DNA of 64,000 nt from Vulcanimicrobiota bacterium (GTDB lineage Bacteria; Vulcanimicrobiota; Vulcanimicrobiia; Vulcanimicrobiales; Vulcanimicrobiaceae), in assembly GCA_963777315.1 (NCBI GenBank), contig CAVZQC010000002.1, forward strand, positions 576,001-640,000, in the 5' to 3' direction. Below the pieces are notes generated by a model that did no database searches, had not been told where the DNA came from, and saw only the letters and a list, made by a program, of their open reading frames with translations. Of the stretch, positions 1-64,000 are shown piece by piece (within the stretch, counting starts at the first letter, position 1; every line of letters begins with the position of its first letter). The position numbers and the translations under genes were made by a program.

Positions 1-2
1 TT

Positions 3-587
3 CATCCGGCTGAACCGCAGTATTCGACGGCGCATTACGATCTCGCAATCGCCTATGCCAACCTCAAACGGCTCGACGACTCCGCGCGCGAATTCGGAGC
101 TGCAATCCAAGGCGATCCGGGCTTTTTGGCAGCGATGGCCAACCTGATTGCCGTCGATATTGCGCGCGGCAAGCTGGGGCAAGCGCGCCGCACGGCGGAT
201 CTTTTCGTCGCCGCCGCGCCCGACTCCGCACGCGCGCTCTATTCGCGCGGCCTGGTGGCACTGCGCACCGGTGATTTTGCGGTCGCGCAGCGCGATTTCT
301 CGCAGCTGCTGCGCAACGATCCGCAATACGCGCTCGCGCACTACAACTTGGGCATCGCGCAGACCAAACTCGGGGATTACGGCTCGGCGCAGCGCGAGCT
401 GAGCATCGCACTGGATTTGGCGCCCGGATACGCTCGCGCGCGCTTTGCGCTGGGGACGGTGCTGCTGCGCGAAGGAAAACGCGCGCAGGCTCGCCAGGCA
501 TTCGATCGCGTCGTTCGCGATGCGAACGGGGATCCGGCACTTGCGAATCTCGCGCTTGCCATGCGCGACGCAATTCACGCGCCCTAA
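3..587 (+). CDS. Tetratricopeptide-repeat protein (5' partial)
   Basis: Frame is open from position 3 to TAA at 585-587. Repeated TPR helices: AHYDLAIAY, ALYSRGLVAL, AHYNLGIAQ, ARFALGTVLL. Confidence 0.9.
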   Translation, partial: HPAEPQYSTAHYDLAIAYANLKRLDDSAREFGAAIQGDPGFLAAMANLIAVDIARGKLGQARRTADLFVAAAPDSARALYSRGLVALRTGDFAVAQRDFSQLLRNDPQYALAHYNLGIAQTKLGDYGSAQRELSIALDLAPGYARARFALGTVLLREGKRAQARQAFDRVVRDANGDPALANLALAMRDAIHAP

Positions 588-588
588 C

Positions 589-615
589 TTTCAGTCTTTT
601 TTCACGACTGTTCCA
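589..615 (+). promoter_or_regulatory. Candidate OmpR-family direct-repeat operator
   Basis: TTTCA (589), TTTCA (600) and TTCCA (611) at an exact 11-bp period, upstream of the operon that ends in an OmpR-family regulator. RBS AGGAGG at 638-643. Confidence 0.45.
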
Positions 616-649
616 TACGCTCTCCTCAACATACGTTAGGAGGGACATC

Positions 650-1246
650 GTGAACATACAGTACGCAGCTCTGCTTTTTGCCGGCATCGCATCGCTGAGC
701 GCCTGCGGCGCAGGCGGAGGCGGCGGCGTGAATCCGCCGCCGAATTCCAACCCGGGCGGCAACGTACCGCCGCCTACGGTGGGTGCGCAGACGATCGGTA
801 TCGCGCTGCCCGACGGAAACATCGGAAGCGTCGACACTGCGCCCTACGGCCGCGTGGGCGGATACACGCAATCGGTCTACTCGCAGGTGCTGGCCTTCGC
901 TCCGGGCACGACGATCACGCTCAAAAATCTGTCGTCCACCACGCCGCACACGCTCAACGTGCTCGGTACGAGCGGATTCCCCACCAATCCCACGCTTTCA
1001 ACCGCCGCTTCCGGCGGCACGGCGCTCGCGGCCGGATTTCAAAGCGGCTCGATCGCACCGGGGGCAACGATGAGCGTCACGCTGTCGACGCCGGGCACCT
1101 ATTACATCGGGTGCGCGTATCATTTCAACGACGCGCTCAGCATGCGCGACGTGCTGCTCGTGAGTTCGAGCGCGACGCCGGGACCGCAAGCAACGCCCCA
1201 GCCTTCAGGCGGCGGCAGCGGCGGTTGCGTGGGGCCGTACTGCTAA
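650..1246 (+). CDS. Cupredoxin (type-1 blue copper) lipoprotein
   Basis: GTG start after AGGAGG; lipobox LSAC; Gly/Pro linker; PHTLNV His and GTYYIGCAYHFNDALSM (C-x2-H-x6-M) ligand loop; C-terminal CVGPYC. Confidence 0.85.
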   Translation: MNIQYAALLFAGIASLSACGAGGGGGVNPPPNSNPGGNVPPPTVGAQTIGIALPDGNIGSVDTAPYGRVGGYTQSVYSQVLAFAPGTTITLKNLSSTTPHTLNVLGTSGFPTNPTLSTAASGGTALAAGFQSGSIAPGATMSVTLSTPGTYYIGCAYHFNDALSMRDVLLVSSSATPGPQATPQPSGGGSGGCVGPYC

Positions 1247-1803
1247 TGGGTTACTGCAAAGCGAGTGCGGCGATGCTGCTGGCGGCTGTTTTCGCACTCG
1301 CTCCTGCGGCTTGCTCAGCCGCTCCGGTTCACTTGGTCGATCAAACGGGGCACACTTTCACGTTTGCATCCCTGCGCGGCGAGCCGCTGATCGTTACGTT
1401 CGTTGCCGCCCACTGCACGGATGCATGCCCGCTGATCGACGCGCAGTTTTCGCAGGCCCAGCGGCTGTTCGCGCGGGCGCACCTTGCGGTGCGGCTGCTC
1501 ACGATCACGCTGGATCCCGAACACGATCCGCCCGCAGTCATGCGCGAACTCGCTCGCAGGTTCGGCGCGGACGCGCACCGCTGGCTGGTTGCGAGCGGAA
1601 GCGTGCGCGACGTCCACAATATCATGACCGCGTTCGGCGTGCGAGCCCAGCGCGGACGCGACGGTTATGCGGACGTCCATACGACGTTCGTGTACGTCTT
1701 CGATAAGCGCGGCGCGCTGCGCACGACGATCTTGGCTTCGACGGTATTGGGAACGCAGCTCGCGCGCGACGTTCGCACGCAGTGGCCGGTACTGGGACGA
1801 TGA
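1246..1803 (+). CDS. SCO1/SenC-family copper chaperone
   Basis: ATG in a TAATG overlap; LVDQTG, CTDAC (CxxxC), ITLDPEHD and a distal His in DVHTTFVYVFD. Confidence 0.9.
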   Translation: MGYCKASAAMLLAAVFALAPAACSAAPVHLVDQTGHTFTFASLRGEPLIVTFVAAHCTDACPLIDAQFSQAQRLFARAHLAVRLLTITLDPEHDPPAVMRELARRFGADAHRWLVASGSVRDVHNIMTAFGVRAQRGRDGYADVHTTFVYVFDKRGALRTTILASTVLGTQLARDVRTQWPVLGR

Positions 1804-2231
1804 AAGCGCTCGCGCCGCTGCTTCTCATGGTGCTGGCCGCCTGCACGCCGGGCGGAATCGCGCCCCCGGCAGGCGGTCAGGCCGTCGGCGCCGTGACGAC
1901 TATCGACGTCAACCTCACGCTGCACCCCGACGGCTACGCGCCCGACACGGTCAACGTTCCGGTCGGGAGCAGCATTCGTTTTTTCAATAGCGACGGTTTC
2001 GCGCATACGGCTACGCTGATTGCCGGCGCGACGACGTTCCCGAACGGCTCGCCGTTCGACGCGTCGGCGCAGACGCGCGCCGGCAGCGCGATTGCCGCGC
2101 CTTGGAGTTCGGGAACGCTGCCGTCCCAAAGCGCGTCGCAGATCATCGTCGCCGATACGCCGGGCACGTATTTCTTCGGATGCTTTTTCCACTACGGGGC
2201 ACCCATGAGGGGGAAGATCGTTGTTCGCTAA
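1800..2231 (+). CDS. Cupredoxin (plastocyanin-like) lipoprotein
   Basis: ATGA overlap; lipobox LAAC; FAHTAT His and GTYFFGCFFHYGAPMRGKIVV (C-x2-H-x4-M). Confidence 0.9.
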   Translation: MKALAPLLLMVLAACTPGGIAPPAGGQAVGAVTTIDVNLTLHPDGYAPDTVNVPVGSSIRFFNSDGFAHTATLIAGATTFPNGSPFDASAQTRAGSAIAAPWSSGTLPSQSASQIIVADTPGTYFFGCFFHYGAPMRGKIVVR

Positions 2232-2235
2232 ATGC

Positions 2236-3354
2236 ATGCGCGCCGTCGCGCCCGTTCTCATGAGCGCGTTCGCGTTATCGCAAACCTGCGGCAGTGCGCA
2301 GGCGATACCGCTTTTTGCCCAGCGCTATCATCTGCAGTGCGGAGCCTGTCACAGCGTGCTTCCCGAACTCAACTCGTTCGGCCAATACTTTCGCCGGCAC
2401 GGTTACCGCCTGGCGCTTGCCAAACACGGCACCACCGGCGTGGCGCTGCGGTACCAAATGGAGTACGAACGCGATCCCGCGCCCGGAAGCCGGCGTTTTT
2501 CACCCGGCGGGGTGCTGCTTTCGAATGCGGACATCGGCGCGGTAACCGCGTTCGTGCATTACAATCTGGGAGCGGGCGGAGGGCCGTCCGGGCTGTTCTT
2601 GGGATACCTGAACACGTACGACGCGCACACGCAATCGTCGTATCGTGCCGGATTATTCGAGCTGCCGCTCGCGCAATCACCCGGACAGCGTCTGGACGAT
2701 CTCGCGCCGTACGGATATTACGGCACGCACGTCGGCTTGAACGATCTGTCGCTGGCTTCGCCGCGCTGGGGCCTGCAAATCGAACGAACCGTCGGGTCGG
2801 CCCGCTTGGATTTGACCGTTTCGACCGGCGAGTTCAAAGGCGCAGCATACGGCGGAAAGCCGATCGACACCGGGGAAACGACCTCGGCCGATAGTCCGGA
2901 AACGGGGCTGTTCGCCGCCGTGCCGCTTGCCGACGGTACGGAGCTCGGCGGTGAAGCCATCGTGGGTTCGCGGCGCATCGTTCCGACGGGCAGGTCGGCA
3001 TTCGCCGACGCGTACCGGCGCACCGGACTGTTCGCGCACGCGACTATGCGCAAGCTGGACGTTCAAGCCGAACAATGGTGGGGCTTCGACGCGAATGCCG
3101 ACGGTTTCGGTTCGGGTATCGCCAGCAGCGGCGGCTATCTGCGCTTGAAGTACTATCCCAGCGCGCATTTCTATCTCGGCGTGCGGTACGATGCTGCGGC
3201 CAACCCCTTTTTGCAGCGCGACTTCGTGTACTACTTCGCATTTCACGTCACGCCCCACGCACGATTGCTTTTCCAAGAGGTGCAGACGGTGGGCGGCCGC
3301 GCAAGTCTGGGCGGAGCCCTAACGGTGGGAGCGCCCTGGCCGCCGAACGTGTAG
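2236..3354 (+). CDS. Cyc2-like outer-membrane monoheme cytochrome c / beta-barrel fusion
   Basis: Signal peptide ending AQA, then IPLFAQRYHLQCGACHSVLPELNSFGQYFRRHGY, which matches the Cyc2 N-terminal pattern PxFAxxxxxxCxxCHxxxPxLxxxGxxF. The remainder has amphipathic aromatic beta-strands (GGYLRLKYY, FYLGVRYD, FVYYFAFHV). Confidence 0.75.
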   Translation: MRAVAPVLMSAFALSQTCGSAQAIPLFAQRYHLQCGACHSVLPELNSFGQYFRRHGYRLALAKHGTTGVALRYQMEYERDPAPGSRRFSPGGVLLSNADIGAVTAFVHYNLGAGGGPSGLFLGYLNTYDAHTQSSYRAGLFELPLAQSPGQRLDDLAPYGYYGTHVGLNDLSLASPRWGLQIERTVGSARLDLTVSTGEFKGAAYGGKPIDTGETTSADSPETGLFAAVPLADGTELGGEAIVGSRRIVPTGRSAFADAYRRTGLFAHATMRKLDVQAEQWWGFDANADGFGSGIASSGGYLRLKYYPSAHFYLGVRYDAAANPFLQRDFVYYFAFHVTPHARLLFQEVQTVGGRASLGGALTVGAPWPPNV

Positions 3355-3373
3355 ACCGGCAAGGGAGACGCTC

Positions 3374-4042
3374 ATGCGCATACTGATCGTCGAGGACAAC
3401 GTCAGCGTTGCCGCTGCGGTGCGGACGATGCTCGAACGCCGCAAGTATGCCGTGGACGTGGCCGGCGACGGCGACGAGGCGCTGGCGCAGCTGGTGCAGC
3501 GAACGTATGACGCGGCGATCGTCGACGTCATGCTTCCCGGACGCGACGGATTCGAGGTCGCGTTTGCCGCGCGTTCGCAGGGCGTGCAGACGCCGCTGCT
3601 CATGCTCACCGCTCGGGACGCCGTCGAGGATCGCGTGCGCGGCCTGGACTGCGGTGCCGACGACTACTTGGTCAAGCCGTTCGTCGAAGAAGAGCTGGCG
3701 GCGCGGTTGCGCGCCCTCGTGCGCCGCGCGGATCGGCCGGTTCAAGACGTTCTGGAAGCCGGCACGATCGCCATCGACGCCAGCGCGCGCCAGGCCACTT
3801 GCATGGGCAAACCGCTGCGATTGGGCGCGACCGAGTTTCGCATGCTGGAATTCTTCGTGCGCAATGCCGGCATCGCGCTCAGCCGCGATCTGCTGCTGGA
3901 ACGACTGTGGGAGTACGATTTCGAGGGTTCCAGCAATATCGTCGACGTGTACGTCAGTCAGCTGCGCCGCAAGCTCAAACGCGCGGGCGGCGGCAATCCC
4001 ATCGCCACGGTATGGGGTATGGGATACAAATTCGTTTCGTGA
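3374..4042 (+). CDS. OmpR/PhoB-family response regulator
   Basis: ILIVED, phospho-acceptor in VDVMLPGRDG, GADDYLVKPF, winged helix NIVDVYVSQLRRKL...GMGYK. Confidence 0.95.
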   Translation: MRILIVEDNVSVAAAVRTMLERRKYAVDVAGDGDEALAQLVQRTYDAAIVDVMLPGRDGFEVAFAARSQGVQTPLLMLTARDAVEDRVRGLDCGADDYLVKPFVEEELAARLRALVRRADRPVQDVLEAGTIAIDASARQATCMGKPLRLGATEFRMLEFFVRNAGIALSRDLLLERLWEYDFEGSSNIVDVYVSQLRRKLKRAGGGNPIATVWGMGYKFVS

Positions 4043-4950
4043 CCGTCCGCCTCGCGCTGCGGTATTTGGCGATTTTCGCGCTCGTGCTTGCCGCGTTGAG
4101 TGCGGGCGCGTACGAATTTTTGGGACGCGAATACGCGACCTTGCTGCAGCCCGCGCTGGGCACGCCGGAAGGAATGCGCGCGTACGGAACGGCGATGCGC
4201 CGCATCGCACTGACGATCGTCGCATTCGACCTTCCCCTGCTCGCGCTGTTCGGCGCAGCGTCATGGCTGCTCGCGCGCGCTTCGCTGCTGCCGCTGCTGC
4301 AGGCGCGCGAACGCGAACGCGCGTTTGCCGTGGACGCCGCTCATGCGTTGCGCTCTCCGCTGGCGACGATTGCTTCGGTCGCGCAGGCTTCGCGCGACGG
4401 TCAGCCCGCGGCGATCTCGGGCGCATTCGATACGATTGCGCGCGCGGCGCTGGACGCATCGGCGGTCGTAGGAGATCTGCTCACGCTCGCGCGCAGTGCG
4501 CGGCCGGAACGCCTGCTTCGCGAGCCGCTCGACTTGAGCGCCGTCGTCGCCGACACGTCCAAAGAGTTCGTTCCGCTGGCGCGCGAGCTGCGCATCGAGA
4601 TCGAGCGCGATCTGACCGGCGCGGTCGTCGATGCGGACGAACGGCGGCTGCGCGAACTCACGCGCAATTTGCTCGACAACGCTCTGCGCCACGCGCGCGG
4701 ACGCGTCGCCGTCACTGCGCGTCCGGCGGGGCGGTGGGTGGAACTGATCGTCGGCAACGACGGCGAAGCGATCGCTCCGGAAAATCGCGAACGGATCTTT
4801 CAACGCTTTTTCAGCGCGAACGGGCAGGGCGGAAGCGGTTTGGGGCTTGCCATCGTGCGATGGATCGCGCAGGCGCACGGCGGATCGGCGTTCGTGCGCG
4901 ACGGCCCGGCAGGCGGTCCCGAGTTCGTCGTTCGTTTCCCGCCGGCATGA
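4039..4950 (+). CDS. Sensor histidine kinase (2 TM, short extracytoplasmic loop)
   Basis: GTGA overlap; H-box AAHALRSPL, N-box NLLDNALRH, F-box RIFQRF, G2 GSGLGLAIV. Confidence 0.9.
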   Translation: MTVRLALRYLAIFALVLAALSAGAYEFLGREYATLLQPALGTPEGMRAYGTAMRRIALTIVAFDLPLLALFGAASWLLARASLLPLLQARERERAFAVDAAHALRSPLATIASVAQASRDGQPAAISGAFDTIARAALDASAVVGDLLTLARSARPERLLREPLDLSAVVADTSKEFVPLARELRIEIERDLTGAVVDADERRLRELTRNLLDNALRHARGRVAVTARPAGRWVELIVGNDGEAIAPENRERIFQRFFSANGQGGSGLGLAIVRWIAQAHGGSAFVRDGPAGGPEFVVRFPPA

Positions 4951-4996
4951 CGGCGCCAGGGCTCCGGCGCGAGATTCGGGTAAGTAGCTTGCCGGT

Positions 4997-5853
4997 ATGC
5001 AAGCTCTCACGTCCAAGCGCCTGACCGAGCTGCAGGTGCAGGCCAACGCGTGCCGCCAAGGCATCATTCGGTCGCTGCTCGCCGCGGGCTCGGGACACTC
5101 GGCCGGTTCGCTCGACATGGCCGATATTTTTACCGCTCTGTACCAGCATATTTTGCGGCACGATCCCGGCAATCCGCAGTGGCCAGATCGCGATCGCCTG
5201 CTGCTCTCGTGCGGCCACATCGCGCCGGTGCGCTACAGCGCGATGGCGTATGCGGGATACTTTCCCGTAGAGGAACTCCTCACGCTGCGCAAGTTCGGCA
5301 CGCGGCTGCAAGGTCACCCCGAGCGGGTGCGCATGCCCGCGCTCGAAACGACGTCCGGTCCGCTGGGCGAGGGCCTCGCGCAAGGCGTGGGCATGGCGCT
5401 GGGCGCGAAGATGGACGAAAAAGCTGGCGCGTGTACGTCGTTACGTCCGATGCCGAACATCAATGCGGTTTGCACTGGGAGGCCGTACTCACCGGCGCTA
5501 AGTTCAATCTCGACAATCTGATCAACATCGTCGACCGCAACTTCATTCAGATCGACGGCGGCACCGAGGAGATCATGCCGCTCCAACCGCTGGCGGACAA
5601 ATACCGCGCGTTCAACTGGAACGTGCTAGAGTGCGACGGCAACGATATCGAAGAATTCGTTTCGACCGTTGAAAAGGCGCAAGGCTGCCGCGGCAAGCCC
5701 AGCGTCATCATCGCTCATACGGTGCCCGGCAAAGGCGTAGCGTACATGGAAGGCGATTACACCTGGCACGGCAAGCCTCCGAACGCCGATCAGGCCGACA
5801 AAGCGCTGCGCGAACTGCAGGAGCAGCGCGAAAGGCTCGTCGCGCATGGCTAA
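4997..5853 (+). pseudogene. Transketolase N-terminal (TPP-binding) subunit, frameshifted
   Basis: SGHSAGSLD, DRLLLSCGH, LQGHP and SGPLGEGL in the first frame. Continues in the -1 frame after the A5 run at 5418-5422 (SWRVYVVTSDAE...NFIQIDG...HTVPGKG...WHGKPP). Probably an assembly indel. Confidence 0.85.
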
Positions 5854-6853
5854 TGCGAACGTTCTCAACGGCGTGGGCGCAATGCACTTGTCCGCATTGG
5901 ACGATCCCAAAACCATCAAGCAGGTTCCTACGCGCAATGGCTTCGGCGAAGGGCTCATCGAAGCCGGGAAGCGCAACGCCAACGTCATCGGAATCTGCGC
6001 GGACCTTTCCGAGTCGACGCGCATGCTGGGCTTCAGGGATGCGTTTCCCACCCGGTACATCGAGATCGGCGTTTCGGAACAGCTGCTGGTGGCGATGGCC
6101 GGCGGTTTGGCGGCGATGGGGAAAATTCCATGGATCGCCAGCTACGCGATGTTCAATCCCGGCCGATCGTGGGAGCAAGTGCGTACGATCATGGCGCTCA
6201 ACGAAACCAACGTGAAGATCGCCGGCGCGCACGCGGGCGTCTCCGTCGGTCCCGACGGCGCCACGCATCAGGCGATCGAAGACATAGCCATCATGCGCGT
6301 CCTGCCGCACATGACCGTCGTGGTTCCGTGCGATTCCACCCAAACGAAAAAAGCGACCCTGGCGCTGAGCGAGATGGATGGGCCCGCGTACCTGCGGTTC
6401 GCGCGCGAGAAATCGCCCGTCATCACGACCGAGGACACTCCGTTCGAGATCGGCAAAGCGCAAACGTTCCGCGAGGGCGGCGACGTGGCGATCGTCGCCT
6501 GCGGCATACTGCTGTACAACGCGCTCATCGCCGCGCGCGAACTGGCCAAAGCCGGCATCGAGTGCATGGTCGTCAACAATCACACGATCAAGCCGATGGG
6601 CGAGCCGGCGATCGTGCAAGCCGCGCAGCGCTGCGGCGCCGTGGTGACGGTCGAAGAGCATCAGGTGCACGGCGGCATGGGTTCGCGCGTGGCCGAGATA
6701 CTCGCGCAGCGCCATCCGGTGCCCATCGAGTTCGTCGGCGTGAACGATCGGTTCGGCCAATCCGGCGATCCGGCCGAACTGATCGAGTACTACGGCATGG
6801 GAAGCAGCGCGATCGCGGCCGCGGTGCGGCGCGCGCTAAAGCGCAAGAGCTAA
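5846..6853 (+). CDS. Transketolase C-terminal (pyrimidine-binding) subunit
   Basis: ADLSEST, EIGVSEQ, GPDGATHQAIED, VTVEEH, FGQSG. Confidence 0.92.
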   Translation: MANANVLNGVGAMHLSALDDPKTIKQVPTRNGFGEGLIEAGKRNANVIGICADLSESTRMLGFRDAFPTRYIEIGVSEQLLVAMAGGLAAMGKIPWIASYAMFNPGRSWEQVRTIMALNETNVKIAGAHAGVSVGPDGATHQAIEDIAIMRVLPHMTVVVPCDSTQTKKATLALSEMDGPAYLRFAREKSPVITTEDTPFEIGKAQTFREGGDVAIVACGILLYNALIAARELAKAGIECMVVNNHTIKPMGEPAIVQAAQRCGAVVTVEEHQVHGGMGSRVAEILAQRHPVPIEFVGVNDRFGQSGDPAELIEYYGMGSSAIAAAVRRALKRKS

Positions 6854-7143
6854 ACCGGAACCGCGACGCGTAGGTTGGCGCTCTCGATGAGCGCCAAATC
6901 GGCGAATTCCGCCACCAAATGCGCGACCTCGCCGGCAACGCCGTCCTGGGCGGTGCGGCTCTGCAGCGCGAGCCTTTGGGCGATCTGCGCGCAGGAACGC
7001 GTTCCGTCGCAGTGCTCGAGTACGGCTGCGGCGCGATGGTTCAAGATATGCACGTAATCGCGCTGCTTGTCGTGCACGATGACCTTGTGCGGCAGCTTGA
7101 TGATTTCCAGACTGCGTTGACGGCGGGGAAGCGAGAGGACCAT
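6850..7143 (-). CDS. PqqD-family / RiPP recognition element (RRE) protein
   Basis: 97 aa with the PqqD pattern VHILNHRAAAVLEHCDGTRSCAQIAQRL...EVAHLVAEFADLALI; AGGAG RBS. Confidence 0.8.
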   Translation of the reverse strand: MVLSLPRRQRSLEIIKLPHKVIVHDKQRDYVHILNHRAAAVLEHCDGTRSCAQIAQRLALQSRTAQDGVAGEVAHLVAEFADLALIESANLRVAVPV

Positions 7144-7247
7144 GTTCCGGCTCCTATGGCGGCGGCTCTGCTCCTATACTAGCGAGCAGCCCCCCATTTG
7201 GTATAGGGACTGATGGCCCGGTTGGTTAGGAGGCCGGCAGGCTTACA

Positions 7248-7517
7248 TCAGCGGCGCAGGCCCAAGTCCGCGATCAATTTGCGATACCGCTCCAGGTCTT
7301 TGTTCTGAAGGTAGCTGAGCAGACGGCGGCGCTGCCCGACCTGCAGCAGCAGGCCGCGGCGGCTGTGGTGGTCCTTCTTGTGCACCTTCAAGTGCTCGGT
7401 GAGCTGGTTGATCGAAGCGGTGAGGATGGCGATCTGCACGTCGGCGGAGCCGGTGTCGCCGGCGGAGCGGCCATATTTGGCGGCCAGCTCGGCCTTGTGT
7501 TCTTTGCTCAGGGGCAC
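7248..7517 (-). CDS. rpsO: 30S ribosomal protein S15
   Basis: [38 protein letters not shown]. Confidence 0.99.
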
Positions 7518-7589
7518 TTGGTGGTCTCCTCGTTCAAGGATGGGCTCGCTGCGGATGCAGGCACTGGTGTCCGCTCCGGCGACCGGGGA

Positions 7590-7598
7590 ATCATACCA
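7590..7598 (-). promoter_or_regulatory. Extended -10 promoter of rpsO
   Basis: Minus strand TGGTATGAT (TGn-TATGAT), about 70 nt upstream of the GTG start. Confidence 0.55.
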
Positions 7599-7633
7599 AG
7601 GCGGGTCGCGGGACGCAACCGTATCTCCACTGG

Positions 7634-9226
7634 ATGCTCGCTTGCCGTTTGCGCCCGCTGCTCGCCCTAGTCGTCCTGGTGCTCTCCGCCTGCGGGCGCG
7701 GCGGCGCGCACTGGCGGCCGGCGCGCCAGACGTTCGTTTTCACCGGGCTTGCGGGCGAGCCGGATTCGCTCAACCCGCTGCTCTCCGCGTCGGCGGATCT
7801 GTATGAGTTCAGCCACTTGTACATGTCGTATCTGGTCGAGAGCAACGATCGCGGCGAACTGATCCCGGAAATCGCAACGCAGGTGCCCACGCGCGAGAAC
7901 GGCGGCATCTCCGCGGACCAACGCACGATCGTCTATCACCTGCGCGCGAACGTACGCTGGCAGGATGGAGCGCCGCTCACGGCGCGAGACGTCGTCTTTT
8001 CGTATCATGCGGTAATGAACCCGGCAAACGACGTGGTCACGCGCGTCGGATACGATCGCGTCGCCGGCATCAGCGCTCCCGACGACCGCACGGTGATCGT
8101 GCGTCTGAAGGCACCGTTTTCGCCGTTCACCGCGTACTTTTTCGGACCGCAAGGCAGTCCCGGCGTGCTGCTCCCCGCGCACCTGCTCGCCCGCTACCCG
8201 AATCTCAACCGCGTTGCGTACAACGCGCTGCCGGTGGGATCGGGACCGTTTCGCGTGGTTTCCTGGCAGCACGGCGACCGCGTCGTGCTGCAAAGCAATC
8301 CGCTGTACTGGCGCGGAGCACCGGCGATACAAAAGATCGTCTACCGGATCATTCCAGATCCGAACACGCGCTTGGAACAGCTGCGTACCGGTGAGACGGA
8401 TGCGTATCTCGACGTCGACCCGCAGCTGCTGCCGCAGGTGCGATCGATCCCGCGCGTGCACGTCTATCTGACGCCGATTGCCGATATCCACGTGCTGCGC
8501 TTCAATTTGCGCGATCCTGCACTCCAGGACGTGCGCGTTCGGCGCGCGATAGCGCAGGCAATCGATCGCAAACAACTGCTCGCCGCCGCCACGCATGGCT
8601 CGGGTATTATCGTCAACGGCGATCAACCGACGTCCGGTTGGGCGTACAATCCCAAAACGCCCGCAATTCCATACGATCCGGCAGCTGCGCGCCGCCTTCT
8701 GCGAAAGGCGCATCCCGGGCCGGTCGAACTTACCCTGGTCATTTCGCCGGCAGGCAACAACGGCTCCACGCTGGTTGCCACCGTGCTGCAGCGCGATCTT
8801 CAACAGATCGGCGTCGCCGTCACGATCAAGACCTTTCCACCGGGTGCGTTTTGGGGCCCATCGACGGCCGGCGGCATTCTGTCGTCCGGAAAGTATCAGC
8901 TCGCATACGATGCGTGGTGGGTCCTGGGGCCGGACCCGGACGACACGTTCAACCTCGCATGCGATCAGCGGCCGCCGCAGGGCGTCAACTACGATTACTG
9001 GTGCGACCCCGCGGCCGACTCGGCGATGCACGATGCGCTGCGTACGATCGATCGATCGGTGCGCAAGCGCGACTACGCGATCGTGCAGAGGCGGCGCGCG
9101 AAAGAGTTGCCGGAGTTCACGCTCTGGCAAGTGCGGATGCCGGACGCCCTTGCCGACGGCATAACGGGCGTTGCGCCATCCGTCGCCGGGTCGATCTTCT
9201 GGAACGCCTGGAGTTGGAAGCTATGA
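7634..9226 (+). CDS. ABC peptide/nickel-type substrate-binding lipoprotein (family 5)
   Basis: Lipobox [46 protein letters not shown]. No permease or ATPase gene adjacent. Confidence 0.92.
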
Positions 9227-9604
9227 TGACTTGACGGGAGTCGGGCGGCCGTCGCGGTCGACGGCGACCAGCACGAATTTTCCGACGGTCGAAAGCGTAC
9301 GTTTGCCGGTGACGGGCACTTCTCCCCAGAGTTCGACTTGAACGGCGATCGACGTGCGCCCGATTGCGACGACGCGCGCTATCGTTTCCGCGAAATCGCC
9401 TTCGCGGATGGGCGCCTTGAAGTCGACGCGATCGATCGAAGCCGTTACGACGGGCTTGTGCGCCGCGCGCATCGCGGCTATCGAAGCAACGACGTCCATC
9501 ATGGCGACGGCTTTGCCTCCGAAGAGCGTGCCGTAATGGTTGACGTCGGTAGGAAACACGATTTCGGTTCGCCGTTCGACGATCCGTTCGGGTTCTTGGC
9601 TCAT
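9221..9604 (-). CDS. Acyl-CoA thioesterase (hotdog fold)
   Basis: VFPTDVNHYGTLFGGK..MMD, VVTASID, GRTSI. Confidence 0.92.
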   Translation of the reverse strand: MSQEPERIVERRTEIVFPTDVNHYGTLFGGKAVAMMDVVASIAAMRAAHKPVVTASIDRVDFKAPIREGDFAETIARVVAIGRTSIAVQVELWGEVPVTGKRTLSTVGKFVLVAVDRDGRPTPVKSS

Positions 9605-9643
9605 CCCGGCGGTGATTCAACCGCGCAGCGCGAAGTTCCGCGC

Positions 9644-10414
9644 GTGGATTTAGGTATACGCAACCGAGTGGCGCTCGTAACCGGATCGAGTTCGGGGCTT
9701 GGCAAAGCGTGCGCGCTCGCGCTCGCCGCCGAGGGCGCGAATCTCGCCGTCGCCGCACGGCGCCGCGAAGAGCTGGAGCGTGTCGCCGAGCAAGCCCGGC
9801 AATGCGGCGCTCCGCGAGCGCAGGCATTTAGCGTCGATCTTTCCCGGAGCGAATCGATCGCCGAGCTGATCGACCGCGTGCGCGCAACGTTCGGAAGCAT
9901 CCACATCTGCATCGCCAACGGCGGCGGTCCGCCGGCCGGGACGTTCACCCAAATGCCGTTCGGCCGCTGGGACGATGCATACCGCAGTTTGCTGCGCTCG
10001 ATCGTGCAGCTCGTTCAAGGCGTGTTGCCCGGCATGCGGGACAAACGCTGGGGTCGCATCGTCGCGCTTACGTCGACGTCCGTGAAACAACCCATCGACA
10101 CGCTGGTGCTTTCCAACGCATTTCGGACTGCACTGGTCTCCGCGCTCAAAACGCTGTCGAACGAAGTCGCGCGCGACGGCATCACCGTCAACGCCATCGC
10201 CACCGGACGGATTGAAACCGATCGCCTGCGTTCGCTCTACGGCGACGATCGCGCCGAGCTCGAGCGCGCCGGCAGCGAGGTGCCACTCGGGCGCATCGCG
10301 CAGCCGGCCGAATTTGCCGGCCTCGTCGCGTTTCTGTGTGGTGAGCCGGCGCGGTACATCACCGGACAGACGATAGCGATCGACGGCGGTCTGGTCGCCG
10401 GATTGTTCGGGTGA
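9644..10414 (+). CDS. SDR family oxidoreductase
   Basis: VDLGIRNRVALVTGSSSGLG, ANGGGPP, DGITVN, YITGQTIAIDGG. Confidence 0.9.
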   Translation: MDLGIRNRVALVTGSSSGLGKACALALAAEGANLAVAARRREELERVAEQARQCGAPRAQAFSVDLSRSESIAELIDRVRATFGSIHICIANGGGPPAGTFTQMPFGRWDDAYRSLLRSIVQLVQGVLPGMRDKRWGRIVALTSTSVKQPIDTLVLSNAFRTALVSALKTLSNEVARDGITVNAIATGRIETDRLRSLYGDDRAELERAGSEVPLGRIAQPAEFAGLVAFLCGEPARYITGQTIAIDGGLVAGLFG

Positions 10415-10756
10415 TCGAAACCGATGCACCCGAAGGTTTCATGCGCGTTCGCGGCGCCGGTACGCTGCCTTTTCGCGGTGCGCGCAGTTTTCGCGTGGGC
10501 CGATACGAGGTTGCGGTGTTCGCCGTGAACGGCGAACTGCACGCGCTGGAAAACAGTCTGCCCGCACCAAGGTGGTCCGCTCGCCGACGGCTGGCTCGAA
10601 GGTTCGCTGATCACGTGCCCCTGGCACGGCTGGTGCTTCGACGTGCGCACCGGGCGCATGACGTTGGGCGACTTCGCGCGGGTCGCGCGTTTTATCGTGC
10701 TGCGCGACGGGCGCGATCTGCTCATCAGCACGGACCCCGTGGAGGAGTCGACATGA
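10411..10756 (+). pseudogene. Rieske [2Fe-2S] ferredoxin, frameshifted
   Basis: N-terminus VAVFAVNGELHALEN. After one extra base near 10553-10558 the +1 frame reads CPHQGGPL...ITCPWHGWCFDVRTG...STDPVEEST*. Confidence 0.85.
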
Positions 10757-11259
10757 ACGCCGGTACCTCGGCTTGGGACGGAACGCTCGGCAGCGCCGGC
10801 GGAGCGGCGTTCGGCGCGGCGCTGCAGACGCTGGCGCGCGAGCGTGAGATCGGCGATGCCGCCCTAGCGCAATCCTGTGGATTTTCCACGGCCGAGCTGG
10901 GCGAAGTTTACGCCGGAAAGCGGCGCCTGGGCGTGAGCGCTCTGGCGCGAATGGCGCAGACCTTGCGCGCGCGTCCGATCGAGTTCATGCAGCGCTGCGG
11001 AATGCTTTCGCTGGAAGTGTATGCGTTCGGTTTGGACCCGCTGTACTTTTTGCCCGATGGACCGATCCGGTACGAAGCCCGCATCTACATGCGCGAAATC
11101 AATCCGCGCCATCAGGTTCCCGAAGCGGACATGACCAAGCGCAACCCGGCCATCAAGGCGATCATGGACGACTCCCTGCTCGACGCGCTCGGCAAAATCG
11201 AGTTGGAACTGGCTTACTTGCTCCGCACCGCCGTCCAGCGAACGGGCGGAACGCTCTAG
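10753..11259 (+). CDS. XRE-like helix-turn-helix protein with unassigned C-terminal domain
   Basis: ATGA overlap and GGAGG RBS; FGAALQTLAREREIGDAALAQSCGFSTAELGEVYAGKR is XRE-like. Confidence 0.65.
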   Translation: MNAGTSAWDGTLGSAGGAAFGAALQTLAREREIGDAALAQSCGFSTAELGEVYAGKRRLGVSALARMAQTLRARPIEFMQRCGMLSLEVYAFGLDPLYFLPDGPIRYEARIYMREINPRHQVPEADMTKRNPAIKAIMDDSLLDALGKIELELAYLLRTAVQRTGGTL

Positions 11260-11320
11260 TTTCTGCCCCGCGGCAAGAGCCGCGAGGGAGGGACAGATTC
11301 ATGGGGAGAATGCGACGCGC

Positions 11321-11884
11321 ATGCAATCAGTCGAAGGAAAACGCATCGCCGCGCTCGTCGGCGACGGGTTCGAGGAATTAGAACTGACCGAGCCGCGCCG
11401 CGCGCTCGAGGACGCCGGCGCGATCGTCACGATCGTCGGAATCGACGAAAAGTCGCGCCAAAAGATTCGCGGCAAACGCGGGCTCGATGACGGCGCGAGC
11501 GCCCGCGCCGAAGAGCTGGTGGCCGACTGCACCGCCGAGGATTTCGATGCGCTGCTCGTTCCGGGCGGCACGTCGCCCGATCGCATCCGCACCAATAAAG
11601 AGGTCCAACGCCTCGTGCGCGAGTTCGATGCCGCGAAAAAGCCGATGTTCGTGATTTGCCACGGCCCGCAGGTGCTAATTTCCGCCCAGGTGGTTCGCGG
11701 ACGCCAGCTCACCGGCGCGCACGCGATCGCCGACGATATCCGCAACGCCGGAGGCTTGTATCGGGATCAGCCCGTCGTGCAGGACAGCAATTGGGTCAGT
11801 TCGCGCAATCCCGACGACTTGCCGCACTTCAATAGAGCGGTTCTGGAGAAACTGGCGGCGGCGGTGCCGGCGCCCACGGCGTAA
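11321..11884 (+). CDS. PfpI/DJ-1 family protein
   Basis: DGFEELEL, FDALLVPGG, ICHGPQ nucleophile, SSRNPDDLP. Confidence 0.93.
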   Translation: MQSVEGKRIAALVGDGFEELELTEPRRALEDAGAIVTIVGIDEKSRQKIRGKRGLDDGASARAEELVADCTAEDFDALLVPGGTSPDRIRTNKEVQRLVREFDAAKKPMFVICHGPQVLISAQVVRGRQLTGAHAIADDIRNAGGLYRDQPVVQDSNWVSSRNPDDLPHFNRAVLEKLAAAVPAPTA

Positions 11885-12467
11885 CCGGATCGTATCGCGC
11901 GAGAGCTTCCCCGTACTGGCGAAGCGCTACGAATCCGCACGCCGCGCACAGCAGCGGCGGCAGCGCGGGCCATTGCATCAAAGCAAACGCCGTCGCCGAG
12001 ACGGCGCATGCGAGAACCACGTAGACCAGTCGTGAAGCGCCGGTGCGCACCGTAGCGCTCATTGCGACCAGCGTTGCGGCATACGAAGCGTACGCGCACA
12101 GCGCAATCGCCGCTCCATCCGCCCGTGCGTAGAAAAGCGCCACGGCCCAGTAGGCGGCCTGCGCGGCGGTCGCGATGACGCATGGAACCAACGCCGTCGC
12201 GCGAGCCAGTTCGCGTCCGTACAGCGGGGCGCTCTGCTCGCACAGCTCGAGCTCGCGACAGCGGCCCGCGCCGCGCTGCAGAAGCGAAACGACGATGCCG
12301 GTAAGCGTCGAGAACACCAGGCAGCCTGCAGTGCGCGCAGCGGCGTCATCGTAGCGCTGAAGGTACGCCAGCAGCGCGCACGCGCAAGCGGCCAGCAACG
12401 TGATTCGGCTTTCGCTGCGCAGCCGCGCCGTAACGATGGCAACCGTAGCAGCTCCGCGCATCAGCAT
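11829..12467 (-). CDS. Hypothetical multi-pass membrane protein (putative ABC partner)
   Basis: About 6 hydrophobic segments; ELCEQSAPLYGRELARA loop; start overlaps the stop of the upstream ATPase-like gene. Start could also be 12461. Confidence 0.65.
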   Translation of the reverse strand: MLMRGAATVAIVTARLRSESRITLLAACACALLAYLQRYDDAAARTAGCLVFSTLTGIVVSLLQRGAGRCRELELCEQSAPLYGRELARATALVPCVIATAAQAAYWAVALFYARADGAAIALCAYASYAATLVAMSATVRTGASRLVYVVLACAVSATAFALMQWPALPPLLCAACGFVALRQYGEALARYDPVTPWAPAPPPPVSPEPLY

Positions 12468-13024
12468 CCGACCCGCGCGCGCCGGCTGAAACGCTGCGTT
12501 TCGCGCTCGGACACGTGCGTCGAAAATACGGCGCAGCCGTTCGCGCACTCGAGAATTTGTCCGGCGTAAGCCGCCTGAGGCCGATCGAGCACGAGCAGAC
12601 GCGGCTGCGCGAGCAGCGCGCCTACGAGCGGATAGGCGAAGGCTTCGTGAACGCCGTCGAGGCGCTCGAGCAACCGGCGCGCGCGCACAACGGTTTGCGC
12701 ACGCGGCAATCCCCACAGCGCGGCCCGGTATTCCACGTATTGCCCGAACGAAGAAAATTCGTGCGGCACGGCTTCGTGCGGAACGTACGCCGCAAGCCGC
12801 TTGACCTGCACCGGCTGTATGCGCGGATCGAAAGCGCCGATGAACACGCTGCCCGCGTTGGCTCGAACGATCCCGGCCGCCATCAGCGCAAGCACCGCGG
12901 CGCTGCGTTCGCTCGCGCAGGCGTAGGCGAGCGTTTCCGCTTCGTCGAGTGAAAGCGTGACCGGCGCGACGGTGAAGCACCCGCGTTCGACGAATGCCGC
13001 TGCGCGCAGTTCCAGCAGCGCCAT
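12461..13024 (-). CDS. Degenerate ABC-ATPase-like protein
   Basis: TAATG overlap. ABC scaffold (LLELR, MAAGIVRANAGSVFI, AYVPHE, QPRLLVLDRP, FSTH) with no Walker A GKS/T and no LSGGQ signature. Confidence 0.7.
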   Translation of the reverse strand: MALLELRAAAFVERGCFTVAPVTLSLDEAETLAYACASERSAAVLALMAAGIVRANAGSVFIGAFDPRIQPVQVKRLAAYVPHEAVPHEFSSFGQYVEYRAALWGLPRAQTVVRARRLLERLDGVHEAFAYPLVGALLAQPRLLVLDRPQAAYAGQILECANGCAVFSTHVSERETQRFSRRARVGC

Positions 13025-14106
13025 TAATAGTCCGGATCGACGAGCTGCAGCGCGGGGTTGGGACGTTCGGGCCGTCCGGCTTTGTGACACTCTCGCCACC
13101 GGCCGTCGACGTTGATCGCAACGATGTCGGCCGTAAAGTCGAACTCTCCCGACCGGTCGAAGAACGCGCTTCCGACGGCGTAGGCGTCGACCGGGACGCC
13201 GTCGCGCTCGAATTCGCGAATTTTCCCCGGATTGAAGCCGCCGCTCACTACGATTCGCACGTGCGCAAAGCCGTGGGCATCCAACGCCGTGCGCACGTTG
13301 AACACCAGCTGCGGAATGACGCCCGTCGGTTTGAACGTGCCCATCATGTTCCAGATCGAACGGTCCACCAGCGTACCCGACGTGTCCAAACGCACGCCCC
13401 ACAGCCGTTTGCCCAGCGCGCGCGCCACCGCCAAACTCGTTGCGACGCAATCGTTGTCGAAATCGACCAGCGCGATGACGTTGACTTCCGCATCGGTATA
13501 TTCGGCGAATTTTTGCGTCGCGAGCACGGTATCGCCGCCGTATGCCGCAATGAGCGCGTGCGGGACGGTTCCCATTCCGCGCGCTCCCCACCATTCCGCA
13601 TTCGCGTCGGTGGAGACGCCCAACGCTCCGGAGATGTAGGCTGCATACCCGTCGCCCGTCTGCAGCAAATGATGATCGAAGCGCGCCGGAAAGAACAGCA
13701 CTTGCTTTCCACCGGCTGCGTCGACGATGGCGCGCGCATTGGTGGCAATGCGGGTGCGGCGCGAAAGTACGCCCAGGTACGGCGTTTCCAAGTGGGCGAA
13801 CGCGGCATAATCGCCCTCTATCGTCAAAGCCGTTTCGTACGGTCGGATGCGGTCGCCGTCGAAGAGCGCGCGTACCGCCAGCGCGCTCCAGTTTCCCGAA
13901 CACAGCCGCAGAATGGCGAGCGCTTCGTCCATGCCGCACAGCACGGCATCGTTGCGCTGAAAGACCTGCATCCGCACGATCGGATGGCAGCCGTCGCTTT
14001 CCAAAATTTGGCGCGCACGGTTGAAGTAGGTGTCGGAGTAATATCCCTCCCGCATTTTTTCCACGGGCAGATTGAATATCTGCGGGCGAAGTCTGGACTT
14101 GGACAC
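13024..14106 (-). CDS. Nicotinate phosphoribosyltransferase-like (type II PRTase)
   Basis: YSDTYF, FFPARFDH, GTVPHALIA, GVRLDTSG, VVSGGF, AVGS, DFTADIV. Confidence 0.85.
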   Translation of the reverse strand: MSKSRLRPQIFNLPVEKMREGYYSDTYFNRARQILESDGCHPIVRMQVFQRNDAVLCGMDEALAILRLCSGNWSALAVRALFDGDRIRPYETALTIEGDYAAFAHLETPYLGVLSRRTRIATNARAIVDAAGGKQVLFFPARFDHHLLQTGDGYAAYISGALGVSTDANAEWWGARGMGTVPHALIAAYGGDTVLATQKFAEYTDAEVNVIALVDFDNDCVATSLAVARALGKRLWGVRLDTSGTLVDRSIWNMMGTFKPTGVIPQLVFNVRTALDAHGFAHVRIVVSGGFNPGKIREFERDGVPVDAYAVGSAFFDRSGEFDFTADIVAINVDGRWRECHKAGRPERPNPALQLVDPDY

Positions 14107-14198
14107 GCTGGGCTACTAATAGCACGCCCGCACGGGCGGCGCCTTGTCGTTGCCGGCCCGTTGAGGACCGTTTGCGCACGGCCGCGAAGCGTACCGGC

Positions 14199-15929
14199 AT
14201 GCCGTCCAACGCCCAGGTTGCTCAATGCCTCACGCAGATCCGTCAACTCATGGAATTCGCCGGCGAGCCGTTTTATAAATTCATGGCGTACGAACGCGCC
14301 GCGTCGGCGGTCGAAAACGCCCCGCCCGTTAGCGATTTGGCCGCAGCCGGCGAGTTGACGTCGCTGCCCGGAGTGGGGAAATCGATAGCCGCAACGATCG
14401 ACGAGATCGTACGAACGGGAACGTGCCTGCAAATCGAAGCGCTCACCGAGCGATATCCGCCCACCATCTTCGAATTGCTCGGCGTTTCGGGCATCGGCAT
14501 CAAGACCGCGGCGATGCTCTTCGAGCAGTTCGGCATCGGTTCGCTGGCCGATCTCGAGAAGGCTATCGACTCCGGCGCCCTCGATGCGGCGCCGCGCATG
14601 GGCGCAAAAACCATCGGGAACATTCGCCGCGGGATCCTGGCGTATCGCGGCCGGCAGCGCCGCACGCCGCTGGCGCGAGCGCTGGCATGCGCGCGGGAAG
14701 TGATGGCGCATCTGCAATCGGGCCCGCCGCTGCACCGCTTGACCTACGCGGGAAGCTTGCGGCGCGCCGAGGCCACCGTCGGCGATATCGATATCGTGTG
14801 CACGAGCGAGCATGCCGGCCGCGCGATCGAACATTTCGTTGCATGGGAACGCGCGCGCGCGGTTCTGGCCGAAGGGCCCACCAAGGCCAGCCTGTGGCTG
14901 GAGAACGGCCTGCAGATCGATCTCCGCGTGCTGCCCGACCATCTGTACGGCAATCTGCTGCAGCACTTTACGGGAAGCCGCGAACACAACATTCAGCTGC
15001 GCGAGTACGCGGTCCGCAAAGGGCTGCGAGTGAGCGAAAACGGCATCTTGAACGTGGAAACCGGCGACGTCGTCGCCTGCGATGAGGAAGCGGGGGTGTA
15101 TGCTGCGCTGGGTATGGATTACATTGCGCCGGAGCTGCGAAACGGCATGGGCGAGATCGACTTGGCCCTGCGCGGCGAATTGCCGCAGCTGCTCGACCTA
15201 GGCGACGTGCGCGGCGACTTTCACATGCACTGCACGTGGAGCGATGGAAACCATTCGCTCGAGGAAATGATTGCTGCAGCCGCGCAGCGCGGCTACGAAT
15301 ATCATTCGATCTCGGATCATTCGTGGGGACGAGGGCCCAAATACGGTCTCACGCCCGGAGAACTGCGCGAGCAACGCGAGCGCGTGCGCGCGATCGGCGA
15401 TCGCTTCGGCGTGCGCACGCTGTGCAGCAGCGAAGTCGACATTTTGCCCGACGGATCGATGGACTATCCGGACGAGTTGCTGGCGGAGCTGGACATTGCC
15501 GTGGGCAGCGTGCATTCGGCCTTCAACATCTCACGCGAGCAAATGACGCAGCGCCTCATCCGCGCCTGTGAGAATCCATACGTTTCGATCATCGGTCACC
15601 CGACGGGACGGATGCTCGAGGGATTTCCCGGATACGAGTTCGATTACGATGCGGTATTTGCCGCCGCGGCGCGCACCGGCACGGCGCTGGAGATCGACGG
15701 GCAGGCGCTGCGCTTGGATTTACCGTCCGCGCTAGCGCAGCGCGCCAAGACGTTCGGCGTTACCTTTACCGTCGACAGCGACGCGCACGATGCCGGCCAA
15801 TTGAGAAACGTCGAACTGGCCGTCAGCCAAGCACGGCGCGCCGGGCTGACGCCGCAGGACGTTCTCAACACGCGGGGCCTGCAGGAGGTGCTTGCGTTCG
15901 TGCGCCGCAAGCGTGTGCCGGCGGCATGA
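14199..15929 (+). CDS. polX: DNA polymerase X / PHP-domain 3'-5' exonuclease
   Basis: HhH LPGVGKS, GSLRR, GDIDIV, IDLR, HFTGSREHN; PHP motifs HMHCTWSDG, SDHS, GHPTGR, DSDAH. Confidence 0.95.
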   Translation: MPSNAQVAQCLTQIRQLMEFAGEPFYKFMAYERAASAVENAPPVSDLAAAGELTSLPGVGKSIAATIDEIVRTGTCLQIEALTERYPPTIFELLGVSGIGIKTAAMLFEQFGIGSLADLEKAIDSGALDAAPRMGAKTIGNIRRGILAYRGRQRRTPLARALACAREVMAHLQSGPPLHRLTYAGSLRRAEATVGDIDIVCTSEHAGRAIEHFVAWERARAVLAEGPTKASLWLENGLQIDLRVLPDHLYGNLLQHFTGSREHNIQLREYAVRKGLRVSENGILNVETGDVVACDEEAGVYAALGMDYIAPELRNGMGEIDLALRGELPQLLDLGDVRGDFHMHCTWSDGNHSLEEMIAAAAQRGYEYHSISDHSWGRGPKYGLTPGELREQRERVRAIGDRFGVRTLCSSEVDILPDGSMDYPDELLAELDIAVGSVHSAFNISREQMTQRLIRACENPYVSIIGHPTGRMLEGFPGYEFDYDAVFAAAARTGTALEIDGQALRLDLPSALAQRAKTFGVTFTVDSDAHDAGQLRNVELAVSQARRAGLTPQDVLNTRGLQEVLAFVRRKRVPAA

Positions 15930-16693
15930 AGACGGCCGTCGCCGGCGCGCGCATGAGCGGCGATGCAGGCGATGCCGTTCTTTTCGTGCACGGCGTCGGC
16001 TCGACTGCCGCGATTTGGGATTATCAACTCACCGCGTTGCGCGAGCGGTATCGCTGTTTTTCCGTCGAGCTGCGCGGCAACGGCGCTTCCCATCCCGACC
16101 CCGCATCCGACACCATTACGCGCGACGGATTCGTGGACGACGTGCTGACCGTCGCGGGCACGGCGGGAGCCGCGCGTTTTCATTTCGTCGGCTGCAGTTT
16201 AGGCGGCGTCGTGGGCTTTGAGCTGTGGAAGCGCGCGCCGGCGCGCGTGCGGTCGCTTACGTTTGCGGGAAGCTTCGCCTGGTACCCCGCGGCCTCTACG
16301 TACGTGCGCGACGTCATCGCCGCCGTCCGCGCGGCGGGAACCATGGAGCGCTTTGCGCACGAACGCATTGGCAAGTTGGGCATGCCGGCCGGCCCGCGAA
16401 CGGATGAAACCATCGCGCAGATGGCGTGCAAGTCCGTGGAGTCCTACATTGCAGCCACGCAAGCGACCTGGACCGGCGACTATCGCGGGATTCTGGCCGG
16501 CATCACCGTACCCGTGCTGGTCCTTTGCGGCGAGAACGACTCCGTCGCGCCGCCTGCATTCTCGCATGAGATCGCGCAGGGCGTTCCGGGCGCGCATTTC
16601 GCAACCGTGCCGGGCGCCGGCCACGTATGCAATGCCGACGCACCGCTGGCCTTTAACGATCTGCTGCGGGATTTTCTGAGGCGCGTCTCATGA
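15926..16693 (+). CDS. Alpha/beta hydrolase
   Basis: FVHGVG, GCSLGG nucleophile, GENDSVAP, GAGH. Confidence 0.9.
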   Translation: MKTAVAGARMSGDAGDAVLFVHGVGSTAAIWDYQLTALRERYRCFSVELRGNGASHPDPASDTITRDGFVDDVLTVAGTAGAARFHFVGCSLGGVVGFELWKRAPARVRSLTFAGSFAWYPAASTYVRDVIAAVRAAGTMERFAHERIGKLGMPAGPRTDETIAQMACKSVESYIAATQATWTGDYRGILAGITVPVLVLCGENDSVAPPAFSHEIAQGVPGAHFATVPGAGHVCNADAPLAFNDLLRDFLRRVS

Positions 16694-17554
16694 GCCGGTG
16701 ATGCGTTCGCGTCCGCAGTATACGTTGGCGCGGTTTTCGCGCACGAAGCCCACGAGCGTCATGCCGAATGCTTGCGCGAGTTCCACCGCCAGGCTGCTCG
16801 GCGCGGAAACGGCGCAGAACAGCGGGATGCCCGCCGTAACGCTCTTTTGCACGAGTTCGTAACTGGCCCGCCCGCTCACGAGCAGCGCACAGCCGCGCAG
16901 GGGAATGCGCGCGTTCATCAGCGCCCAGCCGGCGATCTTGTCGAGCGCGTTATGCCGGCCGACGTCCTCGCGCAGCGCCAGCAACCGCCCCGACCCATCG
17001 AAAAGTGCCGCTGCGTGCAAGCCGCCGGTCGAGGCGAATATGCGCTGCGCGTCGCGCATTTTCTGGGGCAGAGCGCAGATGAAGCCGAAGTCCACGCTCA
17101 GGTCGTCTTCGATGCGCGCGGCGCGCGTACTCAAAGATTCGATGCTGGCCTTTCCGCACACCCCGCACGCGCTGTTCATCGTGAAATGGCGTTCCAGGCG
17201 ATCGAGCTGCGGAAGCGCCGGCGCGCTGAGCACAACGTTGAGGATGTTGTAACGCTGAGCTGCATCGACGTGCGGATCGATGCAGTACGACATGCCAGCA
17301 ACGTCCTGCGCGCAGCTCACGATGCCTTCGGACAGCAAAAACCCGGCGGCCAGTTCGAAATCGTTACCGGGCGTGCGCATCGTGACCGCAACGTTTTGCC
17401 TTCGAGCTCCGGCGACCAGGCGTATCTCGAGCGGTTCTTCGGTCGCCAGATCGTCGGCGACCTCGCGCGCGGTTCCGGAATCGATGGCGACCACGCGAGC
17501 CGGCGTCGTCAAGCCCGCTCGCGTTTGTTCCAACCCGCTCACGATGTCGCTCAC
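16688..17554 (-). CDS. fdhD: Formate dehydrogenase accessory sulfurtransferase FdhD
   Basis: EEPLEIR, TMRTPGNDFELAAGFL, SACGVCGK, TGGLHAA, EDVGRHNALDK, SAPSSLAV; GTGA overlap start. Confidence 0.95.
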   Translation of the reverse strand: MSDIVSGLEQTRAGLTTPARVVAIDSGTAREVADDLATEEPLEIRLVAGARRQNVAVTMRTPGNDFELAAGFLLSEGIVSCAQDVAGMSYCIDPHVDAAQRYNILNVVLSAPALPQLDRLERHFTMNSACGVCGKASIESLSTRAARIEDDLSVDFGFICALPQKMRDAQRIFASTGGLHAAALFDGSGRLLALREDVGRHNALDKIAGWALMNARIPLRGCALLVSGRASYELVQKSVTAGIPLFCAVSAPSSLAVELAQAFGMTLVGFVRENRANVYCGRERITGS

Positions 17555-17727
17555 TGGACCCGTTCCAGCGTGCTCGCAGCCAGGGTCGCGAGCAAAACGC
17601 CGGCATAGAGCGGCGCGATCCACCAGCCTAAAGTATGGCGCAGCGTGAGAGCCAGCGCCGCCGCCAGCGCGATACCGGCCGGCGTGACCAGCGAATTTCC
17701 CGCCACAAAGGCATGAATGCGTTTCAC
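17551..17727 (-). CDS. Small 2-TM membrane protein (58 aa)
   Basis: GTGA overlaps at both ends; two hydrophobic helices. Confidence 0.6.
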   Translation of the reverse strand: MKRIHAFVAGNSLVTPAGIALAAALALTLRHTLGWWIAPLYAGVLLATLAASTLERVQ

Positions 17728-18440
17728 GCGCGTACCGCGGGACGCCGCCAAAGCGCGATCAGCAGCAGCGCGGCCACAACGTACAGTGCGATGAGCCACG
17801 CGAGCGTCGCTTCACCCCACCACCACGGCACGCCCAAACCTTCGCCGCTCCAAAAGGTGCCGAACGAGAGCAGCATGATGCCCACGATGAAAGCCAGCGC
17901 GTTTTCCGGCACGCGCGAAAAAGGCCGTCGCGCAATCGCGGCCGCGCATAAAACGATTACGCCGGCAATCAACGCTCCCGCCGCCGCCCACAAGAACGTG
18001 CCGGCGCGCGCGGCGGAAAAGGTCACCACGATGACGGCGACTTCGAGTCCTTCGAGCAAGACGCCGTTGAACGCGGTCGCGAAAGCAAAGCGCTGTTCGT
18101 GCGCGCGAAGCCGCTCGACTTCGGAACTGAACTTCGCGTTCTCGTTGCGCATCGGCTTGCGGCCCGCATACCTCCAAATCGCTTTGCGAAGCCACGTGTA
18201 GCCCATGAAGGTCAAGAAAATTCCGATGCCGATCTGCAGCGCCCGCAGCGGCACGTAAGCGGCCAGAGCCGGGCCCAATACGCCGGCGATCACGACCAGC
18301 ACCGCTACCGCCCATGCAGTCGCGCGCAGCGCGACGCGCCAGCCTGCGGTATACGCGACCGCAAGCACGATCGTCGCTGCTTCGACGAACTCGAGCAGCG
18401 AGGCCAGAAAAGTCGTTCCGGCCGCGATCCAAGGGCTCAC
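17724..18440 (-). CDS. COG4280-like membrane protein (duplicated ExxE motif)
   Basis: FLASLLEFVEAATIVLAV and FNGVLLEGLEVAVIV repeats; WLRKAI; RVPENALAFIVGIMLLSFGTFW. Confidence 0.75.
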   Translation of the reverse strand: MSPWIAAGTTFLASLLEFVEAATIVLAVAYTAGWRVALRATAWAVAVLVVIAGVLGPALAAYVPLRALQIGIGIFLTFMGYTWLRKAIWRYAGRKPMRNENAKFSSEVERLRAHEQRFAFATAFNGVLLEGLEVAVIVVTFSAARAGTFLWAAAGALIAGVIVLCAAAIARRPFSRVPENALAFIVGIMLLSFGTFWSGEGLGVPWWWGEATLAWLIALYVVAALLLIALWRRPAVRA

Positions 18441-20677
18441 CGGCGTACCGCATGAGCCAGAATGTCGTTGAGCACGCGCGGATCCGCTCGATCGGGATGC
18501 GAGAAATCGAGTTTGGCGCTGATCGCCGAGCCGTATGCGGCTTTTGAGTTTACCGCGTGCATGTCGATTCCGGGCCGGATCGCGGTGAACGCGCTCGCAT
18601 TGACCGCAGAGGTGGAGAACGCGTCGTACAGCGGGCGCGCGGTCGCGTCGTAGATGGAAAGCGGCGGCAGCCCGAGCATCAATTCGATCGTATGCACGAA
18701 CGAGGCCGTCGAGTAGTGATCGTGCTGGACGCCGCCGCGAGCGTACGGGCTGGCGATGTAAAACGTCGAGCGTTGATCGTTCACGTGATCCGGGCCGTTT
18801 TGCGCATCGTCTTCCAAAATGAAGATGGCGGTCGAGTTCCAATACGGCGATCGCGAAACGGTTTGGACGAGCCGCCCCACGGCCCAGTCGTTGATGGCGA
18901 CGTACGCCTGCGGCGTCGGCTTGCCGGGCGCTGTGCCCGAAGTGTGGTCGTTGGGAAGATACACGATCTCCAGCTGCGGCAAGCTGCGCGAAGCGGTGAA
19001 TGCTTGGAACTCCCTGCTCCATTCTGCTAAACGCGCGTCGTCGCTGGTCGATAGGTCCCAACCGACGTACCTGAGATCGAAATGGCCGGCCAGACCCGGG
19101 AACGTGTTCAAGCCCAGTTTGAGCTTCGGACTGAAATCGATGTCTTCGCCGTAATCGCGATACGTCAGGTGCGCGCGCTTAGCCGCGTCCCACAGATATC
19201 CGCCGTGCGGGACGTCCGGGGCGCCCCCGGCTTGAAAGTCGTACAGATCGCGCCGTCCGCCATAGTTGGGCGGCCAGAACCGTTCCACGTAGTCGTTTGC
19301 GAACGCCGCGTCGGTCCAGTTGTGTCCGTTTGCGCTGACTTGCGCGTCGACGTACGCGTTGTCGAAGATGCCGAATCGCTGCGCAAGCGCATGCTGGTTG
19401 GGCGTATTCGCACGACCGAACATCACCAACTTCGGATCGCCGTCGGCTTGCGCGATATCGCCGAGCACTTGATCGTAAGAGCGGTTTTCCTTGATGACGT
19501 AAATGACGTGCCGGATGGGCCCGTGCGCCCGTACGATCGTTTGGGCCGGCGGGGCGGGCGTCCATTGCGGTGCGGCGTCGTCGATCGCTTCCCGCGTGAG
19601 CCCGCCAGCATGCTCGTATGCTGCGCGGGCAATCACGCGCAGCGAACCCACCGTTATGTCGCCGACGTAACCGCCGGAATTGCGTTCGAGCGGATTGAAC
19701 TGCGGATTTGCCGGCGCAGATTCGCCTTTTCCGTTCACCACGTACAGCGTCGCATCGTTGCCGAGCGCGACCCCGGTGGGATACCAGCCCACCGGTATGC
19801 GTTCGATGACGCGGCCTGCGCGCACGATCGCCACGGCGTTCTCGGCACCCAGGCTGACGAACAAATCCGTGCCGTGCACCGCGAGCGCATTGGGAGACGC
19901 GCCGTATCCATTCATGCGCCCCTGGTGCAAGCCGACCGGGATGCGCGCGGCCAGCACGTTGGTACGCGTGTCGATCACGCCGACGCTGTCGTTGTCGCTT
20001 TCGGCGACGTAGAGCTTGGAACCGTCCGGCGAAAGAGCCAGCGCCGAGGGATTGGACGCCACCGGAATAGCTGCGACGATTCTGCGCGAGGCCGCATCGA
20101 GCGCAAGCACGCGGCTGGGGCGGCGCACCGCGACGTACAGCAGCTTGCCGTCGCGCGCGAAAACAAGATCGGACGGATGCTCGCCCACGACGATCGTGCG
20201 CGTTCCGATCGTGACGGTGCCGTTTGCATCGTTCGCGTCGGCTAACGATCTGCCGGGGGCGACGGCCAGTGCGGCGGGCCAGGTGCCGCGCCCCACCGGT
20301 ATCTTCAGAACCGCGCCCGACGCCGCGTCGACGACGAACAGCGCGTTCGCATTCGCGCCCGCAACGCCGACGTGCGTTGCGTCCACCCATACGGGCTTGC
20401 CGAACGCGCCGGCGAGCGCGATGGCGCGCTGGTGCCGCGTCGCGACGTCGACCAGCCGTAACGCGGCGGGCGCAACGCCGGACTCCACGATGGCCAGCGT
20501 CGAGCCGTCGGGCGACAAGGCAACGCCTTGCGGCATCGTTCCGAGCGTCGCAACGGCGCCTTGCGGCGGCGTAAGCCTCCATCCGGACGGAAGCAATACG
20601 CCGAGATCGCTCGCGGCGGCGAAGGCGCCGGCGCAGAGCGCGCCGAGCACAAGAAGAATTGCAGCAAGTCGCAGCAT
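18437..20677 (-). CDS. Secreted YncE-like beta-propeller / phosphoesterase (alkaline phosphatase superfamily) protein
   Basis: Signal peptide; propeller repeats (ALSPDGS, IPVGWYPTGV); IRHVIYVIKENRSYDQVLGD, LPNDHT, EDDAQNGPDHV. Confidence 0.9.
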   Translation of the reverse strand: MLRLAAILLVLGALCAGAFAAASDLGVLLPSGWRLTPPQGAVATLGTMPQGVALSPDGSTLAIVESGVAPAALRLVDVATRHQRAIALAGAFGKPVWVDATHVGVAGANANALFVVDAASGAVLKIPVGRGTWPAALAVAPGRSLADANDANGTVTIGTRTIVVGEHPSDLVFARDGKLLYVAVRRPSRVLALDAASRRIVAAIPVASNPSALALSPDGSKLYVAESDNDSVGVIDTRTNVLAARIPVGLHQGRMNGYGASPNALAVHGTDLFVSLGAENAVAIVRAGRVIERIPVGWYPTGVALGNDATLYVVNGKGESAPANPQFNPLERNSGGYVGDITVGSLRVIARAAYEHAGGLTREAIDDAAPQWTPAPPAQTIVRAHGPIRHVIYVIKENRSYDQVLGDIAQADGDPKLVMFGRANTPNQHALAQRFGIFDNAYVDAQVSANGHNWTDAAFANDYVERFWPPNYGGRRDLYDFQAGGAPDVPHGGYLWDAAKRAHLTYRDYGEDIDFSPKLKLGLNTFPGLAGHFDLRYVGWDLSTSDDARLAEWSREFQAFTASRSLPQLEIVYLPNDHTSGTAPGKPTPQAYVAINDWAVGRLVQTVSRSPYWNSTAIFILEDDAQNGPDHVNDQRSTFYIASPYARGGVQHDHYSTASFVHTIELMLGLPPLSIYDATARPLYDAFSTSAVNASAFTAIRPGIDMHAVNSKAAYGSAISAKLDFSHPDRADPRVLNDILAHAVRR

Positions 20678-20764
20678 GCCGGTTCGTTTTCTAGCGCCGC
20701 AAAGAGCCCGCCTCGTTTTGGGGAATACGAAGCGGACAACCGGCGACGTACAGGAGTTTGAATC

Positions 20765-21712
20765 GTGGATCTGGGCCGAACGACCGTTTACGCCCGCGGC
20801 GGCTTTTGCGCATACGAGGACGCCAAGGTGGGCTTGCTCACGCATGGGCTGCAGTACGGAACCGGCTGCTTTGAGGGCATTCGGGGTTACTGGGTACCGG
20901 GCGATCGCGAACTGTATCTGATGCAGCTGCGCGAACACTACGAACGCCTGGAGATCTCGGCAAAGATTTTGATGATGAAGTTGCCGCACTCCACCGGAGA
21001 ACTGGCCGAGATAACCGCCGAACTGGTTGCGCGCAACCGCTTTGAGACCGACGTCTACATTCGCCCTTGCTTGTTCAAGTCGGCTGAGGACGTCGGCGTG
21101 CGCTTACACGACGTTCCCGATGCGCTGGCAATCGTGCCCGTTCCGTTCGTGCGATATTTGGATGCGTCGGGCGGATTGCGCGCCGGCGTGAGTTCTTGGC
21201 GGCGTGCAGACGATTCGGCGGCGCCGCCGCGCGCGAAGATCACCGGCCTGTACGTGAACAGCGCGCTGGCGAAAAGCGAGGCGATCGGCAATGGATTCGA
21301 CGAAGCGATCATGCTCTCGCACGATGGACACGTCGCCGAAGGCTCGGCCGAGAACATCTTTTTGGTCAAGGACGGCGTGCTCTACACGCCGGACCCTTCG
21401 CAGAACATATTGGAGGGCTGCACCCGGCGCTCGATCATCGAGATCGCCCGTCGCGAATTCGCCCTCGACGTCATCGAACGTTCGATCGATCGCAGCGAGC
21501 TGTACGGCGCGCAGGAAATCTTCTTCACCGGAACCGCCGCCGGCGTCGCGTATGTTTCGTCCGTCGATCGACGTACGATCGGCGAGGGCTCAATCGGTCC
21601 GCTCACGCAGCGAATCGCGGCGTTTTACGAGCGCGTGGTGCGCGGCAGAGAACCCAAATACGGCCACTGGCTCACGCGCGCGTACGCCGGACGCACCGTA
21701 GCGGCCGGCTGA
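20765..21712 (+). CDS. ilvE: Branched-chain amino acid aminotransferase
   Basis: HGLQYGTGCFEGIR, AKITGLY, EGSAENIF, ILEGCTR, TGTAA. Confidence 0.93.
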   Translation: MDLGRTTVYARGGFCAYEDAKVGLLTHGLQYGTGCFEGIRGYWVPGDRELYLMQLREHYERLEISAKILMMKLPHSTGELAEITAELVARNRFETDVYIRPCLFKSAEDVGVRLHDVPDALAIVPVPFVRYLDASGGLRAGVSSWRRADDSAAPPRAKITGLYVNSALAKSEAIGNGFDEAIMLSHDGHVAEGSAENIFLVKDGVLYTPDPSQNILEGCTRRSIIEIARREFALDVIERSIDRSELYGAQEIFFTGTAAGVAYVSSVDRRTIGEGSIGPLTQRIAAFYERVVRGREPKYGHWLTRAYAGRTVAAG

Positions 21713-21721
21713 AAAGGAAAG

Positions 21722-22702
21722 TTACGGCGTAGGACTGGGGCTTGGATCGGGCGTCGCCCACATCGGCACGTCCGCATCGGGGTCGTCGGTCGGGGACGGC
21801 GCAGGCGCGCTGTCGTCCAGGGTGTTGGCCGCGCGCCATTTCGCCAGCTCTTCGAAGTGCGAGTATGCGACGCGCGATATGCGGTGAATGAACTGCCGTC
21901 CGGCGGGAAGCGACGGTAAATCGGTCGTCAGGACGGCGATCACGTACGGTGAATCGGCGTAGACGATTCCCACGTCGTTGAGCGTGTCGTCGAACGAACC
22001 GGTCTTGTGCGCGATTGGGATTTGCGGCAGCGGTTCGGGCAGCAGCGTGTTGATCTCTTGATGCTCCAGAATGGCGATCATCTGCCTGGACGACCACTGG
22101 TCGATCAGTTTATTCCTGGCCATGTCGCTGAGCAGCCCCACCATGTCCGACGGCGTCGTGCGCAACGTCGTGCGCACGCTCCATTCGGCCGTGCGGATAT
22201 AGTCGGCCAGATGCGTATGATGCAAGCCCAGTTCGGCCATCGTGGCATTGATTCTGGCACGCCCCACCAACCGAATGAGCATGTTGGCGGCGGTATTGTC
22301 GCTCACCGTGATCATCTGCAGCAGCAGGGTGGAGACCGGGAAGGTTGACCCAACGGGCGATTCCGCGATGTCGCCGGATCCCCAGTCGCGATCGCCCGGC
22401 AGCAGCTCGACGCGACGGTTCAGATCGAATTTGCCCGCGGCCATCTGACGAAAGACTTCGACCATGATCGGAATTTTGATCGTCGAAGCCGCCGGCATGA
22501 CTTCGTTCATGTTGTAGCCGGAAGTATATCCGCTGTCCAGGTCTTTCACGGCGAATGCGGCGCGTCCGGGCGCGCGCTGACCCGCGAGCGCCAGCGTCGT
22601 TTGCAGTTGCGCGAGCGGAGCGGGCAACTCCAGCGCGTTCGCGCGAGCGGCCACGGACGCCAGGAGCGCCGACAATACCAGCACGGCAACGATCTGTCGC
22701 AT
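21722..22702 (-). CDS. Class A beta-lactamase-like serine hydrolase
   Basis: Signal peptide; STIK, SDN and HKTG motifs. Confidence 0.88.
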   Translation of the reverse strand: MRQIVAVLVLSALLASVAARANALELPAPLAQLQTTLALAGQRAPGRAAFAVKDLDSGYTSGYNMNEVMPAASTIKIPIMVEVFRQMAAGKFDLNRRVELLPGDRDWGSGDIAESPVGSTFPVSTLLLQMITVSDNTAANMLIRLVGRARINATMAELGLHHTHLADYIRTAEWSVRTTLRTTPSDMVGLLSDMARNKLIDQWSSRQMIAILEHQEINTLLPEPLPQIPIAHKTGSFDDTLNDVGIVYADSPYVIAVLTTDLPSLPAGRQFIHRISRVAYSHFEELAKWRAANTLDDSAPAPSPTDDPDADVPMWATPDPSPSPTP

Positions 22703-22758
22703 AGTGATGTTGTCGGCACTTCAGCCGGGACTTTTATCCCACCTTTAACGGAAGTTGC

Positions 22759-23628
22759 CTAAAACGGCACGCCGTCGGCGGCCGGAGCGCGAACCTTTCC
22801 GACCAGGCCCGCGATCGCGAACAGCGCCGCGACATAGGGAACGGCCTGCATCGCGTCGCTGGGCAGCCATCCCACGCGGCCCTGCAGCACGTACTGCAGC
22901 GCTTCGAAAAAACCGAAGAAGACGGCTGCGCCCGTTGCGCCCCATGGCGTCCACCGTCCGAAGATCACGGCCGCCAGCGCGATGAATCCTCGGCCCGCGG
23001 TCATGCCGTCGGAGTACAAATTGACTTCGCCGATCGACAAAAACGCACCGCCCAAGCCCGCCAGCGCGCCGCCGATGACGACGGCGTTCAAGCGCAGCGA
23101 GAGCGGCCGAAGCGATGCATCGAGCACCGCGCGCGGATTTTCCCCGCAGGCGCGCACGCGCAGTCCCCACGGCGTGTAGTACAGCACGGCGTGCAGCAGG
23201 AACGCACACGCAAACGCAAATCCGACCAAGATCCAAAAGCCGTTTCCCAGCGCGTTGACTTGCGGGCTCGCGCCGGGCTGGTTATAGATCAACGTGAGTG
23301 CGTAGGCGGCGCCGCCGGCCGCGACCAAATTGATGCCGGTGCCCGCGACGATCTGGTCGACTTTGAAGACCGTGGCGGCAAAGCCGAGAATGAATCCGAA
23401 AAACGCGCCCGCGGCGATACCCGCAACCAGTCCGGCGACCGGGCTTCCCGTCAATCCCGACAGCAGCACCGCCGTAAAAGCGCCGGCAATCATCATGCCT
23501 TCCAGTCCGATGTTCACCACCCCGGATCGTTCGCACACCACGCCGCCGAGCGCAGCGAAAATGATCGGCGTGGATTTGACGAGCGTGAGTATTGCCAGCG
23601 CTGCGATCAGCTCGCCACCGCCGTTCAT
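22759..23628 (-). CDS. Nucleoside/sugar ABC permease
   Basis: ERSGVVNIGLEG, RACGENP, GRGFIALAAVIFG. Confidence 0.9.
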   Translation of the reverse strand: MNGGGELIAALAILTLVKSTPIIFAALGGVVCERSGVVNIGLEGMMIAGAFTAVLLSGLTGSPVAGLVAGIAAGAFFGFILGFAATVFKVDQIVAGTGINLVAAGGAAYALTLIYNQPGASPQVNALGNGFWILVGFAFACAFLLHAVLYYTPWGLRVRACGENPRAVLDASLRPLSLRLNAVVIGGALAGLGGAFLSIGEVNLYSDGMTAGRGFIALAAVIFGRWTPWGATGAAVFFGFFEALQYVLQGRVGWLPSDAMQAVPYVAALFAIAGLVGKVRAPAADGVPF

Positions 23629-24650
23629 ATCGGCGCCCCTTGAGCGCGCGTGGCGATGTACCGCCGGGCCGCAAGCACCAAAATGATCAATCCTTCGATC
23701 ACATGGATCGCGTCTTTGGGCACGTCGGCCAGCGCCTGCATCGCAAGGCCCCCCGCTTCCAAAATGCCGAAGCCGAACGCTGCAACGCATACCCAGAGCG
23801 GATTGAGATCGCCGACCAGCGCGACGGCGATTGCCGTGTATCCGTAGCCCGGAGAAAGCTGCGTGTTGAAGCGGTGCAGCACTCCGGTCACAAGCGTCGC
23901 GCCGCCCAAGCCGGCAGTTGCGCCCGACAGCGTAAGCGCCAGCACGGTGATGCGCGGCATGTTGACGCCGCCCCGCCGGGCCGCTTCGGGCGCATCGCCC
24001 GCCGCCCGCAAATCGTAACCGAATACCGTTCGCACGAAAAGCCAGCGCAGCACGATCGCTGCGCCGATCGCGATAACCAGAGCGATCGACAACCGCGTGT
24101 CGGGAATGAGCGTAGGCAGCCACGACGTTGCCGGAAGCGGCGCGGTTTCCGCGCCGGTGGCCAGCGGGCTTTTGAGCGGACCGGAAACCAGATATCCCGC
24201 CAGCGACAGTGCTATGAAATTGAGCATCAGCGTGGAGATGATTTCGCTGGCGTGAAAGCGCGCGCGCAGCCATCCGGCGATCGCGCCCCACGCTCCGCCC
24301 GCGACGAAACCCGCCGCCAGCAGAACGAAGATCGCCGCCGGCATGGGAGCGATGAGATGAGCGCCGATTGCGCCGGCCGCAAGACCGCCGATGACCAGTT
24401 GCCCTTCCGCCCCGATGTTGAACAAGCCCGCGCGAAATGCCAGCGCGATGCCGAGCGCAGGAAAAAGCAGCGCGGTCGTCTGCACCAGCGTTTCGGCGAT
24501 TTGTGCGCGCCCGCCGAGCGAACCCACGAACAGCGCCCAAAAGCCGTCCGCCGGGCTGACTCCCGCAACCAGCATGGCGCACGCGGCCAAAAAGAACGCG
24601 AACACAATGGCGCCGATCGGACCGCCTGCGATGCGCGCGAACTTGGTCAC
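23625..24650 (-). CDS. Nucleoside/sugar ABC permease
   Basis: FRAGLFNIGAEGQ, EIISTLMLN, GYGYTAIAVAL. Confidence 0.92.
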   Translation of the reverse strand: MTKFARIAGGPIGAIVFAFFLAACAMLVAGVSPADGFWALFVGSLGGRAQIAETLVQTTALLFPALGIALAFRAGLFNIGAEGQLVIGGLAAGAIGAHLIAPMPAAIFVLLAAGFVAGGAWGAIAGWLRARFHASEIISTLMLNFIALSLAGYLVSGPLKSPLATGAETAPLPATSWLPTLIPDTRLSIALVIAIGAAIVLRWLFVRTVFGYDLRAAGDAPEAARRGGVNMPRITVLALTLSGATAGLGGATLVTGVLHRFNTQLSPGYGYTAIAVALVGDLNPLWVCVAAFGFGILEAGGLAMQALADVPKDAIHVIEGLIILVLAARRYIATRAQGAPI

Positions 24651-26065
24651 GTGCCCGCTCCGGCCATCAGTTCGCCGATCCGGCCGCGGTCGATGCGTTC
24701 ACCGTCGAACCGTCCGGCGATCCTTCCGCGATACATGACCAGCACGCGGTCGGCGAGCGCGAGGATCTCGTCGAGCTCGAACGAGATCAGCAAAATCGCG
24801 GTGCCGGCATTGCGGGCTTCGATCAAGCGCGATTGGACGAGCGCTGCCGCTCCCACGTCGATGCCCCGCGTGGGCTGATAGGCCAGCACGAAAGCGGGAT
24901 CGCCGGACAGCGCGCGCCCGACCACGACTTTCTGCTGGTTTCCGCCCGAAAGCGTCTGCACCGGCACGTCGATCGACGCGGCGCGAACGTCGAAGCGCCG
25001 CACTATCGTTTTCGCATCGGCGCGAGCTGCCGGCCGGTCGAGCAGCATGCCGCGCCGGAACTTGGCTTGATGCTGGCGCCCCAGAACCGCGTTGTCGGCC
25101 AACGACCAGCTCAGCACCAGGCCTTCGTGCCGTCGATCCTGCGGAATGACGCCGATTGCGCCGTCGACGGTGATTACACCGCGGTAGGGAATCATGCCGG
25201 CGATCGCGTCGGCAAGCGTGGTTTGCCCGTTGCCTTCAACTCCCGCGATGCCGACGATTTCGCCGGAACGAACCGCGAACCCCAGGTCGCGAATCGCGGT
25301 TGAACCGGTTCCGGCTTCCAGGCGTTCGACTCGAACGCAAGGCGCGAGTTCCGTTGCAACGCGCTGCGCAACGCGCGGAAGCGCTCCGCCCACCATTGCG
25401 CGCGCGACTTCGTCCGTGCTGGTAGCTTGCGTGTCGAAGTGCGCAACGATTTTGCCTTGACGCATCACGCTCACACGCTTGCTGTACGTGATGACTTCAT
25501 GCAGTTTGTGCGTGATGATCAGCACGCCCGTTCCTTGCCGCGCGAGCTCTTCGACCGTCGCAAAGAACGATGCGATCTCCGTGGGCGCAAGCGCCGCAGT
25601 GGGCTCGTCGAGCAGCAGCACGGCCGGCGCGCGATCCAGCTCGCGCAGCAACTCGACGCGCTGCTGCACGCCGATGGGCAGTTCGTCGACCAGCGCGTCG
25701 GGATCGATTGCCAAGCCGTAGCTCTGCGCGAGCGCCCGCACGCGCGCGCGCCCGGCGGCCGCGTCCAGCAGCCAGCCTCTGCGCGGTTCGCGCCCCAGCA
25801 GTACGTTTTGCCATACCGAGAGCCGGCCCACCAGCTGAAAATGCTGATGGACCAGTCCGACGGTGCCGGCGGCAGCGATCGTTCCGGCGTCGGCCGCAAG
25901 CGTGCCGAACGCGATCGTGGCCAGCGTCGATTTGCCTGCGCCGTTTTCGCCGACGAGCGCGTGAATCTCACCCGCACGTACGTCCAAGTCCACGCCGTCG
26001 ACGGCGACGACGCCCGGATACGTCTTGCGGATCCCGCGCAGTTCTAAAGCGCTGCCGGTTTCCAG
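24647..26065 (-). CDS. Nucleoside/sugar ABC ATP-binding protein (two ATPase domains)
   Basis: GENGAGKST, LLDEPT, LSGGNQQK, QPTRGIDV. The frame extends upstream of the track start through LELRGIRKTYPGVVAVDG to a probable CTG start at 26065. Confidence 0.9.
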   Translation of the reverse strand: METGSALELRGIRKTYPGVVAVDGVDLDVRAGEIHALVGENGAGKSTLATIAFGTLAADAGTIAAAGTVGLVHQHFQLVGRLSVWQNVLLGREPRRGWLLDAAAGRARVRALAQSYGLAIDPDALVDELPIGVQQRVELLRELDRAPAVLLLDEPTAALAPTEIASFFATVEELARQGTGVLIITHKLHEVITYSKRVSVMRQGKIVAHFDTQATSTDEVARAMVGGALPRVAQRVATELAPCVRVERLEAGTGSTAIRDLGFAVRSGEIVGIAGVEGNGQTTLADAIAGMIPYRGVITVDGAIGVIPQDRRHEGLVLSWSLADNAVLGRQHQAKFRRGMLLDRPAARADAKTIVRRFDVRAASIDVPVQTLSGGNQQKVVVGRALSGDPAFVLAYQPTRGIDVGAAALVQSRLIEARNAGTAILLISFELDEILALADRVLVMYRGRIAGRFDGERIDRGRIGELMAGAGT

Positions 26066-27075
26066 CTGGCCAAAGCCTCACGGGTATTGGGAACCGTCAA
26101 ACGGCCGGCGACGATTGCGCGCTCGAGCTGCCGCAGGCGCGCGATGTCGGAAGGCGTTACAACGTCGCGCGTGTAGCGAAAATTCGTGAGTGAAATGCCG
26201 CCGTCTTTGAGGCCGAGAATGACGTGGCCCGTCATCGGGCGGCGATCGCGAATCGCGCGCGCGACCTCGAAAACCGCAACGTCGACGTGCTTGACCATCG
26301 ACGTGAGAATCTTGCCCGGAGCCAGCGCGTCCTGATCGTTGTCGACGCCGATGATGTAGTAACCGCGCGCGCGTGCTTTGGCGGCGTCGATGGCGCCTAA
26401 GCCGACCTTGCCCGCAGCGGTGTAGATGATGTCCGCTCCGCCGTTGAAGAGCAGATTGGCCAGCTCTTTGCCGGCTGCGACGTCGTCGAACGAACCGGCA
26501 TATTTCACGTCGACCTTATCGGAGGGATCGATCTCTCGAACGCCGGCCACGTAGCCCGCTTCGAATTTGCGGATCAGCGGAATGTCCTGTCCGCCGATGA
26601 AGGCCAGATGATGGGTGTGCGTGACCATCGCGGCCAGCGCGCCGGCCAAAAACGATCCATCCTCCTCCTTGAACGTCACCGAAACGACGTTGGGCTCGGG
26701 AACGACCGCGTCGATGATCGCGTAGTGCTGGTACTCGAATTGGTGCGCGACTTGCGTGAGATCGTCGCTCATCAAAAAACCGATGGCATAGATCATGTCG
26801 AAGTGCGCTTCGCTCAGAACGGTGAGGTTGGGCTGATAGTCCGCTGCCGACTTGGACTGCAGCACTTTGATGTACGCACGCAGATCTTGACGCGAATGGA
26901 GCAATCCCCGGTACGCGGAATCGTTGAACGACTTGTCCCCCAGGCCGCCCACGTCGGTGACCATTGCCAGCGTCAGCTGACCCGGGCGAGGGCGTGGATG
27001 CGAACGCACGCATCCGCCCAGCGCCATCGCGCACGCGGCCGCGGCAAACGCCACGAGCGCCGCTCTACGCACCAT
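26044..27075 (-). CDS. BMP-family ABC substrate-binding lipoprotein
   Basis: Lipobox LGGC, DVGGLGDKSFN, GSFLAG, IGVDNDQ, TSMVKHVD. Confidence 0.93.
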   Translation of the reverse strand: MVRRAALVAFAAAACAMALGGCVRSHPRPRPGQLTLAMVTDVGGLGDKSFNDSAYRGLLHSRQDLRAYIKVLQSKSAADYQPNLTVLSEAHFDMIYAIGFLMSDDLTQVAHQFEYQHYAIIDAVVPEPNVVSVTFKEEDGSFLAGALAAMVTHTHHLAFIGGQDIPLIRKFEAGYVAGVREIDPSDKVDVKYAGSFDDVAAGKELANLLFNGGADIIYTAAGKVGLGAIDAAKARARGYYIIGVDNDQDALAPGKILTSMVKHVDVAVFEVARAIRDRRPMTGHVILGLKDGGISLTNFRYTRDVVTPSDIARLRQLERAIVAGRLTVPNTREALASWKPAAL

Positions 27076-27150
27076 CGAACGATTGTACGCAAAAACGATG
27101 CCGAAGCCTTGTTACAAGGTTCCATGACCGAGCGCGGCGCAGGGTAAAGT

Positions 27151-28818
27151 GTGAGTGTGCCAGAGACGCAAGCCAAGGACCTCCGCGTTATACCGCCCCG
27201 CCGTTGGTCCGAGGAATTGGGCGGTATCCGTTGGCTGCCGCGTTTGATCGACAAGGCTCGCGCCGCGATGAAAGGCACGCTGGGCGACTACTTGTACGGG
27301 CAAAGCCCGATGGATCGCAGTCTGCTGCGGGCGCTCGGCCTTTCCTATAAAGAATTCACGCAGATCGTGCGCCAAGCGGGTGACGACGACGAAAAGGTGC
27401 TCGCGCTGCTCGACCAGCGCGCGCCCGAGGGCATGGAGCTGGCGCGGCGCTGGAGCCAGCGCCTGGGAAACCGGCACAAACCGTTTTTGTATTTGGTCGA
27501 TCTGGACGACGGCTACATCGGCGGCCCGATGCAGGCGATTCGATCGATCATACGCGTTTTTGCCGGCGCGCTTACGCGCTACGTGCGTTACCGGTGGCCC
27601 GCCCGAGGCTCGCTCATCGGGCTGGAGATCGAAGCCGAACACGCGGGCGCTAAAGCCGAAGCCGCTCGCGGTGCCGAGGAAGAGCCCTACCGCTGGCTGA
27701 CCGCGCAGAACGTGGATCTGAGCTGGAAGATGCTGCTGTCGGTCGTGCTGATCTTTTTGATATTCAGCTATGTGATCCGCTTCATCGAACGAATCGGCCT
27801 TATCTTCATCATCATCATCGGCGCAATTTTTTTCGCCTATTTGGTCTATCCGGTCGTGCGCTGGCTCAACAAGAAGTTGCCGCTGATCCTGGCAATCCTG
27901 CTGGTGTATGCCGTGATCGCGGGCCTGATCGCCTTTGGATTGTTTTATCTGATCCCGGCCATTATGTCCGAGGTGACGACGTTGATCCACGACTGGCCCA
28001 CGATTCAGGGCAAAATCGTCACGGTCATCAACGATCCCAACAATCCGGCGCTCAAGCACGTTCCCGGGGTGCTTCGCACGGAACTGGCCAGGCTGCCGCA
28101 AGAGATACCGCTATGGATTCACCAGCACGGGGCCGCGACCGTCGGAAATGCCATCGTGGTTCTGCTCGGTACGGCCGCTTTCATCGGGGCGTGCGTGGCG
28201 ATTCCGGTGCTGGGAGCGTACCTGCTGTACGATTCGGAAACGATAAAACGGTTCTTCATCGGATTCATACCGGGACGCAAGCGCGACTCCACGCTAATGC
28301 TGCTGGGCGAACTCGAGCAAGTCATCGGGGGATTCATTCGCGGGCAACTGATGGTGGGCGCGTCGGTGGGAGCGCTGATTGCCATTGGGCTTTCTTTGGT
28401 GGGAGAACCGTACGCGATCCTCATCGGAGCGATCGCGGGCGTGCTCGATCTAATACCGTACATCGGTCCGGTGATCGCGGCGATTCCGGCGCTGATCATC
28501 GCGTTCGTTGCGGGCGGCTTCCCGCTGGCGATCAAAGTGGGCATCGTGTTCCTGCTGGCAAATCAAGCCGAAGGGCACATCATCGCGCCCAATATCGTCA
28601 GCCGCACGATCCAGCTCAGTCCCAGCGCAGTCGTCATCGCGATCCTCATCGGCGGAGAGCTGTACGGCGTGCTCGGCATGTTCATCGCCGTCCCGGTTGC
28701 GGGCATCATCCGCGTGCTCTTGCTGCACATCATTCCCGGTTCGGTCAGCCGCGACGAGGCTAAGCCCGTGCTGACCAAGGACGCTCACGATACGGCCGAA
28801 GAGGCGGCCCTCCAATGA
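27151..28818 (+). CDS. DUF5069-like domain fused to AI-2E family transporter
   Basis: N-terminus PPRRWSEELGGIRWLPRLIDKARA..GTLGDY...DLDD; C-terminus GFIRGQ, IPYIGP, EGHIIAPNI, GGELYGVLGMFIAVP. Confidence 0.82.
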   Translation: MSVPETQAKDLRVIPPRRWSEELGGIRWLPRLIDKARAAMKGTLGDYLYGQSPMDRSLLRALGLSYKEFTQIVRQAGDDDEKVLALLDQRAPEGMELARRWSQRLGNRHKPFLYLVDLDDGYIGGPMQAIRSIIRVFAGALTRYVRYRWPARGSLIGLEIEAEHAGAKAEAARGAEEEPYRWLTAQNVDLSWKMLLSVVLIFLIFSYVIRFIERIGLIFIIIIGAIFFAYLVYPVVRWLNKKLPLILAILLVYAVIAGLIAFGLFYLIPAIMSEVTTLIHDWPTIQGKIVTVINDPNNPALKHVPGVLRTELARLPQEIPLWIHQHGAATVGNAIVVLLGTAAFIGACVAIPVLGAYLLYDSETIKRFFIGFIPGRKRDSTLMLLGELEQVIGGFIRGQLMVGASVGALIAIGLSLVGEPYAILIGAIAGVLDLIPYIGPVIAAIPALIIAFVAGGFPLAIKVGIVFLLANQAEGHIIAPNIVSRTIQLSPSAVVIAILIGGELYGVLGMFIAVPVAGIIRVLLLHIIPGSVSRDEAKPVLTKDAHDTAEEAALQ

Positions 28819-29708
28819 GCACCGGCGCAATTGCGCGCAATTTGCAGCGCGTCGACATCGTTGGCGTGCCGATGGATTTAGGGGCCAGCCGGCGCGGTGT
28901 CGACATGGGTCCGTACGCGGTTCGCTATGCCAAGCTCAACGAGCGACTGCACAAACTCAAAGTGGCCGAGATCGTGGATCACGGCAACTTAGCGGTACCG
29001 CTGCGCGAGGAGTACGCGCAGGGCGATCATCGCGCCAAATACTACGACATCATCGACGAAGTGTGCAACCGGCTTGCCGACGAGGTGCAGCACATCGTCG
29101 AAAGCAACGGCTTTCCCATCGTGCTCGGTGGCGACCATTCCATTGCGATGGGCACGCTTGCCGGACTGACGAAAGCGCGCGGCGCGCCGCCGGGATTAGT
29201 ATGGGTCGACGCTCACAGCGACATCAACAGCCCCGAAAGTTCGCCGTCGGGAAACGTGCACGGTATGCCGCTGTGGTTTGCGCTGCAAAGAGGCTATGCT
29301 CAGCCGCATCGCACGGTGCAAATCGGGCTTCGCGACGTCGACGTTACGGAAAAAGAGAACCTGCGCGCTTCGGGCGTGCGAGCGTTTACGATGAGCGACG
29401 TCGACAAGCTGGGAATGACGCACGTCATGGAGCAGACGATTGCAATCGCCGGTGCCGACGGGCGGCCGATTCACATGTCGTTCGACATGGACGGCATCGA
29501 CCCCAGCGAAGCACCCGGAACGGGCACGCCGGTCAAAGGCGGATTGAGCTTTCGCGAAGCGCATCTGGCCATGGAGATGCTGGCCGAATCAGGCTTGCTG
29601 GGGTCGATCGAAATGGTGGAGATCAATCCGATCCTCGATACGCGCAATCAGACGGCCATACTCGCCGTGGGACTGATCTGCTCGGGTTTGGGCAAGTCCA
29701 TTTTGTAG
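28815..29708 (+). CDS. rocF: Arginase
   Basis: [43 protein letters not shown]. Confidence 0.95.
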
Positions 29709-29771
29709 ACGTCGCGCTATGGCAAACGCAATGCGCTGCCCTAATACATGCTGGTACACGGCAGGGGACCC

Positions 29772-30239
29772 ATGCCCACTAACACGGTAAAGACGCTCGT
29801 TTCAGGGATCGTCATATTTCGAGAGACTACCTGCGACGATACGGAAGCCAAAAAGGAAGACGTACAAAGCGGCCTTATGCGTGCCATGGACGGTAAACGA
29901 TGCAGTAATAGGGCCGCGCTTCACGAAGAATGGGCGGCGAAGTTGGGATTTCCCGACTACGCCGTCCACGGGCGTTGGGACTCGTTCGAACAATGCGTTT
30001 ACGATCTTGATTGGGAGCCGTTCATTTTCGCTTGCCGTATCCTGCTGATTCAGAAAAATGCGGAATGTGTGCTGGAAGATGAGCCGAACGCGCGTGCCAT
30101 ATTTTTGGATATTTTACGCAACGCTCCAGCAGAATTTACATCAAGGCGAACGGAAGTGCAGGCGGCCACTGATGATCAAAAGGCTAGGTTGACTATTGCG
30201 TTCCAGGCCGGTGCCGGCGGTGACGAAAAGCTGAAATGA
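29772..30239 (+). CDS. Barstar-family (RNase inhibitor-like) protein
   Basis: MDGKRCSNRAALHEEWAAKLGFPDY..GRWDSFEQCVYDLDW resembles the barstar FPxYxGxNxDAxxDxLxD motif. Start could be 29748. Confidence 0.75.
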   Translation: MPTNTVKTLVSGIVIFRETTCDDTEAKKEDVQSGLMRAMDGKRCSNRAALHEEWAAKLGFPDYAVHGRWDSFEQCVYDLDWEPFIFACRILLIQKNAECVLEDEPNARAIFLDILRNAPAEFTSRRTEVQAATDDQKARLTIAFQAGAGGDEKLK

Positions 30240-30330
30240 TATGCTAGGGCTTGCAGGCCTCATTTAGCCGGCGTCTCAATAAGTGGGCGCGCAGCGGCCA
30301 AAAGGATCCTTATGTCAAGAAGCTAACGCT

Positions 30331-30757
30331 ATGTCTCAGCAGATCAAGGTAGTATTTCCGATAGAAGAGGGTGCGGAGACAATGTGGGCCGACATATTGC
30401 CAGACGGCAGTTTGAGGCTGGACAATATTCCGCTATTTACCTATGGCTTAAACTACGGTGATGTATTCATCGCTTCGTCTACGGAACACGATCCGAGGCC
30501 AACCTTTCAAAACGTGGTGACGCCGTCGGGAAATGCAACCTATCGCCTAACGATTTTGGAACGAGTTCTCGATGAACGAGCGGATGAGCTGACTTCCATT
30601 GTTGGATAAAATTGACGAATTCGCTGACCAGAAGGCACGCTATGGTCGTGATTATATCGCCTATAATGTGCCTTCCGATCGTGATAGGCAGGCACTGGAA
30701 AGGCTTCTGGACGATGGCGAAGACGCAGGATATTGGGAATGGGAAGTGGCCTCGTGA
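30331..30757 (+). pseudogene. DUF4265-like protein, frameshifted
   Basis: ETMWAD...LDNIPLFTYGLNYGD...PSGNATYR, stop at 30607-30609. The +1 frame continues LDKIDEF...IAYNVP...GEDAGYWEWEVAS* to 30757. Confidence 0.7.
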
Positions 30758-30849
30758 AGTGACGTGAGGTCGTTGTGACAGCCGCCGATGTGATGGAGGC
30801 CGGTTGTCAGAATGAACTGTCGGCTATTACAATTCATAACGTGCGCGCC

Positions 30850-31611
30850 CTACAACTTAATCGTCGCAACGCCTTCACAACTCACGCCCCCGCCGCAAAC
30901 GGCTGCATCCCAATTTGCATCGGCCAGTATTTGTTCGATTTGGCGTTCCAACTGCGCGTCTATCGGCGGCTGAAAGTCAACGTGTTTCAGGTGGCCGTCT
31001 TCGCCCACCGTTACTTTGAGCGTCACGTGAACGCTGACGCGCTTTTGCAGCAGTTGCAGCGCGCTCGGGTCCAGCACGGGGTCTTGCGCCGCGCCCAGTG
31101 GCAGCACGCCTCCGCGGTCGGCTACGCCGGCGCCCTCCATTGCATGGCTGCTGATGGTCGCTTCAGGCTGGGGCGTACGCTGCGAAGCACTCTGCGTGGT
31201 GGCCACAGGTACGGAAGTGGCAGGCGCTTGCGCGAGCAGCGGCGCGGGACGGTGCGCGGCAATGTGGTGCGGAGCCGAAGCGACCGTGCCTAAGGGGCCG
31301 TTGACCGCGGTCGGACGCACGAGCGGCTTATGCGTATTGGCCGTCAATTCGTGCCTTCTGCGCGCAAAGCTCACTTTGGCTGCGCGTTTGGTCGTGTCGG
31401 GTACGGCGGTAGGACGACTGGCCGGGGCAAGACGCTCGGTCTGAACGCGGATGACCCGCGCGAACGTGAGCGCTTCCACGGGTTGTGGCCCGCCGGATTG
31501 CGCGGGCATCCATTTGGGAAGTACAAGTGCTAAGAGCAGGTGCAAACCAAGCGACGCCACGAGCGCGCCCCGCAAAAGCCGGTTGCCGTCCCATGCCCGC
31601 GTTATGGCCAT
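30850..31611 (-). CDS. TonB/TolA-like energy transducer-type protein
   Basis: Single N-terminal TM with SLGLH (SxxxH), long Pro/Ala/Thr linker, and C-terminal VTLKVTVGEDG...WDAA domain. Confidence 0.6.
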   Translation of the reverse strand: MAITRAWDGNRLLRGALVASLGLHLLLALVLPKWMPAQSGGPQPVEALTFARVIRVQTERLAPASRPTAVPDTTKRAAKVSFARRRHELTANTHKPLVRPTAVNGPLGTVASAPHHIAAHRPAPLLAQAPATSVPVATTQSASQRTPQPEATISSHAMEGAGVADRGGVLPLGAAQDPVLDPSALQLLQKRVSVHVTLKVTVGEDGHLKHVDFQPPIDAQLERQIEQILADANWDAAVCGGGVSCEGVATIKL

Positions 31612-31682
31612 TGCTACCTTGAAAACGAGACTACGGCGGGTGCCGTGACCTGCACCTTTCGCGACCTATCGGGAGAGCCGCC

Positions 31683-31934
31683 TTGCGAGACACCAATATC
31701 GTTTTGTACCAAGCCGAGTGGTGCATGTACTGCGCTCGCGTTCGAGCCAAGATGACGCAGCTGCTGCTCGATTACAAAGTGGTCAACATGCCCACGGATC
31801 ATTCCGAGCGCGGCATACTGAAAGAGATTTCCGGTCAAACCGGCATCCCGGTCATGGTAGATGGGGACGTCGTGCTCGACGACGATGACGAGATCGTACC
31901 GTATCTAGAGAAGAAGTATCCGCTCAACGCGTGA
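31683..31934 (+). CDS. Glutaredoxin-like protein
   Basis: LYQAEWCMYC, SGQTGIPVMVDG, EIVPYLEKKY; GGGAG RBS with TTG start. Confidence 0.88.
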   Translation: MRDTNIVLYQAEWCMYCARVRAKMTQLLLDYKVVNMPTDHSERGILKEISGQTGIPVMVDGDVVLDDDDEIVPYLEKKYPLNA

Positions 31935-32700
31935 GGGCGACCAGCGCAGCGGCTACTCCGGCGCCCGTGAGGGTGGCGCACGCGTTCACCGCATCGTTGT
32001 TCATCCACGTAAGCCCGCGAATTACACGCGAACGCGCGCCGCACGCGTGCGGATCCGTTTCGCACGGGCGAGCGCAGCGCGGGCAGTAGCGCAGCTGCTG
32101 CACGGAAGCGCCCAGCAGCGAGTCAATTAGCGCGCCCACGAAACCGGCGGCCGCGACGATCCACCAAGATCCCACGCCCAGCGACCATGCAACGAGCGCG
32201 ACGATCAGCGCGCCGGCGGCTTCCGCTGCCGTCCCCGCCGGTGTGATGCCGCCCGACAGGCCCGTCGACACCGGCCGAAGCGTCAAAATCGAGCGGGGTG
32301 CAGCGCTCGTCAGCGTGCCGATTTCAGTGCCCCACGTATCCGAAGACGCCGCTGCGAATGCTCCGGCAAACGCGGCGGCCGCTGCCCCGTGCGGTACGGC
32401 CGCGGCAATCAGCGCGCAGGCCGCGGCGACGCCGCCGTTTGCCATGACTTGCCACGCATCGCGCGCCGCGCCTTTGTCGATGTCGCGCAGCGCGCGTTTG
32501 CGTCTGCGTCCGATGCGCGAAAGCACCGTGGACGGAATGAAGAAGCTGAACAGCACGGCTGCATACGTCCACGAGCCCGCGCCGAAAACACATGCGCCGA
32601 CGATCCACGCCGCCGCCGCGCCGCTCGCGGTGAGCGCGCGAGAGCGCCAGGCCGCCAGCGCGATGGCGCCGGCAAGAACGATGGCAATCGCTACGCGCAC
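31924..32700 (-). CDS. DUF92/TMEM19 membrane protein
   Basis: RDAWQVMANGG, SDTWGTEIG, GLSGGIT, DSLLGA, NNDAVN. Confidence 0.92.
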   Translation of the reverse strand: MRVAIAIVLAGAIALAAWRSRALTASGAAAAWIVGACVFGAGSWTYAAVLFSFFIPSTVLSRIGRRRKRALRDIDKGAARDAWQVMANGGVAAACALIAAAVPHGAAAAAFAGAFAAASSDTWGTEIGTLTSAAPRSILTLRPVSTGLSGGITPAGTAAEAAGALIVALVAWSLGVGSWWIVAAAGFVGALIDSLLGASVQQLRYCPRCARPCETDPHACGARSRVIRGLTWMNNDAVNACATLTGAGVAAALVALTR

Positions 32701-32713
32701 GTAACGCCGCCCC

Positions 32714-33487
32714 TTAAGCCGCGCGCAGGTAACGCAAGAGCGCGGTCAGCAATCCGGCGGCGGTGAAGTCGGAGGCGACGACGCGGGGCTGCAGGCCCAT
32801 CTCACGCGCGGTTTGCGCCGTGATGGGTCCGATGCAGGCAACGAGTTTATTCTGAGCCGCGGCAGCGCAAGCGACGCCGCCGCCCAGGTTGTGCGAGAAC
32901 CCGCGAACGGTACTGGTGCTCGTGAAAGTCAGAATGTCGCTCTGCTGTACCTTGCCGGCGAACTGCGGATCGTCGGTGAAGACCGTTTTGTACGCAGCAA
33001 CCACGTGTGGGTTGCGCCCCGCTGCGCGTAAACGCTCGGGCAAAACGTCGCGCGCTTCCTGTGCGCGGTAAATCAACAGGTCTTCGCCCGGTCTGCTTGC
33101 GACGATCAATGCCTGCGCCAGGTCTTCGGCGACGTACGATTGCGGAACGAGATCGGCGTAAATTCCGCGCGTGCGCAGCGCCGCCGAGGTGGCGATGCCA
33201 ATCGCGGCGATCTTGGCGCTTCCCAACGCCCGCGCATCCTCCCGCCGCGCATCGAGCAGATCGAAGAAGGCCTTTACGCCGTTGGCGCTGGTGAAAACGA
33301 TCCAGGCGTTGCCGCCCGCACTCGCAACGGCTAGTTCTGCGGCGGCGCGATCGTCGGGGGGACGCATTGCAATCGTCGGAGCCAAAATCGGGTGCGCGCC
33401 GGCCGCGGTAAGCGCTTGAACGAATTCGTGGTTTTGGTGTGCAGGCCGCGTGACGAGCACGCGTTTACCGTTAAGCGGCGAGCTGAC
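32714..33487 (-). CDS. hemD: Uroporphyrinogen-III synthase
   Basis: PLNGKRVLVTRP, IVFTSANGV, AAIG, AYKT, FTSTSTV, ACIGPITA. The expected start position reads GTC (see findings). Confidence 0.9.
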   Translation of the reverse strand, partial: VSSPLNGKRVLVTRPAHQNHEFVQALTAAGAHPILAPTIAMRPPDDRAAAELAVASAGGNAWIVFTSANGVKAFFDLLDARREDARALGSAKIAAIGIATSAALRTRGIYADLVPQSYVAEDLAQALIVASRPGEDLLIYRAQEARDVLPERLRAAGRNPHVVAAYKTVFTDDPQFAGKVQQSDILTFTSTSTVRGFSHNLGGGVACAAAAQNKLVACIGPITAQTAREMGLQPRVVASDFTAAGLLTALLRYLRAA

Positions 33488-34815
33488 TCGTCGACATCGG
33501 CCGTCGGTTGCGACGGACGGGCTTTGGCCAGTTCCTCGGCGATGTTCAGTTCGAACAGCTCGTCGAGCAGACGCGCGTGTTCGAGAGCTTCGGAGTGGTT
33601 GGACGCGGTTTTGTCGCGAATCTTCGTCACGACCGTGTGCAGCAGTTTGGAGATGATCGTCATCGACATCCCGGTGATGAGCATTTTCTCGCGTTCGCTC
33701 AACTCCGGGCAGCGCGCGAGCAGCCGATCGAGTTCCGCCGAGCGGACGGTTTCGGCTTTTCGGGTGAGCGACGCGATCACCGGAACCGCCAGCCGCGATT
33801 GATACCACTGGTGAAAGCGCTCGAGGTATTCCTCGATGATTTCTTCGACCTGCGGAATGGCCTCGCGGCGCACTTCCAGCTTTTCCTGCACGTGCGATTT
33901 GAGCCCGTCGACGTCGATCAGCGTGACGCCGTCGATGTTGGCGACGTCGGGGTGGACGTCGCGCGGTACCGCGATGTCGATGATGAACAGCGCAGCGTTC
34001 GGGCGACGCGACATGGCTGGCGCCACGATGTCCGGCGTCAGCACGAAATGCGAAGCGCCCGTCGAGGTGACGGCAATGTCGGCGCAGGCCAGTGCATCGA
34101 GCAGCCCGGGCAGCTCGACCGCGTGCCCGAAGCCGATCTCGCTGACCACGTCTTGCGCGTGCTTGATCGTGCGGTTACTCACGATCAGGTTGCGGGTGCC
34201 TTCGGCGCGCAGACGCTTTGCCGCGGTTCGGCCCATTTTGCCTGCGCCGATGATGACGACGTTGCGATCGGCCAGCGTACCGAATTGCCTGCGCGCCAGC
34301 TCGATGGCCGCCGTTGCAATCGAGCTCGATTCGTCGCCGATCCGAGTCTGCGAGCGGGCGGATTTTCCCGCGCTCATCGCTTCCCGGAACAGGCGGTGCA
34401 GCGTTTTTCCCAGCGAGCCGGCATCTTGCGCGGCGATGAACGCGTCCTTGACCTGGCCCAGAATCTCCGCCTCGCCGATCAGCATCGAATCCAAGCCCGT
34501 ACTCACGCGCAGCAGATGCTCGACCGCGGCGCGCCCCAGCAGCGTATAGAGATACGATTCCAAATCGTAGCCGACCATGCCGTGACGGAAGTTCAACAGA
34601 AACGACTTGAGCTGCTCGACGCCCGCTTCGTAGTCGGAAACGTCGGCGTAAATTTCCAGCCGCCCGCAGGTTTGCAGCATGACCGCTTCGCGAACGGCCT
34701 GGTAATCGCGCAGAGCGACCAGCGCGGCCTCCATGCGGGAAGCCGGAAACGCGTGGCGCTCGCGCACTTCAACGGGCGCGGTATGGTGAGAGAGTCCCAG
34801 GCAAACCAGCGGCAT
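33331..34815 (-). CDS. hemA: Glutamyl-tRNA reductase
   Basis: GLSHHTAPVEVRE, QTCGRLE, GLDSMLIGEAEILGQVK, GAGKMG, DIAVPRD. The natural end is probably near 33484 (see findings). Confidence 0.95.
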   Translation of the reverse strand: MPLVCLGLSHHTAPVEVRERHAFPASRMEAALVALRDYQAVREAVMLQTCGRLEIYADVSDYEAGVEQLKSFLLNFRHGMVGYDLESYLYTLLGRAAVEHLLRVSTGLDSMLIGEAEILGQVKDAFIAAQDAGSLGKTLHRLFREAMSAGKSARSQTRIGDESSSIATAAIELARRQFGTLADRNVVIIGAGKMGRTAAKRLRAEGTRNLIVSNRTIKHAQDVVSEIGFGHAVELPGLLDALACADIAVTSTGASHFVLTPDIVAPAMSRRPNAALFIIDIAVPRDVHPDVANIDGVTLIDVDGLKSHVQEKLEVRREAIPQVEEIIEEYLERFHQWYQSRLAVPVIASLTRKAETVRSAELDRLLARCPELSEREKMLITGMSMTIISKLLHTVVTKIRDKTASNHSEALEHARLLDELFELNIAEELAKARPSQPTADVDESARRLTVNACSSRGLHTKTTNSFKRLPRPARTRFWLRRLQCVPPTIAPPQN

Positions 34816-34918
34816 CTATCGTCTTGTCATCGTATGGCGCGCGCAACCCTGCCAACTAGCGGTTTTATCGCACGGCAGAGGCGCTGCCGACTCCAGGGCA
34901 AGCGGCCCTCGAGCCCGA

Positions 34919-36223
34919 TCAACGCTGCACCGGCGCGAGCAGTTGCTCGAGTGCATCGTTCGCCGCTGCAACCGTCTGCTCGACCTCACGCGTGCCGTGC
35001 GCGCAGGACACGAATGCGCTTTCGAACTGCGAGGGCGCCAAGTACACCCCGCGATCGAGCATCGCGTGAAAGAAGCGCGCGTACAGCGCGGTATCCGACG
35101 TCATGGCGCTTTGCAAATCATGAACCGGGTCTTGCGTGAAGAACGTGCACAGCATCGAGCCCGCATAAGCGCTGTAATGCGGAACGTCGTATTTGGCCAG
35201 CACTTCGTGCAAGCTGTCGCAGAGCAGTTTTGCGAGCACCTCGAGCCGTTCGTACAGCGTCGCATCGGCGAGAATGGTGCGAAGCGTCGCGATGCCTGCA
35301 GCCATCGCAAGCGGATTTCCCGAGAGCGTTCCGGCTTGATAGACTGCACCGTCGGGCGCAAGTTCTGACATGATCTCCGCGGAGCCGCCGAACGCGCCGA
35401 CCGGCAAACCGCCGCCGATCACTTTGCCCAGCGTGGTGAGATCGGGCCGCACGTTTTCGCGCTCCTGCGCGCCGCCCCGTGCGACGCGAAAGCCCGTCAT
35501 CACTTCATCGAAGATCAGCAGCGTTCCGTGCTGCGTGCACATCGAGCGCAATGCTTGAAGATACCCGGGCTGCGCCGGAACCAGGCCCATATTGCCGGCG
35601 TACGGCTCGATGATCACCGCCGCGATCTTGCGCGGGTGCGCATCGAAGACTGCTGCGACGGCCTGCGTGTCGTTGTACGGCAGCACGATGGTTTCGCGGG
35701 CGACGCCTTCGGTAACTCCGGGCGAGTTGGGAATCCCGTTGGTGAGCGCGCCGCTGCCCGCGGCGATCAAAAATGAATCGGCGTGGCCGTGGTAGCAGCC
35801 GGCGAACTTGACGATGAGCTCGCGGCCGGTGTATCCGCGCGCCAAACGCACGGCGCTCATGGCGGCTTCGGTGCCGCTGGACGTAAAGCGAATGCGTTCG
35901 ATTGACGGCATCATCGTGCGGATCAATTCGCCGAGCTCGGACTCGGCTTCGGTCGGCGTGCCGAACGAACTGCCGCGCTGGGCAGCCTGCGCGATCGCTT
36001 TGACGACTGCGGGATGCGCGTGTCCGAGAATCAACGGTCCCCAGGACAGCACGTAGTCGACGTACTCGTGCCCGTCGATGTCGTACAGGAACGGGCCTTG
36101 GCCGCGCTGCATGAACACCGGCGATCCGCCGACCGCGCGGAACGCCCGCACCGGCGAATTGACGCCGCCCGCGATGATGCCTCGCGCTCTGGCGAAGGCG
36201 GAGATGGACCGTTCTAGACGCAA
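34919..36223 (-). CDS. hemL: Glutamate-1-semialdehyde 2,1-aminomutase
   Basis: GGVNSPVRAF, SSGTEA, GCYHGH, FDEVMTGFR, GKVIGGGLP, APSQFE. Confidence 0.97.
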   Translation of the reverse strand: MRLERSISAFARARGIIAGGVNSPVRAFRAVGGSPVFMQRGQGPFLYDIDGHEYVDYVLSWGPLILGHAHPAVVKAIAQAAQRGSSFGTPTEAESELGELIRTMMPSIERIRFTSSGTEAAMSAVRLARGYTGRELIVKFAGCYHGHADSFLIAAGSGALTNGIPNSPGVTEGVARETIVLPYNDTQAVAAVFDAHPRKIAAVIIEPYAGNMGLVPAQPGYLQALRSMCTQHGTLLIFDEVMTGFRVARGGAQERENVRPDLTTLGKVIGGGLPVGAFGGSAEIMSELAPDGAVYQAGTLSGNPLAMAAGIATLRTILADATLYERLEVLAKLLCDSLHEVLAKYDVPHYSAYAGSMLCTFFTQDPVHDLQSAMTSDTALYARFFHAMLDRGVYLAPSQFESAFVSCAHGTREVEQTVAAANDALEQLLAPVQR

Positions 36224-36232
36224 TGCCGACCT

Positions 36233-36808
36233 CTATGCCTGGAGTAATGCGCGGCGATCTGCCGCCGTATTAACGTTGGCAAAGACGCGTTCGTCCGAAA
36301 GGTGCACGCGTTTCGCACGAAGCTCTTCGACGACGGCCGCAACTCCTCCCGATCCGCCGGACCGCAGGCCGGCTGCTGCGGCCAAAAAGGCAAGGCGGTC
36401 GTACAGAGCGCACAGCGGCTCCAAGGGGCCGGCGGCGTTGACCGGCACCACGGCTTGAAGGGACGGCTCCCACAACGCCGTCAGTTCGCGCGCGGTGGCG
36501 GCAGTTACGAACGGCGCGTCGCCCGCGACCACGAATATGCGCTGATGCGGAATCTGCTCGAACGCCGAGTAGAGCGCGGCTGCCGGACCGCGGCGGGGCC
36601 AGCGATCGACGATTATCGGGCAATCGAGCTCCCTGTCGATCTCGGGCGGAAAGGAGCCTGCGGCGGCCACATAGACCGGCCCCGCGTCGCGCACGTTGCG
36701 ATAGACCCGCAGCACAAGCGGCCTGCCGCCCGCATCGAGATGCAGCTTGCCGGGCAAGCGCGTCGCTTCGCCGCCGGCCAAGATGACGACGGCCGGCGGT
36801 GGAGTCAT
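36233..36808 (-). CDS. mobA: Molybdenum cofactor guanylyltransferase
   Basis: ILAGGEATRL.GK, GPAAAL, AGDAPF, EPLCALY, NVNT. Confidence 0.8.
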   Translation of the reverse strand: MTPPPAVVILAGGEATRLPGKLHLDAGGRPLVLRVYRNVRDAGPVYVAAAGSFPPEIDRELDCPIIVDRWPRRGPAAALYSAFEQIPHQRIFVVAGDAPFVTAATARELTALWEPSLQAVVPVNAAGPLEPLCALYDRLAFLAAAAGLRSGGSGGVAAVVEELRAKRVHLSDERVFANVNTAADRRALLQA

Positions 36809-37797
36809 AGATAGGCGTGCCGCGCGGCGAAATCTTTGGCGAAATACGTGATGACGATGTCGGCTCCGGCGCGCACGAAACAGACCAGCAGTTCGTCGAC
36901 CGCGCGCTCTTCCTCTATCCAGCCGTTTTGCGCGGCAGCTTTGACCATCGCGTACTCGCCGCTGACGTTGTATACCGCGATCGGCGTATCGAATCGCACT
37001 CGGGCCGCGCGCACGATGTCTAAGTACGCAAGGCCAGGCTTGATCATCACGATGTCAGCGCCTTCCGCAACGTCCAATGCGATTTCGCGAAGCGCTTCAC
37101 GTTCGTTGGGCGGATCCATTTGATAACTGCGCCGGTCGCCAAATGCGGGCGTGGAATCGGCGGCTTCGCGAAACGGTCCGTAAAACGCCGAAGCGTACTT
37201 TGCGCTGTACGCCATGATGGCGGTCTGTTCGAAGTTGTCGGCATCGAGCGCTTTGCGAATCGCCCCCACGCGCCCGTCCATCATGTCGGAAGGAGCAATG
37301 ACGTCGACGCCGGCCCGCGCGTAGGTCAGCGCGGTTCGCGCGAGCACTTCCACCGTGGCATCGTTTTCGACGTCCCCCGCCGTATCCAGGATTCCGCAAT
37401 GCCCGTGATCGGTGTATTCGCAGTTGCATAAGTCGGCGATGACCACGACGTGAGGAAAGGCGGCTTTGATGGCGCGCGCGGTGCGCTGGACGATGCCGTC
37501 GGGGTCGTAGTTGGCGCTCGCGAAGGCATCTTTGGTCTGCGGTATTCCGAACAGCAGCACGCTGTGCAGCCCGAGCGCGTCGAGCACGCCCACCTCTTGC
37601 ACTGCGCCGTCTGCGGTGTAGCGTTCGATGCCGGGCATCGATCCGATGGGACCAGCGCCGTTCGCATCTTCGACCACGAACAGCGGCTGCACCAGTTGCG
37701 AAACGTGCACGCGATGCTCGCGCACCAGCGATCGCATGCTGGGGCTGCGTCGCAGCCGTCGCGGACGAAACGTTTGCTGCAAGCTAGCGCGCTGCAT
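36805..37797 (-). CDS. hemB: Porphobilinogen synthase (Zn-type)
   Basis: RPRRLR, CNCEYTDHGHCG, APSDMMDGR, SAFYGPFR, MIKPG, YNVSGEY. Confidence 0.97.
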   Translation of the reverse strand: MQRASLQQTFRPRRLRRSPSMRSLVREHRVHVSQLVQPLFVVEDANGAGPIGSMPGIERYTADGAVQEVGVLDALGLHSVLLFGIPQTKDAFASANYDPDGIVQRTARAIKAAFPHVVVIADLCNCEYTDHGHCGILDTAGDVENDATVEVLARTALTYARAGVDVIAPSDMMDGRVGAIRKALDADNFEQTAIMAYSAKYASAFYGPFREAADSTPAFGDRRSYQMDPPNEREALREIALDVAEGADIVMIKPGLAYLDIVRAARVRFDTPIAVYNVSGEYAMVKAAAQNGWIEEERAVDELLVCFVRAGADIVITYFAKDFAARHAYL

Positions 37798-38746
37798 GCG
37801 CCGCCAAAAGTGAATCTGCGCCGCGCTTGATCAGAGCGCGCGCGAGTGAAACGCCCAGGGCTTGCGCTCGTTCTCTAGTGTCCGCCGCCGCGCCGACGCG
37901 CTCGCGCAACGCTGCGCGCCCGTCAGGCGCACCGACGACTCCCCACGCGACGAGCGCATCGCCCTCGTATCGCGCGTGAATGCCGATCGGCGCTAAGCAT
38001 CCGCCGCGCAGCTCCCGCAATGCTGCGCGTTCGCAGAGCACCGCGCGTTCCGCCCGGTCGTCGTTGATCGCTTCGCGCAGACGCTCGGCGATGTCGCCGG
38101 CATCGGCGCGAGTTTCGACTGCAAGCGCTCCTTGCGCTACCGCCGGAACCAACTGCGCGGGATCGAAGGCAACCGTGTAGCGGGCAAAAACGCGCAAACG
38201 GCGCAGCCCCGCGGATGCGAGCACGAGCGCGTCATACGCACCCTCGCGCAGCTTGCGCAGCCGCGTATCGATGTTTCCTCGCACGTCAAGGTACTGGAGA
38301 TCGTGGCGCATGCCGGCCAGCTGCGCGCGCCGGCGCGGACTCGACGTGCCCACGCGAGCTCCCGCGGGCAGATCCGCAAACGTCGCATACTTTTCGCTGC
38401 AAAACGCGTCGCTGGGATCTTCGCGCGCGGAAATTGCCGCGATCTGCATGTCGTCGGGCAGAACACTGGGCAAGTCTTTGCACGAGTGAACGGCGTACTG
38501 CGCGCGCCCATCGCGCAGCGCTGCCTCGAGCTCCTTGACGAACACGCCGTCCGAGCCGATCGCCGCCGGCGAACGATCCTGCACCCGATCTCCGGTCGTG
38601 GTCACGGCCAGAATCGTGGTTGCGATCCCGCAGGCCGCAAGTTTGGCTGCGACGATTCGCGCCTGCGTCATCGCCAGCGCGCTTGAGCGCGACGCGCACA
38701 CCGCAACGGGCATGCGCGTGCGTATCGTATCGTTGGAATCGGCCAT
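37784..38746 (-). CDS. hemC: Hydroxymethylbilane synthase
   Basis: SRSSALAMTQ, TTGD, GVFVKELE, VHSCKDLP, GTSSPRR, RGNIDTRL, GGCLAP. Start could be 38713. Confidence 0.96.
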   Translation of the reverse strand: MADSNDTIRTRMPVAVCASRSSALAMTQARIVAAKLAACGIATTILAVTTTGDRVQDRSPAAIGSDGVFVKELEAALRDGRAQYAVHSCKDLPSVLPDDMQIAAISAREDPSDAFCSEKYATFADLPAGARVGTSSPRRRAQLAGMRHDLQYLDVRGNIDTRLRKLREGAYDALVLASAGLRRLRVFARYTVAFDPAQLVPAVAQGALAVETRADAGDIAERLREAINDDRAERAVLCERAALRELRGGCLAPIGIHARYEGDALVAWGVVGAPDGRAALRERVGAAADTRERAQALGVSLARALIKRGADSLLAAHAAR

Positions 38747-38789
38747 TGGGGCATGACTTCGCTGCAAGCGTGCCCAAAACTCTCCGCTC

Positions 38790-40430
38790 ATGCGCAGCCC
38801 CTTACGTGCCGCCCTCATTGCCGCGGGGATTGCGGCGCTCGTGACGATACCGGGGCTGGGCAGCGGCACGTTGTGGGACAACAGCGAAACGGCGTACGGC
38901 GAAGTGGCGCGCGAGATCTTGCTCACGCGCAGCTGGGTCGTCATGCACCTCAACGGGGTGCCGTGGTTCGTCCAGCCGCCGCTCTACTTTTGGATCGCGG
39001 CGATTTGCGCCAAACTGTTGGGCGTCACGTCGTTCGCGCTACGGCTTCCTTCGGCGCTGGCCACGGTCGCCATGGGCGGCATGACGGCGTACGCGGTCAC
39101 GCGCCAGGCCGGAACGCGCGCCGGTTTGTACGCCGGAGTCGTGCTTTCGACGTGCCTGATGCAAGCAATCGTCGGGCGGCTCGCCATCATGGACGCCCTG
39201 CTCGACCTGGCGGTTGCCTTTGCCGTTTTTTGGTGGTTTCGCTCGGTGCAGACGGGCCGAGACCGGTACTTGCTCTACGGTTCGATAGCCGCCGCGCTCG
39301 GTTTTCTGGCCAAAGGGCCGGTTGCGCCGGTCGTCGCGCTGCTGGTCATCCTGCCATATTATTTCTGGGAGCGTCGAGCCGGCAGCGCGCACGCTCCGTC
39401 GTGGCGCGGATGGGCGGGCGGAATCGCACTGTTCGTTGCGATCGTGGCGCCGTGGTTTGCCGCGCTGGCTTCTGCAAGCGGCGCCCATTCGATCTTCGAA
39501 TTGATCGGCCACTATACGTTCGGGCGCTACACGCAAACGATCGAAAATCAAAGCGGACCAATCTGGTACTACGTCCCGGTCATCATTCTCGGATTCTTTC
39601 CGTGGATCGCGTTTCTGCCCTCGGCGATCGCATTGGGCATCGATCGTCTGCGCCGGCGCGCGCTCAGTCTCGACGAGCAGAACGCGCAGCAAATCGTGCG
39701 GTTGGCGCTGGTTTGGATCGTGATGCCGCTGTTGTTTTTCAGCTTCGCCAAAACCAAGCTTCCGAACTATATCGCGCTCGAGCTTCCCGCGATGGCCGTG
39801 CTGGTGGCCGTGTACTTCGATGCGGCCGTGCAGCGCGCGCGCAGCCGCTCGGCGTTGATCTCCACGGCGGCGGTTCCGGCGTTCATTTTGCTTTTGGGCA
39901 TCGCCATCGTGTGGTTTTCGCACGACAACCGGCTCACCGGAGACCTTCATACCGTTGCGATCAACTTGATCTACGTCGGCGGAGCGGTGTTCGTCGGGTC
40001 GATCGTCGCGTTCTTCGCATTGCTTGCGCCCGCGCGCGCTCGGGCCGGCGCTCCGTACGTGCTGGGTTTCGCCATGGTGCTCGCGGTCGCGTTTTTGGCA
40101 TTGCTGGCGCTCCCGCAGGCCGAGCGATTCAAGCCCGTGCCGCACTTGGCCAAGATCATCAACGTCAACCGAAGACCCGGCGATGCCGTCGCGATTCTCA
40201 ACGTGTCCGGCGGAAACGCGCTGCTGTTCTACACGCGCCCGCAAGTGCACGTTTTACGCGGCGGCCACGGCGATCGCGGCGTCATCTGTTCGTCTGCGCG
40301 CACGTGGCTCGTCGGTCCGCGCCGGGGCGACGTGCCCGCTTTCGGCGACGCGCCCAAAGTCGTCGCGCACTGGGGCAAAGACTCGCTCTACCTCTACGAC
40401 GGCGCGTCGTGCAAGCTCGCCGGAGGGTAA
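38790..40430 (+). CDS. ArnT/PMT-like (GT83, GT-C) glycosyltransferase
   Basis: WDNSETAYGEVARE, QPPLYFW, LAKGPV, KLPNYI; about 13 TM segments. Confidence 0.9.
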   Translation: MRSPLRAALIAAGIAALVTIPGLGSGTLWDNSETAYGEVAREILLTRSWVVMHLNGVPWFVQPPLYFWIAAICAKLLGVTSFALRLPSALATVAMGGMTAYAVTRQAGTRAGLYAGVVLSTCLMQAIVGRLAIMDALLDLAVAFAVFWWFRSVQTGRDRYLLYGSIAAALGFLAKGPVAPVVALLVILPYYFWERRAGSAHAPSWRGWAGGIALFVAIVAPWFAALASASGAHSIFELIGHYTFGRYTQTIENQSGPIWYYVPVIILGFFPWIAFLPSAIALGIDRLRRRALSLDEQNAQQIVRLALVWIVMPLLFFSFAKTKLPNYIALELPAMAVLVAVYFDAAVQRARSRSALISTAAVPAFILLLGIAIVWFSHDNRLTGDLHTVAINLIYVGGAVFVGSIVAFFALLAPARARAGAPYVLGFAMVLAVAFLALLALPQAERFKPVPHLAKIINVNRRPGDAVAILNVSGGNALLFYTRPQVHVLRGGHGDRGVICSSARTWLVGPRRGDVPAFGDAPKVVAHWGKDSLYLYDGASCKLAGG

Positions 40431-40436
40431 GCCGGG

Positions 40437-41009
40437 ATGAACAAGGACCGCATGGTTGCGTTCAGCGACGGCGTCATCGCCGTGATCATCACCATCATGG
40501 TGTTGGAGATGAAGATTCCGCGCGGCTCGGACTTGGGGGCCATCAAACCGACGCTCCCGGTGTTTCTGACGTACGTGCTCAGCTTCGTCAACATCGGCAT
40601 CTATTGGAACAACCACCATCACCTGCTGTACGCGGCCGAGCGCATCGACGGGCGCAGCATGTGGGCGAATCTGCATCTGCTGTTTTGGCTTTCGCTGGTT
40701 CCGTTCACCACCGGATGGATGGGTGAAAACCACTTCGCCGCGCTGGCGACGGCGATCTACGGCATCGTGCTTTTCATGGCGGCCGTCGCGTACGTCATCC
40801 TGCAGATGCTGCTCATAGCGGTGAACGGCAAGGATTCAACCCTCGCGCGGGCGATGGGCAGCGATTTCAAAGGGCGAATATCGCTGGTCCTTTACGCATG
40901 CGCGATACCGCTGGCGTTTTTCGTTCAGTGGGCGTCGGACGTGCTGTACGTGGTTGTGGCAATCACGTGGCTGGTTCCCGATTCGCGCATCGAAAAAAAC
41001 GTTACGTAG
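40437..41009 (+). CDS. TMEM175-family potassium channel
   Basis: RMVAFSDGVIAVIITIMVLE, YWNNHHH, LVPFTT. Confidence 0.93.
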   Translation: MNKDRMVAFSDGVIAVIITIMVLEMKIPRGSDLGAIKPTLPVFLTYVLSFVNIGIYWNNHHHLLYAAERIDGRSMWANLHLLFWLSLVPFTTGWMGENHFAALATAIYGIVLFMAAVAYVILQMLLIAVNGKDSTLARAMGSDFKGRISLVLYACAIPLAFFVQWASDVLYVVVAITWLVPDSRIEKNVT

Positions 41010-41015
41010 CCGCGG

Positions 41016-42497
41016 TTATTTTCGTAGCTTGGCGACGTCCGATTCCTTGACGGCGCCCGCGTGATTCGTGCCCAGCGCGCTGCGAATGTAGGTCACCACG
41101 TCGGCGATGTCTTTGTTCGACAGCGTCTTCCACGGCGGCATCATGCCGTTGAAATTCTGCCCGTGCACCGAAATGGGCCCGGTTTTGCCGTTGAGCACGG
41201 TCGTGATGACGGCGCCGGCATCGCCGGTGACGAAATCGTTGCCGTCCAGCGGCGGAGCGACGTTGGGCGTGCCTTGACCGCTCGCGCCGTGACAGCTCGA
41301 GCAGTTTTGCGCAAAGACCTTTTGGCCGGCCGCCGCCTGAGGGCTGGTTGCAGCCGAAGTCGTGCTCGGCGGTCCGCCGGCGTTGCCGCCGCTGCGATTG
41401 ACGTTGGCCTGCTCTTTGGCAGCAACTGCCGCGGTGGGATTGGTCGCGGCCGCAGCCTGCTTTGCCATGATCGAAACCTGGCTCCAGATCGTCAGCGCCC
41501 ACATAACGATGAGCGCACCGCCGACCATCAGCATCACCGGTTTGCGGGAGCCGAACATGCGCGTCGTCGATCGATCGATCCACGGCATGAGCAAAATCAG
41601 CAGCGTCGCTACGCCGGGGATCACTAATGCGCCGATCACTTCGAAATCGCCCGGCACCAAATTGAGCAGTCCGAAGAGATCCAGGAAGTACCACGCCGGA
41701 TACGGCGTGAACTGAACGGTCGGATCGGCTTTCGCGTCGAGAAACGGCGGCGCGAATGCGGCTAGCGCAACCACGAACAAGAAGATGACGAACGACGCAA
41801 ACCCGTCCATGAACATCTGATCCGGCCAGAAGCGCCCCTTCTTGAGCGGGCGCGGATCTTCAACGGGAGGCCCGGCAGGGCCGTTCCAGCGGAAGATCGC
41901 CAAATGCGCGCCCACCAGCGCAATCAGAATTGCGGGCATCAACCAAACGTGCAGGCCGAAGAAGCGGTTGATGGTGAGCGTCCCCATCGTCGTGCCGTCT
42001 TGGGTGAACTGCTGGATGAACGCGCCGATGATCGGAGCTTGCAGCGTGAGATTGATGGCGACCTGCGAGGCGAAGTACGCGTTCATATCCCACGGCAGCA
42101 GGTAGCCCGTCAGGCCGAGCACCATGGTGACCAGCAGCAGAAGCACGCCGACGATCCACTGCAGTTCGCGCGGCGATTTGTACGCGCCCCAGACGACCAC
42201 TTGCAGCAAGTGCAAAAACAGCAGGGCGATCATCGCCGAAGCGCCCCAATAGTGCACGCTCAGCACGAAATGCTGGAACGGATGATCGTACATCGACTTG
42301 GTGGATTCCCACGCGGTCATGGCCGAGGGCGCGTAGAAAAAAGTTAGGAAGATGCCGGTGACGATCTGCAGGATCATCGCGAACAGCGTCGCGCTGCCGA
42401 AAACGTACCAATAGCTTGCGCCGCCGGGGATGTCCTCGGTAAGGAAGTCCTTCGTCATGCTGACGAAGCCGGTGCGCCGTTCGATCCAGTTCAGCAT
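41016..42497 (-). CDS. Cytochrome b (b6 + subunit IV-like) fused to C-terminal cytochrome c
   Basis: Heme His pairs HYWGASAMIALLFLH and HVWLMPAILIALVGAH; TGYLLPWD; PAWYF; then CSSCH...MMPPW. GAGGA RBS before the ATG at 42497. As assembled it is in frame with the upstream Rieske gene. Confidence 0.92.
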   Translation of the reverse strand: MLNWIERRTGFVSMTKDFLTEDIPGGASYWYVFGSATLFAMILQIVTGIFLTFFYAPSAMTAWESTKSMYDHPFQHFVLSVHYWGASAMIALLFLHLLQVVVWGAYKSPRELQWIVGVLLLLVTMVLGLTGYLLPWDMNAYFASQVAINLTLQAPIIGAFIQQFTQDGTTMGTLTINRFFGLHVWLMPAILIALVGAHLAIFRWNGPAGPPVEDPRPLKKGRFWPDQMFMDGFASFVIFLFVVALAAFAPPFLDAKADPTVQFTPYPAWYFLDLFGLLNLVPGDFEVIGALVIPGVATLLILLMPWIDRSTTRMFGSRKPVMLMVGGALIVMWALTIWSQVSIMAKQAAAATNPTAAVAAKEQANVNRSGGNAGGPPSTTSAATSPQAAAGQKVFAQNCSSCHGASGQGTPNVAPPLDGNDFVTGDAGAVITTVLNGKTGPISVHGQNFNGMMPPWKTLSNKDIADVVTYIRSALGTNHAGAVKESDVAKLRK

Positions 42498-43196
42498 CGT
42501 TGCTCTATCCTCACTGGTGTACGAAATGACGATGCGATTGGGAACCGTCGGCTGATACCGGATCCACTCGACCTGTGCTTGCCCGCTTTGCTCGCGCAGC
42601 GGCAAGGGGTCGAGCCCGCGGGCCGCCGGACCTGCGATGTGCGTGCCGTCAAAGCTGAACTGGGAACCGTGGCACGGGCACTGGAACTTGCCCGCCGCCG
42701 CATTGTACTGATAGAAGCAGCCTAAGTGCGGACAAATCGGGCTGAACAGCACGAAGCCCAAATTGACGATCTGATACGGCAATTCGTTTTTGCCGGTCGC
42801 AGGGTTGAACAGATCGGGACGCGCCTTCTGGAACTGCGCTTGATTCTTGACCTTGATCCCCCACACCGATTGCGGAGCCGATTCCTCGGGCAGATACGCG
42901 TCCTTGGTCTTGAGGTTGATATCGATCTTCACGGGCTTTTCGGTTGCGCTTTGCAGCGCGCTCCAACCGGCGGCATCGAGCGGCGTCCACGTCGCGCCAC
43001 CGCTGCCCACGTCGGGAATCAGCGAGCCGACGATCGGGATGGCCAAGCCCAGTCCGATGAGGCCGCCGATGGCAAGCGTGGCGTTGGCCATGAACGTGCG
43101 GCGGGTGATCTCCTCGTGGCTGCCTTCGTCGTCGTAAGCGCTGGCAATTCGAGGATGGGCGCCCTCATTCGGCGTGGTTTGGGCGTGGCTCGACAA
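42498..43196 (-). CDS. Rieske iron-sulfur subunit of the bc complex
   Basis: Tat motif TRRTFM plus TM; CPHLGC and CPCHGSQF; GPAARGL. No stop codon as assembled; a TGA lies one base out of frame at 42511-42513. Confidence 0.92.
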
Positions 43197-43453
43197 ATCG
43201 GTGGTCTCCGCAGGGCAACGTGGTTGGCGAATGTTTCACACCGATTCTACGCCCGCCCTCTCGCGGCGGCGACGACCATGCTCGGACTGACAAAAAAGGC
43301 GCCGGCCGCCCTGGAAGTACTCTCGCGCCGGATTGGAACCGCATGGCCATCGCCAGCCGCGCCGCATGCTGTGCGCGAGCCGGGAAGAAACGCTCGATCG
43401 TGCTCTCGTCCACGATGGCGGCGCTGTTCCGTGCCGAAGGCGCTGCGTTTACG

Positions 43454-44470
43454 CTACATCTTGTCACTGTGCAGACCGCTAATCCACAAGTTCACGCCGA
43501 AGTAGCAGAACATGATCGTGAGAAACCCTATCGCGCTCACCCATACGCTGCGCACTCCGCGCCACTCTTTGCGCGTGTGCAAGTGCATGTAAATGGCGTA
43601 GACGATCCAGGAGAACAGCGCGGCGGTCTCCTTGGGATCCCATTGCCAGTATGCTCCCCAGGCTTCGTGCGCCCACATCGCTCCGGTGATGACGCCCAAC
43701 GTGAGCAGCGGTAGGCCGACGGCGACGATCCGGTAGACGAGCACGTCGAGCTGCGCGAGGCTGGGCATCGTGCCGAGCCACTGCGCGACGCTGCTTCCGC
43801 CGGCTGCGGCTGCAGCGATGTTCGGGGTGTCCATGCGCACCGCAACCGCGCGCGGTGCGATCGCGGCATCCCCAACGGAGAGCTGCGCGCCCTGGTATGC
43901 CAGCGATCCGGCCAGCAGTTGGCCGCCGGGCTTTGACACGGCGCCCCCGGCGGCGAGGGTTGTTTTTGCGCCCAGCCCGCGCTCGAAATAGTATTTCACT
44001 AAATAGAGCGCCGACATCACGAACGCGACCATGAACGCCGAGTACGACGAAACGACCAGCGGAACGTGGATCTTGGCCCAATACGACTGCAGCGACGGAA
44101 CGGCGGGCATCGTTCCTTCGTTCCACGTCACTCCGTACGCAAGAAAGAGCGCCGCAAGCGCGAGCACGAAGCCGCCGGCGAACCACAACTTGTACCGCAG
44201 CGCAAATACGATGAAGATCCCGACCGAAATCGTCGCAAACAGTGAAAGCGATCCGTACAGGTTGAGCAACGGCCAGATGTGCGTTATTTCATACCGCGCC
44301 ACGAGCTGCGCGATTTGCGCGACGCACCCGGCGATCGCCAGCGGCGCGCCGAGGTGCAGCAGCCATTCTTCGCGCGAAAAAAAGTAGACGAGCAAGGCGA
44401 GCGCGCCGACGACGTACGCGCCCAGCGCGACGATCATCAGCACTTCGTCGAGCGGCATGTGTGCGTGCAT
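43454..44470 (-). CDS. ccsA: Cytochrome c biogenesis system II protein CcsA/ResC
   Basis: PSLQSYWAKIHV, WWD motif WAHEAWGAYWQWDPKET, GLHS. Confidence 0.95.
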   Translation of the reverse strand: MHAHMPLDEVLMIVALGAYVVGALALLVYFFSREEWLLHLGAPLAIAGCVAQIAQLVARYEITHIWPLLNLYGSLSLFATISVGIFIVFALRYKLWFAGGFVLALAALFLAYGVTWNEGTMPAVPSLQSYWAKIHVPLVVSSYSAFMVAFVMSALYLVKYYFERGLGAKTTLAAGGAVSKPGGQLLAGSLAYQGAQLSVGDAAIAPRAVAVRMDTPNIAAAAAGGSSVAQWLGTMPSLAQLDVLVYRIVAVGLPLLTLGVITGAMWAHEAWGAYWQWDPKETAALFSWIVYAIYMHLHTRKEWRGVRSVWVSAIGFLTIMFCYFGVNLWISGLHSDKM

Positions 44471-45879
44471 CAGGTTGCCTCCGCTAATGAGAGCGTGGGA
44501 GCCGGTCCCGGTGGATTCAGGGCGTTCTCGAATTCGGCGAGCAATTCGTTGAACTGCACTTCGAAGATGTCGTAGCCTTTGACGGTCGTGGCCGCAAGAC
44601 CCACGTCCCAGGCCGCGGGCGCGGTTTGCGTGGAGCTGCGACCGGCCGCCGGATCGACGCGCACGTAGAGCCGCGCAGGCAAAAAGTAAAATGAAATGAC
44701 CAGCCCCGCCAGCAGCACGAACGCGCCGATGCCGACGAGGGCAACGCCCGGATCGTAGCGGTATTGCAGCCCGCTGACCATGACGTAACTGCTCGGCGTT
44801 ATGCGCCAGCCGCCGCCGACGTCGATCCACGTTTTCAACGGGACCAGTGCCGCGCCGGCCGTTTGGTCGCCGTCGGCCACTTCGAGCGCCACGGCGGGAT
44901 CGTTCACGCGTGGATCGGCCGACGGCCGCCCGGTTTGGCGGTCGACCGTGGGAATGAACTGCGCGATCCGAATCTGCCGCTGCGTTCCGGGCAGCCCGAT
45001 CGAGTCACCGGTCAGGTAAGTCTTGTCCGACAGCGCGGCATCGCGCGTGCCGTCGTGGGCGACCAAAAACCGCAGACCGAAACCGTAGCTGGATTGGTAA
45101 AACAAGGTGCCGCCGATGTCGATGGGATGATTCACGCGAATCGTTTGGCTGCGGGCGTTTGCGTTCTCGTCGATCACCGTGACGTTGGAAACGTAATCGA
45201 TGGGCTGGTACACCATGCCGCTTTTGGTCATGATCGGCGTGATCTTGTAGTTGAAGTCGTTGAGCCGGATCGCGGCGTGCGAGTGCGGAACTGCGGTCGT
45301 TTGACCGACCTCGAGCGGCAAGTCCCCGGCAAAGCCGCGCGCCCAGTAGACCGACGTGCCCGCAGCGATGATTGTGAACCCGATGTGCGCGACCAGCACG
45401 CCGCGGCGAGCCCAGTTATGCTTGTCGGCAAACGTCCATTCGGTGCCCGCAAATTCGCGCTTGCGCACCTGCCAGCCGCGCTTGCGGAAAAACGCCTCGA
45501 CGCGATCGCGCACGGCGGATTCGCTGCCGCGCACCGTGATGGTGGCGTTGAGCGGAATCTTGTCGATCCGCACGGGGTGCAAAGCGGGAAGACGAGCGGG
45601 AATGACTCGCTTGAACGTGCACACGGCCAGCGACAGCAAGATGAGGCCGATGATGCCCACGTAGTACGGGGTGTGGTAGATATTGTCGACGTTCAAGCGC
45701 AGGATGAGCCGCGCAAGCGGGGGCGCGTACATCGCGAAGTAATCGCTCGGGTCCTTGCCTTGCGCGACGACCACTCCGACTAGCGTCATCACGCCCCACG
45801 CCAGCAGCAGGCACACGGCGAACAGCACGTTGCCGAAAGTGCGCGTGAATTCGTCGTAATACGTCCGAAGCACCGCCAT
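44470..45879 (-). CDS. resB: Cytochrome c biogenesis system II protein ResB/CcsB
   Basis: NIYHTPYY, AVCTFKR, AHIG, IRVNHP, YQSSYG, DPG plus TM. Confidence 0.92.
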   Translation of the reverse strand: MAVLRTYYDEFTRTFGNVLFAVCLLLAWGVMTLVGVVVAQGKDPSDYFAMYAPPLARLILRLNVDNIYHTPYYVGIIGLILLSLAVCTFKRVIPARLPALHPVRIDKIPLNATITVRGSESAVRDRVEAFFRKRGWQVRKREFAGTEWTFADKHNWARRGVLVAHIGFTIIAAGTSVYWARGFAGDLPLEVGQTTAVPHSHAAIRLNDFNYKITPIMTKSGMVYQPIDYVSNVTVIDENANARSQTIRVNHPIDIGGTLFYQSSYGFGLRFLVAHDGTRDAALSDKTYLTGDSIGLPGTQRQIRIAQFIPTVDRQTGRPSADPRVNDPAVALEVADGDQTAGAALVPLKTWIDVGGGWRITPSSYVMVSGLQYRYDPGVALVGIGAFVLLAGLVISFYFLPARLYVRVDPAAGRSSTQTAPAAWDVGLAATTVKGYDIFEVQFNELLAEFENALNPPGPAPTLSLAEAT

Positions 45880-45892
45880 GCGGCTTACGAGC

Positions 45893-46723
45893 TTAATATG
45901 CCGCGGCTTGGGCCCGCCACGACTTCTCAAGCAGCGCGATGATCCACAGGCTGGCTTCGTACAGCGCGTACATCGGCAGCGCCATCATCGCCATGGTCAG
46001 CGGGTTGCCGTCCGGCGCGGCCACGGCGCCGAACAAGAAGAAGCCGAACAGGAAGTAGCGTCTGGAGCGCTTGAGAAATGCCGAATTCACTATGCCGATG
46101 CGGGCCAGGGCGATCATCACGATCGGCGTTTGAAAGATCAGCGCGAACGCCAGAAACACCAGCAGAATGAAGTTCAGCGTCGATTCGATCCCGAACGTCG
46201 GCGTGGCTACGTGGTTGGTTACGCCGATCAACGTACCGACCACGCGCGGCAGCACCAAGAAGTGCGCGAATGCGATGCCTGCCAGCGCCAGAAAAAACGA
46301 GGGCGCGACGTAAGCGTACACCATGCGCCGCGTGCGCGGATGAAACGCCGGAACGACGAACATCCACAGCTGGTAAAGCAGCACCGGCAAGCCGACCACG
46401 ATGGCCGCGTAGATCGAAAACTTGAATTCCACCATGATCACGTCGGCCGGTCCGAACGCGTGAAGCTGGACGCCGTGAAAATAGGCGTTGGTCAGAAACG
46501 GAATGACGTACTGGGAAGGCCAAAACAGCAGCACGCCTAGGCCGACGACCGTACCGATAACCACGAGAAGCCGCTTGCGCAGCTCGTGCAGGTGCTCGGT
46601 GAAGCTCATCTCCTTTTGATCCCACGCCAAGTCCCCGGCGTTCTCGCCGGCGAGCTGAGCGGTGGCGGGAAGCGCGCTTTCGCTTTGCGCGAAGCCGGCC
46701 GGAGCGCTGCGGGATGAGAACAC
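45893..46723 (-). CDS. tatC: Twin-arginine translocase TatC
   Basis: MSFTEHLHELRKRL, YQLWMFVVP, FQTP, ALYEAS. Start uncertain. Confidence 0.95.
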   Translation of the reverse strand: MFSSRSAPAGFAQSESALPATAQLAGENAGDLAWDQKEMSFTEHLHELRKRLLVVIGTVVGLGVLLFWPSQYVIPFLTNAYFHGVQLHAFGPADVIMVEFKFSIYAAIVVGLPVLLYQLWMFVVPAFHPRTRRMVYAYVAPSFFLALAGIAFAHFLVLPRVVGTLIGVTNHVATPTFGIESTLNFILLVFLAFALIFQTPIVMIALARIGIVNSAFLKRSRRYFLFGFFLFGAVAAPDGNPLTMAMMALPMYALYEASLWIIALLEKSWRAQAAAY

Positions 46724-46727
46724 GGTC

Positions 46728-47036
46728 TTAACTGCTCAGCGTTCCTTTATCGGGCGTCGGAGGCGGGACGTTTTCGCCCACGCCGGCGGCGTTGGGTGCA
46801 GAGACGTTCTGCATCGGATCGCGCTGCGCGGATTCCGCCCGCATGCGCGCTTGCTCGCGGGCATGGTCGGCCGCCGCATCGGCCTCAGCCTGCCCCACCA
46901 AAAATTCCTTTTTCGCTTGTCCCGCGCTGCGCGCGAGTTTGGGCAGCTTCTCCGCGCCGAACAGCACTACGGCGGCGACTACTACGATGGCGATGATCTC
47001 CGGGCTCAGCAGCGCGGTCATCGGGTGAATGGACAT
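46728..47036 (-). CDS. tatA: Twin-arginine translocase TatA
   Basis: EIIAIVVVAAVVLFGAEKLPKLARSAG; AGGAG RBS. Confidence 0.93.
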   Translation of the reverse strand: MSIHPMTALLSPEIIAIVVVAAVVLFGAEKLPKLARSAGQAKKEFLVGQAEADAAADHAREQARMRAESAQRDPMQNVSAPNAAGVGENVPPPTPDKGTLSS

Positions 47037-47044
47037 ACGTACTC

Positions 47045-48028
47045 CTATTCGACAAGGGTGTCGGCCAGACGCTGCAGTTCGTTCTTGGCTGCGCCGTGCT
47101 CGAGCGGCGCGAGGCAAAGCTTTGCACGGTGTGCGTACTGCGCTATCTGCTCGCGGGTTCCGGCCAGTCCCCCGCGGGCTGCGATCGCGTCGATTACCGG
47201 CCCCGCGGCGCCGTCTTCCCCTGTGCAATAGAAACGTTCGACCAGGCGCCGAGTGTCACCGTCACCCGCGGTCAAGGCCAGAATTAACGGAATCGTCACC
47301 TTGCGTTCGCGTAAATCGTTGGCAACCGGCTTGCCGAGCGCTTGCGCGTCCGCAGTCATGTCCAGCAGGTCGTCCTTCATCTGAAACGCGATCCCGAACT
47401 GCATGCCGTAGTCGCGCAGCGCCTTGACCGCAGCGGGCGCAGCGCCGCCCATGATGGCCCCGCACTGCGCCGAAGCGGCGAACAGCGATGCCGTTTTCTT
47501 CATCACGATGTCGACGTATTCGGTCAGCGGCAAATTCACATTGCCCAGCGCGCGCAGCTGCAGCACTTCGCCGTCGCAGATCTCGGCGAGCGTGGCCGAC
47601 AGTATGTTGGGAACCGGCGCGGGATACTGCGCGGTAACGTTTTTGAAGATCCACGCAAAAAGATAGTCACCCGCGAGCACGCTGATCCGGTTGCCGTAAT
47701 CCACCGCGGTTGCGTTCACGCCCCTGCGCGTCTGCGCGCCGTCGACCACGTCGTCGTGAATCAGCGTTGCGACGTGGATGAGCTCCATGTATGCGGCTAA
47801 ATGCAGATGGCTGCGCGGGTTTGCGCCGGCGGCTTGCGCGGCCAGCAGCGTGATGCGCGGGCGCAGCCGTTTGCCGCCGGCCGCCAGCATGCGTCGTATC
47901 GCTTCGGTGATCAGCGGATTGTCGGTCGTAAAGGCGTTGCGAAAGAAATCTTCGATCAGGCTGTAGAGGCTTGCATCGGTGCGGGGCTGCAAACCGTCCA
48001 GAGCGTCGCCGAAGGGTTCGATCATCAC
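47045..48028 (-). CDS. Polyprenyl (heptaprenyl-like) diphosphate synthase
   Basis: GGKRLRP, HDDVVD..TRRG, KTASLF, FQMKDDLLD. Confidence 0.95.
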   Translation of the reverse strand: MMIEPFGDALDGLQPRTDASLYSLIEDFFRNAFTTDNPLITEAIRRMLAAGGKRLRPRITLLAAQAAGANPRSHLHLAAYMELIHVATLIHDDVVDGAQTRRGVNATAVDYGNRISVLAGDYLFAWIFKNVTAQYPAPVPNILSATLAEICDGEVLQLRALGNVNLPLTEYVDIVMKKTASLFAASAQCGAIMGGAAPAAVKALRDYGMQFGIAFQMKDDLLDMTADAQALGKPVANDLRERKVTIPLILALTAGDGDTRRLVERFYCTGEDGAAGPVIDAIAARGGLAGTREQIAQYAHRAKLCLAPLEHGAAKNELQRLADTLVE

Positions 48029-48726
48029 GCGGTACCGTAGTGAATCGCGACGGCGCCGCCCATCAGCGGCACGTATCCTACGTCGCTGAATCCGGCGCCC
48101 GCGAAACGCTCGCGCAAAGCCCGAGCGTTGGGATGATGCGTGAGCGACTGGGGCAAATAGGTGTAGGCTTGACGCGATCCGCCCACGATTCCACCGACGA
48201 GCGGAACCACTTTATAAAAGTAGAGATCGAAGCAGGACTTCCAGATTTTGTTTGGCGCCTTGCTCATGTCCAAGTTCACGAAGCGTGCCCGGGGGCGCAG
48301 TACGCGTCGAACTTCGCGCAAGGTTGCGTCGATGTCGACGACGTTGCGCATCGAAAAGCCCATGATTGCGCCGTCGAAGCTGCGATCGTCGAACGGAAGC
48401 GCCATCACGTCGGCCTGAACGAATGCAACGTCCGCTCGGGCTTCGCGAGGGGCGCGCGCGCGAGCCGCATCCAGCATTGGTTCGCAGAAATCCACGCCCG
48501 TGACGTGCAGGCTCGGATCGCCGCGGACGAGATGAAACGCGAGGTCGCCGGTTCCGCAGCAGAGATCGACGACGGATGCACCTTTTGGAGCTGCCAGCAA
48601 GGCGATCGCGCGTTTGCGCCATCCTTCGTCGAGCCCGGCGCTGATGACGCGGTTGGCGGCATCGTAACGCGGCGCGATTTTCGCGAACATCTCGCGAACG
48701 TACGCCCCTTTGTCGGTGTCCATCAT
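48025..48726 (-). CDS. menG: Demethylmenaquinone methyltransferase (UbiE/MenG)
   Basis: VREMFAKIAPRYD..N, DLCCGTGD, LPFDDRSFD, MRNV, YTYLPQS. Confidence 0.93.
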   Translation of the reverse strand: MMDTDKGAYVREMFAKIAPRYDAANRVISAGLDEGWRKRAIALLAAPKGASVVDLCCGTGDLAFHLVRGDPSLHVTGVDFCEPMLDAARARAPREARADVAFVQADVMALPFDDRSFDGAIMGFSMRNVVDIDATLREVRRVLRPRARFVNLDMSKAPNKIWKSCFDLYFYKVVPLVGGIVGGSRQAYTYLPQSLTHHPNARALRERFAGAGFSDVGYVPLMGGAVAIHYGTA

Positions 48727-48790
48727 AATTGAAGCCGTACGGTTTCGCTTCGGCCCTTGACGTTCATTCCCCGAGATGTGAAGGGGAATC

Positions 48791-49708
48791 GTGGTCTCGC
48801 TTTCTTCCCGCAGCGCCGTGCTCGACGCCATCGGCAGCGCGCGCAGCGTGCTTTTCAGCGCATACACCCTGCAGCGCGGAGCCGTTTTCGACGCCTTGGC
48901 CGGGGCCGCGCGGCGCGGCGCGCGAGTAACCGTGCGTCTGGAGGGCCGTCCTTACGGCGATGCGGGCGGCCTGGCGCGGTCGAACGGCAATACCGTCGCG
49001 GCACTCAAACGTCTGGGCGCAGATGCCGCGCTGGTCGACACGGCTGGAGCGCGCGAACCGATGCTGCACGCCAAAGCCGCCGTCTGCGACGGCGTTGCGT
49101 ACCTGGACGATCGCAATTTCGTAGCAAACGCCGGCGATACTATCGTGCGCGACGACACTCCCGGCGACGTGCGAGCGTTGGCGGATGCGGTGCAGCATCG
49201 GCCCGCGGCGCCCGCGCACTGGTTCTGGACGACGAAAAGGGCCGCGCTCGAGGGTGAAGCCGCATTGCTCGACGGCGCTGCAAACGCCAAGACGGTCGAC
49301 GTGGAAACGGAATCATTCGGGCTTCCCGGCGGAGTATATGCGCCGCTCAAGCGGCTTGCGGCCGCCGGCGTCGCATGCCGGCTCATCGTTTCGCCCCGCT
49401 ACGTAAAGCCGAACGAGGCGCACGTTTTGGACTTGCTGCGCGCTGCCGGCGTTGCGGTTCGCCTAGGAACGTTCAACGAAAAGCTGGCGGTCGTCGACGG
49501 CGCGCACGCGTGGACCGGTTCGGCAAACTCCAGTTGCGAGCCGTGCAACGGCGACGACGTCGACTGGGGACTGCGGACCGATGCTCCCGACGTCGTCGGA
49601 GCGCTGGCCTCGCACTTCAACGCGCATTGGACTGCGGCAAAACCGCTGGAAACGCGAAAAGCCGCTGCGCCGTACGCGTCGTCGCTGCAGCAACTTCATC
49701 CGGCGTAA
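48791..49708 (+). CDS. Phospholipase D superfamily protein (two PLD domains)
   Basis: HAKAAVCD (HKD) and NEKLAVVD...TGSAN (second motif lacks His). Confidence 0.8.
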   Translation: MVSLSSRSAVLDAIGSARSVLFSAYTLQRGAVFDALAGAARRGARVTVRLEGRPYGDAGGLARSNGNTVAALKRLGADAALVDTAGAREPMLHAKAAVCDGVAYLDDRNFVANAGDTIVRDDTPGDVRALADAVQHRPAAPAHWFWTTKRAALEGEAALLDGAANAKTVDVETESFGLPGGVYAPLKRLAAAGVACRLIVSPRYVKPNEAHVLDLLRAAGVAVRLGTFNEKLAVVDGAHAWTGSANSSCEPCNGDDVDWGLRTDAPDVVGALASHFNAHWTAAKPLETRKAAAPYASSLQQLHPA

Positions 49709-50411
49709 GGGCCAGCAGTTCGCCTACTTTGCGTGCGGTCGCGGTCACGAACGCCGGTTCGTTGCGCGCACCGCGGTGCGGGACCGGCGCTAAGTACGGG
49801 CAATCCGTTTCCAAAACGATGTGCTCGATGCCCACCGCAGCGACCGCATCGCGGACCTGCCCGGCGGATTTGAACGTCAGCACGCCGCCGACGCCCAAAT
49901 GCAGGCCGAATTCCTCCACGTACGTTTTTGCCTGAACGACGTCGCCGGTGAAGCAGTGAACGACGCCGCGCATGTGCGCCTGCCACTCTTCGCGCAGGAT
50001 CCAAACGAAGTCGTCGAACGCGTCGCGGTGGTGGAAAATGACCGGCTTTCCGGTTTGGCGCGCAATGCGAATCTGTTCGCGCAGGGCGGTTTGCTGAGCC
50101 GCGCGCGGGCTGTGGTCGTAGTAGTAGTCCAGTCCGGTCTCGCCGATTGCGAGCACGCGCGGATCGTTCAGAAACGGCGCGAACTCCGCCGCGATGTCGG
50201 CCGGCGCCGATTTTGCTTCGTGCGGATGTATCCCCACGGAAGAAAACAGATCGTAACGCCGCGCGGCGTCCAGCGCGCGCGCCGAATCGGCGAGATCGCA
50301 TCCGACCATCACCGCGCTCGCAATGCCTGCCGCGCGCATGCGTTCGACGACTGCATCGCGGTCGGCGTCGAAAGCAGCATCGTGAACGTGAGCGTGCGTA
50401 TCGATCAGCAT
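49617..50411 (-). CDS. tatD: TatD-family DNase
   Basis: IDTHAH, VGIHPH, IGETGLDY, HCFTG, ETDCPYLAP, RNEP. Confidence 0.95.
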   Translation of the reverse strand: MLIDTHAHVHDAAFDADRDAVVERMRAAGIASAVMVGCDLADSARALDAARRYDLFSSVGIHPHEAKSAPADIAAEFAPFLNDPRVLAIGETGLDYYYDHSPRAAQQTALREQIRIARQTGKPVIFHHRDAFDDFVWILREEWQAHMRGVVHCFTGDVVQAKTYVEEFGLHLGVGGVLTFKSAGQVRDAVAAVGIEHIVLETDCPYLAPVPHRGARNEPAFVTATARKVGELLALTPDEVAAATTRTAQRLFAFPAVLPQSNAR

Positions 50412-51955
50412 ATGCGGGGAAAGAGCGCTTCGCCCGGCGCGGTCTGACCGCCCGCGGGCATGCCGCCCCACACCAGCGCATCGTTCCAGTCCCGGTCGAT
50501 GCGTTCGGCCATGCCCAGCTGTTCCCACATGGCGCGCGCTCGCTGCGGCATGAACGGCTCGAGCAGCACGGCCAGCCAGCGCAACCCTTCGCACAGATCG
50601 TATAAAAGCGCGTCCAATTCGCGCTGCCGTCCTTCTTTGAACAGCACCCATGGCTTGCGTTCGTCGATGACCCGGTTGAGCGCGCCGACCAGTTCCCAGA
50701 TCGCCTCGAGCGCCTCGCGGAACTGCAGATCGAAGATCGAATTGCGCACGCGCTGCGGCAGTTCGGCAAACCGCTCGCCCAACGGCATGCCGCCGGTTTC
50801 TTCATCCGGGCTTTGCGGCACCAACCCGTTGCGGTATTTTTCCAGCATCGCCAGCGACCGGCGCAGCAGATTGCCGAGATCGTTGCCCAAGTCGCTGTTG
50901 TACCGCGCGGCGATTTTCTCTTCGGAGTACGAAAAGTCGCTGCCGAACGGCGCTTCGCGCAGCAGGAAGTAGCGCATCGCGTCGGCTCCGAAGCGATCCG
51001 CCAGCGCGAACGGATCGACGGCGTTGCCCAAGCTCTTGCCCATCTTCAAACCGTCGACCGTAATCCAGCCGTGCGCAAACACCGTCTGCGGCGCCGCCTG
51101 GCCGATGCCCCACAGAATGGCGGGCCAGATCAGCGTGTGGAAACGCGCGATTTCCTTGCCGATCAGCTGCACCGAAGCGGGCCAAAACGTCGCGAATTTT
51201 TCACCGTCCGGCCAGTCGAGCGCCGAGATGTAGTTGAGCAGCGCGTCGAACCACACGTAGATGACGCCGTGACCCTGCGAATCGGCAGCGGGAACGGGAA
51301 TCCCCCACGCTAAGTTCGTGCGCGATATCGAGAGATCGTCCAAGCCTTCGTCCAGCAGCGCCATCATTTCGTTGTAGACCGCGCGGGGACGAACCCAATT
51401 GGGATGATCGGTGAAGTGCTGCTTCAAGCGCTGCGTATACTTGGACAGGCGAAAAAACCAGTCGTCCTCGGAAAGCCACTGCACGGGCCGTCCGCAGGTG
51501 GGACATTTGCCGTCGATCAGTTTGGATTCCAGCCAAAACGTCTCGTCGGCAACGCAATACCAGCCTTCGTACTTGCCTAAATACACGTCGCCGTTTTCGC
51601 GCAGCTTGTCGAATACCGCCTGAACGACGCGCTGATGGCGCGGCTGCGTGGTACGGATGAAGTCGTCGTATTCGATCTCGTAGAGCGCAAAGAGCGCCTT
51701 CCAGCGGGGAACCAAATCGTCGCACCATTGCTGAGGCGATTTTCCCGCCGTTTGGGCGGCATCGGCCACCTTTTGTCCGTGTTCGTCGGTGCCGGTCAAA
51801 AAATACGCGGCCCCGTGCGCGCGCGCGGTGCGGGCCATGACGTCCGCCACGATCGTCGTGTAGGCGTGACCGATGTGCGGATTGCCGCTGATGTAATAGA
51901 TCGGCGTGGTAACGTAAAACGGTCCGGGTTCGAATGCGGACGGCCTAGGCTGCAT
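50405..51955 (-). CDS. metG: Methionyl-tRNA synthetase (no C-terminal dimerisation domain)
   Basis: TTPIYY, HIGH, TGTDEHG, YVWFDAL, KMGKS. Confidence 0.97.
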   Translation of the reverse strand: MQPRPSAFEPGPFYVTTPIYYISGNPHIGHAYTTIVADVMARTARAHGAAYFLTGTDEHGQKVADAAQTAGKSPQQWCDDLVPRWKALFALYEIEYDDFIRTTQPRHQRVVQAVFDKLRENGDVYLGKYEGWYCVADETFWLESKLIDGKCPTCGRPVQWLSEDDWFFRLSKYTQRLKQHFTDHPNWVRPRAVYNEMMALLDEGLDDLSISRTNLAWGIPVPAADSQGHGVIYVWFDALLNYISALDWPDGEKFATFWPASVQLIGKEIARFHTLIWPAILWGIGQAAPQTVFAHGWITVDGLKMGKSLGNAVDPFALADRFGADAMRYFLLREAPFGSDFSYSEEKIAARYNSDLGNDLGNLLRRSLAMLEKYRNGLVPQSPDEETGGMPLGERFAELPQRVRNSIFDLQFREALEAIWELVGALNRVIDERKPWVLFKEGRQRELDALLYDLCEGLRWLAVLLEPFMPQRARAMWEQLGMAERIDRDWNDALVWGGMPAGGQTAPGEALFPRIC

Positions 51956-51963
51956 CGTTTTCT

Positions 51964-52815
51964 CTATCGCTGCGCGGCGCAGCTCTCCCTTCGCAGCGCT
52001 TTGCGCTCGCCGGCGCGGGCGTAAATCGCGCGCCGTTGTCCGTAACCCCGTTCGCTCAGTACTTTGGCGATCGCGGCAACGCCGCGATCGGCATCCAACA
52101 GCGCGTCGATTTCGGCATCGAGCTGCGCCGGATCGTGTTGCTGCGCTTGCGGCACGCCGGGCATGATCGCGACGACGACTTCGCCGCGCACGGGTTCGCC
52201 GAGGCGTTCGCATATTTCCGCGGCGGTTCCGGCGAGCTGCTCTTCAAAGCGCTTGGTGTATTCGCGCAGCACGAACACGCGAGCGGCGCCGTCGACGGCA
52301 GTTATGTCGGCGAGCATCGCGCGCAGCCGCTGCGGCGATTCGTACCAAATGCTCGCGATGCCCAGCGCGAAGCTGCGCGCGAGGGCGCGCTTTCGAGCCG
52401 AGCTCGTGCGTGGGGCAAAACCTTCGAACACGAAGCGGCGCAGCGGCAAGCCCGACAGGACGGCGGCGCCCACCAGCGCACTGGGCCCGGGCAAAACTTC
52501 CAACGCAATGCCGGCGGCTCGGGCCGCGGCCACCAGGTCCGTGCCCGGGTCGGAGATCCCGGGCGTGCCGGCGTCCGTAACGACCGCCACGAGTTCGTTG
52601 CGCGCGCGCTCCAGGATCCCCGCGGTAACCGAACCCGCGTTGTGCTCGTGATACGTCCAAATTTCTTTGGACGGCAGCTCTAGAGCGCCGAGGAGCTTTC
52701 GCGCAACGCGAGAGTCCTCAGCGACGAGCAGGGAGCAGTCGCGCAGCGTGTCGAGCACGCGCAGCGTCACGTCGCGCAGATTGCCCAGCGGCGTCGGCAC
52801 GAAGACCAGCGGCAT
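51964..52815 (-). CDS. rsmI: 16S rRNA (cytidine-2'-O)-methyltransferase
   Basis: PTPLGNLRD, AEDSR, YHEHN, DAGTPGISDPG, YESP.R, REYTKRFEE. Confidence 0.96.
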   Translation of the reverse strand: MPLVFVPTPLGNLRDVTLRVLDTLRDCSLLVAEDSRVARKLLGALELPSKEIWTYHEHNAGSVTAGILERARNELVAVVTDAGTPGISDPGTDLVAAARAAGIALEVLPGPSALVGAAVLSGLPLRRFVFEGFAPRTSSARKRALARSFALGIASIWYESPQRLRAMLADITAVDGAARVFVLREYTKRFEEQLAGTAAEICERLGEPVRGEVVVAIMPGVPQAQQHDPAQLDAEIDALLDADRGVAAIAKVLSERGYGQRRAIYARAGERKALRRESCAAQR

Positions 52816-52933
52816 GGGCCGCGTTTTCGACGCCCGGAAGCGCTCTCCGCGAGGCCCGCGGCAAGGCAAGCGTCCGGCTCGGCTCTAAGCGGCATCACCC
52901 CGCGCGCCGATACATCGGGGTGGAAACCACGAT

Positions 52934-54520
52934 ATGATTCGCACGCGAACCCTGCCCCGAGTGGCTCCGTCGACCGTACGCCGATCGCGACTAGAACGGT
53001 GGCTGGCCTGCCATGCCGGCGTGCCGCTGCGGCTGGTCGTCGCTCCGGCCGGTTCGGGCAAAACGACGCTGCTGCTCAAGTATCTCCCGAACAGCGCGAT
53101 CGATGCGGCGTACTGCGCGCTGCCGCAAATGTGCTCCCCGCAGGCGTTGTACCAGTGCATCGCCGACGCGCTGTGCCTGCAGAGCGTTCCGGCGTCGTAC
53201 GACGACATGATTGCCGCGCTGCGTTCGGGCGTGTCGGCGCCCACGGAGCTGGCCATCGACGACGTGGACAACGCCGGGCCGCCGGCCGCCGCGCAACTGC
53301 GGCGCCTAGTCGAAGATGCTCCCGAGTCGTTGACCTTCATTTACGCCTCGCGATCCCGCGGCGCCATCGATGCCAAGACGTGGATCGCGCGTGGACTTTC
53401 GGTGCTGTGCGATCATCGCCGGCTGGCGTTCGATCCGGCCGAAACGGAGATGCTGGCCGAAACGTGCGGCGTTGCGTGCACGCATCTGGAGATCGGGCGT
53501 CTGCTCGAAGAGAGCGACGGCTGGGCGATCGTCGTCAGCGGCGCCGTTCGCGCGGCGGCCGAAGACAGCCGTTCGCTCAGCGACGCCTACGAACACTGGC
53601 GCAGCCGGTACGGACAGCTCTTCACCGAATTCATCGCCGCCGATTTGGAGCGGGCCCCCGAAGAGGATCGCGCGCTCGTCCGCAGCCTCATCGCCGGCGC
53701 GAGCATCGACGATCGCGATCGGCTCGCGCGGCTGGAAACGCAAGGCCTGTTCGTCGTGGCCGACGACGACGGCTACCGGCCGTATCGTCCCATCCGGCAA
53801 CTGCGCGGCCGCGCGCGGCTTTCGCCCAGTGCGCGCCTTTCGCCGCTGATCGTGCGCATGTTCGGACGGTTTGTGTCCGAGATCGACGGTCAGGACGTCG
53901 GCTGGATCCGCCGGCGGGACCAGCAGTTCATCAAGTATCTGCTGCTCAAGCCCACGGCCAGCGCCACGCGCGCAGAACTCGCGTCGGTGTTTTGGCCCGA
54001 AGCGGACCGCCAACTCGCCGCGCAAAGCGTCCGGACGGCGTGCAGCAACATTCGCAAAGCGATCGCCGCGCAAGTGGGTTACGCGTGCGTCGATCTCTAT
54101 TTCCGCGCCGATCCCGACGTGTCGCTCGATCTCACCAACGTGGTCGCGGACGTGCGGCGTTTCAGCGCGCACGTTGCCGACGGTGATGCTTCCTTCGATC
54201 GCGGCGACCTGCAGGAAGCTGCGGTGCACTATCGCGCCGCCGAAGAGCTCTACGCCGGCAGACTGCTCGACGGAGACGTGCCCGAAGCGTGGTTTTCGAG
54301 CGACGCGGAGTTGCTCGAAGAACGCTTCGCCATCGTGCTCGAACGCCTCGCGCAGACGGCTTTCGATCAAGGCGACATGAAGAGCGCGGCCGAGTATGCC
54401 TTCCGCGTGCAGAAGGTTCGCCCGGATGCCGGCGGTTTGATCAAGATGCTCGGGCGCTTGGCGCCGCAATACCAGGCTTCGTCGCTGGACGAACATCGCC
54501 GCCGGCGTGTCGGCGCGTAA
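52934..54520 (+). CDS. MalT-like ATPase / winged-helix / BTAD transcriptional regulator
   Basis: RRSRL, VAPAGSGKTTL, IDD, SDGW; C-terminus RMFG.F, RAEL...FWPE, DVRRF, LYAGRLL. Confidence 0.8.
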   Translation: MIRTRTLPRVAPSTVRRSRLERWLACHAGVPLRLVVAPAGSGKTTLLLKYLPNSAIDAAYCALPQMCSPQALYQCIADALCLQSVPASYDDMIAALRSGVSAPTELAIDDVDNAGPPAAAQLRRLVEDAPESLTFIYASRSRGAIDAKTWIARGLSVLCDHRRLAFDPAETEMLAETCGVACTHLEIGRLLEESDGWAIVVSGAVRAAAEDSRSLSDAYEHWRSRYGQLFTEFIAADLERAPEEDRALVRSLIAGASIDDRDRLARLETQGLFVVADDDGYRPYRPIRQLRGRARLSPSARLSPLIVRMFGRFVSEIDGQDVGWIRRRDQQFIKYLLLKPTASATRAELASVFWPEADRQLAAQSVRTACSNIRKAIAAQVGYACVDLYFRADPDVSLDLTNVVADVRRFSAHVADGDASFDRGDLQEAAVHYRAAEELYAGRLLDGDVPEAWFSSDAELLEERFAIVLERLAQTAFDQGDMKSAAEYAFRVQKVRPDAGGLIKMLGRLAPQYQASSLDEHRRRRVGA

Positions 54521-55940
54521 CCGCACGGCGCTCTGCGCGCTGGGGGCGCTGCTGCTGGCGGCCTGGCAGCTGCACGCGGCCTCTCGTGCCGGCGTGGCGT
54601 TCGGTGATTTTCGCGCGTTTTATTGCGCGGGAGCCGCTTTGGCGCACGGTGCGAACCCGTATGCCGCCGCGCCGCTCTATGCATGCGAGCGCGTCCCGAT
54701 GCCGCTGGGATTGTATCACTCTGTTGCGGGCGTGACGGTCCCCGCGCCTTTACCCGGATACGCGCTGCTCGCGTTCGTTCCGCTCGCGTTTCTCCCGTAT
54801 CCCGCGGCGTGCGCCGTATGGCTGGCGATGGTGTTGGCGGCATGCGCCGCGAGCGTTTGCGCGCTTGCCGCGCTGCTGGAACGCTCGCGTGAAGCGGCGT
54901 TGTGCGCTCTCGCCGTCGGTTTTGCCGTCATGGTCGTACCGTTCGGCGAACTCGGTTCAGTCTGCATGGCCGGGATGCTGTGCGCCGCCTTTGCGCTGCG
55001 CAAGCGCGCGTGGACGTGGGCGACGGTCGGCTGCGGCGTGGCCGCCGTCACACCGCACGTCGCATTGCCGGCGCTCGCGGCCATTTTCGTGCTGATCCGG
55101 CCGATGCGCTTGCGCGTGGCTGCGTTGTGCGCCGCGCTGCTCGTTCTGGACGCAGCCGCAGGCGGCGTGCACGCCGCCTATTCCTACGTGATGCTGGTTT
55201 TGCCCGCGCACGCGCTCTCGGAGATCGGCAGCTCGGCGCAATACGGTGTCACGTGGATGCTGCACGGTCTGGGTGCGACCGACCGCGCTGCTATCGCCGC
55301 CGGTGAAGCGTCGTACGCCGGCATGCTGATCTTGGGCCTGGCTGCGGCTTGGGGTCTGTACGCGCGCCGGCCCGACTCCGCATACCCGGCGCTGATCCCG
55401 CCGGCGTTCGTCGTGTTCGGCGGAACGTTCATTCACTACGCGCAGATCATGATAGCGATTCCGGCTGCGCTCGTGCTGCTGCATGGAACGCGTGGGCGCG
55501 CGCGCTGGGTGCTGGGCGCCGCGGTGCTGCTGCTGGCGTTTCCGTGGCTGCGCGCGCTGGGCGAGCCCGCGCTGATTGCGGCCTACGCGGCGACAAGCGC
55601 GCTGCTTGCGCGCGCGCTGCTGGATTGGGATGCCGCGGCGTCGCTGCGCGCGGCGCTGGCGAGCACTCTGCTCACCGGATTACTGCTCGCGGCCGGTTAT
55701 CATTTCGGCGCCGATCTTCCCGCGCACGTTCACGCGCTGGGCGCGCAGCATGGTCTGGCGCAAAGCTCGTGGACGCAATTCGTGCGCACGCGGCTGTCGA
55801 GCACCGGCATCGTTTGGTGGATAGCCAAAGCGCCGACGTGGCTGGGCCTAGCTGTGCTAACGTTGAGCTGTGCGTACGGTCTGGCGAAGGAAAATCTCGT
55901 AGCGGCCGCCGCGGTAGAACAGGTGCCAGTCGCGCCGTAG
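54507..55940 (+). CDS. GT87/DUF2029-like GT-C glycosyltransferase
   Basis: DFRAFYCAG...GANPY and PLP motif followed by many TM segments. Confidence 0.7.
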   Translation: MSARNRTALCALGALLLAAWQLHAASRAGVAFGDFRAFYCAGAALAHGANPYAAAPLYACERVPMPLGLYHSVAGVTVPAPLPGYALLAFVPLAFLPYPAACAVWLAMVLAACAASVCALAALLERSREAALCALAVGFAVMVVPFGELGSVCMAGMLCAAFALRKRAWTWATVGCGVAAVTPHVALPALAAIFVLIRPMRLRVAALCAALLVLDAAAGGVHAAYSYVMLVLPAHALSEIGSSAQYGVTWMLHGLGATDRAAIAAGEASYAGMLILGLAAAWGLYARRPDSAYPALIPPAFVVFGGTFIHYAQIMIAIPAALVLLHGTRGRARWVLGAAVLLLAFPWLRALGEPALIAAYAATSALLARALLDWDAAASLRAALASTLLTGLLLAAGYHFGADLPAHVHALGAQHGLAQSSWTQFVRTRLSSTGIVWWIAKAPTWLGLAVLTLSCAYGLAKENLVAAAAVEQVPVAP

Positions 55941-57269
55941 CGCGATTGCCTGCGCGAGCGAGTTGCTCTTGTCCACCAGCACCGCGTCGACGTTCCAACG
56001 CTCGAGCACCGAAGACCATTGCGGCGAAACGCGCTGCACGAGCAGGTAATCTTTCCAGACTCTGGGCGGAAACGGATCGCAGCGGCCGTCTAAAAACGTG
56101 CGCAGATTCGGTTGCTCGAGCGCAAGGCTGCACCAGGCAAAGTCTTCGCAATACAGGTTGTGCGTGCCGCCGAGCTGCGCCAGCGCCGCAACCGCTTTGC
56201 GCGGCACCGTCACGCCGGTGATCTGCGGAACGTGCGCGAGGTCCGAAACGATCAGCGCGCAGACCATCGCGCTGCATGCGAAAATGAGCGTCAGGCTGAA
56301 CCGTTCCTGCAGTACGGCGTTGATCCGGCCCCGTGCCGGCAGCACCGTGGAGATTCCGGTTGCGGCCATGGGCGCGATGACCAGCGCGGCGAGCGGGATA
56401 TGGCGCACGGCGATGCCGCCGATGAGCGCAGCTGCGGCAAACAGGATGCCGTCGCGAAAGCGCTTTTGCGGCGCCGCAACGCCGAAATAGCAGCAGATCG
56501 CCAGCAGCGGGAGCAGCCCGGCAAAGAAGGCTGAAAAGCCGATATCGGGAGGCTGCCATTCCGCTATCGCGCTGCGTATCGTGCTCGTTTCCAACGTGAG
56601 CGCATACAGCGGCAGATTCCAGAGCAGCGGCGTGAGGCAAACCGCAAACAGCGTCCCGGCCGCGAGCACTGCGCTGCGGCAAGCGCGCGGCGTCCACGCG
56701 CGATCTTCCAAGCAAACCCCGAGCGCCCATGCGCCGACGAACACCGGCGCGATGAGCGCGCTGGCGTGCACGTTGGCCCAAATCGCGACGAGTGGAATCG
56801 CCAAAAAGATCCAATTGGTTTCCAGATCGAGCAGCAGCAGCAGCACGGCCAGGAACAGCCAGCCGAAGACCTGCGCGCGAACGCCGAACGCCTGCAGCAT
56901 CGCAAAGCCGGTGCACGCGGTGACGAGTGCCGTTGCAGACGTCGAGGCGCCGGCTTTGCGCGAACGGTACGCCGTCAGCAGCAGCGCACCCATTGCAGCG
57001 GCGGTCGAAAGCAGCGCCAGCACGGCGAAATGCTTGGTGGAATTCAGCCACGCCAGCGCAACGCTGAACGCCCACTCTTGCGGTATCCACCGCGCGCCGG
57101 GCGCGGTGAACGTCTCGCGCCCGAGCTGATGCGGCAAATGATGCGCGTGAAGAACGTAATGCCCCAGCCAGGTCTGCCAAGCCAGATCGCCGTCCTGGCC
57201 GGCATAAAACCACGCGCCGACGATAAAGCGCGCGCAAAAGATCGCAGCGACCGCGCAGGCGATTTTCAT
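55857..57269 (-). CDS. GT-C-like multi-pass membrane protein
   Basis: DGDLAWQ..LG, WIPQEW, RAQVF, WANVHAS, IAEWQPP, FLDGR.D; polytopic. Confidence 0.7.
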   Translation of the reverse strand: MKIACAVAAIFCARFIVGAWFYAGQDGDLAWQTWLGHYVLHAHHLPHQLGRETFTAPGARWIPQEWAFSVALAWLNSTKHFAVLALLSTAAAMGALLLTAYRSRKAGASTSATALVTACTGFAMLQAFGVRAQVFGWLFLAVLLLLLDLETNWIFLAIPLVAIWANVHASALIAPVFVGAWALGVCLEDRAWTPRACRSAVLAAGTLFAVCLTPLLWNLPLYALTLETSTIRSAIAEWQPPDIGFSAFFAGLLPLLAICCYFGVAAPQKRFRDGILFAAAALIGGIAVRHIPLAALVIAPMAATGISTVLPARGRINAVLQERFSLTLIFACSAMVCALIVSDLAHVPQITGVTVPRKAVAALAQLGGTHNLYCEDFAWCSLALEQPNLRTFLDGRCDPFPPRVWKDYLLVQRVSPQWSSVLERWNVDAVLVDKSNSLAQAIALRRDWHLFYRGGRYEIFLRQTVRTAQR

Positions 57270-58537
57270 TGCGCGCCACCCTTGCGCAGCAAAACGCGCT
57301 CGGAGTCGGCTTTGGACTCATGCCAGCCGGTCGATGCCAGCAGCGCGACGATGTTGGAGTCGTTTTGCGCGATCACCGAATCTACGCCGGCTCGCTCGAG
57401 CTCGCGGCGCCACGGGCCGCGGGTCGCCACGGCATCGCGCTGCGTGCGCAGTTGCCAGCCGCGCGCGATTCCGGCGCGATCGTCGAGCAGTGCATCAATG
57501 GCCGGAAATGCGGCGTTCACGCCGTCGCACCAGCGCGGCTGCTGGCACAGCAGGCGGTGAGGGCGCCGGTCCCGCGCGAGATTTCGCAGCAGTGCGGCGG
57601 GCTGATCCGGCGCTTGCGGCCACCGCACGCTTTTGGCCCCGAATGCGGCGGTGAGGAAAAAAGCAGCGCACCCCGCGACGCAGAACGCGCCGGCGTATCG
57701 CCGCAGCGCAACGTGCGGTATCTCGCAAGAATCGCCGTTGCGCCGTGCGGTGGCATCGGCGAGCATGGGCGCGGCCAGGATTCCCAGATACGGCAAATTG
57801 CGCGCATCCGCTATCGTTAAAAGCGCGAGCGCGAAAAACGTCGGCGCGTCCCAGGGCCGGCCGCAGCGCCGGAGGCCGAACCATCCCGCCGAAACGATCG
57901 CTGCGCAAAAGGCGGCCGACTGCAGCGAAAATCCGCCGTTCCACAGACGATCGCGCTGCGCTCCGGGCATGAACGCGTCCAGATACAGCGCGTGGGCCCC
58001 GTACGCGTGCCACGGCGCTCCATGCAGCTGAAGCGCGCCCAACACGAGCGCTCCGCCGGCGACCGCGGCCTTGTTGCGCACGGTCTGGTCGAAACCGCGG
58101 GCGTTCCGCAATGCCGACGCAAAAGCGATTGCGGCCAGCACTGCCCCCAGAGGCGCTCCGCCCTGCAATGCCGACCACAGCGCGACGATACTCAACGCGG
58201 CGACGATGCCGGTTCGTTGCCGGTCCAGCATCAAAGCGAATCCGGCCGCGCATGCCCAGCCGATCGGATCCAGACTCACGCCCACTCTGCCGGCAATGCA
58301 TATCGCCGCCAGCGCAACGGCTAAAGCGGCATAGCCCGGAGGCGCGCCGCGCAATCGCGTACGCACTGCGACCAGCACCAGCGCGCCGGCGCTCAGCACC
58401 GCGCACAGCGCGGCCACGGCTGCGAAGCCTAATGCGCGCAGCAGCGCGTCGAACAGCGGACCGCCGAGCAGATTGCGATCGTGCAACTGAACGAAGAACT
58501 CGGGCGTAACGCCCGGATGCCAAACGCTCATCTCCAA
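57266..58537 (-). CDS. Divergent paralogue of the adjacent GT-C-like protein
   Basis: Colinear motifs WSALQG, ARNLP, LLCQQPRWC, LLDDR and GVDSVI. Start uncertain. Confidence 0.6.
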   Translation of the reverse strand: MEMSVWHPGVTPEFFVQLHDRNLLGGPLFDALLRALGFAAVAALCAVLSAGALVLVAVRTRLRGAPPGYAALAVALAAICIAGRVGVSLDPIGWACAAGFALMLDRQRTGIVAALSIVALWSALQGGAPLGAVLAAIAFASALRNARGFDQTVRNKAAVAGGALVLGALQLHGAPWHAYGAHALYLDAFMPGAQRDRLWNGGFSLQSAAFCAAIVSAGWFGLRRCGRPWDAPTFFALALLTIADARNLPYLGILAAPMLADATARRNGDSCEIPHVALRRYAGAFCVAGCAAFFLTAAFGAKSVRWPQAPDQPAALLRNLARDRRPHRLLCQQPRWCDGVNAAFPAIDALLDDRAGIARGWQLRTQRDAVATRGPWRRELERAGVDSVIAQNDSNIVALLASTGWHESKADSERVLLRKGGAQ

Positions 58538-58553
58538 AGCGTTCCTGCGGAGG

Positions 58554-58898
58554 TCACTCCAGGATCAGGCGGTCTCCGATGAGGACGTGCCGGACCTCCA
58601 GGGCCCCGGCGCCGAGTTCCACGACGTTGCGCGCTCCAATGCACGAGATCACCGGGCGCTGACGCGGAACGCACCGGCGCGTTCTGACGACCTTCCCGTC
58701 GCCGTCTAAAAAGATCACGTCGATGTGCGCGCGCATGCACAGCGTATGAATGGCCCAACAATCGCGAAACCACAATCCTTCGTCCGGGTCGACCTCGCCG
58801 CGCGGAATGAAGCCGGCGAGCCGCTCCCACCAAGTATCGGCATAATGGACGTTGGCCGCGATGATCTCACCGGTCGTGGCATTCTTGAGCTGCGCCAT
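58554..58898 (-). CDS. DUF192-family protein
   Basis: ADTWWERLAG, GLW, IHTLCMR..IDVIFLD, VVEL.AG. Confidence 0.88.
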   Translation of the reverse strand: MAQLKNATTGEIIAANVHYADTWWERLAGFIPRGEVDPDEGLWFRDCWAIHTLCMRAHIDVIFLDGDGKVVRTRRCVPRQRPVISCIGARNVVELGAGALEVRHVLIGDRLILE

Positions 58899-58908
58899 CC
58901 TGCGGTTC

Positions 58909-59517
58909 CTAACGCCACATGCCCAGCGGGATCGCCAAGCCGATTGCCGCGGCGAGGTAGGGCGCGAAGGCGATGGCTCCGTGCCGGCGCCCGCGAGCGT
59001 AGCTGACTGCCACGGCGCAAAAGCAGGCCGCTGCAAAGGCCAGCACGGCGATCTGCGCGCCCAGAACCGCGCCGCCCAAGGCGACGAGCTTCGCGTCGCC
59101 CCAGCCCATGCCGCGCCCGCGCGAGAGCACCGCGGCGGCGGCGAACGGCGCGAACGGAATGGCCGCCGAAACCAGCAGCCACCAGTGATGCTGCCACAGC
59201 GCGACGACCAATAACACTGCAAGCGGACCCAGCGTAAAAACGTCCGGCACGATGCCGCGCCGCGCGTCCGTAATCCAGATCGCGATCAGCGCAACGCATA
59301 CGAGCGCGATCAGCACGACCTGCGATTGCGAAGCGGCGTGGGCGGTAACCAGCGCGCCCACGAACGCGCACCCGGCGACCAGTCCCGCGACGGGAGGTTC
59401 GCTCGTTTTCGGACCGTCGGGCAACGGTGCCAGACGTTCGGCAATGGTCGAGCCAAGCAGTACGCCCACGTACGCGGCGCTGGCAAAAAACAGCGCTCCC
59501 AGCAGCAATGCCGTCAT
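58909..59517 (-). CDS. Prepilin peptidase (A24, TadV/CpaA-like)
   Basis: ITD....VPD, GMGWGDAKL, IAFAPYL. Confidence 0.88.
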   Translation of the reverse strand: MTALLLGALFFASAAYVGVLLGSTIAERLAPLPDGPKTSEPPVAGLVAGCAFVGALVTAHAASQSQVVLIALVCVALIAIWITDARRGIVPDVFTLGPLAVLLVVALWQHHWWLLVSAAIPFAPFAAAAVLSRGRGMGWGDAKLVALGGAVLGAQIAVLAFAAACFCAVAVSYARGRRHGAIAFAPYLAAAIGLAIPLGMWR

Positions 59518-59526
59518 GGCTGCGCG

Positions 59527-60384
59527 TTACTTCGGCTGCGAGACATAGCTGGCAGCGAGTGCCCCGAAGATAACGACGAACAGCGCCGGCAGCATGAACA
59601 TCGCCATCGGAAAGACCATTTTCACGGGCAGCTTCGCGGCATGTTCCTCCACGAGCATGATGCGCTGGTTGCGCACGTCTTCGGCTAATTCGGCCAGTAC
59701 TTTGGAAATGTTCGTTCCCAAGCGCTCGGCTTGCGTGATCGCCGTTATGGTCGTCGTGAACTGCTGCTGCTGCAGCCGGTCGGCGGCCGCGCGCAGCGCG
59801 CTGGTGCGCGCGCGGCCCAGACGGATCTCCGAAAGCGCGGCCCTGATCTCTTCGCCCAATGCGCCGGGCGCGGCGTCGAGCGCATAGCTGAGTGCCTGAT
59901 TCACCGAAAGGCCGGCCTGTACCGTCGTCGCAACCATGTCGAGAAAATCCGGCAGCGCTCGCTGTACCTGCGCCTTTCGCCCCTCGGCGGCTCGCTCGAG
60001 CGCCGCCAGCGGAAGGTAAGCGCCTACGCCGATGGCCAGCACGCCGATGATTGCGCCGAAGACGACGTTGAGGTGAAACAGCGAAAGAACGACGATCGTC
60101 AGCACCAGACCGATCAGCGCGCCGCTGCAGATGCGCACGCCCATCTGCGCGGGAGTGACCGTATACCAGCCCGCTTCGAACAGTTTGCGGCGCAAGCGGC
60201 CGCGCCGCTCTTTTGAAAAGAGCTTTTCGAACGCGCGCACGTTTTTGGGATCGCGCTGCATGCCTCGCGATTCCAAATCCTCGAGCGTTTTCGACAGCAC
60301 GCTCTTTTGCGGAATGACCGAAAGCGCGAAGAGAAACGCGGCGGCCGCGCCCAGCAGGACGATCATCGTGATGAGCGGCGTCAT
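59527..60384 (-). CDS. tadC: Tad pilus platform protein TadC (T2SSF family)
   Basis: LPDFLD....VQAGLS, QAERLGT, EEHAAKLPVKMVFP. Confidence 0.92.
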   Translation of the reverse strand: MTPLITMIVLLGAAAAFLFALSVIPQKSVLSKTLEDLESRGMQRDPKNVRAFEKLFSKERRGRLRRKLFEAGWYTVTPAQMGVRICSGALIGLVLTIVVLSLFHLNVVFGAIIGVLAIGVGAYLPLAALERAAEGRKAQVQRALPDFLDMVATTVQAGLSVNQALSYALDAAPGALGEEIRAALSEIRLGRARTSALRAAADRLQQQQFTTTITAITQAERLGTNISKVLAELAEDVRNQRIMLVEEHAAKLPVKMVFPMAMFMLPALFVVIFGALAASYVSQPK

Positions 60385-61136
60385 GCGTTGATCTTGAGCA
60401 TTCGCGAGAGCGTGAAGATGCCCAGAGCCTCGAGCACGGCGACGATGACCAGCGCGAGGTGTCCGGGCGGGGTAAACCACAGCGCGTGCCCCATCGACGG
60501 TTCGGTGATCGAAATGAAGCCCGATAAAAACGGCGGGAGCGCGGACAGAATGCCGGCGCTGGCACGGCCTTCGGCGGTGAGCGCACTGATCTTGCGCGCG
60601 ATCCGCCGGCGCTCTTTGATCGTATTGGCCAAGCTGTCCAGAATCGATCCCAGGTCGCCGCCGGTCTGCGACTGTATGCGTATGGCACGGGCCATCATCA
60701 TCGTTTCATTGCACGGCATGCGTTTGGCCAACGTGTCGAGCGCGTCGTAGACGCTCACGCCGATGTTCGTCTGGCCGACCACGCGCATGTATTCGTATTT
60801 GGCCGGATCCGGCATCTCTTCGATGACCATTGCGAGCGCTTGACGCAAACCCAAACCGATGCGCACGCCGCTGCCGATCAGGCGCAGCGCCATCTCGAGC
60901 TGCTGCACGAACGTGTCCAGCCGTTTGCGCACTTTCATCGTGATGAACAACCGGCATCCGCCCAGCGCCGCGCCGGCGCACAGCGGCAGCAGCACTGCGG
61001 CAATCAGCGGCCCCGGGCGCAGCACCGCCCAAAGAGCCATCCACAGCAGTCCGGCCGCCGCGACGGCAGCGTAGAGCACCTCTTGCGGACGCGCGTGGAT
61101 GCCTGCGCGATCCAACAGCGCATTGCCGGCTACCAC
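60381..61136 (-). CDS. tadB: Tad pilus platform protein TadB
   Basis: QQLEMAL, IQSQTGGDL, TIKERR, ALTAEGR. Confidence 0.92.
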   Translation of the reverse strand: MVAGNALLDRAGIHARPQEVLYAAVAAAGLLWMALWAVLRPGPLIAAVLLPLCAGAALGGCRLFITMKVRKRLDTFVQQLEMALRLIGSGVRIGLGLRQALAMVIEEMPDPAKYEYMRVVGQTNIGVSVYDALDTLAKRMPCNETMMMARAIRIQSQTGGDLGSILDSLANTIKERRRIARKISALTAEGRASAGILSALPPFLSGFISITEPSMGHALWFTPPGHLALVIVAVLEALGIFTLSRMLKINA

Positions 61137-63223
61137 AGCGCACCGGCTGATGCCAGCGAAGAGAGCTTTCGCACGTCATACGCGACGCCGCACTCGTCGA
61201 AACGCACCAAGCACTGCGGCTGCACGCCGGTGTATTGGTATTCACCGCAAACCGAGTTGTCGAGTTCGACGCCGTGCTGCGCGTAGCGCACGATCTCCTG
61301 CATCGTTACGACGTCGGCTTCCATGCCGACGACCTCGCTAATCGAAACGATCTTTCGGCTCCCGTCGCGCATGCGCGCGGTCTGGATAATCAGGTCGACG
61401 GCGCTGGCAATCTGCTCGCGAATCGCTCGCACGGGCAAGTCGAAGCCCGCCATCATCACCATCGTTTCCAGTCGCGAAAGCGCGTCGCGCGGCGTGTTGG
61501 CATGGGCGGTGGTCAGCGAACCATCGTGTCCGGTATTCATCGCCTGCAGCATGTCCAGCGCCTCGCCGCCGCGGCATTCCCCAACGACGACGCGATCGGG
61601 CCGCATGCGCAGCGAATTCCGTACGAGATCTCGAATCTTGATTTCGCCGCGCCCTTCCAGATTGGCCGGCCGGGTTTCCAGCCGCACGACGTGGGGTTGG
61701 TTCAGGCTGAGTTCGGCCGCATCTTCGATCGTCACGATCCGTTCGCGAGCCGGAATGTAACTCGACAGAATGTTCAGGAACGTCGTTTTGCCGGATCCCG
61801 TTCCGCCGCTGATCACGATGTTCAAACGCGCTTCGATGCAGGCGCGCAAAAAGTCCAGCATCTCCGGCGTCGCCGATCCTTTTTCCAACAGGTCCTGCGC
61901 GGTAAGCCGGCGCGTGCCGAAGCGGCGAATCGTCAGCGCGGCGCCGTCGATGGCCAGCGGTTCGATGATCGCGTTGACGCGCGAGCCGTCCGGCAAGCGT
62001 GCGTCGACCATCGGCGCGGATTCATCCAGACGGCGGCCCAGCGGGGCGATGATGCGCTCGATTACCAAGCGCAGCTGCTGTTCGCCGGCGAACCGCTTGG
62101 CGGTCAGTTCGATCTTTCCGCGGCGTTCGACGTACACGGTTTTTGGCCCATTGACCATCACTTCGGTCACCGAAGGGTCGCGCATGAGATCTTCGAGCGG
62201 TCCCAGCCCCAGCGATTCATTGACGATCTCTTCCTTGATGAGCGCGATGCCCTCGGCGCTGAGTTCGTGCTGGTGGGTCTCGCTGAGCACTTGTGCGGCA
62301 GCTTCTTCGATCTTCGAACGCAGTTCGGCCAGCTTTGCCGAGTCGGTATGCGCGGCGCTGGCTTCGACCAGGTTGACTTTGCTCGAGAGCGTTTCGTGAA
62401 TCTGCGCTTTGAGCCGCTCTCTGGGGTCAGTGGAAGCGCTGTCGGCGTGCGCGCGACCGCCTGACAGTCGCGCTTCCTCCTGCATCGAATTGCGCGAGCG
62501 CATCGCCGAGCGCGGCTCGACGCGGCGGTCTTGGATGAAGCCTTTGGCCGAGGGCAGCAGCGATTCGATCGGCGGTTCGCATGCGATGGAGCAGATCGTC
62601 TTGGCCAATGCGGCGACGGCTTTGAGGTAAGCGCGATCGGAGGCGATCGGCAGCTCGCCGATGGCTGCGACTTCCAGCGCGCGTTCGATCTCGTGCCGAG
62701 ACATCGCGGCATTGCCGGCGCGGCAGTTCGTCAGCAGGACGATTCGCGTTATCGGCACGCCGAATTTTTTGAGCTCGGCAATCATGGTGCGCGCCGAAGC
62801 TATCCCCAGCAGCGTCGGCTCGGCCACGACGACGAAGCGCGACGCGCGAACGATGAACGGCCGCACGGGTGCGGCGAACGGGATCGGAACGTCGAGCAGG
62901 ATTCGATCCGCCGCGTCGAGCGTCGCCGCAAGCGTCTGCACGCGATCGAAATCGATCGTGAAGGCGGCATCGTACGCGGGCGCGAGCTCGGCCAGCGTCA
63001 GCTCCGCCACGTCGACTGTGCCGATCGTCGAGTCTTCGCGTGATGCGTCGAGCGCGCGCAGGGCGTTGAACACAATCGCCAAGTTGCGCCGGCCGGAAAG
63101 ATCTCCGTCGACGATTGCGGTCTTGGCGCCGCGGGCGCGAATCGCTTTGCCGAGTTCGGCGCAAATCGTGGTCGCGCCTGAGCCGCCCTTGGCGTTGACG
63201 AAGGCGAACGCCGCAGCGCTCAT
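61130..63223 (-). CDS. CpaE/TadZ (MinD/ParA-like) - CpaF/TadA ATPase fusion
   Basis: N-terminus AKGGSGATT, IVDGD, LLDVP; C-terminus GLGPLE, DARLPDGSRVN, GGTGSGKTT, TIED..EL, LRMRPDR..VGECR, MNTGH. Confidence 0.92.
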   Translation of the reverse strand: MSAAAFAFVNAKGGSGATTICAELGKAIRARGAKTAIVDGDLSGRRNLAIVFNALRALDASREDSTIGTVDVAELTLAELAPAYDAAFTIDFDRVQTLAATLDAADRILLDVPIPFAAPVRPFIVRASRFVVVAEPTLLGIASARTMIAELKKFGVPITRIVLLTNCRAGNAAMSRHEIERALEVAAIGELPIASDRAYLKAVAALAKTICSIACEPPIESLLPSAKGFIQDRRVEPRSAMRSRNSMQEEARLSGGRAHADSASTDPRERLKAQIHETLSSKVNLVEASAAHTDSAKLAELRSKIEEAAAQVLSETHQHELSAEGIALIKEEIVNESLGLGPLEDLMRDPSVTEVMVNGPKTVYVERRGKIELTAKRFAGEQQLRLVIERIIAPLGRRLDESAPMVDARLPDGSRVNAIIEPLAIDGAALTIRRFGTRRLTAQDLLEKGSATPEMLDFLRACIEARLNIVISGGTGSGKTTFLNILSSYIPARERIVTIEDAAELSLNQPHVVRLETRPANLEGRGEIKIRDLVRNSLRMRPDRVVVGECRGGEALDMLQAMNTGHDGSLTTAHANTPRDALSRLETMVMMAGFDLPVRAIREQIASAVDLIIQTARMRDGSRKIVSISEVVGMEADVVTMQEIVRYAQHGVELDNSVCGEYQYTGVQPQCLVRFDECGVAYDVRKLSSLASAGALW

Positions 63224-64000
63224 TGCCGGGTGGATGCGCTTGCGTACCGGTCGCCGTCGATCACGACGACCGCAGAATTCGGATGGACTATCGCCGGCCG
63301 TGGATCCGCGGCGCGCGCCGAAGAGCCGCCCAGGGCTTTGAGCAGCGCCACGTCGGCCGCCGCGGAGCTTTGCGCGGGTGCGGCCGCGGGCGCAGAAGGA
63401 GCGGCGCCATTGTCAAAGTGCAGCGTTTGCGCCGGTTGCGAATCGATCGGCTCCTTGGGCGAGCGCAGCGCAAGCCGAAGCGTCGTGTTCAAATCGGCCA
63501 TAACCAAAAGATCCGCCTGCTGCGGGGTAACTTCGAGCGTGACGGTGCTGGCGTTGGCTTCCTGCGGCGACGGCGTTGCCGACGTATATTCCAATGAATC
63601 ACCGATCGCCAGGACGCGCACGCCGCGCAAAATTGCGACGGCGGCGGGAGGCGCCGCGCCGGTTCGAGGCGGCTGGGAGATGACGTCGACGCGATCGCCC
63701 GGCTGAACCAATCCCGAAATGCCTTTGACTTTATCGATCTCCACACTGATCGCGCGCATCCCGGGCGTCAAACGTACCGTCAAGCCCACGTCGGAAGGAT
63801 GACCGATCATTGCCGAGGTCAAGCTCGCGCCGGCGGGTATCGTGATCAGCGAGAGCGCGCCCAGAGTCTGCTTGGGATCCGTGATCGCATTGGGGTCCAC
63901 CGCCGTAATCGGACGCGTTACGCGTGAGAGCATCGCCGCCGTGATGGGAACGCGCGCGGGAATCTCCGCTGCTGCGACGATAACCTGCACGGGCGCGCTG
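63220..64000 (-). CDS. cpaB: Flp pilus assembly protein CpaB/RcpC (5' partial)
   Basis: SAF-like VIVAAAEIP, PGMRAISV, GISGLVQPGDRVDV, VRVLAI, VTLEVTPQQA, LRLALR. Confidence 0.92.
   Translation of the reverse strand, partial: SAPVQVIVAAAEIPARVPITAAMLSRVTRPITAVDPNAITDPKQTLGALSLITIPAGASLTSAMIGHPSDVGLTVRLTPGMRAISVEIDKVKGISGLVQPGDRVDVISQPPRTGAAPPAAVAILRGVRVLAIGDSLEYTSATPSPQEANASTVTLEVTPQQADLLVMADLNTTLRLALRSPKEPIDSQPAQTLHFDNGAAPSAPAAAPAQSSAAADVALLKALGGSSARAADPRPAIVHPNSAVVVIDGDRYASASTRQ

Follow-up and report, generated by a model that had tools for sequence, protein, structure and literature searches.

Microbial iron oxidation is recognised chiefly by the marker gene Cyc2, and it is an unsettled question what role its distant homologues play in bacteria that are not known as iron oxidisers (PMC8406198, PMC5566968). 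The known fused cytochrome-porins of this kind include A. ferrooxidans Cyc2, Mariprofundus Cyc2PV-1 and Leptospirillum Cyt572. In the Acidithiobacillus rus operon (cyc2-cyc1-cup-coxBACD-rus) a Cyc2-type porin is encoded with cupredoxins, and in Bradyrhizobium and Burkholderiaceae there are cyc2-HiPIP-cytochrome c clusters, in which a compact Cyc2 gene stands beside small periplasmic electron carriers (PMC5566968). Cyc2-like genes in the phylum Eremiobacterota have already been published (PMC8357290, PMC13594681). Our literature search found no description of the operon reported here and a text search of the supplements of PMC9758169 gave 0 matches; the family may have members in File S2 of PMC8357290 and in the alignments deposited on figshare for PMC8406198.

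We analysed a window of 64,000 nt, that is the whole stretch from position 576,001 to 640,000 of the forward strand of contig CAVZQC010000002.1 (assembly GCA_963777315.1, Vulcanimicrobiota bacterium), and all coordinates below count from its first letter. A check of the open reading frames confirmed six genes in one orientation (+ strand) at 650-4950, in the order given by the preliminary description of this DNA. These are Cup1 (650-1246), a SCO1/SenC copper chaperone with a signal peptide (1246-1803), Cup2 (1800-2231), the Cyc2-like porin (2236-3354), an OmpR-family response regulator (3374-4042; Pfam Response_reg and Trans_reg_C) and a histidine kinase with two membrane helices (4039-4950; Pfam HisKA and HATPase_c). 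The genes are tightly coupled, with overlaps of TAATG at 1244-1248, ATGA at 1800-1803 and GTGA at 4039-4042; the remaining two junctions are gaps of 4 nt (Cup2/porin) and 19 nt (porin/response regulator). The unit reaches further upstream than these six genes, to a conserved promoter box and the gene of an exported TPR protein (Pfam TPR), whose 3' part occupies 1-587 (+) and whose start lies about 230 nt before the window.

Like the rus operon, the locus encodes a Cyc2-type porin with cupredoxins. In contrast to it, Cyc1, rusticyanin and an oxidase are missing, the lack of a terminal oxidase having been noted before, and the locus also includes genes for a SCO, a TPR protein and a two-component system. 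Moreover, the cupredoxins are plastocyanin-like lipoproteins and the carriers of the operon are mostly non-autotrophs. The usual carrier protein also differs from that of the cyc2-HiPIP-cytochrome c clusters in being a likely lipid-anchored blue-copper protein, although in one relative (locus L038) a HiPIP-like gene is added directly before Cup2.

The porin is 372 amino acids long, which is above the FeGenie length filter for Cyc2 (>=365 residues). Its signal peptide, read by eye, likely ends at Ala23 and is followed near the N-terminus by the heme motif CxxCH (Cys35, Cys38, His39), which is found as a single copy in 79 of 79 rows of the porin alignment. Searching the sequence against Pfam, NCBIfam and PDB gave no usable match. 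The structure model (pLDDT 91, 350 residues modelled), a check that the preliminary description had proposed, predicts a small helical heme domain and 16 strands after residue 48. Its best structural match among 48,161 chains is OprP (PDB: 2o4v; Z 23.1, rmsd 3.2, 279 aligned), with several other porins within 1.5 Z in this ranking, and Foldseek also placed 16-strand porins at the top, with OprP at rank 50. The barrel, the signal peptide and the single N-terminal CxxCH with its AxPxFA and PxL flanks are all features shared with the known Cyc2 proteins. The Cyc2 motif upstream of CxxCH is AXPXFAR[Q/K][T/Y] (PMC8406198). In the porin we find AIPLFAQRY, which keeps the frame and the spacing of this motif but has Q-R-Y instead of R-[QK]-[TY]. 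The strict form PxFAR[QK][TY] is present in 3 of the 79 alignment rows and a relaxed frame including PxL in 71 of them. The PxL motif, four residues past CxxCH, is PEL in the porin, and its Pro21 and Leu23 are invariant in 28 orthologues. The strict motif filter behind the published Cyc2 tree would have excluded this protein.

A profile of the porin orthologues matched cluster 1 Cyc2 with a probability of 99.1%, its matches to cluster 1 and to Cyt572 spanning no more than about 40-60 N-terminal residues, and self-built Cyc2 HMMs, standing in for those of FeGenie clusters 1, 2 and 3, gave 18-27 bits over the first 36-82 residues only. The likeness to functionally tested Cyc2 is largely limited to the first 40-120 residues, so that Fe(II) oxidation cannot be transferred to the porin from the analogy drawn in the preliminary description. 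The carriers also mostly lack RuBisCO. The porin is also shorter than the known proteins (350 residues modelled versus medians of 397 and 520), and its barrel is basic: 12 columns hold conserved basic and 9 hold conserved acidic residues, versus 2 and 7 in 72 cluster 1 Cyc2 sequences. Judging by strand alternation and not by coordinates, several of the conserved Arg would face the pore, which would not favour a cation as substrate. On the other side, the motif Dx[DN]xDG, typical of divalent-metal sites, is present in 26 of 28 orthologues. No conserved Met that might serve as sixth heme ligand was found in the porin alignment.

We built a porin tree with FastTree (midpoint root, deep nodes weak), for which the reference Cyc2 set came from motif scans and plasmid matches and did not include A. 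ferrooxidans Cyc2. The porin falls into a separate Eremiobacterota clade (support 0.98) and twelve cluster 1 sequences form a clade of their own (0.995), so that the protein lies outside cluster 1 with its Cyc2 of Zetaproteobacteria, Gallionellaceae and Chlorobium. The node uniting it with Cyt572 has a support of 0.475 in a tree that held two Cyt572 rows only and was built without the published cluster 3 alignment. Overall, model, profile and tree predict a monoheme cytochrome fused to a 16-strand barrel, as the earlier description had proposed. This is the Cyc2 architecture as defined in PMC8406198, in a distant relative of cluster 1 Cyc2 and Cyt572, and the heme is presumably attached to CxxCH and the barrel located in the outer membrane.

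The gene cluster is conserved throughout a class of soil bacteria (Eremiobacterota), and more than half of the sampled genomes of this phylum carry it. The porin orthologue is present in 123 of 172 genomes of the family, mostly as a single copy, and is therefore near-core. We surveyed 62 loci, of which 46 belong to family f1 and 16 to families f2 and f3. The Cup2 gene is present in 61 of them, and among 132 full-length porin orthologues Cup2 lies directly upstream in 128, at a distance of 20-261 nt. The exact six-gene order was found again in 19 of the 62 loci, and together with the near-constant presence of Cup2 this shows that the arrangement is no product of chance. Hence the conserved core consists of two genes, Cup2 and the porin, and the co-conservation that had been anticipated holds for this pair, whereas the six genes as an obligatory unit are rejected. 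SCO and Cup1 are accessory. SCO occurs in 38 of the 62 loci, all of them in f1 (38/46), and with 0 of 16 in f2 and f3 a dedicated SCO is dispensable there. Cup1 is found in 26 loci, is likewise missing from all 16 f2 and f3 loci, and in six loci its place is taken, as judged by eye, by a Lipoprotein_15-like lipoprotein. The number of cupredoxins per locus ranges from one to three. In 38 of the 62 loci a divergent TonB-receptor-like gene (Atlas score 0.94) is located upstream of the operon unit.

Both cupredoxins carry a lipobox in their sequence, at Cys19 in Cup1 and Cys15 in Cup2. Cup2 is matched by the Pfam family Copper-bind above the cut-off (E 1.7e-5) and Cup1 weakly and below it (E 0.079). 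The ligands of Cup2 are His69, Cys128, His131 and Met136 with the loop C-x2-H-x4-M in the source genome, and all four are kept in 26 of 26 rows; those of Cup1 are His100, Cys155, His158 and Met165 with the loop C-x2-H-x6-M and are invariant in 13 of 13 rows. The best PDB sequence match of Cup1 is plastocyanin (E 6e-4). The model of Cup2 (pLDDT 89.6) has a cupredoxin fold whose best matches are tied at Z 10.8-11.8, including plastocyanin (11.2) and pseudoazurin, with rusticyanin at Z 7.9, and rusticyanin is absent from the 42 PDB sequence matches of Cup2. The rusticyanin loop is C-x4-H-x4-M. Loop spacings and the Cup2 fold ranking argue against a rusticyanin identity and agree with the plastocyanin-type lipoproteins of the preliminary description. 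Cup2 is thus predicted to be a type-1 (blue) cupredoxin, likely lipid-anchored, and Cup1 would be one by its ligands. The SCO protein matches SCO1-SenC above the cut-off (E 2.5e-21), has the CxxxC motif (Cys57-x3-Cys61) and the distal His145, and may load copper on Cup1 and Cup2.

The promoter box is a direct repeat with a period of 11 bp, TTTCA-N6-TTTCA at 588-605 (+), which replaces a -35 element and is followed by the -10 element TACGCT at 616-621 and the ribosome-binding site AGGAGG at 638-643. We found the repeat in 51 of 58 operon upstream regions, always 10 nt before TAnnnT, as compared with a mean of 0.9 and a maximum of 3 in shuffles, and it matched once in the window where 0.01 matches were expected. 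A generic sigma-70 scan detected neither a promoter nor a terminator above chance. The repeat is likely the binding site of the operon's own OmpR-family regulator, which likely switches the operon on, in line with the dedicated two-component system that had been described. The TPR gene travels with this system: it is present in 43 of 43 loci with the regulator, absent from 19 of 19 without it, and it immediately follows the kinase gene in 5 of 5 tested f3 genomes, whose two-component system is located apart from the operon. Thus the TPR protein is probably an accessory of the two-component system. In 27 of 41 loci a second box on the opposite strand overlaps the start of the divergent TonB-receptor-like gene and points at the TPR unit.

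The OmpR-family regulator, the TTCA-type direct repeat and the autoregulated layout resemble cyanobacterial CopRS and NrsRS (RppA/RppB), and RppA and RppB give the best NCBIfam scores. For the regulator these are 207 bits for RppA and 183 bits for cztR/silR/copR, both below the cut-off. Unlike these systems, the kinase has no periplasmic metal-binding domain, its periplasmic loop being only about 27 residues long and showing no conserved His, Met or Cys in an alignment of 43 rows, of which four are truncated or out of frame, and we saw no efflux pump among the genes under the box. In the source genome the box is absent before the two heavy-metal P-type ATPases and two RND genes checked, and a scan of 48 box-linked proteins gave no match to an efflux family. 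We therefore reject a CusRS/CopRS copper-resistance identity, and copper resistance, which the preliminary description had offered as an alternative beside copper uptake and sensing, fits poorly. Among 73 boxes examined, 12 lie upstream of cupredoxin genes and 33 upstream of genes for cupredoxins or other lipobox proteins; the box-led genes also include members of the YceI, Lipoprotein_15 and beta-propeller families. A HiPIP gene stands behind the same box in locus L286 and a DUF305 protein behind another. A literature search on Lipoprotein_15/COG4315 gave no relevant paper.

We tentatively read the operon, with confidence somewhat short of even, as an inducible heme-to-copper electron relay that oxidises a reduced metal and does not serve autotrophic iron oxidation. 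The reductant would be small and dissolved, most probably a reduced metal ion such as Fe(II) or Cu(I), and at the cell surface it would pass into the heme-plugged 16-strand pore and give an electron to the porin heme; Cup2 would dock and take up this electron, which would end on oxygen at oxidases encoded outside the operon. The TPR protein and a small exported protein encoded upstream may feed the signal to the kinase, which lacks a sensor domain. Mostly heterotrophic cells would use the relay for metal-redox housekeeping in the envelope or as a supplementary source of energy. The Cyc2 architecture and the Cup2-porin pairing argue for this relay, as do the invariant copper ligands and the box upstream of cupredoxin genes. 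One-electron partners also recur, with HiPIP or HiPIP-like genes in L038, L286 and Caballeronia, where HiPIP and cytochrome c genes flank the Cyc2-like gene, and sister paralogues pair with a multicopper oxidase or extra CxxCH domains. The wider chain is at hand as well: the source genome has system II heme attachment (CcsBA), with ccsA/resB inside the window, the window encodes a fused Rieske-cytochrome b-cytochrome c protein (bc-type fusion), and five heme-copper oxidase-family (COX1-family) subunits were found in the genome. The oxidase and bc genes lack the box, so this downstream chain would not be co-regulated with the operon. RuBisCO is present in 7 of 40 carriers and 6 of 21 others (Fisher p 0.34, kin not independent) and was not found in the source genome (89.9% complete); no link to carbon fixation was thus found, which supports the non-autotrophic part of the reading. 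Against the relay stand the N-terminal limits of the cluster 1 and Cyt572 match, the basic barrel, the missing Met ligand, the downstream chain without the box and the many box-led lipoproteins and beta-propellers without known redox role. For distant Cyc2 homologues, PMC8406198 also cautions that function is uncertain.

A true energy pathway, with lithotrophic or autotrophic growth on Fe(II) as in the rus operon, seems distinctly improbable. It would follow the same logic as Cyc2 to rusticyanin (PMC5566968), several oxidases are encoded in the source genome, and Eremiobacterota from mine drainage and tailings, predicted to be iron oxidisers, are reported to encode Cyc2-like proteins (PMC8357290, PMC13594681). 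However, the gene content is unlike that of rus operons (PMC10654088), few carriers have RuBisCO, a near-core porin gene is no mark of an iron niche, the porin groups outside cluster 1 and away from Cyt572, and the paper on a cultured member mentions neither Cyc2 nor ferrous iron. We also consider it unlikely that the operon serves copper acquisition or tolerance, in which cupredoxins and SCO would bind or buffer periplasmic copper, the TonB-receptor-like gene would provide import, the heme-porin would change the oxidation state and the two-component system would sense copper. The number of copper proteins per locus and the second box at the start of the receptor gene are consistent with it, and so is the source genome's second Cyc2-like gene, which adjoins a multicopper oxidase, a TonB receptor and two SCO genes. 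The DUF305 protein points the same way, as this domain is presumably carried by CopM. The Synechocystis CopR site, TTCAT-N4-5-TTCAT, is similar to the box, but the box has a period of 11 and not 9-10, and the CopR pattern also occurs at promoters that copper does not control (PMC4182526). The efflux genes without a box, the ligand-free kinase loop and the f2 and f3 loci without SCO and Cup1 further argue against a copper role.

Similarly doubtful is a role in relaying electrons from, or sensing, a redox substrate that is not a metal and may be an anion (e.g. superoxide, nitrite, a sulfur oxyanion or a soil quinone) as part of an envelope redox-stress regulon, with electron flow either way. The Arg-rich conserved barrel, the anion channel OprP as top structural match, the exported proteins that dominate the regulon and yceI, which follows 9 of 21 family genes in 20 paralogue loci, would suit such a role. 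However, conserved Arg opposite loop-3 acids are common in 16-strand porins, other porins score close to OprP, and the Dx[DN]xDG motif suggests a metal. Fe(II) is oxidised by each of the three Cyc2 relatives that have been tested (PMC8406198).

The operon is a compact test case, with a small porin, one fixed partner, a defined promoter box and a likely regulator, and the box makes the inducing signal testable by a simple reporter. If the porin oxidises Fe(II), a widespread and mostly heterotrophic group joins the iron cycle via a copper relay; if not, iron-oxidiser calls from Cyc2-like matches in the phylum need revision. A more speculative and rather unlikely reading is that the Cyc2 fold has diversified in Eremiobacteria, giving at least three subfamilies with differing upstream motifs, partnered by a blue-copper lipoprotein, by YceI or by a multicopper oxidase and extra cytochrome domains, of which the Cup2-paired one would be an Arg-lined outer-membrane redox conduit for a non-Fe(II) substrate, switched on via the TPR protein and the kinase that lacks a sensor. 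A Cyc2-type protein would then, for the first time, have a task other than iron oxidation, and Cyc2 matches in this soil phylum would have been misread as iron oxidation. The Eremiobacterota Cyc2-like clade does contain at least three subfamilies. The box is absent before 20 of 21 family genes in the paralogue loci, the remaining one scoring 10.0 without a -10 element. Among the sister paralogues, a multicopper oxidase gene follows in L056, L057, L058, L059 and L193, and others carry extra CxxCH domains.

The window corresponds to positions 576001-640000 of contig C2 in the genome studied (G000). The six open reading frames and three overlaps claimed for the operon (window 650-4950, + strand), in the order Cup1, SCO, Cup2, porin, response regulator and histidine kinase, were present in the sequence as described; Cup1 and Cup2 are lipoprotein cupredoxins and the porin (window 2236-3354) is a 372-aa CxxCH-barrel protein. 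A homologue of the porin was found in 60 out of 61 relatives, and its orthologue profile had matches in 140 out of 251 genomes of the phylum. By family of the class, the profile search detected orthologues in 123 of 172, 2 of 3 and 14 of 18 genomes, and in none of the 57 genomes from the other families of the phylum that were searched. Named close relatives came from Ca. Baltobacteraceae and Ca. Tumulicola; the names shown were hypothetical proteins and one 'mono/diheme cytochrome c family protein'. Of the Atlas clusters, the nearest two consist mostly of Vulcanimicrobiota, and on these grounds the organism is taken as belonging to Eremiobacterota. For the cultured member of the phylum, the accessible part of PMC9758169 describes an outer membrane.

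Pairing was scored between 132 full-length porin matches, after 14 partial or weak rows were dropped, and the 143 best listed Cup2 matches. Cup2 was positioned on the same strand, 20-261 nt upstream of the porin, in 128 of the 132 orthologues; two of the four misses have a frameshifted Cup2, one has a Cup2 cut by the contig end, and for the last, on a 4-kb contig, no Cup2 was found. Among 62 loci surveyed from 62 genomes, Cup2 was present in 61, SCO in 38, Cup1 in 26 and the regulator plus kinase in 43; 19 loci have all six genes in exactly the order given above. Co-conservation, as proposed in the preliminary description, holds for Cup2 and the porin and not for the full arrangement. A Lipoprotein_15-like lipoprotein occupies the Cup1 position in six loci, and a HiPIP-like gene precedes Cup2 in one. 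The Cup2-porin operon is a real, class-wide and regulated module. Seven unpublished genomes (G019, G021, G028, G029, G048, G059 and G250) are included in the homologue, RuBisCO, pairing, box and locus counts and in alignments A3 and A4, but none of the conclusions depends solely on them.

In the available text of PMC8406198, the features that define Cyc2 are a signal peptide, a single CxxCH with AXPXFAR[Q/K][T/Y] upstream of it and PxL downstream, and a barrel of 16 strands resembling OprO/OprP. The porin has CxxCH, PxL and the Cyc2 motif frame, with Q-R-Y replacing R-[QK]-[TY]; the strict motif was found in 3 of 79 aligned relatives and the relaxed one in 71. The predicted model (pLDDT 91.2, pTM 0.87, alignment depth 79 rows) places three short helices around CxxCH, followed by 16 strands, and its top structural match was OprP (Z 23.1; next 21.8), bearing out the beta-barrel that had been anticipated. 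For reference we gathered 72 complete proteins of the cluster 1 type (from named genomes of Zetaproteobacteria, Gallionellaceae, Chlorobium and others), four Cyt572-like proteins and two from Burkholderiaceae. The profile of the broad porin alignment aligned to cluster 1 Cyc2 over 308 columns (probability 99.1%, 15% identity), and the orthologue-only profile over 56-59 columns only. In a midpoint-rooted FastTree tree (75 sequences, 335 columns) with weak deep nodes, all Eremiobacterota sequences form one group with some environmental rows (support 0.98); cluster 1 (0.995), the Burkholderiaceae pair and Cyt572 stand outside it. Judged from sequence and predicted model, the earlier Cyc2-like assignment appears sound for the build; the porin is a divergent member, and its function cannot be carried over from a tested relative. 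The accessible part of a review (PMC13741234) gives the structure of Cyc2 itself as unsolved.

The dedicated regulation that had been claimed is supported. A TPR gene occurs in each of the 43 surveyed loci that have the regulator and in none of the 19 that lack it. In five genomes examined from family f3 the best kinase match is followed by the best TPR match, and in four of them this cassette and the Cup2-porin pair share a contig, ~20-25 kb apart. Since no sensor domain was found in the kinase by alignment, the TPR protein and a small, conserved exported protein upstream of it are candidate signal partners, which may feed a signal to the kinase. This exported protein of ~85 aa has one conserved Cys motif and is encoded between a second box copy and the TPR gene; it was annotated together with a divergent TonB-receptor-like gene (602 aa) just before the window (G000:C2:573672-575770; L195:13672-15770).

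The box is a direct repeat of 11-bp period at window 588-605. It was surveyed in 58 upstream regions, four of the 62 loci being left out for contig ends, rearrangement or an uncovered start. In 51 of the 58, ahead of the first gene of the operon, TT(C/T)A-N7-TTCA precedes TAnnnT by exactly 10 nt. The box matrix was itself trained on these sites, but the plain box pattern alone was found in 45 of 58 regions versus 0.2 in shuffles. A search of 61 genomes for the box together with the -10 pattern yielded 181 matches, spread over 55 of them, versus 26 for the reversed control. Of these matches we examined 73, in 70 loci (30 of them supplied and 40 of our own choice). Their first genes comprise 12 cupredoxins, 21 other lipobox proteins, two regulators by rule, 29 others and nine without a call; a third regulator was recognised by eye. 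Pfam annotation of 48 downstream proteins gave Lipoprotein_15, beta-propellers, YceI, HiPIP, DUF305, COX2 subunit and Hsp20, and many have no family. For two of the three regulators behind a box, the closer counterpart in G000 is another regulator than that of the operon, and boxes of this kind may therefore serve more than one regulator. Intergenic sites with box and -10 element in G000 are three: the operon, the TPR unit and a Lipoprotein_15-like lipoprotein gene on contig C4 (C4:921132-921700), whose box is strong and whose family is placed by relatives in the operon at the Cup1 position.

We tentatively favour a relay that oxidises a metal, either for housekeeping or as an additional source of energy, which we regard as quite possible. 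The window encodes ccsA and resB next to a single Rieske-cytochrome b-cytochrome c fusion (726 aa, window 41019-45879), as well as hemA, hemL and hemB (window 33334-37737), and G000 has five COX1-family genes and one NiFe-hydrogenase-family gene. The conserved charges of the barrel are basic, unlike those of cluster 1 Cyc2, although 26 of 28 orthologues carry Dx[DN]xDG. That the substrate is not a metal is improbable. Copper handling is likewise an unlikely role. The box is similar to the CopR pattern in the accessible part of PMC4182526 (background on CopRS and NrsRS is given in the part seen of PMC4284471). In G000 no box was found at the heavy-metal ATPases, two RND genes, three oxidase operons, the bc fusion or the iron permease, an OFeT-type ferrous iron permease at window 17727-18440.

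True iron lithotrophy we consider more doubtful than either. RuBisCO was not found in G000 (89.9% complete), and it occurs in 7 of 40 orthologue carriers versus 6 of 21 other genomes, leaving out a weak match in G013.

Besides the operon, a stand-alone lipoprotein with apparently two cupredoxin domains (G000:C2:671209-672153) has no box. At an A run near 5420, a transketolase N-terminal gene (window 4997-5853) shifts frame, and from window 10411 onward there is a small ferredoxin-like frame that is seemingly broken; both are probably assembly indels.

For Eremiobacterota, PMC8357290 and PMC13594681 already report Cyc2-like genes or predict iron oxidation, with gene context absent from their accessible parts; other Cyc2 neighbourhoods and clusters are given in the available portions of PMC5566968, PMC7029218, PMC10654088 and bioRxiv 10.1101/2022.05.06.490989. 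Our literature searches, with most subscription papers out of reach, found no paper on the operon, the box or the TPR link.

Paralogues of the porin pair with YceI or multicopper oxidase, or carry extra hemes, and an exported partner is the constant theme of the heme-porin family. G000 has a second Cyc2-like gene, which lies in a copper island (G000:C5:219400-230000; L193:7415-17972). Its 589-aa product carries a C-terminal cytochrome c fusion and a further small domain; downstream come genes for a multicopper oxidase and a TonB-dependent receptor, and MauE/DoxX, thioredoxin-like and two SCO genes are close by. In a set of 20 loci, with the short paralogues at L041-L059, the palindrome TTAGG-N4-CCTAA was found upstream of 15 of the 21 family genes (12 exact, three with one mismatch), with PadR genes as divergent neighbours in three loci and Fur-family genes near two; across whole genomes the palindrome did not exceed the reversed control. 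Two database proteins of ~1,040 aa (P0066 and P0136) have a chemoreceptor-like N-terminal part running into a whole Cyc2-like domain, which may be a real fusion or a missed stop. In another locus (L045:5096-8664) two Cyc2-like genes flank a monoheme cytochrome c gene, followed by yceI.
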